Under the pieces are notes generated by a model. It worked only from the letters and a program-made list of their open reading frames with translations. It made no database searches and was not told the DNA's origin. Made by a program: the position numbers and the translations under genes. DNA of 63,786 nt, filler included, from Welwitschia mirabilis (taxonomy: Eukaryota), in assembly GCA_051453625.1 (NCBI GenBank). It is 7 parts of one record of this genome, joined end to end, with 100 filler letters (N's around TTAATTAATTAA, not from the genome) between each part and the next. Parts side by side here need not be neighbours in the genome. Positions count along the whole stretch, not along the records: positions 37,043 to 40,631 come from JBOZIK010000001.1; positions 40,732 to 55,685 come from JBOZIK010000001.1; 5 more parts are not named here. One strand, written 5' to 3'. Shown piece by piece: positions 1 to 63,786 of this stretch. Numbering within the stretch: position 1 is the stretch's first letter; each line of letters starts with the position of its first letter.

Positions 1-2159
1 TTATACATGTGACCAAAAATCTTACAAGAATAGCATTAGATATCTCATCATCCCTCTTCTTTTCTTCTTTACGATCTTCTGGATTGACCTCCATTTTATC
101 TTATTTGCATAAAGTGCTTGAATCTTCTGGCTAGAAAAGCCACTTCATCCTTACTTTCTAGTTCTTGGTAAATCCTTTCTTAATATCGATGTTTTCATGA
201 GCAGCTATCAATGCTACACTTTTCTTCTTCTACTTTCCAAATTGCAATTCAAATGTGTAAAGGTTTCGTTGGAGCTCATCCATATTCATGATATTTAGGT
301 CCTTTCTTTCTTCGATAGTAATTAGTTTAGACTCAAATCTCTTAAGAAGGAATTTCAATGCCTTGTGTACTACTCTTAACTCCTTGATGAGTTCATCTAG
401 GCCATGTATAAAATTGACAATATCTGTTAGTTTTGCAAAAAAATCATTTTTACCTTCATCCTCTTCCATTTTGAGATCTTCAAACTTAGTAATAAGCATA
501 TGAAGCTTAGCCTACTTCACTAGGCTTGTTCCTTTATGAGCAGTCTGCAAAATATTTCATGCTTTCTTAGATGTGATGCAATTTACTACTCGTTTGAAAT
601 ATTCTAGACTTATGGCATAGAAGATTGCATTCAATCCTTTGAAGTTGCACCATGCTACCATTGTTTCATCAGGTGTCCACTTGTCTTTGCTCTTTATAGA
701 TGTTATCTTGGTTATTAGATCTTACATAGTAGGAAGACAATAACCATTAGCAATAGATTCCCATATTTCAAGGTCAATAGATTAAATAAAGACCCCTAAT
801 TTCATCTTCCAATAACCATACTTAGTTCCATCAAAGAAGGAAGACCTTGTAACAAAATTTCCTTCGGATTGCTAACTAATTTTCTAGGGTAGATGGAGCA
901 GAGATCTATTAGGATCTGTTGCTCAACCTCGCTTCGATACTAATTGAACTATGGATCGACTCTAGAGGGGGGTGAATATGTTATAGTAAAATATTCATCT
1001 ACCTTAAAGACCTATAAATAAAAAGAAAACAAACCATCAAAAATCATAGAATGTTTTAATGATGGATAGTCACAACCCTTCAGCTCTTAGAAATCATGTT
1101 GCTAATTGACATCGATTAATCTCAATGGTTGATTTTCAGGCTTATCAAAAACCTGTACAGTCACCGGTGCATTTTAGAACTAATCCATAACATAGAAGAA
1201 TGGATTTAAGTAAGGTGCACAAATACACTATTATGATCAACATGTATAAATGCAAGGCAAGCTCTGATAAGCTAGATAACAAGAAGAGAGAAAGTCCAAG
1301 AGAGAGATCTCACAATCATTCAGGCAGAGTGCATATAGAACATGTAACAGTGTTAGATGTGTTATATCTATTTTAAAAGTAGTAACCTTAATTAATAAAA
1401 AAAGGTCTTTGAATAGAGTGACTCAAAATAGCCGTTCAAAGGGTAGAAATAACCATTGAAATCTAGTTCTGCCTATTTTTGGTAAATTGAAAAAGTGCAA
1501 TGGTTATATTTAGAATACATTGGGTCGATCTCATAAGAATCTTGGTCTCCCTAGTATCCAGTTATTCTTACCAAATCATTAGGTCGCCATTGCTTGGTTC
1601 AATTTTAATAGTCTACTTATTCAGTCGCCCTTACTAAAACATTAGGTCGTCCATTTCTGATTTAGTTTTGATAGTGTTACTTTTGAATAGTCGATCGCTC
1701 TCACAAAGAAAAGGGGTCGACCTTACATGAGGTCATCCAAAACTTAACGAGTTGGTCAACCTCTTTATGGCTATTTTCTGTGCATGAATTAATCACCTGT
1801 ACATGTGTCATTCATCGCCCTCACTGTTAGTCAATTTGAAAATTTCTGAAAGAGGTTCGGTTACCCTTGACATTAGTGGTTGGTTTCCCGCTTATTCCTC
1901 AATCTGTACCACATTTAACCATGTGGTTGCCCCACCTGTGATACATAGTTTCCCGCATTGGAACCATTTTCTAGCTAACTAGTAGTCTGGTCACTTGGGT
2001 TTCTCCTGCCGATGGCCCTCATGTTACTCAGTGTATATTCACATGTCAATACGGTCACCCAGATATCTGGAGCAGTTGCCCAGTGTTAGAAAATCTCTAA
2101 AAAATAACTATATCCATAAAAACTTATTAATTAACCAATGACAATAGGTTCTTTTAACA
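1..2159 (-). mobile_element. 5' part of degenerate Sirevirus-type Ty1/copia element (5' LTR, PBS, gag), running off the window start
   Basis: On the minus strand the LTR runs 2159-945 (TGTTAAAAGAACC...TATTCACCCCCCTCTAGA...TTCA), followed by a degenerate PBS TAGTATCGAAGC at 942-931. Gag remnant FFDGTKYGYWKMK and ORF 230-499 (MLITKFEDLKMEEDE...LYTFE). Collinear with the element at 33602. Confidence 0.9.
945..2159 (-). repeat. LTR (~1.2 kb) of Sirevirus-type element
   Basis: TG...CA ends, C-rich U5 motif and repeated GGGCGAC/GGTCGAC-like motifs. Start and end resemble the LTR at 33602-34894. Confidence 0.85.
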
Positions 2160-4366
2160 GGAAAAAGCCCTATAAAATACACAAATTTACCAGAAATGAG
2201 TAAGTAATGCATAAAACAAACATGTAAATCCATGATCTTATGGAAAAGGTAATCTTGTGTTAAAATAATATTTAACCAAAAAAAAAAACCTCCAAAATTT
2301 CCCCAAATTGATTAGAACTATTTATCATATCACAAACATTTAACAAATGAACATATAAGCTCAAAAATCTAGGCAATATTAAGGGAAAAGAACCAATAAG
2401 CTCTTTCTATCTTTTACCATACTATTAGTGAAATTTATGATATGAGTTATATCGTTACTTACATGCAATAATCTAGCTATTTTTTAAATTTTTGTTATTT
2501 ATTCCATGCATTTATTATTACATTTTCATTTATGATAAAATGCTTTATAAGTTTATTTAGTCATTGCTTGTTTAAGAGAGCATGTTTTATACATATATCA
2601 TATAGATTTCATGTTTTGGCTATTTGTTTGTATTTTATAAGTCATGGTTAAGTTGATGTAATAGGTTATTTGGTTAATAAGTGATGTTCAAGATATATGT
2701 CCACTGCATCTGTTGATGGGGATCCATCATCTATTAATGTTCTCAATTTACCAGTATTGATATTCCACCTGATGAGGCTCCCCCTATCAAGGAGGAGGAT
2801 GATTACTTTATTATGATCACTTTAATGATGATGTATACAATCCTTCTTTTACTATGATGTACATGTTTTCACGAGCCTTTCTCTATTACTTGAGTACATG
2901 TCCCATTTGTCATTCCACTAGATACTATTGTGTACATTTTATCATTTACCATGCATGTCAATCTTCCACCATTCATTTCCATTTCCTAGTTTACATTATT
3001 CCACTTATCTTATTTTACCCATATTTATTGTTTCATGCCATCAGTCCCATTTTTACCATGTTCATAATTATGTTCTCCTTCATTTTATTTTTCCTTACTC
3101 ATTTGAGGGGAAAAAAAGGAAAATGGAAAAAAAAGAAAAATAATAATATATTACAATCATGTAAAAACATGAAAGAGTGCATGCTTTCACCTCTTAAGGA
3201 CCATTAACTTCAGAATTATTAGTTTCAACATCACTCTAGTAGCTTACCATAGTATGTGCCTTACTTACTTAGTTACTTTTATTAGTAAGTTCAGTTATAA
3301 TATGAGGTTACATGTAATTTAGTATGTGATTTTCTATTTTACGTGTCTTCCTCCACCTATTCCCCTTTACCATTAGTGAGTTTTTCTTAATCATTAACCA
3401 TCATCCCCTTTGCCTTGATCATGGAACAATTTACTTTCTTATCCTTTTTTCACCATTTTGACATATTCTTTTCACGCCTTTTACCTTATTTAGTCACCCT
3501 TATCTATGTCATGATGACTCTCCCATCATTTTTACCACCACTCATATTTCCATAACATTCTAGTATCTATCCCATGTCATATACATTTATCTTATGATCA
3601 TACTATTCATGCTAAAGGGATGTCCATCCCTATGTTTCTGCCTTTCTTTACCTTGCTTTATCATGTGGTGATCATCTCTAATTATAATGTTGTCATTTCC
3701 CATTACTTTTCTGATCATTTATCATTTCATGGTGTGGTTACCATATTTCTCCCCTTCGATCTAGGGTAGATGTTTACTTTTCTTTCTCTCCCATTAACCT
3801 ATCCCATATTTATCACATTATTACATTTTACCCACTTGACATGTATCTTATTATCCCATTTTCCCCATTTTGAACATTTCATTTATAATTTTAATTTGTT
3901 ATTTTGTTAGAAGAGGAAAAAAAGAAATAAAGACAAAAAGAAAAAGAAAAATTTAATAAACTATTTTAATCATGTGAAAATTTGGTTAAGGTTCATTTTC
4001 ACTTTGCCTTCTATATTTGTGAAATGAGGTACACTTAAAAAGGGAGCAAATATGTGAGTGCATAATGAATTTTTCCATTTATCATTCCTCATATTTTCCT
4101 TCTTGTCATCTCAATGAATTTCATAACTTTATGCATGTTGTTGGACTTGTATTTTGTTTTCACCAAGTCTCTAAGTTCTTCCTCATTTTATTAATGTTAA
4201 TATCCTTGTATGATTTCTTCTTCATTGTTCCTAGTTTACCATTAAGTATTTTCATCTTATCTCCATTACTATATATGTTTTTCTCATCCCCCACATTCCA
4301 AAACATAAAAGGCGATGTCCACTCATCCACCTAGGTAAGTATGAAGAATCAGTTTTACTACATAAC

Positions 4367-4591
4367 CCTAAGGAAAAGAACATCTATCAGTGCACTCTCA
4401 AGAATCCAAAAGGTTAAGATGTAAATCCAAGCATTTATAATCATAAGATGCTTATGATTTTTAATGTGGCTTCTCAATGTATCTTAACTAAGGGTAAGTA
4501 CACTCGAATGCCCAAGATTTACAAGAAGTATAAACAAACAGGTTTAGAGATCTTGGCTTATCCATGTATTTAGTTTATGCATTAAGAACTA
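4367..4591 (+). pseudogene. GPX: Processed, truncated glutathione peroxidase pseudogene
   Basis: Translates [72 protein letters not shown], matching plant GPX motifs NVASxC and LEILAFPCNQF..QEP. No introns. Confidence 0.9.
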
Positions 4592-6759
4592 GTTTAAAAG
4601 ATTTACATTCTTGAGACAAATTATTTCTAAAGTTTAATAGAGACAAGCTCACTAAAGCCAAGCATGGCTATTTTCATTACAATGGAGCAGATGTGATCCA
4701 GACCTACATAGTTTAGAATGTGTATGACCTTGTGAAAGAATAACATAATTTTGTAAGGAGATATGAAATTCTCAAATTTGTAAATCTTATTCATTGTGCT
4801 AAACTACATTAACGTTTTTAGAATTCAAAGAGAAGGTCTAAAATTCAATGCAAGGCCTCAGATGATGCCAATGCAGTTATGGTTTTTAGTGGGTAGCTAT
4901 GGACTTATGGTACTATAAATGGTGCATCTCATATAGATAGACCTTTATCATTCTCAACAAAATAAGTTAATAGTATAGGGTTGGAACTTTATCCTTCACC
5001 AAAAATTTCTATAAATTTGAAGAGATCAACACCACATTCAAAATTGGCACACCAAGGCTCTTGGCATTTATGGGTAAGCTTTTATAATATAATGGGATTG
5101 ATATCCACTGCAATCATCCCTATTGTATGATTAAAGGGGATTTGAAACATCACAGAATCATGCAGAAACAAGTACTAGTAGTTTGAACATGAACATTTGA
5201 ATCAAAATGTTTATTAAGATTAAAGAAGATTAAGATTTAAGAGAAGGGAGGCTATAAAAAATGCAAGAAAGACAACACAACTAGATGGAAAGTTCTGATA
5301 AAAATAAGAATAAAAAATCCAATCCTAACAAAATGATACCAAAAAAAAAAAAAAAAGAAAGGAAAGCAAGAAAGCCTACATCTAAAAAGGAAAAACACCA
5401 TTCATAGTAAAGGCTTTCAAAAAGAATGGTAAAAAAGACACCTTATAAAAAATAAAGAAGATTAATAGAAGAATAGTAGCAGAAAAAGAAGAGAAGGAGC
5501 TGCATTACATTAGAATAGGAGACAAAAGAAAGTCCACACCAGAAACCATTCACAAAAGGCAAAAACACCTATTTAATAAGAAGAGGTAAACTGAATAAGA
5601 AAAGCAAAGAGTGTTGATAAAAGATAGAAGAATAAGTCAAGAATGAGGGAATAATTAATACATTTCAGAAAACAAGGACTGACATAAAAACTGTAAGTCC
5701 ACAATTCCTAGGTTTTACACTTGCTTTGAATTATTTCTTATGTTATTCACCTAGTGATTCTAGGGAATACCACTTAACATAAATCACAGTTGCATGTTTC
5801 CTTTAGAAACTTTTCAATTGTAATTCCAATTTCTAAATAGTATTCATTCTTAAGATTTTAAATTCTTAAAATTAATTCCTTATTTTACCTATTTCTAAGT
5901 TCGATCATTTAAAATTTGCTATAATTTTTATCTTTCAATAAAAAATGTTACTATTTCTAAATCCTATGTGTCTGAACATCTTGAAAAATTTCCAAGTCAT
6001 TTTGGAATTCTATCTAAACCTTAATAAGTTAACTTTTTTATTCATTATTACAATGAATTACCTCTACTTTTTTTTTTTCCAACTGTAGTCATTTGTAAAC
6101 ATTTACTTGCGTTCCATATAACAATAAGAAAATAAGATAATACTTGTCTCTTTAACATGTTTTATTCTTTTATAGATGCATAAGGTCCATTAAAATATAG
6201 TTAAAGAAAGAAGTAAGCCTCAATCCCTGATGCCACCATTCATTCTTCCTTGTCAATTTAGTATAGAAATGATGGTGAATTATTGTGTTAGAATATGTTA
6301 TTAATAATAAATCTTCCTCTTTATTTACTTATTTATTTTATTTTATATTTTTTCAATCAACATAATTAATTCTAAAGTTTGATTGATCTTTTTAGTATTC
6401 ATAAGGAATGATGTTTAATTAATTCTTTCAAAAGTAGGTCCATTTTATAAAATTTTCCCTTGATTCAATAAAAGTAAAGGAAAGAATTATTTTCTCCTTT
6501 TTAAATGATCTTATTTTGATATTACTAAATCTCAATTGCATTAGTAAAGATGATGTGTTGCATTACTCAATAAAAATGTCTAGAGATAAGCATCTTTTAC
6601 ATTACTTATTTTAATAATTATGCATACTACATTATTCTCGAGATCACATCAACTAGAAAAGCTTCCTTACATTAGTCTAATGTTGAAAAAATAAAATAAA
6701 TTTATATTTGTAAAATCTAGTCATAACACCTTTCTCCTGTAGCTTTATCTTGATAAGTT

Positions 6760-7380
6760 AGCATAAGTTAAAACTTATTCCTAACAAGCTAGTAAAGTGA
6801 TGTGTGCATGCTTATCTACTTAAAAGAAGATTCCATACCTTATATGTTCTTGTACATTCTCATTAAGGGTGATATAAATAACTCAATTAAATTTTTTAAA
6901 TGTTCCTCTTTTCTAAAGTTCAACTTGAAAATTTACTATAAACAAATGGAGAAATAAAAGTACATTCAACATTAGAAAGGGAAATGTTGAGCTTGAAATT
7001 TTTAGTAATTGTACCTCCTTATATGTATAACCACTGTGATTGCCCAAATGAATAGTTTGATAATCCCAAGGGCCTATTAGTGTGTAAAATAGGACATTCA
7101 CATTTTTAAAAGCATTACCTCTTAAATGAGGGATAAGTGCCACACTAATGGGACTATTACCCCATTATTGCATTTAAAACTTAATTACAAAGATAATGTA
7201 TAAGGAAAAAGCCCATCTTTTGCATTTAAATAAATATTTTTTGACCTTATCATGGTAGATTTGTTGGCATGTTTAGCTTTAGAGGATTTTATTAAGAGGT
7301 CTCTATCTTTTATTAAGTTAAATCATTGGATTACCAATTTATGAAAACAAATTGCAATCAAATGTGCTATGTTCAAATGA
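6760..7380 (+). pseudogene. Possible Ulp1/C48-peptidase remnant of a DNA transposon
   Basis: Frameshifted motifs resembling V..AY..LL.RR, DCG.F and a C-terminal SLSF....RKQIA. Very degenerate. Confidence 0.3.
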
Positions 7381-8479
7381 TGAATGCATAATTTTTTTTA
7401 ATTTAGTACTACAAAAATGTATTCTAAGGACCTTTTGCAATATTTCTAAAGTGTTAATGAGACCTTTCTAGTTTTTTATACATGAACTAAGGATTTTTCT
7501 TATGATGATGCATTTTATGATACTTTATTAGTTTGGATTATGCTAAAAGATCATTCATTCTTTTTAAAATACTAATGAATAGGTTAAATGTCTAAAACAT
7601 TTACCTAACTATTAATTCCATAAAAGTAGAAGTGTGTACATCAACCTATATATATGTAATGGAAACTCATCAAAATTAATTAAAACTATAATGTGAAATG
7701 GCTTGTTACATTTAAAAAATTTTCAAAATACAAAATAAAGAGTAAAAGACATCAAATCTTAAAAACTTAACCTTTTAATTATATCTTAAATGATAAAGAT
7801 TACTTCAATTTATTGGCAAGTTAATGGTGAATGAAATTAAACCTAACTAGAAAGGCCTATAGACATTTAAGGGAAATAATCCTTAATTGATGACTACATA
7901 ATATAAATTAAAGACTTAAATGACACATCTATAAAATCAACTAACAAGTCAAAGAGAACCCAAGGTGTGTGAATGAGATGGAAAAGTAAGTATCTAATTT
8001 GGTTTTCACTTAATCAATTAAATTTGCTCTTAGGTAGATAATTAAGATAACACCACATGTTACAAGGATATTTAGTGTGACAAATAAGGTAAAATACTAA
8101 CATAAAATAATATTATTCTAGCCTAAAGAGTAGAATCATGATGCATGACCTATTATGCCATTACACTTTTTCCTTAACATGGAAATATACTTTTTTATAA
8201 AGAAATTAAAGTGTTTGAATAAAAACATTAGGAATGTAGCCTACAATAAAAACTTCCTTAAAAAATAGTTACTGTGTAATAAAACTACTTCATATAAATG
8301 TAGTCAACTTATTGCTATGCATCCTTTACCCATAAGATCTATTAATTGTGTTACACATTTAGTAATATTAGTACTAAGTAAATAATACATCTCATAGAAC
8401 TAGGATTATGGAAGGATTTTATAGAGGCTCTAATAACCAGATAAAGGCCATTATAAATAATAAATACCTAAACTTTCAG

Positions 8480-9450
8480 AAGTCATAGTCAATTCAATTT
8501 TAGATTAAAAGTACTAAAACTTTTCTTGATCAGGTGCCTTTATCAGAATGTTAGCAATTTGTTTGATAATTAAACTATATGTTGAGTAAAAACTTTGTTC
8601 TATGTAAGTTTTTAATTTTTTAGATCCTAATTGAAAAGAATTTTATCCTATCATGATTACTAGATCTTTTCCTATGGGAATGGTAAACTAATTATTAATG
8701 AAAATCTTAGTTACTTTATTTTGTGTTCGTTTCTTTCAAAAGTTTTCTAAGCCATTCAATCTCTCTACATGATTTAAAGGTAGTAGTATCTTCTACTTCA
8801 GCCAATTATTGAGCTATAACTACCTAATGATTAAGTCATTAAGAGAGATTTGAAAACATGACATATCTTGATGTTGATAATAATGTTTTGAATCTCTTTT
8901 AAATCATAAATTAGAATATGCCTTTATAACAAATTGATTGTTTTCCTTACAAATATGTTCTAAATATTTTATCTTATTAAAAAATCTTAGTACTTTTATA
9001 GTAACATTTAAATGGTTCATATTTAATACATGAATATATTAGAATAGGGAACTAATAACATAGGAAATATTAGGCCTATTATTGATGGCATAAAGAAGAC
9101 TACCAATAATCCTTCCATATTTTTTTTATCACTTAGTTTTAAATTCTTAATAATAGTTAAATTTGCATTTTCTTCCAAATGTATTACACCATTTTTAGTA
9201 TTTTTTAAAGAAGATTTTTAAATCAAATATCTAATGTTCTTATTTTAACAAAGAAATATTGTATTATTTTCTATGTAATTTCTACACTAAGATAGAATCT
9301 AGTCAATCCTAGATTAGAAATTGTGAATGCCTTGCTTAAAGCAATCTTTGTGATATGTACATCTATTTCATAATTACAAGTTATTAACATCTCATGTACA
9401 TAAAAACAATATATGTAGGTTTTCTTCCATTATATTCTATGGACAATGTA
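8480..9450 (-). mobile_element. Copia RT/RNase H remnant
   Basis: Minus-strand peptides YVHEMLITCN (YVDD motif), YGRIIGSLLYAINNRPNI, AEVED...CREIEWLRKLL and KQIANILIKAP (QIADILTK). Confidence 0.85.
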
Positions 9451-9533
9451 TCTAGATAATTATAATTACATAATTTTAATCTAATGGTACCCACATAATT
9501 GGTAGGCTTTATGTGACATGGTCTTAGATAATT

Positions 9534-9601
9534 ATAAGTAGATGCCTCCTTAAAAGACTGAATTGCTTTGTAAGGAGGATCTTAAGGAGGCATCTACTTA
9601 T
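9534..9601. repeat. Perfect 20-bp inverted repeat with 28-nt loop
   Basis: ATAAGTAGATGCCTCCTTAA (9534-9553) and TTAAGGAGGCATCTACTTAT (9582-9601). Confidence 0.95.
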
Positions 9602-9699
9602 GCTTATAGTTGCTTAAGAGGTTGGAAATTCTTCGCTCTCTATTAAATAAATATTTTTGAGCTTCTTTATAGTCAATGTTACCTTATGAACTAGGGCCT

Positions 9700-10370
9700 T
9701 ACGAGAGGGNNNNNNNNNNCATATTATTTACTCTTAAAATAGTATCCATAAGGAATGTAAAAGTTATCATAATATCATACTTCATGGATTTGAAAATACA
9801 ACATGCTAGAGCATATGGTTCCTCATTTTTTAAAGCAATAGTTACTTTGTCATAAAAGATCATTAAATTGGTAATATGAGTAAGGGTGTGAATAAAAATA
9901 ACTAATCTAAATAAAACATGACCCAATGGATGTAAAATCTAAATAGAAAGCTTTTTTCCAAAGGTTAAGGCTAAATCCTTTAAAACTACATCATCTATAG
10001 CCAATGCTCTTAAAAAACTCTATTTTTTGCCTTCTAGAGCTATGATCAATGTAAAGTCTAAATTCCTCATTGGGAGTGCTAAAGTACTCTTATAAGAATG
10101 CCTTTAAGTTTAACCTCCACGTTCCTAATTTTTGATGTGCTGATGATTTCACTCTCTAATTAGTTGGGATTCTTAGTAATATTCTTAAATTTGTAACATG
10201 AGGCCATTCTTCTATAAAATTTCCACACTTGACCAGAATGATATTCCTTGTTAGATAACTTTACAAATCAAATTAGTCCACATTGAATCATAATCTATGA
10301 TAGGACTCCTCTAATGGTTTCTAATCAAACTATATAATCACATTTAACAATTATCATGTCCTTTTAGAAT
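9700..10370 (-). mobile_element. Env-like / extra-ORF remnant of an LTR retrotransposon
   Basis: Peptides GLI*FVKLSNKEYHSGQVWKFYRRM...IISTSKIRNVEVKL and ORF 9699-9926 resemble the env-like ORF pattern also seen at 50277. Confidence 0.5.
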
Positions 10371-11513
10371 ATCCTTCTTTTGATAGCTATAACATGTAAA
10401 ACATTAGAAGAATATAGAGATGTTTGTTGGATTAGAGGAGTTATGGCAGGAGTAAGTATAGAGGCCTAGGATGGAATGGAATCTTAAGTAGTAATACTTT
10501 CCCTAGTTCTACAAATAATATTTTGACTAATTCTAAAAAGATGAAATTAAATTTTCTTCCAAATAGCAAATGGTTAAAAGTACTTTATCAAAATTCTAAT
10601 TTTAAATGTTTCTTAAAATAAAAATGCAGATTTGCTAAGTAAGAAGCAAGGATGAGAACTTATCCATGTAGAAGAAGAGTGGGACATGTTAACTTTGATA
10701 AGAAATGATTCCAACGAGTGAGAAATTGGTGAATCACATAAAAGCAGATGAGTGATGTGAACAAGTATAATAAAAATTGAGATTACTTTTTTTCCCCTTT
10801 CTTTGCATTTTAGATTTTTTTTGATTTAACAATTTTATCATAGTGTAATGACATTGCGACAATATTTTAATTTATTCATCACTTTAGGTATTGTCTAATG
10901 ATACCTTATGATAGTTATTAGGGAAATTTTCAAAAGTTATTGTAGATGTAATTGCATCATAATGGATTTATAATAGCTATAGGAGTTAATTAGTAATATT
11001 TAATTCAATTATGATAGCATAATATCTTGTCATAGTTCTCAGTTAAGGAACTGAGATTTTATCATAGCTATGATATACTATAGTACCTAATGATAAAAGA
11101 CACAAAACAATGTCATTTTATCATAAGGCAATTGATGTTTCCTTGTCATAGATTATGAATTTGTGATATGGTTGTGATATAGACTTGACATTATTTGGTT
11201 TGTGTATTGAGTTATCACATGGTGAGAGGTATGCTATAGTGCATTGTATAATTATTCAGTTAGCTACAACAAGAATGTTACAATGTGATAAAACTATAAG
11301 TTTCATTTCTTTTTTTCTTTTTTCACTTTCTCACTTATTAATCATGCTCACTCTTCCACTTTATGTATAACTGTGAGAAGGGCACTACTACTCAGTTATT
11401 ACATGCCTCACTGATTATTTATTTTTTTGAATCAAGGTGAGTAGTAGCATGTATATCATCTAAGATGATGATAAACTCATTTTCATGGTTTACCTTCATA
11501 GAAGTTAAATAGG

Positions 11514-11925
11514 TGTTTGATTAGAGGTAATTGAGGGGTCAGTGAATAAGGTATTTATTAAAAACTAAAAATGATTTAAGTTAAATAATTAAGAACTAAT
11601 TGCAAAAACAAAAATCAATAAAAATAAATAAATAGAAACTTTGCACTAGAAATTTATAATGGTTTGGCAATACTTGTCAACTTCAATCTTAGGGAGCAGA
11701 AAAATGCTCTTAGCCTCTTAGTTCTCTTAGAACATCCTTCTCCTGGAGTAGCTTATAAAATGCTTTATCAAGGATAACTTACAACATGCTTAGTAAGGGT
11801 CTCTTTATAACACCCTTCTCATAAGGGTTAGCTTGCTTAATCTAATAAGTACTTATAACAGATCCATCAAATAGAAGGCTGATAGTTAGTATGTATTTCA
11901 TGCATAGTACATCAACTCTAGATTT
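11514..11925 (-). repeat. 3' part of a Sirevirus-like LTR, interrupted by the element at 11926
   Basis: Plus strand TGTTTGATTAGAGGTAATTGAGGGGTCAGTGAATAAGG is the reverse complement of the TATTCAC-C-rich LTR end motif seen in the other Sireviruses here. Confidence 0.5.
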
Positions 11926-14900
11926 TGAAGGTCATGAACTTGACCTAATGGTAGTGGACACCAAAATAACCAAACAAAATTGTTAGAAATTAAAATGTGT
12001 ACTATACAATTTAAAGTTTTCCAAAGAATGTACCTTTAAAAATTTGATAATAGAGCTAACTTTATATACTATAATGCCCTTTAAATGAATATTTGATAAA
12101 TACACCCTTAAATCAAAGCCAAAAATTAATTTTTTATTTTCAAGTAGTAAGTTCTAAAGAACCACACAATGATGTAAATTCAAATATAAAGTGCATGATT
12201 CTAATATTAAAGGCATCTCTAGAAGGATATTTGAAATTCTTATTAAGAGTGATTATTATAACTCATAAGACATTCATTAAAATTAACCCAAAAATAACTT
12301 TTGGAAGGGACATCCACTGGCAATAAAATGACATATTACTTTCTTGGTTTGGAAATTATAACACCTAAATGCTTTACTAGTAGGAGAATAACCTAAAAAG
12401 ATGCATTCAACTAATTACACATCCAATTTATATTGACTTAGTTTCATAATCTTTACAAAACATTTAATGCCAAAAATATTTAAATGAGATAGATTTGGTT
12501 TATGATCATACCATATTTTATAAGCTGTTGAATACTTTAGATGCTTTGTGATTATATTTTTTTATCTATAAGTTGTAGTATCTACAACTTTAGCCTAAAA
12601 CATTTTACCAAAACCTACATCTAACATCATTGATCTAGCCATATTTATCAGTGTAACATTTTTTCTCCTTGCTACTCCATTTTACTGAGGGATATAGCTA
12701 GTAGTAACATGATGTATAATTTCACACTTTCTCTAATAATCAAAAAATTCATGTGAAATATACTCACCACCTTTGTTAGTTCATAATGTCTTAATCTTGC
12801 ATCCTATTTTCCTTTCAACCATCTTTTGGTACATTTGAAAATATCTTAAATTTTGTAACCTATAATTCATAAAAAAATAGATAATAAAATCTTTAATGAT
12901 CATCAACAAAGGTAAGAAAAATATTTGCTACCATTAAAAATTTCTATTCTCATAGGACCACATGTGTTAGAATGTATTAACAAAAGTAACTGACTACATC
13001 TTTTATTAATAAGCAAAAAAGAGAGCTTTAACTTACTTTCCTTCTATGCAACTTTTACATGAGGAAGTATCACATAGTAAAAATGGAGGCATGCCTTTTA
13101 CTAACTACTTTTCCATCATTTGATGCATATAATTACCTAAAATATGCCTAAGTATTTGATGCTAGATCTAAAATTATTTATCATTAGAAATTAATCCTTT
13201 TTTGAAATTTAAATTTATATATATTATTAGCAGACTTGGGTACTTCTAATACTTTATATGCCCTTTTGACAATGTACTTAAAATTCTTAAGTAATATCTT
13301 GTAACAATATTTTTCTAATTGATCTAAACTGATTAAGTTGTAACACAAATTTGGATCAAAGTATAAATCATCGATTACAAGATCACTACCATTTTTATCC
13401 TTAAGTGCAACTGTCCCATAGCCTTCTATGTGCCCTGTTTCCCCTTCACCAAATTCAATGCTTTCCAAATGTACTTATGAAAAACTTTTAAATGCATCTT
13501 TCTAATTAGTCATATGGTAAGAACAATTACTCTTAAAAAACCAAGCCATTTCATAAGATGAAATCATTGAAAATTCTAGAGTAGTTGTGGCTATACACCC
13601 AAACAAACCTACATCTATGTTACATGTTTCAAGGGGATTCTCATCTTGTTTTTACTCTATTACATAACCTTGTTATTATTTATCCCTGATTGTAAATCTG
13701 TAATTTCTAATTAAATGACCTTGTAAATGAAAATAATGATAAGTTCTTATTTCTTTACCTCTTTAACTTCCTACTTCTTAGGGAGTACTTCTACCTCTTC
13801 CTTTGTATGGATGAACTCTATTTTATGTACTAAAATTGTCAGCTTGATTTTATTGTCCTTGTATCCTTCCTTTTTTAGCATCTTTTTCTCTTCCATGAGA
13901 GGTTTTCCATCCTTATCCATGGGGAACTTAGAGCTTCTTGACTTGTGGATGTAGTACCTTCCATCTTAAATATTGTCACTTATAAGTATTTATTCTCTTT
14001 TAAACTCAATTTATATTGTACTAATATTCCTATTAATTCATCAGTAGAAAAGGTATTCAAATCCAAGAAATTATGCATAGTCACTAAACTTTATTTAAAA
14101 GGCCTTCTTAATGATCTAATAATTTTTATTACGACATAATTATTATCAATAATATGGCTAAGCTTACTCATATCTTTTACTAGATCTCTAATCCTTTGAA
14201 TGAAATCTTCAATACTATCTTATTCCTTCATCTTCAGGTTCTCATATTTTGTTCTTAGAGTTTGAAATGTAATCTTTCTAATATTTTTGTGACCTTAGTA
14301 AATAATGTCCAATCCTTTCCAAATATTATAAGCACTAGAACATTGAAAATTTTTCTTTACCTAATCATTGTCCGTACTCATAAAAATTGCACTAAAGACT
14401 TAACTATCTTGCATATCTGTTTTCTCATAATTCATGTTTTTAGTATCAATACATTTTGGGATTAAATTAGCATCATATAATATGCAATGCCATAAACCTT
14501 ATTTTTTCAAATATTATTCCACTCTAATTTTCCAAATTTCATAATTGCCAACATCAAAAATTGGAATCATACCTTTTTCCATTTTCAAAATAAGAATCTC
14601 ATTTTCTTAAAACTATGTTGATTTGATGTTGAAGGTCCACTATTTTTCTCTTTTCTACTAAGTTTTGTCATAAGCCTTGTATGGCTCTAATATTAACTTA
14701 AAGGTTATGAACTTGACCTAATAGCAATGGACACCAAATAACTCATAAAGACCTATTTGAACTTAACAATGTATACTGTACAATTCAAAAATTTCCAAAG
14801 AGTGTACCTTTAACAATTTAATAACAAGGTTATTTTTACACACTGTAATTCCCTTTATATGAATATTTGATAAATACAACCTTAAATCAAAGCCAAAAAT

Positions 14901-15117
14901 TACTTTTTTATTTTGATGTCGTAAGTCCCAAAATCCCACACAATGATGTAAATTCAAAATACAGAGTGCATAGTTCTAATGTTAAAGGCATTTTTAGAAT
15001 TAAAAAGGTGACTTTAAATTCTTACTAAAATTGACTATTAAAACTCATACAATAATCCTTGAAATTAACCCAAAAAACAACTTTTGAAAGGGATATCCAA
15101 GGGCAATAAAATTCACA
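11926..15117 (-). mobile_element. Copia element with two ~410-bp LTRs, gag-protease-integrase, but no RT/RNase H/PPT
   Basis: Direct repeats at 11926-12333 and 14699-15117. Degenerate Met PBS at 14683-14695. Protease region in ORF 13184-13468. Integrase core and C-terminal CIFLGYSPTSKAFRCYNFQTKKVI directly abut the 3' LTR. Confidence 0.88.
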
Positions 15118-16996
15118 TCACTATAACAAATTATCTCTGTTTGATAATGACTTTTAAGTGAAAATTTCTAAATAGATTAAATAATATTCCTTTGGTAATG
15201 ATTTTTTCTTAAAATTAAAAGACATCCATTGTATCTAATTTTTTTTTAACACCATGAATAAATCATAAAATGAAATTAATAAGTCCCAATAGATTCATAT
15301 TTTATTATACTATAATTATAATATTTAATTTTATAATTGAAAGCAATTTTTTTATTGTTACTTAAAATGAGAGAGAAGTAAACATATATGAATAAACGTT
15401 TCATTCATTCATCAAAATTAAACTTAAAATATATGTTATCAAGAGAAATCATAAGTCCTTGAAAATCAAAATAAGCTTGCTGACATTAGATTTAATTCAA
15501 TCCTCCTTGAAGAATACAAGAAAATGTCATTTTTCTGAAAATAACTTCTTCCAAATGACTAATCACATTCAGATATTTTTATTTACTTGTGCCTTTTTTG
15601 TGCTATCACAATGCCCTTCTTCTCTCTCTGTAGTCTTGAACTTATCTCATTTATTCTAAAGGCTATTCTCCTCCTTTTATATAAATGTAATTTTTGAAAA
15701 TAGAAAGGAATAGAAGAAACAAATGTTATTTATAGTTTAAGAGATAAGAACAAGTAGGGAGAGATTCAAGAGATAGTAGCCTAAACAAGCAAGAAGTATA
15801 GAAATGAAGGTTTGAAATTGAAATACAATTAAGGGTTAAATTTAGAAGGTTTTGTAGGTTAGAGAGTGAAAAGTATTAGGGAAAAAGAAATGGCAAGAAA
15901 AAAGTGATAATCTTAACATTCATTAAAAATATTATAGTCTTGTTTATGTTGATTGTGTATCAAAGGAAAAATTTTCTCTATGTTTAAAAGGTGGATCAAT
16001 GGCCAGCTATCTCTATGGATTAGTTATTAATATAATGTTATCACTATGCCCATCTTCACTTGTATAGATTTATACTTAAACTTTTCTTTTATTCATTTGG
16101 TAAGTTGATAAGTTTGATACCATGATGATAGAAGAATATTACTAAAGCACTAAGAAAAGTAATGCAAAGTCCTACATATGTCCTACCTTTTGAAATTAAA
16201 AAGGACTTTCAGCATTGCTTTTGGTTTGTTAAGTATGAAAACCTTGTAAAGTTTACTTTTCCTCATAAGAACTATTAACATACCCTTATTTGATAGGTTA
16301 ACTTTAGGTAGTGAAAGGCATTTCAAAATTTCATTTTCAACGATGTGCATACTCCTCCACATGTTGTCCCTCTATTAAACATTAACTTAATCACATTTCA
16401 TGTTAGACAAGTGATATAGACCTTTGTTGTCACAAAGTAAAGTTTTCAAATGTTGTTCACCAAACACAGTGTACATTTAGCCTACTTTTAAAAATCCTAT
16501 AGGCCCAATGATTTAGACTTTTTGAGAGATTTCATGTTTTAAGAGAATGCGAAAGAAAAGCAAGTGCTATAACTACATTATTACATAGTAGTGTTAGCAT
16601 TTTTATGTGAGGATAATTTGTACAGCATGTTGATTACATTTTGACTTGCCAACTTGGACAAAAGATGTATTTTCTAGAAGGATTATAAAAGATGGATAGG
16701 AAGGAAAGTTAATTAATAAAGATCTATGTAGAGCATTTGCAAGGGTCCTGATGTTAATGCATAATTACTCTATTCTTTTGTTAAATAACTTATAGAATGA
16801 CAGCATCCAATTTCTAGAAAACCCATTAAAATTCTACTAAGAATGCCTCTTCCTCCATGAATAATTAGTTTAAGACTTGAACATTTTATGCGAACTTTAT
16901 TACAAAATAAATATAATAGATTACTCAAGGATCTTTCCTTTACAATATGCACATCATAAGTGATAAAAATAAACTATCTTATAAATGTAAGAAAAT

Positions 16997-18226
16997 TGTT
17001 GCAATACCAATTTGTAGGAATTTGATAGTGTATTTTGAGTGCTTTTGCAGGACATTTACACAGGTTTGGATGCAATACTGATGATTATGGAGATCTGAAA
17101 GGATGATCAGTAAAACATGTGGTTCTTAGTATATTTAGAAAGTTTCTCTGGCTTATTCTGACACTACATATTTGGAAGAAGACTCCATGATGCAAAAGAC
17201 TGATTTACCTTTTAGATTGGAGATAAGAAAGACTATCATCTCCACGACAGGCAGGATGATGACATTACTGACATGGACAGAAGTTGTAAGGATGATAGGA
17301 AGGAATGAAGATATTTTGATGTAGGATGACATCCCCTATGTCTTCTCAAAGGGAGTAGGGACGATAGCTATTTTGGTATGGTCGAAAAGAATTATCTTTA
17401 TAATGGGGTTAAGCAACCCATGTGGGCTGTTAGGGTTTCTTTTCCGACTTCTAGGGTTTAGTTTCTAGAATCTTAATGCAAAACTATAAATACCCTTCTT
17501 CTCTTTTGTTGCTATTTCCTTTTTTTATACTTGATATTTTTGTGATGGAAGATTGAAGGGCAAGAGGTTCATCCACAGCTATAGAAAGGAGTTTTCTTGG
17601 TGTTAGGCTGATTCTCTTCCATTGAGGTGCTTTCATTCTATTTGTAAGTGGATGTAAATTTCTTGTACTCTTTTGAATCAATATAATTGCTATTTTATTT
17701 CAATTCTATATGTCCCTTATGGTTTACATTGATCATAGTTTAATGTGACAACTCTGTGATTTATCTAAATCATAAGGAAATCCTTTGTTAGGGTTGACCT
17801 TATTTAGTATTAGATTTGCATTGCTTTTCCATTCCATTTCATATTGCATTTTATATTCTACTTGATAGATCTCATAGTTTATGTTGATTAAGAACTAATG
17901 GATACTCTTCTTAATTAATCTAAATTATAGAGAGGCTAGTTCTTGTGATAGAAGGATTAGGGACCAAGAGAGTTTATTTCATTTCCATTTGCATCTTATT
18001 TCCATTCATTTGCATTGCATTTATTTATTTATTTACTTCTAATTTTTATAAGACAAAATATTAAAAACATATTGGAAATCAATTCTCTAACTCTTAGCCT
18101 AGTGCCTTTTTTGGAATTACGACTTCTCTGTGAACTCCCATCTATACTAGTATGTATTTTCTGCAAGTTATTTGATTTATAGTTTTATGTAAAAAACTTT
18201 AAGATTCATAAAATCACACTGCATCA
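16997..18226 (+). repeat. Complete ~1.23-kb LTR of Athila-like Ty3/gypsy family
   Basis: TGTTGCAATACC...CTGCATCA. Alignable by eye to 39083-40307 and 19787-20739, and to minus-strand copies starting at 18323 and 60495. Confidence 0.8.
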
Positions 18227-19686
18227 CTCTTCATAATTATTAAAATTACATCTAAACCTATATAAATGTCCTACAAAGTACTCAAAATACCCCATTAAAC
18301 TCCTATAAATTGGCATTATAACATAGCCCTCTATTTAGCCCTGTTAGTCCCTGATAAAGTAGGGAAATATAAATTGAGTCAGTTTGATTGAGATAAATAG
18401 TAAGTAGGGAAATATAAATTGAGTATAAAAATATTTACCATCTAAGATAAAATATCAAAAACTAATTAACTAATGTAATACATCTATAGGATGCATAATA
18501 GGTATGTCATCCTGTACGTCGTCTAGGCAATAATTGGGATGACAGGCTTGAAAAATTAGAATAAAAGTAAGATGCCTACAAAAATGATTATTAGGGAAAG
18601 ATAAATACTAACAAATTTATTAGCCTCCTATTCAAAATTTTAAAACATCATAATATAACAATTGAATGTCATACACAATAATCATTATAAGATGTAACAA
18701 AGATAGCTTCAAAAAATGATGATGTATATGCATAATAAAGGATAGTGATACTAAAAGTAATGTGTATAAACTAAGTAGAAATAACTCAAAATGATGTATA
18801 CAAATGTATTAATGAGTTTTAAATACATTCTAAAAGGGAAGAATTTAAAAACAGAATCATAATATTGCTTCCCTTTTTCATGGTTTCCTGAGCATCCTAG
18901 ATTACATGTGTAAGAAAATTTTATAACTGTGCTAGTATGGCCTGCTAAATAATGTCCATAATGGATATCATACAAGTAATATGAAATCATTTATTGACTA
19001 GTACACCATACGTATGTATTAGGAAAGCTCAAAAATGATCCTCATAAATAAAAAGATTTGCTCAATATCTTAAAAGTAGCTTAAAAATATGTCTTATCCT
19101 CCCCATTGGTGAATCAAAATGTCCCAGATCGCAATAAAGCTAAATGACAACTATCATCCTCTCTATCATGGAGATGAAATATATGGGATGACAATCATCA
19201 AAGTAATTTTTTAAAAAATAAGAAAGATCCATAAGTAATGGTAGTAACAGTTAAGCATTAGAAAATCATTAGAAAATTAGGAAGATGGTTAAAAGTGAAG
19301 AATCATACTCAAAAGCAATGATCATGATAAAAAGAGAATTATATGAAAAGGACTCAAGGATCAAAGAATAGAACCATAATAATGCACNNNNNNNNNNTTT
19401 AAAAGAAATCCTCAAATATTCCAAACTCAGAAAGCATGTAAAAGTAGGAAACCGAAACTCAAAAGAGAGAGTATCATCATCACTTTTCAAAAAGTGCTTA
19501 AAAAAAGTCCTATAAATAAAAATTACAAGTAATATTAACAAGAATTTACTAAATGATCAATTCCAAAATATTATGTTGAAGAAGTATGAAAATTACTTTG
19601 AAAAACCCAATAAAAAAGGTAAAGAAAGATAAGAAGTAAAAATTGACAATTAGGAATATAAAGAAGATTGCTTACCTATCCTAAAN
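18227..19686 (-). mobile_element. Athila-like element 3' internal region plus first ~97 bp of its 3' LTR
   Basis: LTR start TGTTATAATGCC at 18323 is preceded by GGGACTAACAGGGCTAAATAGAGGGCTA, like the pre-LTR tract at 39060-39082. Confidence 0.65.
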
Positions 19687-19786
19687 NNNNNNNNNNNNNN
19701 NNNNNNNNNNNNNNNNNNNNNNNNNNNNNNNNNNNNNNNNNNNNNNNNNNNNNNNNNNNNNNNNNNNNNNNNNNNNNNNNNNNNNA

Positions 19787-20739
19787 GGGTTTAGTTTCTA
19801 GAACCTTAATGCAAAAATACCCTTCCCTTATTTCATTATTCTTTCTATCTTTTGTACCTGATATGCTTGTAATGGAAGATTGAAGAATAAGAGGTCCATC
19901 CAGAGATACAAAAAGGAGTTTTCTTGGTGTTAGGTTAAGTCTCTTCCATTGAGGTGTTGTTATTCTATTTGTAAGTGGATGTAAAGTTTTTGAACTAATC
20001 CAAATACTCTTTTGAATTAATACTATTGCTATTTCATTTCAATTTTGTATGTCCCTTATGATTTACATTGATCATAGTTTAATGTAATAACTTTGTGATT
20101 TATCTAGATCATAAGGGCAACCTTTGTTAAGGTTGACCTTGGTTAGTANNNNNNNNNNNNNNNNNNNNNNNNNNNNNNNNNNNNNNNNNNNNNNNNNNNN
20201 NNNNNNNNNNNNNNNNNNNNNNNNNNNNNNNNNNNNNNNNNNNNNNNNNNNNNNNNNNNNNNNNNNNNNNNNNNNNNNNNNNNNNNNNNNNNNNNNNNNN
20301 NNNNNNNNNNNNNNNNNNNNNNNNNNNNNNNNNNNNNNNNNNNNNNNNNNNNNNNNNNNNNNNNNNNNNNNNNNNNNNNNNNNNNNNNNNNNNNNNNNNN
20401 NNNNNNNNNNNNNNNNNNNNNNNNNNNNNNNNNNNNNNNNNNNNNNNNNNNNNNNNNNNNNNNNNNNNNNNNNNNNNNNNNNNNNNNNNNNNNNNNNNNN
20501 NNNNNNNNNNNNNNNNNNNNNNNNNNNNNNNNNNNNNNNNNNNNNNNNNNNNNNNNNNNNNNNNNNNNNNNNNNNNNNNNNNNNNNNNNNNNNNNNNNNN
20601 NNNNNNNNNNNNNNNNNNNNNNNNNNNNNNNNNNNNNACCTTTGTTAAGGTTGACCTTGTTTAGTATTAGATTTACATTGCCTTTTCATTCCATATCATA
20701 TCGCATTTTATATTCTACTTGGTAGATCTCATAGTTTAT
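19787..20739 (+). repeat. Fragment of the same gypsy LTR family, interrupted by CACTA insertion
   Basis: Matches 17453-17882; homology stops exactly at CACTA (20740). Confidence 0.85.
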
Positions 20740-21045
20740 CACTACAAGAAATATAAGCTTTTAAGGTGTTTGTGAAATGCCTTAAAAGGTCTTACAAAAT
20801 GCCTTAAATGGTTTTAAGGCGTTTCTTCATAAAACACTTTAAAAAACCATGCCTTAAAAGCATATCACCTTTTAAGGCGTTTCTAAGGCATTGATTTGTA
20901 AATGCCTAGAAATGCCTTTTGCGGTGTTTACGATGCCTCAAACTCTCTTTCAAAAGGTTAGAAACGCCTTTATTTTGTGGCGTTTATGGTAAAAACTCCT
21001 CAGAATTTTTGTTGCGGCATTTTTCAAATTAAAGCCTTAAAATTC
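20740..21045. mobile_element. CACTA (En/Spm) transposon terminus with subterminal repeats
   Basis: TIR CACTACAAGAAA at 20740-20751, followed by roughly a dozen AAAYGCCTTAAA / TTTAAGGCRTTT motifs in both orientations. The preceding 3 bp (TAT) are the predicted TSD. Other end not found in the window. Confidence 0.92.
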
Positions 21046-21631
21046 CTTTGCATTAAAAAAATTAGTAGCAAAATATATGAAAATTAGTAGCAAGATCACA
21101 CCAATACATAGCACAAAGCAGTGTCAGATAACTATCATGCGCAATGTTGTGATTCAACATTATATACACTATGTTAATTGATTAGATCCAAGAGTGGTGA
21201 TTCAAAACATTTACATTTAGAATATAGAGTCCATTTAAACACAAAAGCATTTCTTTCCTTCCATCCTACCTTTATCAAAAAATGTAAAATTCTATAAGAA
21301 TATAAATAAGAGTATAAAATCATTCAGTATTTAGTATTTAAGCCATTAAATATGTTTTCTTAGATAGACAACTAATACAAATAAATCAAAATATCAATCC
21401 ACTAACAAATCATTCCCATTTCAGATCTGTCATCATCTAGAAAAAAACACTCTAAGTAAACATTAAAAATGTATTATGGAAATTTACTTCTTTTTTTTTT
21501 TAATTGTTCTTCTTTATTTTCCTTATTCATGGATATAAAAGTGTAAATTTTTTCTTCTAAAAATTGCAATTCAATGGGATTTCTATAGCAAACCACCGAT
21601 AGTTAGCAAATTGATAATGGTCATCAGAGCT

Positions 21632-21731
21632 NNNNNNNNNNNNNNNNNNNNNNNNNNNNNNNNNNNNNNNNNNNNTTAATTAATTAANNNNNNNNNNNNN
21701 NNNNNNNNNNNNNNNNNNNNNNNNNNNNNNN
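21632..21731. other. Artificial scaffolding spacer N44-TTAATTAATTAA-N44 (also near 36943, 40632, 55686, 58367, 61865)
   Basis: Identical 100-bp structure occurs six times; the core gives stops in all six frames. Confidence 0.97.
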
Positions 21732-21789
21732 TTAAAGTTACCTGGTATATGTAGTTGCAGCAGCTGTAAATTCTTGGAATTATGAAAAC

Positions 21790-21875
21790 CTCTTCCATCC
21801 TTGTCAAACAAGCTAAAGGCTTCCTTAAAGCTCAGAAATCTGCTCGTTCCTGAGAGGTTCAGTGCCCAAGGCCAT
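21790..21875 (-). pseudogene. CAM: Calmodulin/CML exon 1 fragment
   Basis: MALGTEPLRNEQISE/(frameshift)FKEAFSLFDKDGR then GT, at the conserved first intron position of plant calmodulins. Confidence 0.88.
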
Positions 21876-21978
21876 AACAAAAGGGATTGTACAGCGCCAG
21901 AAAAGCCTCAAAATTTAGAATGTAGTCCATTTGCTTATTGTGCTGATGAGTTGCAATTTATTTTTGTTTCAATTACCG

Positions 21979-22412
21979 TAAGCTTCAGAGCGGTGGGCTA
22001 AGGGAAGCCATATCGGTAACCATGACAGCAGCCAAATAAAAGCAGAGGAAGTTTACCGAGACAATTGAGCTTCAGATCGGCCTTAAGAACTATGACCCGC
22101 AGAAGGGCAAGCATTTCAGCGGTTCCGTCAAACTTCCACACATCCCGCGCCCGAAAATGAAGGTCTGTATGCTCGGAGATCCGCAACATGTTGAAGAGGC
22201 AGAGAAAATTGGCATGGATTACATGGACGTGGAGTCCCTAAACTTAATAAAGCTGGTAAGTTTCCCACTCTTGTCATACATCAAGAGTCATTGGAATCCA
22301 AAGTGAATGAACCCAAAGCAACCGTGAAGTTCCAAGTGAAGAAAGTCCTCTGTATGAGTGTTGCTGTGGCGAACTGAAGAGTACCATGGGCAGGCCTCAA
22401 CGAATTTTCTGA
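21979..22412 (+). pseudogene. RPL10A: 60S ribosomal protein L10a (uL1) pseudogene with two internal deletions
   Basis: KLQSGGLREAIS...[120 protein letters not shown]. One premature TAA. Confidence 0.97.
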
Positions 22413-22835
22413 GCTTCTGTTTACCAGTTTAAACTATTGACATATCAAACTTCCTTGAAATCAGGCTGATTTTGTTTTACGTTGCTGTTTCCTTACTTGA
22501 GATATTCACTGTTGGACACAAAATAAGACATTTGTAGTTTTCTAATCCGTCTTTGAAGTAGATGTTAATTTTGTTGTTTTCAGTGTCCAACTTCAATCCC
22601 ATCAAAAGGCAGGAGGGAGTAACACCAATTGGAGATACGATTGGGGTGGACTCGTCGATCAAAGCAGACCAGATTTTGAAGAATGAATGAACAGAGATCT
22701 GAAAGCGGATGAGAAAACGGCTTCCTTTAGTCTGTTAAAGTGGATAATCGCAGGACACGGGGCTTAAGTCTACGCCTCGGATGATGACGCTAATGGTTTG
22801 CACTATTTCTCATCCTTTGCAGGCGGAGCAAAACA

Positions 22836-22960
22836 TTACGTGATCGGAACCCTCTGCCTTGATGGAGAAAGCTTTTGTTTTGGCTCTTTCAGGGTTCCGG
22901 CCTTCTTCAATATAAGGTCCCTTCGAATTCTTTGATAATTAAAATAAGCATAGCTCTTTT
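22836..22960 (-). pseudogene. Unidentified gene-like fragment (possible C-terminal exon)
   Basis: Open frame YAYFNYQRIRRDLILKKAGTLKEPKQKLSPSRQRVPIT* within the CpG-retaining mosaic. Family not recognised. Confidence 0.35.
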
Positions 22961-23158
22961 GTTTGAGAAGGCAGTGTAAAATAAGCAGACAGGCTTTCTC
23001 ACGAAGACTCGATACCAAAAAGCCAAATGCAAGGTTCACAGAGCATGTAACGAGCTGAAGAATGAAAAGATTCTACAACGGAGCAGAGATAAGTTGAGTC
23101 CAAAGTCATTGCAACTTGGACCATGCCTGAATCACAAGCGAGATTCTTGAGTCTGTGC

Positions 23159-23304
23159 ATTTTGCGAATAAGAAACATTGCAATCGTCTGAGGAGGAAAG
23201 ATTTTCGAGCAGCTGTCGGGAGATCGTGTTAGCGTTCGTAGCAGTGGCGCTGAACTCGGCCAAAACCATGGATCTACGCGCTCCAGGGCATAGAGAATTT
23301 TCAG
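23159..23304 (-). pseudogene. VAMP71: VAMP71-family longin R-SNARE N-terminal fragment
   Basis: (CTG)KILYAL/(frameshift)ARRSMVLAEFSATATNANTISRQLLENLSSSDDCNVSYSQN versus recalled VAMP71 N-terminus MAILYALVARGTVVLAEFSAT.TNA.TI..Q.LEK......NVSYSQD. Confidence 0.9.
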
Positions 23305-23537
23305 GAGAGATTAATCTCAATAGAACTCTACAAGTCGCAGTTGCTAGGGTTCCATCCCGTGATCAAAATGAAGAACGCAGAATTGCGGGGAATACCAGAA
23401 GACACAAAACGCAAGCAAGATATGAAAACAATGAATTTCCCCCCAAAAAAAAATTATTTTCCAATCTTTCCCTCTAGTTTAGGGGTGAAGGAGCAGAATT
23501 TAAGAGTCAGTCTTATTTTGTACAGTATTTGCAGACC

Positions 23538-23647
23538 ATCTTCAAAATCCCATGGTAGTCCTTCTGGACATCTTTCAATTTTCGCTTCCTCCCTTTCATA
23601 CCAGCTGCATTTAACAATTCAACCTTCTCTCTCCTCTGCAAAAGCTC
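23538..23647 (-). pseudogene. Unidentified captured exon with splice sites
   Basis: TTTTACAG|AG CTT TTG... encoding ELLQRREKVELLNAAGMKGRKRKLKDVQKDYHGILKM|GTCTGC. Confidence 0.45.
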
Positions 23648-23698
23648 TGTAAAACCTCACCACTCCAGCCAACTACAAAAGTGACGTACCTTCATGAC

Positions 23699-23921
23699 TG
23701 TAAGACATTTTCACCAACCCCACTCATCAGGATTAGATTTAGATCTAAATAAAATTTTAAATGAGTTTTTTAAAAGTTTTAACCTATTAATCTTTTTCCA
23801 ACTTATTAGGATTTTATATTCATGAAATAAAAAAACGAAACTTAAAAAATAAATAAATAAATAAATTTAATATTGGTGTAAGACTAACCTAAATTATTGT
23901 ATTAAAATTTGGGGTCTCACA
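23699..23921. repeat. Short solo-LTR-like or internally deleted LTR
   Basis: Termini TGTAAGAC...GGGGTCTCACA, typical of Tekay/Del gypsy LTR ends. Flanks ATGAC/ATTAA match only 3/5. Confidence 0.45.
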
Positions 23922-26900
23922 ATTAACATTTAAAGAGATATTTAAGTAATGGATGGAATAACTCTGTAAGGTGCATGGACCCAATTAGCACAAATTGATG
24001 CTAAAACTCAACCCCATGTCTAAGTTCATAACCATTTACAGTTAGAGAAAAAGGGCACAAATAACTCTGGCATTTAAATAGGTGATAAAATGTAGTCAAA
24101 TATTAGATGGATGAGAGGAAACAATGTTGGTAAGAGGAAACAACACTACTAAGAAAGCATGGATCACATATATTTAGACAAATAAAAAAATGCAATTAAA
24201 TATTAGAGTTTTACAAAATTCCATCTTAAAACAAATTCAATAAGCATTTTTTCCTCAAACACTTGACTATGTTTTATAAGATTGCTTAATAATCACTTCT
24301 TTAAATGTCATATGATTTAATCATAAAATGACATTGATTCATATAATAATATCTTAAAACTATAAATTAATAGATGAAGAAAAATTTCTAAGACACAATG
24401 TACAAAAGTTTAAAACAAACTCAAAAATGTACTAAAGGGTTTTTGATGAATGATAAAAAAACAAAAGGTAAACCTGATTTTTTGGACTCTTACTCTTGTT
24501 TTGGACTCTTATTCTTGAGTATTTACTTCTCAAATACTTGAAAATATAATATATTAACTTTTTGGTTATTTCCCCACATAGAAAGAGCAAATGAAATAGC
24601 ATTTATATATGCATTATGCATAATAGAATAAACCTTAAATACAATGAACAGATAAAGCATAGGTAAAATTTGTATTTGTGTTCTTAATAGCAACACATGA
24701 AGTTACGTTACAAAATGTAACATAAGCCAATATGTCATTTATGTAAATGCATTTAACACTAAGCATTAAATCTTTGAATTGCATATTAACATATGACAAA
24801 AACATTATTCACCATGACAAGAATTTAAATGTTCTTCACTGTGATGCTACTATCTAAATTACCACATTGATCACCATGTTATTGAAAAATATTAAAGATA
24901 CAAAACCATTAGATTTGATGCATTGATAACATAACTTTAAAGTTAAATAAATTAACACTAAGACTATCAAATATAAATGTCCAAAATGCTAGAAAATTAA
25001 GAACACATCTATAGTCCCTTTCATTGTCATACCAAGAAATCCATTTCATAGAATTCTCGACCTATAAAAATAACATATTTAAATGATTTTCTATTAATGA
25101 AGCCAAAAGTTACACTTACATGAACAAATATGTCAGAGTCTAGGATACGTCTCTAATGAAGTAAGTGGATACAACATTCTCTTCAGTATATTCCAATATT
25201 CCCTTAAGTACACCCTCAGATTACTCCCTGAAGAACATAATAACAACAAAATAAATAAATAAATAAATAAAACAATTAATAACAAATAACTACAACCCTT
25301 TTTTTTAACAATTACAAGATTCCTAATTTGATGTACTTTAGGATACACATCTACTTAATTTTACTTACTTGATAGTGGCTTTGATTTTAAATCACTCACA
25401 AGGACATTTCGGTAGGTACTCAAAGATTCATCCTAGTAAGTTTATCATTGATTGGACTTAAAACCTATCCAATAGCATGTAAAATGATGGTCAAAAGAAC
25501 ATAAATGTTTCATAAAATAGTTCTTATTTGATTCTTTGAAAGATGCTAATTATGTATGTCATGTTAGAAAATAAAGATAGATGTCATACTTAATAAGCAC
25601 TATTTAAATTAATAAAGATCTAAGATGTAACTAATGTGAATCACTAAAAATAAGAAACATATTAGTAGAGTTATTAATAGAATTGTTATAAAAATCTCCA
25701 CTAGAGCATAAGAAATAGTGCCCTTGCTTTGAATAAAAGCCATAGATGTGCTATAAAAGCCACTAAGACTGCAAAATGCATTCTCAATAAAAGTAGAGTA
25801 CAAAATTAACCTCCAATTTCTCTAATCTTAAAAATTTAGTTCTTACATTAAATAGCTACAACTAAATCTTAGCTTTTAGATTTCATCAAAGTACATACAG
25901 TACACAAAAATTTTCCATTAAAAAAATATTTTTTAAATATTTTCTAAATGAAATTTAAAACATATTTGAATTTCTTCCACCTTTATATGTATGTTTTAAA
26001 TGTTCACAAGAAAAAATGGTAAAAGTCTATCTAATTAATTTGAAAGTTCTAGAACATTATAGGAATGAACTCATTAAAAAATTATTAGTCTAAATTCTGA
26101 AGAGTCTTAAATGAAACATTTTTTGTGTTATTTAAAATATATTATAAAGAAGCATGCTCATTTACTCTTGAGGCATAGATCAAGAGATTTTAATAATTCA
26201 AACACACTTGTGTGTATTTTTTTCTTAACTTTTTTGACTTATGGATTACTTCTAGATGTGCACTAAATGGTCAAAAAAAAAAAAAAAAATCAACTACATC
26301 ATCGAATAATGTTTTTCATGAATGCCTGGAATACCTTTTTTGTCTTTTAAGCCATTCACACTAACTTCTATTAAAACAATTATCTGTATAGTTTTTAATA
26401 ATTAAATAGCTTACAAATATCATAGTAATCTAAAATAACAAATCAAATAAGTTGCCTAATAGCTGACTTAAAACTAAAATTTTAATAGATTTGAATTAAA
26501 TATTTTTCTTGAATTTGAATGTTGTGTATAAAAGGCCTAAGGAAAATGTGTCTTAGTCTAGTGCTTACCCTACTTATAATCACAAATCAAGTTTTCAATA
26601 TATATAATGGTTTTTTTTCGTGAAACAAAGTCGAGAGAAGTATTCATAAAGACAAAGGATGTACACCCATAAGCTTCTGTTTTGATACAAAAACTCCCAT
26701 AGCTACCATAAGATGGAGTTGAGAAATAATTAGAACAATGATATAGTTAAAATTTGACATATGTTTAATAACTATGAAGAAAATGTTATACATTTTTACA
26801 AGAAAATAGATGTCAAAGAAAAAAAACTACAATGGCATGCATACCTTTCCTAAAGCCTCAGATCCTATGTCCAAAACTTTTTAATGATGGTAATACTTTG

Positions 26901-29900
26901 AATCATGGTTGTGATTCAACATTCTTTGATAGTTTAATATTTTATTACTATCTAACTGCATGACATTCAGAATTATTAGTATTATTTTCTCCGTTTTCTG
27001 AATTCCAAGGCTAGAAAATTAAAAGTAAATGTCTTAGATTTTAATTGTGAATGCTATCAAGCAAATAAAACTTGATTATATAAAATTATTTTATAACAAG
27101 AGTCAAATGTCTAAATATTAGTTCTACTATGAATGCCATAACTCAATTATATTCTAGAGCTAAGTTAAATACTAAATAAATTTTTTGAACATTCAATCAT
27201 TTGGACTTTACTCATTAGGAAAATAGTTTGTAATTTATCTACATATGATATAGACAGTTGTATTAAAATGAATACTAGTATCAATCATAGGCTTTTTAAA
27301 TACTAAAGATGATTTGGAAATTCTTCCCATACTCGAAATGAACAAATAAGAAATATAAATGATATAGTATGCTTTAATTTATAATATTATAGAAAAATGT
27401 ACAATTGGATAAATTTTATAGTTACCAATATCACAAAAATCATGTCTTCTGTTTAGGATAACATACCTATATCTAAAGAATATCTTAGAAAAAGTGGTGT
27501 CATTATTTGATATAGTAGCTAGGTGTTATGCCATATGTTACTTATAGTTATGGAGGTAACAAAAAACATAAAAATAAAAAATTTAAAGGGGAAAAATTTA
27601 ACATTAACAATGTTAAATGGAAATACTTCAAAGTGTCTAGTAACTTTAATTAGGCTTTCTTTCATATCTTTGTTGCCTACACAAATCTCACAATTACTTA
27701 TAACTCATTCACTTACTTTATAGAGCAATGCAACTAGATATCACACCTACTCAAATTAACAAAGTCAATTTATTAGAGAATATTAAAAATTTTTAATCAA
27801 CTTTAAAGTAGTTAACAGTAATTAAAATCCAAAGAAGAAAAATCTATTCTATTCAAGAATTGAATTGTGAAATACAAGGGATAAACTTGCAATTAATTTT
27901 TTCAACACTTCTAAACCATTTTTTATAATTGAATAATACCAATCTTAAAACAATAGATCTCCTCTTTGTTAGAATGTAAGAGACAATCATGTCATGATGT
28001 GTATCATTCCGTCATAAATAGGGTCTCTTCAATTATATTTTAAACTTGAAAAAGATATAGCTTTATATCTTATAAAAAATATGATTGTTTTAGTGGTGAG
28101 GTTTCTTCTTTTTATCTCTCTTTATTTTAATTGAAAAGATAATAAATTCATATACAAACAATAATACACTCAAATGTTCATTAGGTTTCATGAAAACTAA
28201 AATTAAAGAATAATTTTCAATTATAAGGTAACATTACTAGAATTTTGGGTGCAGATGCTCTTGCAGATGAAGTGTGCTTGTCCATAGCATGATTGTATGT
28301 TTTGGATTTAGATACTGAAGCTACTATCTTGTGTGGTCATAACTTTGGATTTAGATACTTATAAATATCATTAGAAGTTAATAAACCAAAAATTATTATT
28401 ATTTAATAGTATTTATCAAATACAAAAAAGGAGCTAAAAAAATAATGATGGAGTTTTCTTAAATCCAATAAGATGGAACAAATCTAACATTCCTAATTTT
28501 GAGTTACTAGATAGAAGGTTATCACATTCTGTCATGTCATCATCTTCATAATCAGTTGGTGCTTCAATAGTACCAAGAGCATTTCTCTATAGCTTCATTT
28601 ATATTGTATTAATTAACACTTGTAAATTATAATGATTTAAAACTAACGTTCAAGAAACTATGATTTTATAATGGATAGCTAAAATTTTCTCTTAATAAAC
28701 TCTATTTGTGTAAGCCTAATATATGTAATCTTATATGATTAGTAAAATTTCATGGTTATTTAGTTACAAATTAGAACCAAAATCAAATGACTACAATGAA
28801 AATTTTGATAAATTTAATTTGCCAACCTAGCTCTACTCTAGTTTAGAGGATTTTCTATTAGTAAATCCAATCCCTTTCTCAAATTATTTTGAGTTTCTGA
28901 AGTGTATGAAAGGCATATTGTCTAATAGAAAATCAAACTACTTAATGTTTTCATCAACTAACTCCAAAATAACAGATATCTAATCTTGATATGCAAGATT
29001 AAACTACTATTTTCTAGTAAATTAAAAAATGCTTAAAATCATAACACTTTAAACTTTATTAAAAGTAAAAGCTTAAAGTGGTAAAGCAAGATGGATGCTC
29101 TAACTATTGGAAAATTTCAAGGGTCTATAATAAAAGAGAGTGCAAAACAAGAGAAACAAGCAATTAGGATTACTCTAACTATTTCCATGTAACATAAACA
29201 AATGTAGAGTTAACATGGAATAAAAATATCTAAAAATATAAGGAAAGACATCACTTCTAAAGGCCAAAAGTGATGTTGATTTTGTGCTTCACGTTTGAGA
29301 GATATATATAAAGAACAAAGATGGAATCAACTTTAGACCAAAAGTATGAGAGCTAGAAACAAATACATTTTTGTTTTCTTCTTAAGCATATAAATACTAC
29401 ATCTCTGTATCCCACAAATTTTCATTTACCTATTTGAAATGATTTACCCATCTGAACATTACGTAACTCACATAATCAACTTGCATTTGGTGGGTACAAA
29501 ATGATGCACTTTCAAATGAAGATAATCATCAAGCACTTTTAGCAACTTATAAAATTTTCATGCATTTATATTATATGAAATCATGCCAATGTTTTGAGTA
29601 TAGATAAGAATTTAAGACAAAAGAAGCTTCTAATATTTACTGAGCTAATAAACATCATAAGAATTTCTATCTTTTTATGCTAATTAATGTTAGGAGAGTC
29701 TTGATTTTTTGGAAGAAGTTACTATGAAATATGAGTTCTAATATTCATCCATTATTTGATCAATTCTAGTTAAGGATAATAAAATGTGATATTTTAAAGT
29801 AAAAGACATTGTATAAAAATGAGAAAAGATTTTTGAGAAAACAGCATAAAGCATTTTGGAGAAATGCATTTATAGTTAAAAGTAACTAATAAATTACTAA

Positions 29901-29919
29901 AAATTAAGATAAGTTCAAT

Positions 29920-30044
29920 CTTACAAGCAATGCCAATCAATAATATCAATGCACTTCTTCACAACTCCATGAAGTCTAATGAGAAATGATTTTATTTGGT
30001 TGTTATTGGGGATGATGACTTTAGTATGTCTTAGAAGAATAGAC
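29920..30044 (-). pseudogene. Possible Ulp1/C48-peptidase exon remnant
   Basis: Frameshifted KVIIPITTK*NHFSLDFMEL/KKCIDIID followed by a GTAAG donor; resembles the catalytic His-Asp segment IPI...HW.L......I...DS. Confidence 0.35.
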
Positions 30045-30899
30045 NNNNNNNNNNNNNNACTTAAAAGTCCTACTTCCTTTGATCCTCCTCTAGCATTATT
30101 GCTCTTATTAGCATAGCTTATGACCTCTTGTGTTAAATCTATTTTCTTAATTTTTCACTAAATATCTAGCAATTCAAAACCTAGAATTCCTTTCTAAAAC
30201 AAAACTCAAATTTAATCCTCAAAAATTTCGCTCTAATAAAAACCCTAAATGAAAATCTAAAAACAAGACCAATCACTCTATGAATTAGTATAAATAACTT
30301 TAATGCATGTCATAGCTATAATTTAATCTTTAATTTCTTTAGATCCTTTTTCCATTCATCCTTCTTTTCTTAATATCTCAAAAGAGGCACTACCTCTAAA
30401 TCCCCCGCTTGATCTTCACACTCATCTTTAATCCATGTAGCCTTCATTAACTGAAGCCCTTTGCTATTACTTACCATATCTTATTAGATTCATAATCTAC
30501 ATACATTGTAAAAACATGTCCTTGATAAATACTTAGGGGTAAAATATCTACATATATTCTCTTCTTAGACTTTCCAGATTATCTAAACAACACATAAAAA
30601 TGCATACTAGGTCATCTAGGAATGCAAAAGATCATAAAAACCCAAAAAAGAGTCAAGAAAAATCCTAAAACCCTAACAATAAAGTGAAAATAGGTAACAT
30701 CACAATCATGTATAATATTTACACAGAGTACCAACTCTAGAATTCTACATGCAAAAAAGCATTAAGAAAATTTGCATTTTTTACATTTTTCCTACATGAT
30801 TCTTTCCTTGCTTTTACTTTGGGTGTAGAATTTTTTATTTTATAACCAATAAAGTAATCTTTATGGTTTAAATCCATCATTACTTGAAAATTTAATAAT

Positions 30900-33601
30900 G
30901 GTTATAAACTATCATTGTGTGTATTTTAATAATAGTTGAGGACTGTAATCAAATGTTTTTGAATTAAAAATAAAATTTAATACTCTATAAAATCTTAAAC
31001 CTATCATTAATTAAAAAGATTGTCATTAAATTAATGATAATAAAACCTATCATAAAAATTATCATTAAAAGTTTTTTTTGGTTATAGTGCATTGTCATAC
31101 TTAAGGGGAAGAGAGTGCTTCCTTGTAAGGGTATCTCATTTGTATGTAAGGCTAGTGTTACTTTCAAACTAGTGTTTTTGTAGGTTAAGGATATTCATAA
31201 GTGTGAAGGAAAGATACCTCCTATGTGTGAATGTACTCACATTAGGGAATAACATTAAATTAATAAGGTCTCTATTATGCATTTCATTTATTTTCAGTGG
31301 AGAACTTTCATTTGGTAAAAATCATTTACCCTTCCTTCTAAGTTGAGTAATCCTTAAGTGATATCAGAGTAGGAAATCATAAAAAGAAATGACATCCTTA
31401 AGTAAACTATGGAAGGGATGCTATGTACTAGACCTCCACTCTTTGATGGGACAAATTATGACTATTAGAAGATGAAGATACTAATGTACTTAAAGTATTT
31501 TAAGTCTCAGGTTTAGAAAAACATTGAAGATGAATACTCAAAAACTAAAAAAACCATTATAGATGGCATAAGTAATTTCATAACTCAAATCAAACATAGA
31601 ACGAATTAGAAAGATAAAGAAAAGGTAGCCTTCATGTACAACTCAAAGGTAAAGAATGCTCTTTACTTAGTTCATACAATTTAGGAATTCAACCAAACAG
31701 CTAGATGAAAAATAGCACAAGAGATATGGAACATTCTAGTGGAAACATATAAAGTAATTTCATTATCAAGCAATCAAAACTCCTTGTTTGGACTAATTAC
31801 TTTAAAAACTTAAAGATGAATAATGAAGCAAGAATACATGAGTACTTTATAAGAGTTTCTAACATTATGAATTCCATATGTAGCATTAATAAAAATCTTT
31901 CAAATGCCAAGGTAATTCAAAAAGTAGTCAAATCTTAACTCTAGAATATAGGCAAAAAATAGTTGCAATGGAAGGATCAAGAGACTTTAATACAATGAAA
32001 ATTGAGAAATTGTGAAGTACATTAATAGCTTATGAGATGAATCTCATTTAAGGTGATGCTCTGAAGGAGAAGCCTATTGCTTTTAAAGCTAGTAAAAACC
32101 TATGGTAAGGTTTCAAAGACAAATAAAAAGAAGTGTCAGATGGAAATAACTCTAAAGAAGATATTTAAGAAGAACTTTCTCTCATTACGAAATGAGTCAA
32201 GAGGCTTATTTCATGAAAGAAAAATAGAGAAAACAACTACAAAAAACCATCTGTATTTTAATCTATAAATAAGTGTAAAGGTAAATCTTCTACTAGTTCT
32301 TCTCTTTATTATAAGAATGATATTTACAAACTAGAATTTTGGGTTTGTAAAGGATAATAACATATAGCCTCAAAATATCTTAGCTCTATCAAATTACAAG
32401 AAAAAGTACAAAAGATAAAGCCCAAGAGGAATAAATTCTTTTTCATAGGTGGGATGATGATGAAAATGTAATTGATGTAGAGACATTAGATGATAAAATA
32501 ACTCATCAATCTTACATGTCCATTGTACATATTCAAAGTAATAGTAAAGAAGAAAAATAAGAATCAAAATCAGAAAATAAAGAAGAAATACGTATGAAGC
32601 TTTAAGATAGGTATGAGTTAATTTCTAAATATTATGTTGCAAAAGATATGTTCTAAAATTAAAAAAAATACTTTATTCTTGTGAATTAGCATATAAATAA
32701 TAAAAGGGTTCTTGTAGTAGATTATCATCAAAGAACTCAACTTTTAAAGCTAATATTAGTAAAATAACATGTCAATTGAATAATGTTGAATAGGAACTTA
32801 CTAATAACAATAGAATTAATGATTAGATTACAAAAGGGAAGGAGACATTTAACATCATGCTTGAATAATGTAGAATTCCAAACTATAAAATTAGCCTAGG
32901 GCATAATAAATCCTGCACTAGTACTTCAGCTCATTATTCAAAAAAATGGAACTATAAGTTAAGGTATGGGCATATAGGTTATACTAATAATATTACATGT
33001 TACTACTATTATGAATTTAATCATTATCAATTTAACTGTCCATTAAAGTTTAACATTAGATACTATGTTAATAGTGCCAAAAGGTCAACAAGTATGATAT
33101 AAGGCTTTATGCAAGCTAAACCAAAGAAGATATGGATTCCAAAATCAAAACTAGCTCTCTTAGCTTAGCTTACATTATGAGATATGAAAAAACATGCTTA
33201 GTATATTAACAATGATTATTCAAGACATAGTACTAGTGATAAATCTAGTTTTACCATCTTAGTTAAGCAAGACAAAGGAGTGATCACTTTTGATGACAAA
33301 ATAGAAGCTTCCACTAGAGGTATTAGAACCATAGGAGGAGGTAATTTGCCTAAGTTAAAAGACATTTGTTTTTTTAAAGAAGGATTACAACATAATATAC
33401 TTAATATTAATTAGTTATTTAATGTAAATTTTTTTGTAACTTTCACTAAAGATGATTTTATCATTAGAGAGCATAACTAAAAGAAGGTGTTATTTGTTAG
33501 AATTAGAAAATTGAATGTTTATATTACTACATTATAAGATATTTCTAATAAGGGAATGAAGCATTTGTTGAGCACTATAGGTGAAGTAAATCTATGGTAT
33601 T
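30900..33601 (+). mobile_element. Older Sirevirus-type copia element (LTR end, PBS, gag, protease), interrupted at the pre-integrase region
   Basis: LTR end near 31356 (start uncertain). PBS TGATATCAGAGT at 31359-31370. Gag MEGMLCTRPPLFDGTNYDY*KMK from 31409. Ends at VNLWY just before the next LTR. Confidence 0.85.
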
Positions 33602-36600
33602 TGTTGAGAACCCATTGTTATTGATTAATTAACAAGTTTTTATAGTTAGTATTTTGTGCAAGTAATTCCCAGCACCGGGCAATTGACTTAAAATATCGGG
33701 CGATTGACTATTAAAGAACTATGACACTGCTTCAGGATTAGGCGACCGCACATGTGAAACTGGGCGACCGAAATGATACAGCATAAAGAAGACTGGTTCA
33801 AACATGGGCGACTGACCATATTCATATGGGCGACTAATCATATTCGATCTAATCTGATAGCAAGACAAGCGATCGACTAGATTCCTATGGGCGACTGCAT
33901 CATGTGCAGTAAAATCTAACCTGATAGTAGGATGGGTGATCAACTAGAGTCCTATGGGCGACTACATCTTATGTAATAAGAATCTATCTAATAATAGTAC
34001 GGGCGATTAATAATTTCGTGACAGATGATTGCATGACAATCACTGGAACATGATTCTGGTGATTGCAAGGTCGATCTAATAAACATGATAACGGGCAATT
34101 GCATTTTACCCAGAATCTCCCCTCATAAGGTCGACTGAATAAGAGTGGTCAGGGCGACCCAGTTAAGGTCGACCACTTATTAAAATAAGGGTGACCGAAC
34201 TTGCTCTTATTTTGTACTAGAAATCTGTGATAAGCAAGGTGACCGAATGTTAGAATAAGGGCGACCACAGATGTGGGTGACCGAAGTCTTACATAAGGTC
34301 GATCATGCGATGGAAAAATGTAACCATTATAAATATAATGGTTCATTAGAGAAAGCGCAATAGTTCCTTAAAAACCACAATAGTTCATTTCTTCCTATGA
34401 GAATGGCTACCTTATATGTCTAAAGTATAAAAGCTCTCCTCTAATCAATATAGGACATACACTACTTCTAAAATCTAAGATTGATAAGAACTATTATACT
34501 TTCTTGTAGTACATCTGAATAATCTTCAAGTTCAGATTTTTGTTGTACTTATATCATTGTAACTTTTTGAGAAAAAAAGATTGCTGCACCTTAGAGAAGA
34601 CATCTATGCATTAGTGCATCCTTTTTTCTATCATTCATTCATGGTTATGGATAAGTCTTAAAATTTTCATTAGTTGTGAAAAGTTATTTGGTGAGCCTGA
34701 AAATCATTCTTGTAAGCAAATATATGTCAGCTAGGATGAGGAGTCTACGAAGTTGAAGGGTGGTGTCTATCCACCATTCAATACCTTGTTTTTGTATTCA
34801 TTTATATTTATCGTATTTGTAGGTCATGAAGAATAAGGAAACAGGTTTTAAAAAGATCTATTCACTCCCCTCTAGGTTTGATCCTTGACTTTCAATTGGT
34901 ATCAGAGTGAGGTTAAGCAATAGATCTTAACAAATCTCTGTTCCACTCATCTCTAGAAAATGAGTTAACCCACTAAAGAAAATTCTGTCACAAGGCCTCC
35001 CTTTTTCGATGGAACAAATTATGGTTATTGGAAAGAAAATATGAGAGTCTTTATCCAATCCATTGATTTGGAAATTTAAGAGTCTATCATTAATGAGTAT
35101 TGTCCTCCTACTATGCAAGATTCGGTTACTAAGTTGGCAATTCCAAAAAGTAAGGACAAATGGAGGCTGGACGAGAAACAAGTCACAACATGCAACTTCA
35201 AAGGCCTAAATGATATCTTCTGTGCTATAGGTCCAGAATATTTTAAAAGAGTTATGAATTGCACCACTACCAAAGAAGCATGGAATATCTTGGAAACCAC
35301 TCACGAAGGAATAAATCTAATAAAGTAGGCTAAGTTTTAAATGCTGATCACCCAGTTTGAAAACCAAAATATAGAAGATGATGAAGGTATAAATAATTTC
35401 TTTTCAAAGCTAATAGATATTATAAACTGTATGTGTGAATTAGGGGAATCAATTAAAGAATCAAGAGTGGTTTACAAAGCCTTGAGATCTCTGCCAAAAA
35501 GGTTCGAATCAAAAGTAACTACTATAAAGGAAAGCAAGGACTAAACATCATGAAACTGGATGAACTCCAAGGGAACCTTCACACTTTTGAGCTCAAATTT
35601 GGAAAGTAGAAGAAGAAGAGTATGGCATCATCTACCACACATGAAGCTCCTAAAATCAAGGATGGATCTGACCTAGAACCAGATAGCAATGATGAGGTAA
35701 CTCTTCTAGCCAGAAGGTTCAGACACTTCATGCAGAGACGACAAGGTGGAGGTTAGTTTAGGAGACCACTAAGAAGGAAAGAGGAAGGACGTCATGAAAT
35801 TCAATGTTATTCTTGTGAATGTTTTGGTCATACATCAATGTCTATCCTAACAATAGAAAAGATGAGAAAAGAAAGGAAAAGAAAGCCCTATCTGGAACAT
35901 GGAATGGTGAAGAAAGTGAAAGTAAATAAAACTTAGATTCAGAACATGGTGGTATCTCTCTTATGGCTATTGTCAATGAAAAGGTATATTCTACTTCTCA
36001 CATTGATTTAGTTATTAGTAAAGACACACTTAATGATATTGAATTGTAATTATATTTGGAATGTCAAAATCTGGCTCATAGAGTAAACCAACTAAGAAAA
36101 GAAAATACGCTCCTTATAGATAAGCTTGAGATTAGGGAAACGAAAATTAAAGACCTAGAAAGTAACTTTGCCTTAACCTCCTATAGAGTTAAGGATCAAG
36201 CTTCTCAAAAATCAGTCCCTAGCTCATTCAATTCTTATCAGTACTCATATTTCAAACCTTCATCTAAGGCAAACTCCAAAAATTCTTTAGCTAATATCAC
36301 CTGTCATTATTGCAACAAAAAGAGTCATTCTAAGGTTGACTATATATTTTGCAAAAGTTGGTTTTCTCACTCTATATTAGGGTCTAAGTTTATTTTCTCT
36401 AAAAAGTTTCATCCTGTTGCAAACAAAAATAAGTGCCTCAGGTGGATCCCAAAATCCATAACTAAAAGCCTTTTGGTCCAAATGGCTTTAAGAGCAACTA
36501 ATCATTACTGTTGGTATCTAGATAGTGGGTGCTTAAGACATATGGCAGATGACAAATCAAACTACATCAGCTTCAAGGAATACAATGGAGGAGAAGTTAC

Positions 36601-36942
36601 ATTTGAGGACAATGGAAGAGCTCAGATTGAAAGATTTTCGGAAGCATCGGTGAAGGTAACTTATCAAATATTCACAATGTTTTATTTATCAATGGATTGA
36701 AGCATAATTTGTTAATCATTAGTAAGATTTTTGATAAGGGTCATAAAGTCCTTTTTGATGAAAACAAATGTATTATGAAACACAGCAAAACTGATCAACC
36801 ATTACTTGTAGTGAATAGACATGAGAATGTGTATTGTGTAAATCAGTTAAATAACTCTACATGTCTATCTTCTTATACTCAAGAAGACATTATCTAGCAT
36901 TAGCATTTAGGTCATGTTAGTTTTGATACTTTGAAAAAATTA
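33602..36942 (+). mobile_element. Nested Sirevirus-type copia element, 5' half (LTR, PBS, gag, protease), cut by gap
   Basis: LTR 33602-34894 (TGTTGAGAACCC...TTCACTCCCCTCTAGG...TTTCA). PBS TGGTATCAGAGT at 34897-34908. Gag from 34960, zinc-knuckle remnant and WYLDSGCLRHM protease motif in ORF 36056-36700. Confidence 0.93.
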
Positions 36943-37042
36943 NNNNNNNNNNNNNNNNNNNNNNNNNNNNNNNNNNNNNNNNNNNNTTAATTAATTAANN
37001 NNNNNNNNNNNNNNNNNNNNNNNNNNNNNNNNNNNNNNNNNN

Positions 37043-37110
<68 letters not shown>
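37043..37110 (+). repeat. (GA)34 microsatellite at contig start
   Basis: Direct read. Confidence 0.97.
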
Positions 37111-37113
<3 letters not shown>

Positions 37114-40100
37114 ATAAATAATGATCATAATCTTTCGTATTTGAGCTAACAACATGATTACCATGATGTCCTACTACACCAGGGTAAAATTTCTTGAGAG
37201 GGACCTTTGAAAGTGTTAGTAGCTGTGGGAACTCCACTAAGGATTTAGTTGGCCATGCTTTATAGGTCCTTACTCCTCTAATAGTGGTTACGCTTACCTC
37301 ATCATGGAAAAATAATTATCACTTAGAGGCTATAGGATCAGTGATGTTCCTAGTATCATCGAAGGCAATACTTATTTCCTAGACTCATTGAGCATACAAT
37401 ATTCCCACATGATCATTTCACTTTTTTGGATTCTAGTATAGTTTTGGGGTAAAAGTAATTAAGTCTATTTTTGAGCAGCTTTTGATCTTATCATTTAATG
37501 ATTGAAAACATTAGTTTATTTGGCACCATTATAATCACTACCTATTTGAGTGATACTGTATGGTATTTTTATTTCATTTCATGCATCATTAATTGAGTAA
37601 TTTTATGATTTCTACTAAGGGAGTTTGTTAAGTTAGAATTTAGGATAGGTATACAATCTTCTTCATCTTCCTGGTCATCTATTTTTATTTTCTTTTCCTT
37701 AGACATTTTACTTGGTATTTAAAAGTCATTTCCATAGTTTTTCATCATAATACTTCGAACTTAATCATTTAGTAGTTTTCTTGTTCTTTTTCCTTTCACT
37801 TGCAGTTTTTAACCATAGGTGTTGACTTTCTTTTAGCATTTCAACTAATGATGCTCTTTTATTTCATAATGATAAATTCTCCCATATGTTATTTTAGCAT
37901 CTTTTTGAGTTTTGACACATCCACTTGCTACTATTAAATCATTTTGAGATTTAACACATTTAAGGATTTTTCTTAGCATTGCCTCTTCCTATTTGGTGCA
38001 TTACCACTACTCTATCTTGACACTCTTTTCTCTACCTCAAGTTCTCCTCTTTTCACGCTTTATTAGTTATTATTTCTTAGTGTTTATTAATCTTTTAAAC
38101 TTCATAATGACTTTTTGTGGCCTTACTATTGTAGTTATTTTATCTTACCTGGACTTCCATTTTTTCTAATATTTCTGAGAGGCCTATCATCAACCTAGTC
38201 ATCTGGATAACAGAGGTGGATGACACTTAAAATATGTTTTTTATCTCTTTCTTTTTATGTTAAGGCAATACAAGACATATTCACATGTGGGGGAACAAGA
38301 CATATTTTTTAAATATTTTTGTGTAAAAATTTTAATTATAGGGGTTATTTTTTAACTTTCATGATACACATATATGATGTGCTAATTTGGTTATGATTTC
38401 ATGTTATTTGTATGATATGCATTAGGGGTGTTATTTAGTAGGACACACACTAAACAGCACTCTGAATATGCACTTTTGAGTTAAGGAGGAACATCTTCCT
38501 TCTTCACCTCCACCTCTGAGCTTCCATATAGACTTCTATATAGTGGCACAAGGAGAGTAATGTTAAAATTATTGTTGTTAATGTATTTACTCTTTTTGTG
38601 TATTGTACTTAAAATATCAATGATTAGTTTATACATAGCACTTTTGAGTTATCACTGTTCTTGATTAAACATGCACATCATTTATTTAAGTTACTATGGT
38701 TATATCTTTTAACGACTTTTTGATATGCCAATCAATTTCTATTTTTTAATGTGCTAAAAATTTTAAGTGGGAGGGCTAATGTAGTTTGTAAGTACTCTGA
38801 TCTTGTTTTTTGATGATCATGATCACAAGCATTTAATTTTTCATTCCAATTTTTGAAGCTTGTCATCCCCACCATCATCCGAACGACATACAAGACGATA
38901 GTATGATCCTACACTATGCCAAGATAATATGTCTAGTTCATCAGATTTTCGTTTTAAATCCTGCATGATAATATTTTTGAACTAAATTCATGTCTCCCAA
39001 GTTACTATTTATCTTAGTTAATTTGGCTCACAATTTATAGTTGTTTGCTTACTTTGTAAGGGACTAACTAAGTACAAGGCTATGTTGCAATGTTAAATTA
39101 TATGTATTTGATGGGGTATTTTGAGTAGTTTTGTAGGACATTTAGATAGGTTTAAGTGAAGTTTTAATGACTATGGAGAGTCAATGGAATGATTGTGTAA
39201 CTATACAATTCTTATCATATTTGAAGGCATTAAAGGCAAATTATAAGGCTTAGCATTCTGAAGAGGAGTGTAATGATCTAAGAGGTTGATTTTACTTAGT
39301 TGGATAATTTAAAAGGATGGCATTCCCATAGTTGTCTGGACGACAGTACTGATCGATAGCACATTAGGAGCTAGCAAGGATGCTGACTTGGACTAGAGCT
39401 GGAAGTTGATGTCATCTTTTATAATATGCCATCGTCTCGATGGTCATCTGGACAATAGTTAGGACAGCATCTATTTTTAAGTAACAGACAAAACTAATTT
39501 TGTAATGGGTCACATGCCCCCTTTGGGTCATTAGGATTTGTTTATCCATTAGGGTTTTGCCTCTAGAAACTTCCATGTAAAATAGGAAATAAATATCCCT
39601 TATCCTCATTTTCACACTATCTTTTGTACCTAACTCTTATGATAGGAGATAAAAGAGTAAGAAATCCATCCGTAGCTACAGAGAGAAGTCTTCCTTGGTG
39701 TTACGCTATGTATCCTCCATTGAGGTGCTGCTGCTTTATAAGTGGATGCTTGGTTTCCATTATGTGCATCTCCTTTATGGTTTATGTTGGTTATAATTTT
39801 ATGATAGCTTTATAATTGATATAGGTCATAAGGGTAACCTTTGATAGATTAATATTATTAGTTTAGATCTTGTATTTTATTATAATTTGCATTTCATAAC
39901 TATAATAGTTGCATTCCATTATATTCTGTTCGATGTGCCTTATTGCCTACATTGATTATGATTTAGTGATAGTATTTCCTGATTAATTTAAATTATAAGG
40001 GTCAATTTTGGTAATAGAGGTCAGTAGTTAAATAGAGCTACTACTTAGAGTATTTTCTGTTGCATCTCATTTATAATCATTGCATGTGCATTTTATTTCT

Positions 40101-40307
40101 ACATTGTTCTTATTTCTTGAACTTAAATAGAAAAAGACCAAAAATACTTTATCAAAATCAATTCTCTAACTTCAAGCCTAGCGCCTTCGATGGATTATGC
40201 AATTTGAGTTGACTACCATGTATACTAGCATTTGGTTTGTGCAAATATTTATGATCAATAGGGTTTTGCCTAAGAACTTAAGGAATGCATAAATATGCAT
40301 TACAACA
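37111..40307 (+). mobile_element. Athila-like gypsy 3' internal region and 3' LTR (39083-40307)
   Basis: Possible GPY/F remnant (PCFIGPY, ~37253-37273), TGTGGGGG-type tracts, and an LTR TGTTGCAATG...TTACAACA homologous to 16997-18226. Confidence 0.7.
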
Positions 40308-41286
40308 ATGACTTAGAGGTGAATGCCTTAAAAGCACTTTTTGATGTTAAGCATCTCACTAAGTAGGTGAGTAAGTAGGAAAATATGATTCCAATGCTTA
40401 AAATAAGCATCTAACCACATCAATACAGTAACAGTATATCATAATACAAACACTAGAATAATAAATAAAACTTTTGTATAGTTATGTTAGCTATAAAAAT
40501 GAAAATGAATCCAAAAACTATCGAACATCTTCTTTTCATTCCTATTTTCCTTTCTATTGCTTTCATCATTGTCTATTTTCCTTTCTAGTTTTTCTATCAT
40601 TTATTTCTTGTATTTCCTCTTTACCCCTAATNNNNNNNNNNNNNNNNNNNNNNNNNNNNNNNNNNNNNNNNNNNNTTAATTAATTAANNNNNNNNNNNNN
40701 NNNNNNNNNNNNNNNNNNNNNNNNNNNNNNNAAGGTATTATTATATAAATTTAATTAGATTTAATGAATTCATTAAGTTATTCTTTCATGATAATCTTGT
40801 AAAACATTTATCTATGGAATATTCAAGATCAAGAAAGAAAAAAAAGTTTAAAAAAATTTAATTGATTTTGAGCTTTTTCCAATGTTATTGCTTTTTCTGC
40901 TCCAATTGTTTTTTTTTGTTTTAGTATTTTTAATTTACCCTTTGGGCCAGTCTGGTTGGTTTTTTGAGCTTTTTTCAATTGATCTCCTACAAATGGTATC
41001 AAAGCCAAGTTGACATCCACGCTTAACGGCATTCCCTTCTGATCCTGCAAAGGATAGACTCTCCTTGTATTCAGATCAATTTCTAAGACCTCAAAGCCTA
41101 CAAACCAATCATTTCTGTTGAGAAACTTGCGATTTCTGTGGCGCACCTGAACAATAGGCGACAGCGACAATAACGATGTTTTGGATGGAGAGATCTTGAA
41201 AGATTGACAAAACTCAACACCACATTCAGATCCTCGTAGTCTCATCCCCTGTGCATTAGAAACCCTACCCTTTCCCTCCGTCTGTA

Positions 41287-41505
41287 ATGAACATTGACTC
41301 GCATGGCAACAACACTTCGGCCTACAGCAATGACCAGTAGTATGAGGATGAAGGAGAACAGACGAAGTCGATCTCTGCATTGCGTGTGAAGCGCATCCAT
41401 CCACCGGACGATACCGACGATGGATCACCTCTGGCCAGGAAGAAGGCAGAGAATGCCCCTGGCGAGTCCAAGAAGTCTCCCGACGGACTCCGCACGACGA
41501 AATGA
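41287..41505 (+). pseudogene. Captured 5' end of an unidentified host gene
   Basis: A telo-box AAACCCTA and pyrimidine-rich leader precede ATG. Translates MNIDSHGNNTSAYSNDQ*YEDEGEQTKSISALRVKRIHPPDDTDDGSPLARKKAENAPGESKK. CpG-rich. Confidence 0.5.
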
Positions 41506-41731
41506 TTTTTCCAAAGTTTCTTATCACCTGCGCCTCTGGTGGAAAAGCGCAAATGGTGTCGTTCTGTGAGTACACGCACAAAGCGCTTCTGGAGATAAGC
41601 AACAACCAGGTTTATAACAAGGATGCGTCAAATGAGGTCGCACTTTTGGCAAATCTAGAAACAGCTATGGGAATTTCAAATGATCGTTTTCTGTTTCGGT
41701 CACCTCACAAGGCCAAGATCCGTGCGATTTG

Positions 41732-41845
41732 GAAGCAGATCTGCAAGACTTGTTTGAAGCCAAAACCCGTGTTGGAAATCTGTTAGTGCCTTGTGGTGCA
41801 TTGATTACTACAGGAATAGTGACAGTGGGTCTTATCATTTTCAGG
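41732..41845 (+). pseudogene. HIG1-domain (hypoxia-induced gene / RCF1-like) N-terminal fragment
   Basis: EADLQDLFEAKTRVGNLLVPCGALITTGIVTVGLIIFR versus recalled plant HIG1 EPDMEDLFQEKKRVRNPLVPLGALMTAGVLTAGLISFR. Confidence 0.85.
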
Positions 41846-43639
41846 GACGAGGATTCTACTGCATCTTTTTGCTACTCCTAGACTAATGAGAAACAAGCTC
41901 TAATTTACACAAAAAGAAATCTTAATGTGCTTTTTTCTTTTACTTTATAATCTTATAAAGTTTTTTAAGGTGGGAAGGTTAAATATATTAACCATGTGAC
42001 TTATTAATCTAGGTTAGGGGCTTGTCGTAACTAGATAATTTGTTTGATGCAATTTTATATGAAGGTAATGGTATGGGGAGTGGTATGGGACATGTCTCAT
42101 AGTCCCTTGTAATTTTGGGTTTGTTTCTTTCTTGGGTCTATCCCATTTGAAGTGTTGGGTGTGTCTCATGGTTTCAAGCAAGGTATGTAGATTACTTAAG
42201 GAGACCACTCAAAGGATGTCTTATTTGAAGTTGCACAGGATGAAGGGTGTAAATTCATCTAGGAAGATCACTCAAAGGAAATATTCCCTAAAGTTGCACA
42301 TTTTAGTAAACCATCTTCAGTATTTCGGTGGCTATTGACAGTCTTAAGATTTTGGTGCTATTGTGTGCTATCATCAGTTTTTGTGGTTTTTCATAATTAT
42401 CATGTTAAGACTTCTACAAGTCTTAACATGAAGAAGGGGTTTGTTGAAAATCTTCTTTTCATTCCTATTTTCCCTCTTGTTGCTTTCATATTGTCTATTT
42501 TCCTTTCTAGTTTTTCTATCGTTTGTTCCTGTATTTCCTTTTTACCCCTCATTTCCTTCCAAAATTCCCTTAGTCTTTTCTATTTTCAAGAAGTATTATT
42601 GTATAAATTTAATTAGGTTTAATGAATTCGTTGAGCTATTCTTTCACAATAATCTTGTATGCTCCTTATGGGTGCTCCCCCAGCTTCTTATTGTGCCAAA
42701 AGGATCTTTCGATTCTAAAAAAACACTATATCAGTAATTTGAAAAAAGAATTTTATCATATTTATAAAATAAACTATTAATAAAACAACCCTAGGGAAAT
42801 GTGAAAAATAGAAATAATATGAGAGTTTTGACAAGTTCAAGAAGAAGAAGAGGTTAAAAGATAATAGAATAAGAACAAAGATGAGAACTTTAATTGAAAT
42901 AGTTAAATAAACTTTGTAATTCAATACTTTAAAAGTGCTAATGACAATATTAGTGGTTTAGTTTAGGTTTAATTGTATTAAACACATTACTAAGAGCCAC
43001 CATATATCATTCAACAAATATATTAAATATTTTAAAAAAGATAAATTTTCTAATAATAAAATAATTTATAATAAAGTAATGAAAAATATCAAGTTTTATA
43101 TTAACAAAACTTTATTCATAATATATGATGTATTTTATTCCTTATAGTTTCATTATAACTTTTTTTCACATGAATGCTATAAAATAAATATTATGTCATT
43201 TAAAAGGGGTACTAATGTTAAGGGTATGCATAATATCTTTATAAAAAGTACTAGCATGAAACTTTTAGCTGTTAAAAGATTTGATGAACTGTATATGATT
43301 TACTTCAAAGTAGTTATGATATTACCAATAACGAATACCACTATGAAATGTGGCACCAATGACATTTTCATGTATACTTACAATATATTGAAAACATTTA
43401 TAAGTTATTCTAAGCATCTAAATGCTTGGAACATGTAGAAAAGGGAAAGTAGAGAAAACTTTAGTTTAGGAGATCTATGGTATAATGAAACTATTAAATA
43501 TAACTCATTATAACCCAAAAATATATTGAAGATTTTGATGCAGAAGCATCAAAATAGGATTTTAAAATATAACATAAAATGGAGTACATATAGAAAATTT
43601 AGATCTATAAAAACCTTATACACAAGTTTTCATTAATGA

Positions 43640-43870
43640 CCTTATAATAGCACTACATTATCACCTCCCTAAAAGAATTTGCAAAAGATCACTACCCATT
43701 CCCCAAAACATCTTTTATGACAAATGAATGTTTGATTGTTAAAAAGAAGATACTCTTCAATTCTTTACTAGGATATTTTATCATATCAATGTAAGGTTCC
43801 CTTCCCTAAATTACTTGAGCTACATGGGCATCTATGTTATAATGGTCCCTAAATCCAAAGTGTTTTTCCA
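43640..43870 (-). pseudogene. Possible MULE-associated OTU-like domain remnant
   Basis: SIFFLTIKHSFVIKDVLGNG**SFANS resembles the I.DV.GDG.C.FRA motif. Degenerate. Confidence 0.35.
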
Positions 43871-45210
43871 AAAGAAACAAAAACTAAATAGAAAATAAGA
43901 AAAGAAATATATCTCTCTTATTTCTATTGTTATATTACATTATTCCCTCATGAATGTAAGATTAACAAAAAAACTTTCTGGGTGGTTACTGTTAAGTTAT
44001 AATTTTACCATGTTGATGTCAAACTAATATTTTCTGGTATGGCAAAATATGTTATATTTTTTGGAGAAAATATTAATCCTTGCAAGTCAAAATCAATAAA
44101 CATTTTTCATTGGCTATGCTTGAACTTGACAAGTCACAGACCCTTAAAGGGGTCAACTATATTCTTAAGGGTTAACTACGCCTATACAAAAAAATTTTAC
44201 ATATTTTCATTAAGGGATCGACTAGAGGTTTGAGGGTTGATCGGAGCTGGGCTAAAAATGTTTTTAACTATTTATCATATGAGGTCAACCAAACTAAAAT
44301 GCAGTCAACTGGACCTAGACATATACAATCAACTAGATCTAGATATATGTAGTCGTTCAGATCCCTAATGGGGTCAATTAGACTTGAAAACATGAATAAC
44401 CTAGGTCAACTGGAAGAAGATAGGATCGACCAACTTTAGTGACGGCACTCAATGGGGTCGATCGAATATTTCAAGAGTCGACTAGTTGTGATAGAAACAA
44501 AATTTCACAGTCTATTTTATAGTTGTTGCCTTGTTATTTTTGTCTATTGGAATATCACATCTACTTGCAAAACCCTAAAATCTATCTTCTATATAAATTT
44601 CAGCTGTCAAAATCATGGGATATTCTTTTTAACTTACCAAAAATCGAAAAAGCATCTTTTCATTATCAATTCTTTAGTTAATCAATTTGCATTATACATA
44701 CTTGGATTTATGACATCATTTTTAGATAATGTTGTGCTATCTTTGCTATACTTTAGATCTGGTAAAGCTTATGCATCATAACACATTATTAACACTAAAA
44801 AGCGTTTTCTCTAAAGATTGAAACTGAGACTTTAAAAGTCTAATTATAAAAGGTTATAGGTGAACGTAAGATAGTTGAAAAGTAAGTAACAAGGATCTAA
44901 ATTAGCCTTAGGTAGAAGCTGATTGCTAAGGGTAGAATAGAGGATTTCCCAAACCACTATAAATCATGTGTCTGACAATCTCCATTGGTATTTTTTTAGT
45001 TTCAGTCATTTTTCTTTCAGATCATTTTATTATTTTATATGCACAAATATTTTTCAATATTCAATACTTTGTGAAGATAATTTTTATTTAATTTATTTTT
45101 AAATCCTATTCACCTCTCCCTCCCAAAGGATTCTAGATCCAATGTTTACTATCAGAGCATGGTTGAGTCATTTGTAGATCCTAACAGATCTTGACTCCTG
45201 AACCCTAGTT

Positions 45211-48200
45211 ATGAGTAATGATACTGATGGCCTCTCTACCGGAAGACCACCCATGTTCAATGGGACTAACTATGCTTACTAAAAGGCAAGAATGAGAATC
45301 TTTCTTACATACTTAGACATAGACATAGAGGAGATTATCTACAATAGATATGTGGTGCCTACACTATCCAAAACTAATAGTAATGGAACCACCATTGTGA
45401 TGAGAGATCTTGAGACCAATGGACCCGTACCGATAAAGCCAAGGCAACCTTAGATGTCCATGCTCTTAATGATATTTTTTGTGTAGTTTATACAAATGAA
45501 TTTAAGAGGATTATGAACTGCGAACATGCTAAGAAAGCTTGGGATCTACTTGAAATCGCACATGAAGGAAGATCTAATATAAAATAGGTAAAGCTATAGA
45601 TGCTTATCTCTAAGTTTAAAGATATTTGCATGGAAGAAGAAGAGACTCTACATGAGTTCTTTATTAGATTGACAGATATAGTAAACTCTATGGCAAGTCT
45701 AGGTAAGAAAATAAACAAATAAAAAGTAGTACGAAATGTTCTAAGATCTCTTCTAAAACACTTTAAGCCAAAGGTCACAGCTATAGAGGAAAGCAAGAAC
45801 ATCAATCGAATGGCACTATAGGAAATAAAAGGTAATTTTCAAACTTATGAGTTAAAGTTTTCTAAATATAAACAGAAAAGTCTTACACTGAAAAGAATGC
45901 AGGAAGAGTCCAGATTTGAAAAATCAGATGAAGACCTTGATGAATATGAGGTTACGCTTTTGGCAAGAAGATTTAAAAATTTCTTGCACAAAAGAAAGAG
46001 AGATGGTAAATCAAATAAGGGATCAAATAGGGGTAATTTCTAACTAAGAAAAGATGTAGAAAAAGGAAAGGAAATTTAGTGCTATGCATGTAAAGGATAT
46101 GGACATGTTGCAAACAAACGTCCAAATAATATAAAAGATTAAAGAAACTCCAAGACATCATCCTTTATCATTGTCTGGAATAATGTAGATGAAGAAGAAG
46201 AAAATAGCTCAAGTCAAGATTCAGATGAAGACAGAAGACTTTTGTTCATGGAAATAGTTCCTCCCATGAAGAACATGCCTTGCTCAACTAAACTAGATGA
46301 CCTAAAACTTATTGAAGAATGTCAAAAGAAGCTAGAAGATACTTACTAAGAACTCTTTTCACAATGTGAAAAATTAGCAAAATGGATCAATGGGTTAAAC
46401 AAGTTAGTAAAGTCTCTAAATAAGAAAAAGGAAGATTTAGAGCCAAAGTATAGGATGGTTCAAACAGAAAGTACTAAGCTAACTCAAGAATTAAAAATCT
46501 TATCTCATTTTCTAAATAAATTTTCAAATATTTTAAGTAAATTGGAGCAAATTCTTAAAATACGAAGACCAGTTCATAACAAAAGGTTAATGGCTTCATC
46601 TCTTAAAAACCATGCAATTAGTTAAATAAGGTAACATGTTAAAATAACTCTATGTCAAAGATTACTTATCATTTTTCTAGAAAGATAGATCATTCAAAAT
46701 TATTTTGCAATGTTAGAAAGACAATGCTCTTTTTAAGCTCTATTAGTAATTTTCCATTTAAATTTGTTTTAAGAGGATGTATACCACAATAGTCCAAATG
46801 GACTAAGTGGATAAGGGCTAAAAATTTGAAAATTTTATTGATCCAAACAACCTTTACAGTATCAAATGAAACTTGCTAGTACTTGGATAGTAGTTTTTCT
46901 TAATACATGACAAGTGACAAATCAAGATTCCAACATTTGGATGAATTTGATAGAGAAGAAGTAACATTTGATGATAATGAAAAGCAAAAATTAAAGGCAT
47001 TGAAAGCATTGGTGGAGGTAACATGCCTAAAAGTAATGAAGTTTTATATGTTAGTGGTCTTAAACGTAGTTTGTTGAGTATTAGTTATATTTGTGATAAA
47101 GGTCATAAAGTTATTTTTTATAGTCAAAAGTATGAAGTTATACATGATAAAGTAAATGGTATTCTTCTTAAAGCAAATAGAATAGATAACATTTATAGCA
47201 TTTATTAATCTTTATCTAGTTGTTATTTTTCTTATATAAATCAAGAAGGACTATGGAACCAATGGTTAGGATATGTAAACTATGATCAACTTAAAATACT
47301 CATCAAAAAGGAAATCTTGAAAGGGATTCCTAAAATCAATGTTGATAAACATGGGTTATGTGATGCTTGTCAAAACGAAAAGAAATTAGAACCCCCCAAT
47401 AAAAGTAAAAACTGAGTTTCCACATTTATGCCTCTTGAGCTTATTAATATGGACTTGGTATATCATTCTCAAACCAAGAGCCTAGTAGGAAAACAATATT
47501 TTTTTTGGTAATAATTGATGACTATTCTAGATTTAGTTGGATTATCTTCTTATAAAACAAAGTTAAAACGTTTAAGAGATTTATTGAAATTTGCAACCAA
47601 ATTTAGAATGAAAAAGAGTACTTTATCAAACGAATTAGAAGTGATCATGGAGGTGAATTTGAAGACCATCATTTTAAAAAATATTTTGTGGACAATGGGA
47701 TTGAGCATGAATTTTCAGTATCAAAAACTCCACAACAAAATGGGGTAGCTGAAAAGAAAAGTAGAGTTCTCCAAGAGGTGGCAAGAACAATGCTAAATGA
47801 TAAGGAGGTTCTAAGAACTTTTTGGGTTGAAGCAGTAAGTACTGCATGCTATATCATCAATAGAGTTTATCTTATACCTAGTATGGATAAGACTTTCTAT
47901 GAGCTCTAGAAAGGAAGAAAATCAAATATATCTTATTTTAAAGTCTTTGAAAGTAAATGTTTTATTTTAAAAGATAGAGAAAATTTATGTAAATTTGAGT
48001 CTAAACTAGATGAAGCAATTTTCCTTGGGTACTCCACTAATAGTAGATCTTATAGAGTCTTCAACAAAGAAATCTTAACAAGGTGAAAATCTATAAATGT
48101 GTAAATTAATAATACTGGTTCACACCATTGTCTATAAGTGATGAAGAAAATCTCTTACAAATTTACACATATGACAAGGAATATACAAAAAGAAAAGAAA

Positions 48201-49869
48201 ATGAAAAACACAAGAATTAGATACAAAACATTTCTAAGAATTAAAGGATGATCCTCTTGATTTAGTTATTGGAGATGTAAATTTGATTATACACACTAGA
48301 CACTCACTTAAAAATGTTTTTATCCATGTATTCTATGTGTCTTAAGTTGGAATGATGAACTATGAGGAGGATGAAATTCATAAAAAATGGATAATGATAA
48401 TGCAAGAGGAGTTATAGCAATTTAAAAGAAATAATGTTTGGAAGCTAGTTGAAAGACCTAAGGATGATTGGAATAAAATGGATATTTAAGAATAAATGTA
48501 TTAAACACAATAATGTGATCAAGAATAAGGCAAGACTAGTGGCTCAAAGATACAATCAGATTGAAGGAATCAATGTAAGCATTACCTTTGCTCCTATGAC
48601 CAGGTTAGACAGCATTAGAATGTTTCTTTCATTTGCAACTTTTAAAAATTTAAAGTTTTCCAAATGGACGTAAAAAATGCTTTTTAAATGATGTGCTTAA
48701 TAAAAAGGTGTATGTGGAGCAATCTAGAGTCTTTATAGGTTTTCATAAATCAAACCATCTCTATGGATTTAAAAAGGCTTTATGTGGATTAAAATAAGGC
48801 CCTAGGACATGGTATGAAAAATTAACAACCTTTTCTTGAAGATAGTGGTTATAGTTAAGGATCTATAGCTAAAACTCTCTTCATGAGGCAATTTGAATAA
48901 TACTTTGTCATTATTCAGATATATGTTAATGATAGAATTTTTGGAGCTTCAAAGGACAAATTAACAAAAGAGTTTACTAATATCATGATAAAACACTTTA
49001 AGATGATCATGATAAGAGAAGTGAGTATGTTTCTTGGGTTGTAAATTAGACAAACCAATCAAAGAATCTTCATTTTCTAATCAAATATGCTAAGGACTTA
49101 GTGAAACATTTTAGGCTTAAGAATGTAAAATCAACTACCACTCCATATCAACATCATGTAAAATTAATCTTGACAATGAAGAAAAATCAATTGATTAAAA
49201 ACTTTATAGGAGTATGATAGGAAGTTTATTATATTTAACAGCTAGTAGACCTGATATAATGTTTAGTGTAGATGTTTGCACAAGATATTAGAAAAATCCC
49301 AAAGAATCACACTTTTAAGATGTAAAAAGAATCATAAGATAAATAAAAACTACTAGTGATTATGAGTTGTTATATTCTGAAGAAACATCTTTTGATCTTA
49401 TAGGATCTAGTGAGGTAGACTGCGCTAGATGTAAGAACAATAAAAAAAGTACAAGTGGAAATTGTTTCTTCCTTAGTGCTTGTTTGATAGATTGGACAAG
49501 TAAGAAATAAAATTTCATTTTTCGCTCCAATGCTGAAGCAGAATATGTTACAGCAGGAAGCTATTATACCCATCTTTTGTAGATGATGAAAATACTAAAA
49601 TACTTTGTATTTAACTATGACTAGGTACCCATTTTTCATAATAATACGAGTGCAATTAACATATCAAAAAATCCTATTTAACATTCTCATACTGAACATA
49701 TCGAACTTAGACATCATTTTCTTAAAGATCAGGTTAACAAAGGAAATATTACTATGAATTTTGTAAACATTGATCAACAACTAGCTGATATCTTTATGAA
49801 GCCCTGAGCTTTAATAAATTTTTGAATCTTCAATGCAAACTAGAGGTTCTGTCACTATCCTTTGACTAA
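45211..49869 (+). pseudogene. Disrupted gag-pol (gag, protease, integrase, RT, RNase H)
   Basis: MSNDTDGLSTGRPPMFNGTNYAY; integrase RIRSDHGGEF and TPQQNGVAEK; RT KWIFKNK..KARLVAQ; RNase H QLADIF. Many stops and frameshifts. Confidence 0.95.
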
Positions 49870-50276
49870 AAGTAGGGCAATCAACTAAAGTTTCAATCTG
49901 GTCGACTAGATCTGGAGAAGTTGGATAGATTGGATTTTAACTCGGTTGCCCAAACTTGTTTAGATGAATCTTACTTAAAGTTAGGTCAACTAGAATGAAG
50001 TTCTAATTAACCAAATCTGAACAAGAAAAGACTTGCATCTCGATGGGTCGATCGAACTTAAATTTGGTTGACCAAACCTAGAGAAGTAATAGCTACAGAA
50101 AGGTGGTGGACATAAATTTTTTATCAAATCTAACTTACTTTGCCCCCTTTATAAAAGCTTTTGAAACCCTATCTTGTTCATTCACACCTTTCTCCCACCC
50201 GCCTCTCTCATTTTTTATCTGCTTCCTTCATGTTCTTCATATATTTAGTAAGTACCATGTTACAAGCATGGTAGAG

Positions 50277-51301
50277 TAGCCATTAAGGAGATCAAGGTAA
50301 AAAGTACCCACTAATAGAGATCCATCTTATTTTATTAAGGCATGTCAGAAAAAGGCATTGAAAGGTTTACTGCAAAGTTTGAAAAGAAGCCTACCTTTCA
50401 AGAATGCCTAGTTACCTCTAGTGAGTTGAGGGAGATTCATGATGTTGTAAGACTTCTAAGTGATCTAGATATTTCTTATTTTCTCGATGTATCTAGCTCT
50501 GCTTATTCTTTTTTTACTTGAATGTCTTATACAATTCCACTTATAATGCTAACTCCTCCACCCTTTGCACACTTGTATTAGAAAAGAGAATGAGTATTAT
50601 CCTAGATTTGATCTCTTCAGTTACAAATTCCCCAAAGGAAACTATGGAGAGTTTTGGCCTTTAGGAGACTCCATGGAGGACAAGGATGAAGTTACTTGTA
50701 AGCTCAGTAGAAAGTTTATCTAGTGGAAAACTACTCTTTCCAATTCCTAAATTATTCCAAAGTACTACTTTTTACACCTTCTTTTTACTTACAAATATTT
50801 TACTGCTTATTGGTCATCATGATAAGACCTTAAACTATAAAGAATATCTCTTGTATTTGGTAGAAACTTATCATATCATTAATGCTCTTGCCATTATCCT
50901 TAAGAATATGGTGTCTCAGCTTGAATATTATAAGAATGGAGATCTCCCTTATTCCATTTTTCTTTCAAAGATTTATTAGCACTTCAGAGTTTAGTTTTAT
51001 TCTCAGCTTAAAACTTTGACTCTCATGTCTTCTATAGGTTATGATACTCTTTCATGAATGCATATATTTTCTAGATTTAAATCCTCTAAATCTCCTTTTT
51101 CAAAGACGGTCTCTCCCAATAAAAACCTATCATATCTCAAAAAATTAGATTCATGAAAAAAGCTCTTATTATGGTTGACTATCAGATCGCAAATAGCTCA
51201 AAAGAAGCTAGTAGTCGTTAGGAAAAAGAGATAAAAAGGAAGAAGAAGAAGAGGACTCAGAATCAGAAGAAGAATTTGATAAAGAAGAAGAATCAAATTA
51301 G
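50277..51301 (+). pseudogene. Env-like extra ORF of the Sirevirus, disrupted
   Basis: Lies after pol and a pyrimidine-rich leader. ERFTAKFEKKPTFQECLVTSSELREIHDVVRLLSDLDISYFLDVSSSAY...GDLPYSIFLSKIY, with an acidic tail. Confidence 0.75.
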
Positions 51302-51674
51302 TTTTTATTTTGTATTTTCTATCCTTTGTCATTGATGTCAAAAGAGGAAGAAAAGTATAGTCTTATTGTTACTATTGTGTTAAAGGTACCTTAGTATTTT
51401 GTTGAATCTATTCTTATGTTTGATGTTTTAAAAACTACTTTTGCTTTACCTATATGCTTAGTTGTAGTATTTTTATACAATAATACTCTCATGTCTTATT
51501 CTATTGGTAGTCAGTTCTTTATTTAATACTATAGAAATTATTCATGGCTTATAAAATAATCAACCAGTGTTTTCNNNNNNNNNNNNNNNNNNNNNNNNNN
51601 NNNNNNNNNNNNNNNNNNNNNNNNNNNNNNNNNNNNNNNNNNNNNNNNNNNNNNNNNNNNNNNNNNNNNNNNNN

Positions 51675-53282
51675 TGAAACCTTAGAAAAAGATCTTTTAA
51701 AATAATTCACTAGCATTATAACCACACAATTTGAAATGAGTATTCTGGGTGAAGTTTGCATGTTTCTTAGTCTTCAAATTAAAAAAACAAAATACAAGAC
51801 TTTCATCTCTCAATCCAAATACTTAAGAACTTGATCAAGCAATTTAGACTAGAAAATGTAAAATCAACTAACACACCTAAGTCAACTTCATGTAAGGTCA
51901 GTCTTGATGATCATGGAAAATTTGTGGATCAAAAACTTTATAGAAGCATGATAGGAAGTCTATTGTATTTAATCACAAGTAGACCTGACATAATGTTTAG
52001 TTTCACTATATGTGCAAGATATTAAACTCAACCAAACAAATTGCACCTCTAAGATGTCAAAAGGATTGTAAGATATATAAAAGGAATAAGCGATTACGGG
52101 CCAGGGTATCCTATAAAAACTTCCTTTGAGCTTGCAGGTTTTAGTGATGCAAATTGGACTAGTTGTAAAGATGATTGAAAAAGAACATGTAGATATTATT
52201 TTCTTCTAGGATCATGCTTAGTAGGATGGTAAGTAAGAACCAAAACTCTATCTCCCTTTTCATAGCAGAAGTAGAAGATATAGCAACATGGAGTTACTGT
52301 ATCCATGTTTTATAGATAAAGGAAATGCTTAAATACTTTAGAGTAAATTTTGAATAGGTACCAATTTTTTGTAACAATACTAGTATAACTAATATCTCAA
52401 AAAACCCTATTCAACATTTTCAAACTAAACATATTGAACTAAGACATCATTTCCTTAGAGATCAAGTAGAAAAAGGTAATATTTCCATGAACTTTGTAAG
52501 CACTGATAAACAACTAGCTGATATTTTCATAAAACCCCTAAAATTTGATAACTTTTTTAGACTTCATCGCGAATTAGGGGTTATCTCTCTGTCTTTTAAC
52601 TAAAAGCAAGAAAATCAATCAGATCTTACATTTGGTCAACTAGATCTAAAGAAGTCTAGTCAATTAAATTTTTTTTCCCACCACCTAGAATTTTCCACCT
52701 AAATCAAATCAAGTTAACTGAACTGAAGTATTGATCAAATAAACCTAAAATTATTTCAACATAGGCAATGGACACAATTTTTATCTTAGATTTAACTTGA
52801 TCATCCTCCTTTATAAAATCTTATGCATTCCTACCTTCGTCATTCCTACCTGTCTACCTATCTCTCAGATCTAGCTATCTTCTTCCATTTTATTTATCGT
52901 CATGAAATGTCACATGTTGTCAAAATGACAAAGGATTCCTCCAAAAGAGCTTTTCAAAAGGCACTAGTAAGTAAAGATCCAAGATATTTTTACTCTGAAA
53001 TGTTGAATAAAGCCCTAGACAAGTTCAATGAAAAGTTTGAGAAGAAGCCTGTCTATCAAGAAAGGCCAGTAGCATAAGGGGAACTCAAAGAATTGAGGGA
53101 CGTGGTAAAAGTTATAGATGATTTGGATCTTTCTTACTTTCTTGAGGTTTCTAGGTCAGCGTATCTTTTTCTTACCCAAATATTCTATTGTAATGCTTTT
53201 TTAATGCAGATTCCTCTACCCTTACAACTTTTATTTTGGATAAAATAATTTGAATTATTATAGATATGATAGCCTCCCTCAT
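51675..53282 (+). mobile_element. Second, diverged copy of RT C-terminus, RNase H and start of env-like ORF from a related Sirevirus
   Basis: KLYRSMIGSLLYLITSRPDIMFS, QLADIF and DKFNEKFEKKPVYQERPV parallel ~48950-50620. Confidence 0.9.
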
Positions 53283-55488
53283 AGAAATGCATTTTGTATC
53301 ATTTGTCTTATATATTAATGAATATTATATTTCCCATGAACTATGCTTTCAATTTTTTTATGGCTCTCTTGGAAAAGCATTATGAACGCTTGGTTTTGAT
53401 AAATATGGTACATAATTTTTTTGTGAATCTAAATAGGCATTTTCTAAGGGGGAATTTTCAAATTAATATTTTCAAATAAGAATAGTTTAACATCAATTTC
53501 AAATGGGGATATTCTCAAGTTATAATTTTACCATGTTAATGTCAAATTCACATTTTCTGGTATAGCAAAATATGTTATATTTTTTTGCAGAAAATATTAA
53601 TCCTTGTAGATCAAAAGCAATAAACATCTCTCACTAACTATGCTTGAACTTAAAAAGTTATAAACCATCAAAGGTATCAATCAAATTTCTAAGGAGTCAA
53701 CTATACTTGTACAAAAATTTATAAAATCTTTTCATTAAGGGATTGACTAGATGTTTGAGGGGTCAACCAGGCCTAGGCTAAAAATGTTTTCAACTATTTT
53801 TCATATGGGGTCAATTAGACTAAAATGTGGTCAACTGGACCTGAACTTATGCAATCAACTAGATCCCTAATGGGGTTGACCGGGCTTGGAAATGTGAAGA
53901 ACTCAAGTGGATCAGAAAAAAATGGAGTTGACAAACTTCAACGATGGCACTCAATGGGGTTAACTGGATGTTTCAAGAGGTCGATCGATCGTGGCAGAAA
54001 TGGAATTTCATAGTTTATTTTCTAGTTGTTACCTTCCTCTTTTTGTCTAGTGGAATATCAGATCTACTTGTAAAATCCTAAAATCTATCTCCTATATAAG
54101 CTCAGTCATCAAAATCATGGGGCATGCTTCTTAGCTGACTAAAAATTAAAAAAGAATCTTTTCATTATCAGTTCCTTGGTCTATCAGTTTACACTGTATG
54201 TACTTGGATTTGTGACATTGCTTTCAGATAGTGTTGTACTATCTTTGCCGTACTTCAAATCTGGTAAAGCCTATGCATTATGGCATACTATTGACACCAA
54301 AAAGTATTTTCTATAAAGGTTGAGACTAAGCCTTTAGATGTCTGATTGTAAAAGATTATAAATGAATCTAATATACCTAGAAAGTAAGTAGCAAGGATCC
54401 GAATTAGCCTTGGATAGAAGTTGATTATCGAGAGTGAAGTAGGGAATTATTGAACCACTATAAATCATGTGTCTGACAATATCCATTGGTATTTTTTAGT
54501 TTCAGTTATTTTTCTTTTAAATCATTTTGTTATTTTATATGCACAAATATTTTTTTAGTATTCAATACTTTATGAAGATAGTTTTTATTTAATTTACTTT
54601 TATATCCCATTCATCCCCCTACATCCCTACTCTCTCTAGGGTTTTAGATCTAATAGTTATAACTACCCATGCAAGTAACATATCCTCTTGTTTAGCATTA
54701 ATTAGTTAGCAAAGTTTTATGAAGCTATAATTTTATAAAAGAAGTGAAAATATGACAAAGTTTACTACGTAGGGATTAAATGTTCTCATTTAATGTAAAT
54801 CCCTTAATAATGTTTTCTCTATTAATATCAAATATCGATGTACAATGAAGGGTAATTAGGCTTGACAATCTAGCTAGGATGGTTTACCTTCAAGGAGTAT
54901 GGGTCTAAGATTGCAAGGTAACCAAGCTAGGTTTTTCAAGAACTGCAAAGCACCTAGTTTTTCCTAAACCTTAACTTAGACTCAACTTCAGTTACAAGTT
55001 AAAGATAATACTTATTTATTTTTCTTCTTTTAAATGATTCTCCAACTTAGGATCAAATATAATGCTTATTTCATTTTGTTCTTTTAAATGATTCTCCAAA
55101 TTATTTTTTTAAAAAGTATGTATATTAAACTGGGAAATGTACATCAGGAGGCGAAAACACCCAGGAAGAATAGGAAAACTAGACTGTTCATAAGAGGGAA
55201 GTAATTTACTAGCTGGTAAAGAGAAACTTGAACAATAAACCAACATGTGGGCGAAACCGCCCCTCGATGATGTAGTCACATGAATCTGCCTATCTAGTAA
55301 CACAAACATATGTAGAAAATAGACAATAGGAAACATAGTACTACTAACAGACAGGGGTAAAAATGCCCCTTAAGACTAGAAACTACAAAAAACTCAGAAT
55401 TAGAGTGGAAAAGACATAAAAGGGTAGGATTACAGTCCTCTACATAATGAAAACATATTTCCATGATAATTTTGATGAGAAATCTACC

Positions 55489-55650
55489 CAGATCATCAGA
55501 TAGAATTTCAAATGCTTGATTTATCTCCTTAAATTCTTTAGCACCTGCTAGATTTTTTTCTGGATGGAGGCAGAGAGCTTTCTTTGTGTAGATTGATTTT
55601 ATGACTTAGGGTAGGGCTCTGTGTAAGAGCCCCAATGTGATGAAGGGGCA
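55489..55650 (-). pseudogene. DnaJ J-domain fragment
   Basis: CPFITLG/..VIKSIYTKKALCLHPEKNLAGAKEFKEINQAFEILSDD, a J-domain pattern with HPD changed to HPE. Confidence 0.8.
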
Positions 55651-55785
55651 CCTTTTCAACCCTTGTATAGTTGTCAGCAACACCTNNNNNNNNNNNNNNN
55701 NNNNNNNNNNNNNNNNNNNNNNNNNNNNNTTAATTAATTAANNNNNNNNNNNNNNNNNNNNNNNNNNNNNNNNNNNNNNNNNNNN

Positions 55786-58366
55786 TTATTACATTTATTG
55801 ATGATTTTTCAAGATTATATCATGTTAATTCTTAAAATATAAATCTCAAGATTTGTAATCTTTTAAATTATTTCAAATATGGGCTGAAAGAGAAATGGAT
55901 GTTAAGATTAAATGAGTAAGAACTGATAGAGGAGATGAGTACTTATCAAATGATTTTTAATCTATTTGCAAAATAATAACATTACTTACCAATTGATAAT
56001 AGCTTATACTCCACAAANNNNNNNNNNNNNNNNNNNNNNNNNNNNNNNNNNNNNNNNNNNNNNNNNNNNNNNNNNNNNNNNNNNNNNNNNNNNNNNNNNN
56101 NNNNNNNNNNNNNNNNNNNNNNNNNNNNNNNNNNNNNNNNNNNNNNNNNNNNNNNNNNNNNNNNNNNNNNNNNNNNNNNNNNNNNNNNNNNNNNNNNNNN
56201 NNNNNNNNNNNNNNNNNNNNNNNNNNNNNNNNNNNNNNNNNNNNNNNNNNNNNNNNNNNNNNNNNNNNNNNNNNNNNNNNNNNNNNNNNNNNNNNNNNNN
56301 NNNNNNNNNNNNNNNNNNNNNNNNNNNNNNNNNNNNNNNNNNNNNNNNNNNNNNNNNNNNNNNNNNNNNNNNNNNNNNNNNNNNNNNNNNNNNNNNNNNN
56401 NNNNNNNNNNNNNNNNNNNNNNNNNNNNNNNNNNNNNNNNNNNNNNNNNNNNNNNNNNNNNNNNNNNNNNNNNNNNNNNNNNNNNNNNNNNNNNNNNNNN
56501 NNNNNNNNNNNNNNNNNNNNNNNNNNNNNNNNNNNNNNNNNNNNNNNNNNNNNNNNNNNNNNNNNNNNNNNNNNNNNNNNNNNNNNNNNNNNNNNNNNNN
56601 NNNNNNNNNNNNNNNNNNNNNNNNNNNNNGATAACCTCTTATCATGATTCATCCAACATCATAGGTCATAATGAAGCTCCTAAAAGGATAAGAAATCAGC
56701 AAAATCTTGGTGCAGTCCCAAAAACTAAGGTATGTGATAACATTCTGAAAGATTATTTAGCTTTAAGATGTGAATCTTTAAATCAAGATCCTAATCACTT
56801 TAAGGAAGTCATAAAGTACTTGCATTAGGTTAAGGCAATGGAGGAAGAAATTTTACAAATTGAAGAGAACAAGACATAGGTTCTTGTTCGTAAACCATAA
56901 AGAAAAAATATCATTGGCATAAAATGAATTTATAGGACTAAACATAATTACAATGATACAATTAACAAATATAAATATTGTTTTATTACTCTTGGTTATG
57001 CATAGGAAGCAGGAATNNNNNNNNNNNNNNNNNNNNNNNNNNNNNNNNNNNNNNNNNNNNNNNNNNNNNNNNNNNNNNNNNNNNNNNNNNNNNNNNNNNN
57101 NNNNNNNNNNNNNNNNNNNNNNNNNNNNNNNNNNNNNNNNNNNNNNNNNNNNNNNNNNNNNNNNNNNNNNNNNNNNNNNNNNNNNNNNNNNNNNNNNNNN
57201 NNNNNNNNNNNNNNNNNNNNNNNNNNNNNNNNNNNNNNNNNNNNNNNNNNNNNNNNNNNNNNNNNNNNNNNNNNNNNNNNNNNNNNNNNNNNNNNNNNNN
57301 NNNNNNNNNNNNNNNNNNNNNNNNNNNNNNNNNNNNNNNNNNNNNNNNNNNNNNNNNNNNNNNNNNNNNNNNNNNNNNNNNNNNNNNNNNNNNNNNNNNN
57401 NNNNNNNNNNNNNNNNNNNNNNNNNNNNNNNNNNNNNNNNNNNNNNNNNNNNNNNNNNNNNNNNNNNNNNNNNNNNNNNNNNNNNNNNNNNNNNNNNNNN
57501 NNNNNNNNNNNNNNNNNNNNNNNNNNNNNNNNNNNNNNNNNNNNNNNNTTAACAAATATAAATCTTGTTTTATTACACTTGGTTATGCATAGGAAGTAGG
57601 AATAGATTATGATGAAACTTATTCTCTTGTTTCTTGTCTTGAATCTATAAGAACATTTCTTTCCTATGCTTTCAAAAATTGTATGATTGTTTAGCAAATA
57701 GATGTTAAATCTGCCTTCTTAAATGGGGTTCTTGAAGAAGAGGTGTACATCTTACAACCCCAAGGTTTTGTAAAATAAGGTATAGAAAATCATTNNNNNN
57801 NNNNNNNNNNNNNNNNNNNNNNNNNNNNNNNNNNNNNNNNNNNNNNNNNNNNNNNNNNNNNNNNNNNNNNNNNNNNNNNNNNNNNNNNNNNNNNNNNNNN
57901 NNNNNNNNNNNNNNNNNNNNNNNNNNNNNNNNNNNNNNNNNNNNNTGATCTATGTTGATGATATAATATTTAATGTCATTAATAAAAAGTTGATTGACAA
58001 GTTCAAGAATGATATGACAAGAGAGTTTGAAATGACTAATCTTGGCCAACTCTTTATTATCTTGGAATCTAAATTCAACAAAATCCAAGAGGCACATTCT
58101 TAAATCAAGGTAAATATGATTTTGACATGTTAAAAAAATTTTATATGCATGAATGCAAACCCATCTCTACTCCCTTGACAACTAATCACAAAATTAAAAG
58201 AGACATGAAGGGAAATAAGGTTAATAAGCACACTTATAGATCTATGATTGCTAGCCTAATGTATCTAATTGCAACACGTGCTAATATTCAATATGTAGTT
58301 AGCTTGATGTCTAGATTTATCACTTGTTCTAAAAATCCTCATCTTGATGTTGTTAAAATAATTTTG
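55786..58366 (+). mobile_element. Gapped copia integrase-RT fragments
   Basis: FIDDFSR, RTDRGDEY, DVKSAFLNGVLEEEVY, IYVDDII and YRSMIASLMYLIATR. Confidence 0.9.
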
Positions 58367-59393
58367 NNNNNNNNNNNNNNNNNNNNNNNNNNNNNNNNNN
58401 NNNNNNNNNNTTAATTAATTAANNNNNNNNNNNNNNNNNNNNNNNNNNNNNNNNNNNNNNNNNNNNACAAAGGCCTCACTAACATCGTGCATATTATCAA
58501 AACAGTCCAATCTAAAGGCAGAGGATGATGATGTATACTGCAATACTTTAGAAAGACATTTTACAGTGAACTCTATTCAAACGTCTAGCTATATCTGTTC
58601 TATAAAACCTACCAAAAAAACCTACTATAGAAATGTAAGCATAGCTTGACATAAAAAGTCATGTTATTAAAGATCTTTACTGGAGCATAAAACTATTATT
58701 GTCCTTTCTAGAAATTTCTTGAAATGCAATGGCAAAGATGAGTCCTATGAAAAGAATGCAATACTATTTNNNNNNNNNNNNNNNNNNNNNNNNNNNNNNN
58801 NNNNNNNNNNNNNNNNNNNNNNNNNNNNNNNNNNNNNNNNNNNNNNNNNNNNNNNNNNNNNNNNNNNNNNNNNNNNNNNNNNNNNNNNNNNNNNNNNNNN
58901 NNNNNNNNNNNNNNNNNNNNNNNNNNNNNNNNNNNNNNNNNNNNNNNNNNNNNNNNNNNNNNNNNNNNNNNNNNNNNNNNNNNNNNNNNNNNNNNNNNNN
59001 NNNNNNNNNNNNNNNNNNNNNNNNNNNNNNNNNNNNNNNNNNNNNNNNNNNNNNNNNNNNNNNNNNNNNNNNNNNNNNNNNNNNNNNNNNNNNNNNNNNN
59101 NNNNNNNNNNNNNNNNNNNNNNNNNNNNNNNNNNNNNNNNNNNNNNNNNNNNNNNNNNNNNNNNNNNNNNNNNNNNNNNNNNNNNNNNNNNNNNNNNNNN
59201 NNNNNNNNNNNNNNNNNNNNNNNNNNNNNNNNNNNNNNNNNNNNNNNNNNNNNNNNNNNNNNNNNNNNNNNNNNNNNNNNNNNNNNNNNNNNNNNNNNNN
59301 NNNNNNNNNNNNNNNNNNNNNNNNNNNNNNNNNNNNNNNNNNNNNNNNNNNNNNNNNNNNNNNNNNNNNNNNNNNNNNNNNNNNNNNNNNNNN

Positions 59394-60617
59394 ACTGGTA
59401 TGAGTGGGAGTAAACCCTAATTCTACTTATTTTTAGCCTTAACAAAGGCTACCCTTGATGATCTATGTCATCTAAGAAATTATCACCATATCAAGGACAA
59501 TCATCAATCATAAGGGTAATCAAAAAACCTAAGATTTAAACATGAAAAGAAAACCAAGTTTTATATTAAAAGAGTAACAACATCTGGGTTACAAAATAGC
59601 TAAGCCTCAATGGAGGATACACAACCCTCCACCAAGTGTACATCTTTTTATANNNNNNNNNNNNNNNNNNNNNNNNNNNNNNNNNNNNNNNNNNNNNNNN
59701 NNNNNNNNNNNNNNNNNNNNNNNNNNNNNNNNNNNNNNNNNNNNNNNNNNNNATCACCATATCAAGGACAATTATCAATCATAAGGGTAATCAGAAAACC
59801 TAAGATGTAAACATGAAAAGAAAACCAAGTTTTATATTAAAAGATAACAACATATGGGTTACAAAATAGCTAGGTCTCAATGGAGGATATACAACCCTCC
59901 ACCAAGTGTACATCTTTTTGTAACACACATAGATGGATCTCTCGTCCTTCGACCTCCTCTCATGAGGATTTCTAATCCAATGAAGATGAGAAGGAGAGTT
60001 AAATGGGGACATATTTATAAGAAAATACAGTAGAAAAGGAAAAATAATAGGTGTAGAAAGGCACGCTCATTTACCACTCAAAAATGGACAAACGGTTGCA
60101 AATCACTATTAGAGTCGGTTACATATCAGTGTCGTCTGGGATATTTTCTAGATGACATTAAGGATGACAACTTATTATAAAATATTCTCAAAATGATGAC
60201 TCAGCAGTCCACATCAACAGTCATTGTCCTACCTATAATGCGGATGACAGAGGGGAAGAAGGTCTTCTTTGATTATTTATTTGTAGAAAACTTATTATTT
60301 TTGTCATTAATCCTTATTCAAAGCTCTATGCATCAGAAAGTACCTTTAATACATTAATTTTGGATAAGAATCACACTTTATTGAGGTTTCCTCTTGTATC
60401 TCCAGAATCCTCAGAATTGCGCCTAAACTTATATAAAAGTCCTATAAAACAACTTGTAAAACCCCATTAAATAACCTTAAATTGGCAGTGCAACATAGCC
60501 CATCACTTAGCCTTTGTCATTTCGTGACAAATACTAGGCAAAAAAATTATAATTGGGAGCCAATTTATTTTTTCAAAAGATAAATCTAGAAGTTATAAAA
60601 TAGGCTTATAAAACACA
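59394..60617 (-). repeat. Athila-like 3' LTR (start 60495) with upstream tract
   Basis: Minus-strand TGTTGCACTGCCAATTT preceded by GACAAAGGCTAAGTGATGGGCTA. Internal CCTCCATTGAG motif is shared with the other LTR copies. Confidence 0.75.
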
Positions 60618-62039
60618 NNNNNNNNNNNNNNNNNNNNNNNNNNNNNNNNNNNNNNNNNNNNNNNNNNNNNNNNNNNNNNNNNNNNNNNNNNNNNNNNNNN
60701 NNNNNNNNNNNNNNNNNNNNNNNNNNNNNNNNNNNNNNNNNNNNNNNNNNNNNNNNNNNNNNNNNNNNNNNNNNNNNNNNNNNNNNNNNNNNNNNNNNNN
60801 NNNNNNNNNNNNNNNNNNNNNNNNNNNNNNNNNNNNNNNNNNNNNNNNNNNNNNNNNNNNNNNNNNNNNNNNNNNNNNNNNNNNNNNNNNNNNNNNNNNN
60901 NNNNNNNNNNNNNNNNNNNNNNNNNNNNNNNNNNNNNNNNNNNNNNNNNNNNNNNNNNNNNNNNNNNNNNNNNNNNNNNNNNNNNNNNNNNNNNNNNNNN
61001 NNNNNNNNNNNNNNNNNNNNNNNNNNNNNNNNNNNNNNNNNNNNNNNNNNNNNNNNNNNNNNNNNNNNNNNNNNNNNNNNNNNNNNNNNNNNNNNNNNNN
61101 NNNNNNNNNNNNNNNNNNNNNNNTGATTATGACGATGCTAGAGAAAAATGCTTTAAACAATGAATGATCAGACCAAAGAGTTTCTTAAAAAAAAAACTCT
61201 CCTACCGACATCTTAAAATAAACATCCAAATCTTAAAAAATGAAATGATCATCTGAAAAATTAAGAGTCGAGGAAACAAGCAATGCCTCTGATGACACTA
61301 GGAATGCCACTAATCCCATAGCCTCAAAAGTTAAATACAACTTTATTATTCATGATGAGGGGAGTGTAACCATAGTCAGAAAAGNNNNNNNNNNNNNNNN
61401 NNNNNNNNNNNNNNNNNNNNNNNNNNNNNNNNNNNNNNNNNNNNNNNNNNNNNNNNNNNNNNNNNNNNNNNNNNNNNNNNNNNNNNNNNNNNNNNNNNNN
61501 NNNNNNNNNNNNNNNNNNNNNNNNNNNNNNNNNNNNNNNNNNNNNNNNNNNNNNNNNNNNNNNNNNNNNNNNNNNNNNNNNNNNNNNNNNNNNNNNNNNN
61601 NNNNNNNNNNNNNNNNNNNNAGGTGAAAGTCATAAGATTAAGATAGAAAATACTACTCTTAAATAATCTAAAACCCTTTCACCATTAAGAAAAACATAAA
61701 AAATAAAGCATCTTCCTTCAATTAAAGTTTATAGAAATGTGAATGTCCTAATATTGGGTGAATCCAATCTTATCACTGAAATGCCCAAGTCAAAAGACTA
61801 GTCACAAAGATAAATACATAAATCATGTTTGAAAGATGATCAAGTAATGCCATAATAATCTTTCNNNNNNNNNNNNNNNNNNNNNNNNNNNNNNNNNNNN
61901 NNNNNNNNTTAATTAATTAANNNNNNNNNNNNNNNNNNNNNNNNNNNNNNNNNNNNNNNNNNNNAACCTTAAATAGGGGTCAATGTTAAAACATAACATT
62001 TACAATATAAATAATATATTTGGCTTCACATATCAACAA

Positions 62040-63550
62040 TGATGACGCCGGCTCCTTCTTTTCCTCTGCAGGTGTCTTGGCTGGGGGTTTTGCTGAAGTA
62101 GAGGGCTAGTACCTCTCATCTTTAGAAAGAGTTGGAGGATCCTTAAAAGCCTCCTGATTTGGAGGGGTCGGATTCTTGCTGGGAGGAATAGAAATGGTAG
62201 CAGGGTCCTCTTCTTTCTCTTAGTCCTTTTGCCCTTGTCTTTGGTTAGATTGGGTCTGAGTCCAAGAGCCTCTCTATTTGCAGCTCTAGCCTTTCTAGTG
62301 AAGATAGAACTCTAGAGGGTTATTATGTCATATATAGGCTATACTGGTTCATTTTCGCTTTGATGGGGAATAGAAGTCACATTCAGTTCTCCCATGGAGT
62401 CTGTGATGTCAAAATAGTATGTCCTTTTCGGCTGGGTAAGAGGAAGCCTGAGACTTAGGTGGGGTCTTCATGATGTCCTGCATGCAGAGGTGATCTTAGC
62501 AAGTCTCTACATCCGGTTTGCCTTTGTGTGCTTCTACCTAATGGTATGATAATATTAATATAGAGTCTCTAGGTCTGTCTACCTCTTGAGTTGCTAGAGG
62601 AACGCCTAAGTAAGCTCATTCCAAGTGCTGATGGAATTGGGGGGTAATTGTAGGTACTAAAGTTGTGCCTTTTTAGATAGAGAAGAAATAGTTGGCAAGT
62701 AATGTCCTTGTGGCAGACGACCAGGAAGTGTAACCCTCTAGTATAGGTAGCAATATGGTCTTTTAGGGCAAGGAAAGAGTAGGGGCTCAAGGTTTGGATA
62801 AATTTACCATGTTTTGGGGGTACAATGTGATACCGTAGAAAATTGAGAGGGTCATTGTCTATGTAGGTTGGTGGGTTGGCTATGGGTGCAGATTTAATAA
62901 TAACAGAGTTAGGGGTGGACAACTGTTGGAAATTAGTAGCCAGAGATGGTGGCGGGATGGGAAAAGACTCCTCGCAGAAAGAGTTATCACATGAAGACGA
63001 GCTCTATGAAAATGGGACGGATTGAAGGGGTTCTTCAACCCCTTTCTCCTTCTATTGCTATCAAGTTCTTGAACATATGTTATAATAGTGAGCAAGGGTA
63101 GTGATTTGCGGCTCTCCATCTAGTGTCAAAGAAGATGTGTTGATGTAAATTTCCTTCCCTAGGGTTGGAAAGTATGACGACATCCACTTTTGAGGGTGAG
63201 GTTTTGGACTTGTTATGGGGGCAGTTAAAAACTAGGTACCCAATGCGATTTTCCCAAAGAAACAAAGAAACTGAGGAACAGAGTTAGAGCATTGGCTAGG
63301 CCTAATAGGTGACATCTCACAGGTGGTGAAGTAGATAAAAGAAAAGAAAAATAAAAGGTAAAAGGGGAAGGGATAGGAGGAGGACTTCCTAAATAAAGTG
63401 GTATCCTCATACTGTTTCAACGTGCCAGGTCAAGGGTATGGAACAACTCTTACGTATGGCCTTAGAAGCTCCAGTCGAATCCCCTCCCAAGGCTATAGTT
63501 GTATGGACGTAGTTCTTGAAAAGAGGGGATGAGAAAGGGTACACCAAGAG
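62040..63550 (-). mobile_element. Possible degenerate LINE ORF1 with N-terminal RRM
   Basis: Long interrupted minus-strand frame. RRM-like SPLFKNY / LELLRPYVRVV / IP......*GYHFI, then a Pro/Lys-rich C-terminal part. No RT visible. Confidence 0.4.
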
Positions 63551-63554
63551 GGTG

Positions 63555-63587
<33 letters not shown>

Positions 63588-63610
63588 GCACACACACACA
63601 CACACACACA
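63555..63610 (+). repeat. Compound (CT)8(CA)~20 microsatellite
   Basis: Direct read. Confidence 0.95.
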
Positions 63611-63786
63611 TATATAAAGGAGATTGCCTTAGGAAAGGTCCTCTTTACTCTTTGTTGTGCCTACATCCAGTAAGTAATAGAGTAATCAGAAAGGAATAGT
63701 ACTCTTTTATTCATACCTCTCTGGAAACACTACTCCTCTCAGAAAGAAGAGGGGTTTTTTTGGTGGGGGAGGGAGGAGGGGGGAGG

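Follow-up and report, generated by a model that had tools for sequence, protein, structure and literature searches.

The locus at 40519-42659 of the window (by which we mean the whole 63,786-nt stretch of DNA analysed, filler included, from Welwitschia mirabilis assembly GCA_051453625.1) is a mosaic of fragments from at least two nuclear genes, enclosed by LTR-like repeats with PBS- and PPT-like motifs, as had been proposed in a sequence-only reading. It spans parts of JBOZIK010000001.1 on either side of an assembly linker and measures 2141 nt, the 100-nt linker included (Table 1). One of its gene pieces carries intron DNA, and reverse transcription of spliced mRNAs is probably not how the cargo arose. 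We favour, with about as much doubt as conviction, an old and small LTR-retroelement shell that was filled by DNA-level patchwork and is now decaying. The anatomy given in the earlier reading is mostly real and is corrected here as to the position of the PBS, the identities of the genes, the TSD, and a plastid psbD fragment and a high-copy repeat (R3) that had been missed.

Table 1. Features of the mosaic locus, in coordinates of the window.
Feature	Position	Strand	Basis
R1 direct repeat, 5′ copy, first part, LTR-like	40519..40631	+	88.99% identity over 109 nt to 42446-42552
Assembly linker N44-TTAATTAATTAA-N44	40632..40731	.	replaces ~40 nt of R1, by 3′ copy 42553-42592
R1 direct repeat, 5′ copy, last part, end ...CTTGTA	40735..40801	+	89.55% identity over 67 nt to 42593-42659
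A-rich spacer, R1 end to psbD insertion	40802..40865	.	no homology to sequence past 3′ R1
18-nt direct duplication, first copy, flanking psbD	40866..40883	+	17/18 identical to 40962-40979; 0/1000 shuffles reach score
Plastid psbD (photosystem II D2) fragment, sense	40884..40966	+	43/43 PDB matches; left edge approximate
18-nt duplication, second copy, then ...CTCCTACA	40962..40991	+	alignment to 40866-40883
PBS-like site, initiator Met-tRNA	40994..41006	+	TGGTATCAAAGC at 40994, one mismatch in 12-nt core
CpG-containing untranscribed sequence, common to few paralogous loci	41007..41246	+	depth, paralogue contigs, RNA depth ~0
GeBP-like (PF04504) 5′ UTR, ATG and ~150 codons, pseudogenised	41247..41741	+	phmmer, tblastn, mRNA ends
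HIG1-like partial exon	41742..41845	+	mRNA support 41750-41845; HIG_1_N, HIGD2A matches
HIG1 parent intron DNA	41846..42100	+	paralogue contigs collinear; RNA depth 0
R3, piece of very high-copy dispersed repeat, internal 63-nt duplication	42143..42308	.	depth, loose ends
32-nt palindrome just upstream of purine tract	42400..42431	.	93.75% self-complementary
PPT-like purine tract GAAGAAGGGG	42430..42439	+	2 nt upstream of 3′ R1 (42442)
R1 direct repeat, 3′ copy, 218 nt, TG start, TA end	42442..42659	+	alignment to 5′ copy; multi-copy depth

The locus is real, and its cargo junctions lie in contigs of two organism labels: an X1 contig over 40939-42067 shows 1 difference from the window, and X5 contigs over 41117-41571, 41550-42000 and 42594-43600 show none. 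Parts of the stretch were found in 13 runs from 4 studies, and at least half of its words in 6 runs; no RNA run is among those listed as containing it. An assembly artefact, through a false contig join at the linker or via the high-copy repeat at 42143-42308, would suit a draft assembly with many N runs and 7 copies of this linker in the window. It would also suit the lack of a bridging contig over 42100-42587 in the aligned runs, which leaves the original assembly and the coincidence of R1 as the evidence that the cargo and the 3′ R1 copy belong together. Against it stand the agreement of the two labels, the spread over runs and studies, and R1 itself, which is collinear over the linker, as the sequence-only reading had argued, and returns beyond R3 with its orientation unchanged. 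Such an arrangement is not what a misjoin at random would give, and we regard the artefact as very improbable.

The two R1 copies (~220 bp each, same orientation) are terminal direct repeats of the kind that bounds an LTR retrotransposon. Indeed, 157 of 176 aligned bases are identical and the ends are sharp: between the copies, the 150-nt flanks align locally only at the level of shuffles, of which 527 of 1000 score as high upstream and 415 of 1000 downstream. Contig depth over R1 is 48-128 against a baseline of 6-10, which shows only that the repeat is multi-copy; the window holds no further copy. LTR termini are by definition TG...CA. R1 does not follow this rule: the 5′ copy starts with TA, the 3′ copy with TG, and both end in ...GTA, where the terminal TA may be a decayed CA. 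Nor was a TSD of 4-6 bp seen at 40519 and 42659, where no pair of 5- or 6-mers agrees with at most one mismatch. What had been called paired LTRs holds as regards the direct repeats, their sharp ends and their collinearity over the linker, and fails as regards the TSD and the terminal TA. We infer that R1 and the PBS- and PPT-like motifs formed one former element.

The window contains two PBS-like sites with one mismatch, where 0.20 were expected (at least two in 1 of 100 shuffles); the other belongs to copia A (34897), a real copia element, and copia B has a site with 2 mismatches at 45147. The claimed Met-tRNA PBS is present as a motif on the right strand, but it lies 192 nt past the R1 end instead of adjoining it, and it has its own ...CA before the site: CTCCTACA, at the end of 40962-40991, provides an LTR-end-like CA 2 nt upstream of the PBS. 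Even if the psbD insert is subtracted together with one of the two duplication copies, 96 nt remain between the site and R1. Beyond the PBS itself, the leader on its 3′ side cannot be aligned to copia A or copia B. The stretch 40963-40985 was considered as a relative of the R1 end and rejected, 162 of 500 shuffles being as good. At the other end of the interior, the purine tract taken for a PPT is confirmed: GAAGAAGGGG stops 2 nt short of the 3′ repeat, where the PPT of an LTR retrotransposon would lie; purine runs like it occur at 0.95 per kb.

The psbD fragment, which was missing from the earlier inventory, is a nuclear plastid-DNA insert (NUPT), with plastid-gene homology lying within nuclear sequence. 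All 43 PDB matches are to PSII D2 (best E 1.6e-4, D2 residues 141-166); a second psbD frame (31 aa) has no PDB match, and the left edge of the piece is therefore approximate. Contig depth over the piece reaches 1938 (X1) and 16178 (X5) against the baseline of 6-10, a plastid-like level with a ~8-fold difference between runs, and psbD-like RNA reads continue beyond 40966 into sequence foreign to the window. A duplication at the edges of an insert of this type is expected for insertion in break repair, according to parts of a review (PMC7037861).

The gene start recognised by its telo-box (41260-41267) and ATG (41287) belongs to a GeBP-like gene, and the further exon-like pieces that had been left unidentified are the same GeBP-like fragment: the coding part, 41287-41741, is the frameshifted 5′ half of the gene. 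In phmmer its frame matched P0001 (E 1.7e-14) and P0002 (E 4.6e-8), both of which bear GeBP-like_DBD across the aligned part. Along the piece the tblastn frames run +1/+3/+1/+3, the DNA-binding-domain part aligning to P0001 and P0002 only over +3/+1/+3; the ORF of the piece itself does not match PF04504, and an intact frame for the domain is absent. The damage comprises a TAG at 41338, a 1-nt deletion near 41484, two frame changes within 41593-41680 and internal deletions, the latter deduced from the loose ends of the parental mRNA at 41341 and 41485 and from its joint of 41288 to 41428 with 96 other letters. A third match, P0003 (1822 aa, E 8.2e-8), was confined to the query's first 38 residues, which are out of frame, and was set aside as a chance match to a repeat protein; a word-index protein search of the 144-aa frame against longer proteins gave nothing.

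The parental GeBP-like mRNA leaves the window at 41247, and genomic paralogues remain collinear back to 41176 and 40987. The sequence in between, 41007-41246, is probably upstream or 5′-UTR-intron DNA of the GeBP-like parent. Its contig depth is 21-42 against the baseline of 6-10 and increases towards the PBS (33-42 in 41020-41115), its CpG o/e is 0.70, and it has no protein match on either strand. One paralogue contig covers 40987-41353 and is 84% alike; others begin at 41176/41178. RNA depth is 0 in the bins over 41020-41211 (maximum 0.38, in one column), the next bin, 41212-41307, already including the exit of the mRNA.

The HIG1/RCF1-like fragment of the sequence-only reading is a real match, although it stays below threshold: HIG_1_N is hit at E 0.0047 over profile positions 2-29 of 52, its 17.5 bits do not reach the Pfam gathering score of PF04588 (HIG1), 22.4, and the HIGD2A chain match has E 1.1. 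For the HIG1 frame, a word-index search against proteins of similar length found nothing, and in the ESM Atlas the best score, 0.91, fell to an unnamed cluster, with no lead to HIG1. By eye the homology starts at ~41735, overlapping the GeBP-like end. RNA reads (133-135 in X14, 49-59 in X17) match the window from 41750 to 41845, beyond which the parental mRNA runs on in frame, and RNA depth is 0 in 41884-41979 in both RNA runs. Genomic HIG1 paralogue contigs, 86% alike, bear the variants of the mRNA at 41776, 41783, 41812, 41838 and 41842 and are collinear with the window over 41741-42100; left of 41741-41747 they differ from it for 56 and 318 nt. Since the mRNA departs at 41845 and the paralogues continue to 42100, the piece carries at least 255 nt of intron DNA. 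The intron loss that had been suggested as a check on mRNA capture is not seen; with its intron retained, the HIG1 piece was copied from genomic DNA and not from spliced mRNA.

The CpG-rich block of ~0.9 kb described earlier is borne out by a CpG o/e of 0.80 in 41007-41890, against 0.13-0.31 in the remaining interior and the flanks. The part at 41890-42440 that had been called non-genic contains the very high-copy repeat R3, with a depth of 660-3600 and many loose ends with heterogeneous flanks at 42132-42172 and 42303-42308. None of the 7 interior ORFs matches a gag/pol family, in line with the earlier statement. Rfam (E up to 1) had no match over 38000-45000, and ARAGORN found no tRNA gene in the whole window. 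A 260-aa open frame runs on the minus strand over 40829-41611; it has no Pfam match, its residues 105-205 gave nothing in the word-index protein search, and we provisionally treat it as the antisense of coding and T-rich sequence.

As far as shown by the aligned contigs, the locus is single-copy. The bin at 41596-41691 has depths of 7.07 and 6.85, the single-copy level; none of the diverged contigs listed (~57/100 of each DNA run having been read) crosses 41741, and among the contigs listed the junction of the GeBP-like and HIG1 pieces is covered only by those of the locus itself. The proposal of a family that shuffles pieces of transcripts finds no support in these results. Most RNA reads are less than 90% alike to the window (329 of 340 in X14, 221 of 254 in X17): the reads on the cargo derive from diverged parent genes and not from the locus, for which transcription is not detectable and which gives no sign of activity. 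Of the 38 differences listed between the window and the parental mRNA, 24 show T or A in the window opposite C or G in the mRNA, 11 of them at parental CpG; this copy is a derived one, decaying by C-to-T change. Cargo and paralogues differ at 58/367, 61/420 and 50/360 letters (14-16%), and the R1 copies from each other at 19/176 (11%). The psbD, GeBP-like and HIG1 pieces are all sense relative to the PBS-to-PPT direction, for which the chance is 1 in 8 if orientation is random.

How were these pieces assembled? According to the sequence-only reading, a non-autonomous LTR family gained pieces of transcripts by reverse-transcriptase template switching and carried them on while moving. The order and strand of PBS and PPT, the sense orientation of all three coding pieces, a cargo divergence that is not below that between the R1 copies, the paralogue contig beginning at 40987 beside the PBS and the depth growing towards it would all suit such a route. 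A there-and-back template switch could also give the 18-nt duplication around psbD, and parts of PMC4717578 describe TRIMs that hold pieces of as many as three genes. However, the HIG1 piece has kept its intron, and RNA reads retaining that intron number 0 in both runs; the GeBP-like piece includes DNA upstream of 41247 that is absent from the mRNA, and a scrap of a plastid gene is unlikely as a packaged RNA. These features weigh against the capture of mRNAs, and the missing TSD, the separation of the PBS from the repeat and a junction region confined, among the contigs listed, to those of the locus also count against it, as does the exon-only content, with TSDs, of the gene-carrying TRIMs in the same parts of PMC4717578. 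We consider this route unlikely. A further reading has no single element at all: the R1 copies would belong independently to a dispersed repeat, the PBS would be part of a stray fragment of another copia-type element (LTR end, PBS and leader), and the rest would be unrelated fragments accumulated in transposon-rich DNA. Such an accumulation, which we hold to be rather unlikely, agrees with the absent TSD, with the 192-nt distance of the PBS and its own ...CA end, with the multi-copy depth of R1 (48-128), with the copia debris in which the window is rich throughout, and with the presence of at least 6 pieces of differing origin within 2 kb. It leaves to coincidence that a repeat with only ~8-20 copy-equivalents is present twice at a distance of 1.9 kb, both times in one orientation, with a purine tract exactly where the downstream copy begins and a right-strand PBS after the upstream one (chance each ~0.003-0.01). 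A segmental copy of one contiguous neighbourhood, in which a GeBP-like gene lay just upstream of a HIG1 gene and which was later shortened by deletions, is improbable: the two fragments do share their orientation, both contain non-transcribed or intron DNA, and internal deletions relative to the parent are present (ends 41341 and 41485, joint 41288-41428 with 96 letters), but the HIG1 paralogues are unlike the window left of 41741-41747 (56 and 318 nt), so that a further deletion is still needed, and psbD, R3, PBS and PPT are left unexplained.

The shell filled at the DNA level, which we prefer, would have begun as a non-autonomous element made of the two R1 repeats, the initiator-Met PBS and the purine tract. 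A psbD scrap would have been inserted with its flanking 18-nt duplication, the GeBP-like upstream DNA and first ~150 codons would have been taken from DNA, the HIG1 partial exon and intron would have been joined to the GeBP-like part at ~41735-41745, and a piece of a high-copy repeat would have been added to the interior. The parts and their parents, the retained intron, the duplication around psbD and the direction of decay are observed, and the repair mechanism is inferred: the joining would most likely have occurred at the DNA level, through double-strand-break repair with ectopic filler DNA or through synthesis-dependent template switching. The absence of a TSD, the 192 nt between PBS and R1 and the R1 ends in TA instead of CA count against the LTR shell. 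The sense orientation of all three coding pieces suits an RNA route better than random filler. As the cargo has diverged more than the R1 copies have from each other, it could already have been aboard at the last transposition, and the paralogue contig starting at 40987 with the rise in depth to the PBS could represent further copies of the element. It is unlikely that these signs reflect a small LTR lineage which, in place of spliced mRNA, takes up promoter- and intron-bearing genomic DNA as well as organellar DNA, with the GeBP-like start having passed through at least one transposition and sister copies beginning at 40987.

Junk mosaics of such a kind and gene-carrying TRIMs are already known, the latter for example from soybean GmaRetroS15 (Gao et al. 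2016, Genome Biol 17:7, PMC4717578); the term Pack-TRIM was not found in the literature searched. In parts of that paper, gene-carrying TRIMs resemble the locus in their short terminal direct repeats, their lack of retrotransposon proteins, an interior of ~1.2-1.5 kb and up to three host-gene fragments. There they contain exons only, have both LTRs and 5-bp TSDs, are mostly present in at least two copies and stay below 1500 bp without gaps, whereas our locus, likewise free of retrotransposon proteins, keeps intron and upstream DNA, has no TSD, is single-copy at its junction among the contigs listed, and forms a ~2.1-kb unit with a plastid scrap and a foreign repeat inside. Maize Bs1 and LTR transductions, as described in parts of PMC13317346, are likewise LTR-bounded and non-autonomous and hold sense pieces of several host genes. 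Their capture is exon-only and RNA-mediated, while here the mRNAs exit at 41845 and 41247, intron DNA is present, and neither transcription nor amplification was seen. PMC3726574 does not mention introns. Pack-MULEs share with the locus genomic exon and intron fragments from more than one gene, according to parts of PMC4717578. Unlike Pack-type TIR transposons, the locus is bounded by direct repeats, and no terminal inverted repeats enclose its cargo: every inverted pair in 36000-48000 either is an artefact of the linkers or has widely spaced arms with 72-76% complementarity. NUPTs and filler-DNA break repair, in the parts of PMC7037861 cited above, have in common with it a short organellar piece joined to non-organellar DNA among transposons, with homology or duplication at the edges. 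Here the organellar part is just ~85 nt, the bulk of the patchwork being nuclear gene DNA, and the 18-nt duplication is longer than the micro-identities of 1-7 bp given in those parts.

Should the LTR-shell reading be right, the locus would be another case of gene fragments inside a small non-autonomous retroelement, and an unusual one, its fragments coming from DNA (intron and upstream sequence) together with a chloroplast scrap. It would then blur the published contrast between retroelements with exons only and DNA transposons with exons plus introns, and a lineage taking up DNA, if real, would be a Pack-type LTR vehicle with a capture route unlike that of Bs1 or the published TRIMs. For a single decayed copy no functional consequence can be demonstrated. 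The locus does call for caution in annotation: the CpG-rich block mimics a gene start, with telo-box and ATG, yet it is a frameshifted and untranscribed copy, to which RNA reads of real genes map at 80-90% identity.

The locus is bounded by two copies of R1, a direct repeat of ~220 bp, as the sequence-only reading had proposed. Indeed, 40523-40631 aligns with 42446-42552 at 88.99% identity and 40735-40801 with 42593-42659 at 89.55% identity, 157 of the 176 bases being identical over both blocks. The 5′ copy is split by a draft-assembly linker (N44-TTAATTAATTAA-N44; 7 occurrences in the window, this one at 40632-40731) that replaces ~40 nt; both its parts remain collinear with the 3′ copy, and the collinearity claimed across this spacer was thus confirmed. 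The R1 ends are sharp: the 150-nt flanks of the two copies are no more alike than shuffles, upstream (527/1000 reach the score) or downstream (415/1000). No third R1 copy was found in the window.

The polypurine tract (PPT) also stands: the purine run GAAGAAGGGG (42430-42439) stops 2 nt short of the R1 3′ copy, which begins with TG. Purine runs of at least 10 nt with at least 4 G number 57 in the window (0.95 per kb). A near-perfect 32-nt palindrome (42400-42431) overlaps the start of the tract. For the primer-binding site (PBS) we searched with the 12-nt initiator-Met motif. With at most one mismatch it has two sites in the window, the copia A PBS and 40994, versus 0.20 expected (1/100 shuffles reaches 2); with 2 mismatches permitted there are 4 versus 3.19 expected, and weight is therefore placed only on the stricter count. 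The site at 40994 is on the right strand with 1 mismatch, but it lies 192 nt beyond the end of the R1 5′ copy and is not adjacent to it; upstream stands its own ...CTCCTACA, then 2 nt. No target-site duplication (TSD) was seen: around 40519 and 42659 no two 5-mers or 6-mers agree within one mismatch. The R1 terminus is TA. Three LTR hallmarks are present (repeats, PPT, PBS motif on the correct strand) and three fail (PBS adjacency, TSD, CA end). Given the placing of the PBS and PPT motifs, a former small LTR retroelement is the most likely frame.

Positions and contig depths of features in and around the locus
Feature	Position	Remarks
copia A	34897-36894	PBS with 1 mismatch 34897; gag 35080-35541; Pol_BBD 36050-36894
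psbD piece	~40884-40966	between copies of an 18-nt direct duplication
Depth interval	41020-41115	33-42
Depth interval	41308-41499	11-16
Depth interval	41596-41691	7.07 / 6.85, single copy
Depth interval	41788-41883	18
R3, dispersed repeat	42143-42308	very high-copy, contig depth 660-3600; some X14 RNA reads
Depth interval in dispersed repeat	42172-42267	2649 / 3617
R1 3′ copy	42442-42659	depth 48-128
copia B	43984-54613	LTR-like direct repeats ~43984-45112 and ~53507-54613, blocks 78-98% identical
copia B PBS	45147	2 mismatches
copia B domains		gag 45414-45719; gag_pre-integrase 47209-47412; SH3_retrovirus 47910-48083; RVT_2 48449-49041

Four public runs were compared with the locus at a likeness of at least 80%: DNA contigs (X1, X5) and raw RNA reads (X14, X17). 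In the interval separating R1 from the PBS, frame 40852-41013 has PDB matches to photosystem II D2 (psbD) alone (43/43 matched sequences; best match E 1.6e-4, D2 residues 141-166). At 40922 the contigs reach a depth of 1938 (X1) and 16178 (X5), versus a single-copy baseline of 6-10 (43228-43600); organelle DNA is expected to vary in this way (~8-fold) from run to run, and the dispersed repeat of the locus has no such gap. RNA reads cover 40828-40966, then run past 40966 into sequence unlike the window. An 18-nt direct duplication flanks the piece on both sides (40866-40883 versus 40962-40979, 17/18 identical; 0/1000 shuffles reach the score), so plastid DNA was inserted here separately and at the DNA level.

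The CpG-rich block of ~0.9 kb noticed earlier is real, with a CpG o/e of 0.80 in 41007-41890, versus 0.24-0.31 in the flanks and 0.13 in 41891-42441. Its 144-aa frame (41352-41786), used as query in a full HMMER scan (cut-off E 0.001), returned 3 proteins: P0001 (431 aa, E 1.7e-14), P0002 (341 aa, E 4.6e-8) and a repeat protein, discarded as it aligned just to the out-of-frame start of the query. Pfam GeBP-like_DBD lies exactly over the aligned stretch in P0001 and P0002 (2/2 scanned). Because tblastn with P0001 gives a single collinear fragment, from the ATG at 41287 to 41741, in frames +1 (41299-41481) and +3 (41487-41741, with a +1 excursion at 41593-41673), what had been taken for a gene start and separate unidentified exon-like pieces reads as one pseudogenised GeBP-like 5′ half. 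It carries an in-frame TAG at 41338, lacks ~22 and ~50-60 codons of P0001, and shows a 1-nt deletion near 41484 (consensus, by eye); parental sequence is missing from the window at 41341 and 41485, where the mRNA has loose ends. Leftwards the mRNA departs from the window at 41247, and RNA depth is 0 in 41116-41211. Since paralogue contigs remain collinear upstream of this exit, to their ends at 41176/41178 and, for one contig type, back to 40987 (84% alike, 58 other letters and 3 gaps in 367), the block includes DNA absent from the mature mRNA. On the minus strand, a stop-free frame of 260 codons (40829-41611) crosses the psbD piece, the PBS and the start of the GeBP fragment. It had no match in Pfam or a protein word-index search, and is probably the antisense of coding and T-rich sequence.

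RNA reads on the cargo, the gene-derived interior, are confined to 41247-41341, 41485-41597 and 41750-41845. Almost all are less than 90% alike (329/340 in X14, 221/254 in X17) and only partly on the stretch (335/340 and 252/254), and stem from diverged expressed parent genes, not from the locus. HIG1 reads enter at 41750 (133 in X14, 59 in X17) and leave at 41845 (135 and 49), beyond which the mRNA goes on in frame with sequence absent from the window. In the genome, paralogue contigs that share the variants of the mRNA (86% alike, 50 other letters in 360) are collinear with 41741-42100, and RNA depth is 0 in 41884-41979; the stretch 41846-42100 therefore belongs to an intron of the HIG1 parent. 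Left of 41741-41747 these contigs extend 56 and 318 nt, unlike the window, and this position is a breakpoint, at which GeBP homology stops as well (41741); a few bases (~41735-41745) seem, by eye, to belong to both homologies. The HIG1 identity is partial, resting on a sub-threshold Pfam HIG_1_N match (E 0.0047), a weak human HIGD2A match (E 1.1) and the in-frame mRNA continuation.

Among the 40 differences listed (437 more lie beyond them) we dropped 40922 and 42166. At 24 of the 38 remaining cargo positions the window has T/A versus C/G in the mRNA, with the reverse at 8 and transversions at 6; 11 of those 24 were parental CpG. The copy in the window is the methylated, decaying derivative. 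The locus's own contigs have depths of 6.5-7.7 (X1) and 4.8-6.3 (X5). An X1 contig spans 40939-42067 with 1 difference, X5 contigs, under another organism label, cover 41117-41571, 41550-42000 and 42594-43600 with 0 differences, and no contig in the compared runs bridges 42100-42587. The stretch is at least partly present in 13 runs from 4 studies, with at least half its words in 6 runs. R3 contains a 63-nt internal duplication (42197-42237/42260-42300) and has heterogeneous flanks, with loose ends at 42132-42172 and 42303-42308.

How were these pieces assembled? Being genomic and plastid DNA, the contents point to DNA-level joining rather than reverse transcription of spliced mRNAs. Such pieces could have been joined by break repair with filler DNA or by synthesis-dependent template switching, both reviewed for organellar inserts in PMC7037861. 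The HIG1 piece at least, with its intron DNA, contradicts the transcript capture by template switching of the reverse transcriptase that was first proposed. Four points nevertheless speak for an RNA route or for movement following capture: the coding pieces are 3/3 sense-oriented (a 1 in 8 chance), R1 divergence (11%) does not exceed that of the cargo (14-16%), one paralogue starts at the PBS, and depth climbs toward the PBS. A fragment with a splice donor and no acceptor would stay unspliced; intron retention therefore rules out mature-mRNA capture, yet is compatible with later retrotransposition. A Pack-type TIR element is unlikely, as no inverted repeats surround the cargo. Nor was a family shuffling gene pieces borne out, since 41596-41691 is at single-copy depth and no diverged contig among those listed crosses 41741 (2953 further pieces lie beyond the listing, and ~57% of each DNA run was covered). 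The earlier observation itself was largely right.

Gene-carrying small LTR elements are already known as a kind. Gao et al. 2016 (PMC4717578) describe gene fragments in 30 TRIMs, which belong to seven subfamilies; these TRIMs measure 1172-1449 bp, one holds pieces of three genes, and they have exons only, both LTRs, 5-bp TSDs and mostly at least 2 copies. Unlike these, as described there, our locus departs in size, in exon-only content and in TSD. Bs1, Veju and an Arabidopsis TRIM transduction are listed in a 2026 review (PMC13317346); the label 'Pack-TRIM' was not found in the literature searched. In kind the locus is an ordinary junk-DNA patchwork, with one mildly unusual trait, an LTR-like shell with intron-bearing and plastid cargo.

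The window is AT-rich, strongly CpG-depleted and plant-like (CpG o/e mostly 0.03-0.4 per 2 kb), and largely retrotransposon debris. The decayed copia A and copia B adjoin the locus; copia A is truncated by an assembly linker at 36943, directly after which a 72-nt (GA)n run starts (37043-37114). Fragments of copia gag and Pol_BBD recur at 233-511 and 13187-13474, both on the minus strand. The window has one other CpG-rich island (22-24 kb; GC 0.40, CpG o/e 0.69); it holds an open frame, 22040-22303, with a Ribosomal_L1 match (E 2.2e-12), which could be a genuine gene or another gene fragment. A DnaJ-domain fragment (55297-55605, minus strand, E 8.5e-9) lies beside linkers and N runs.
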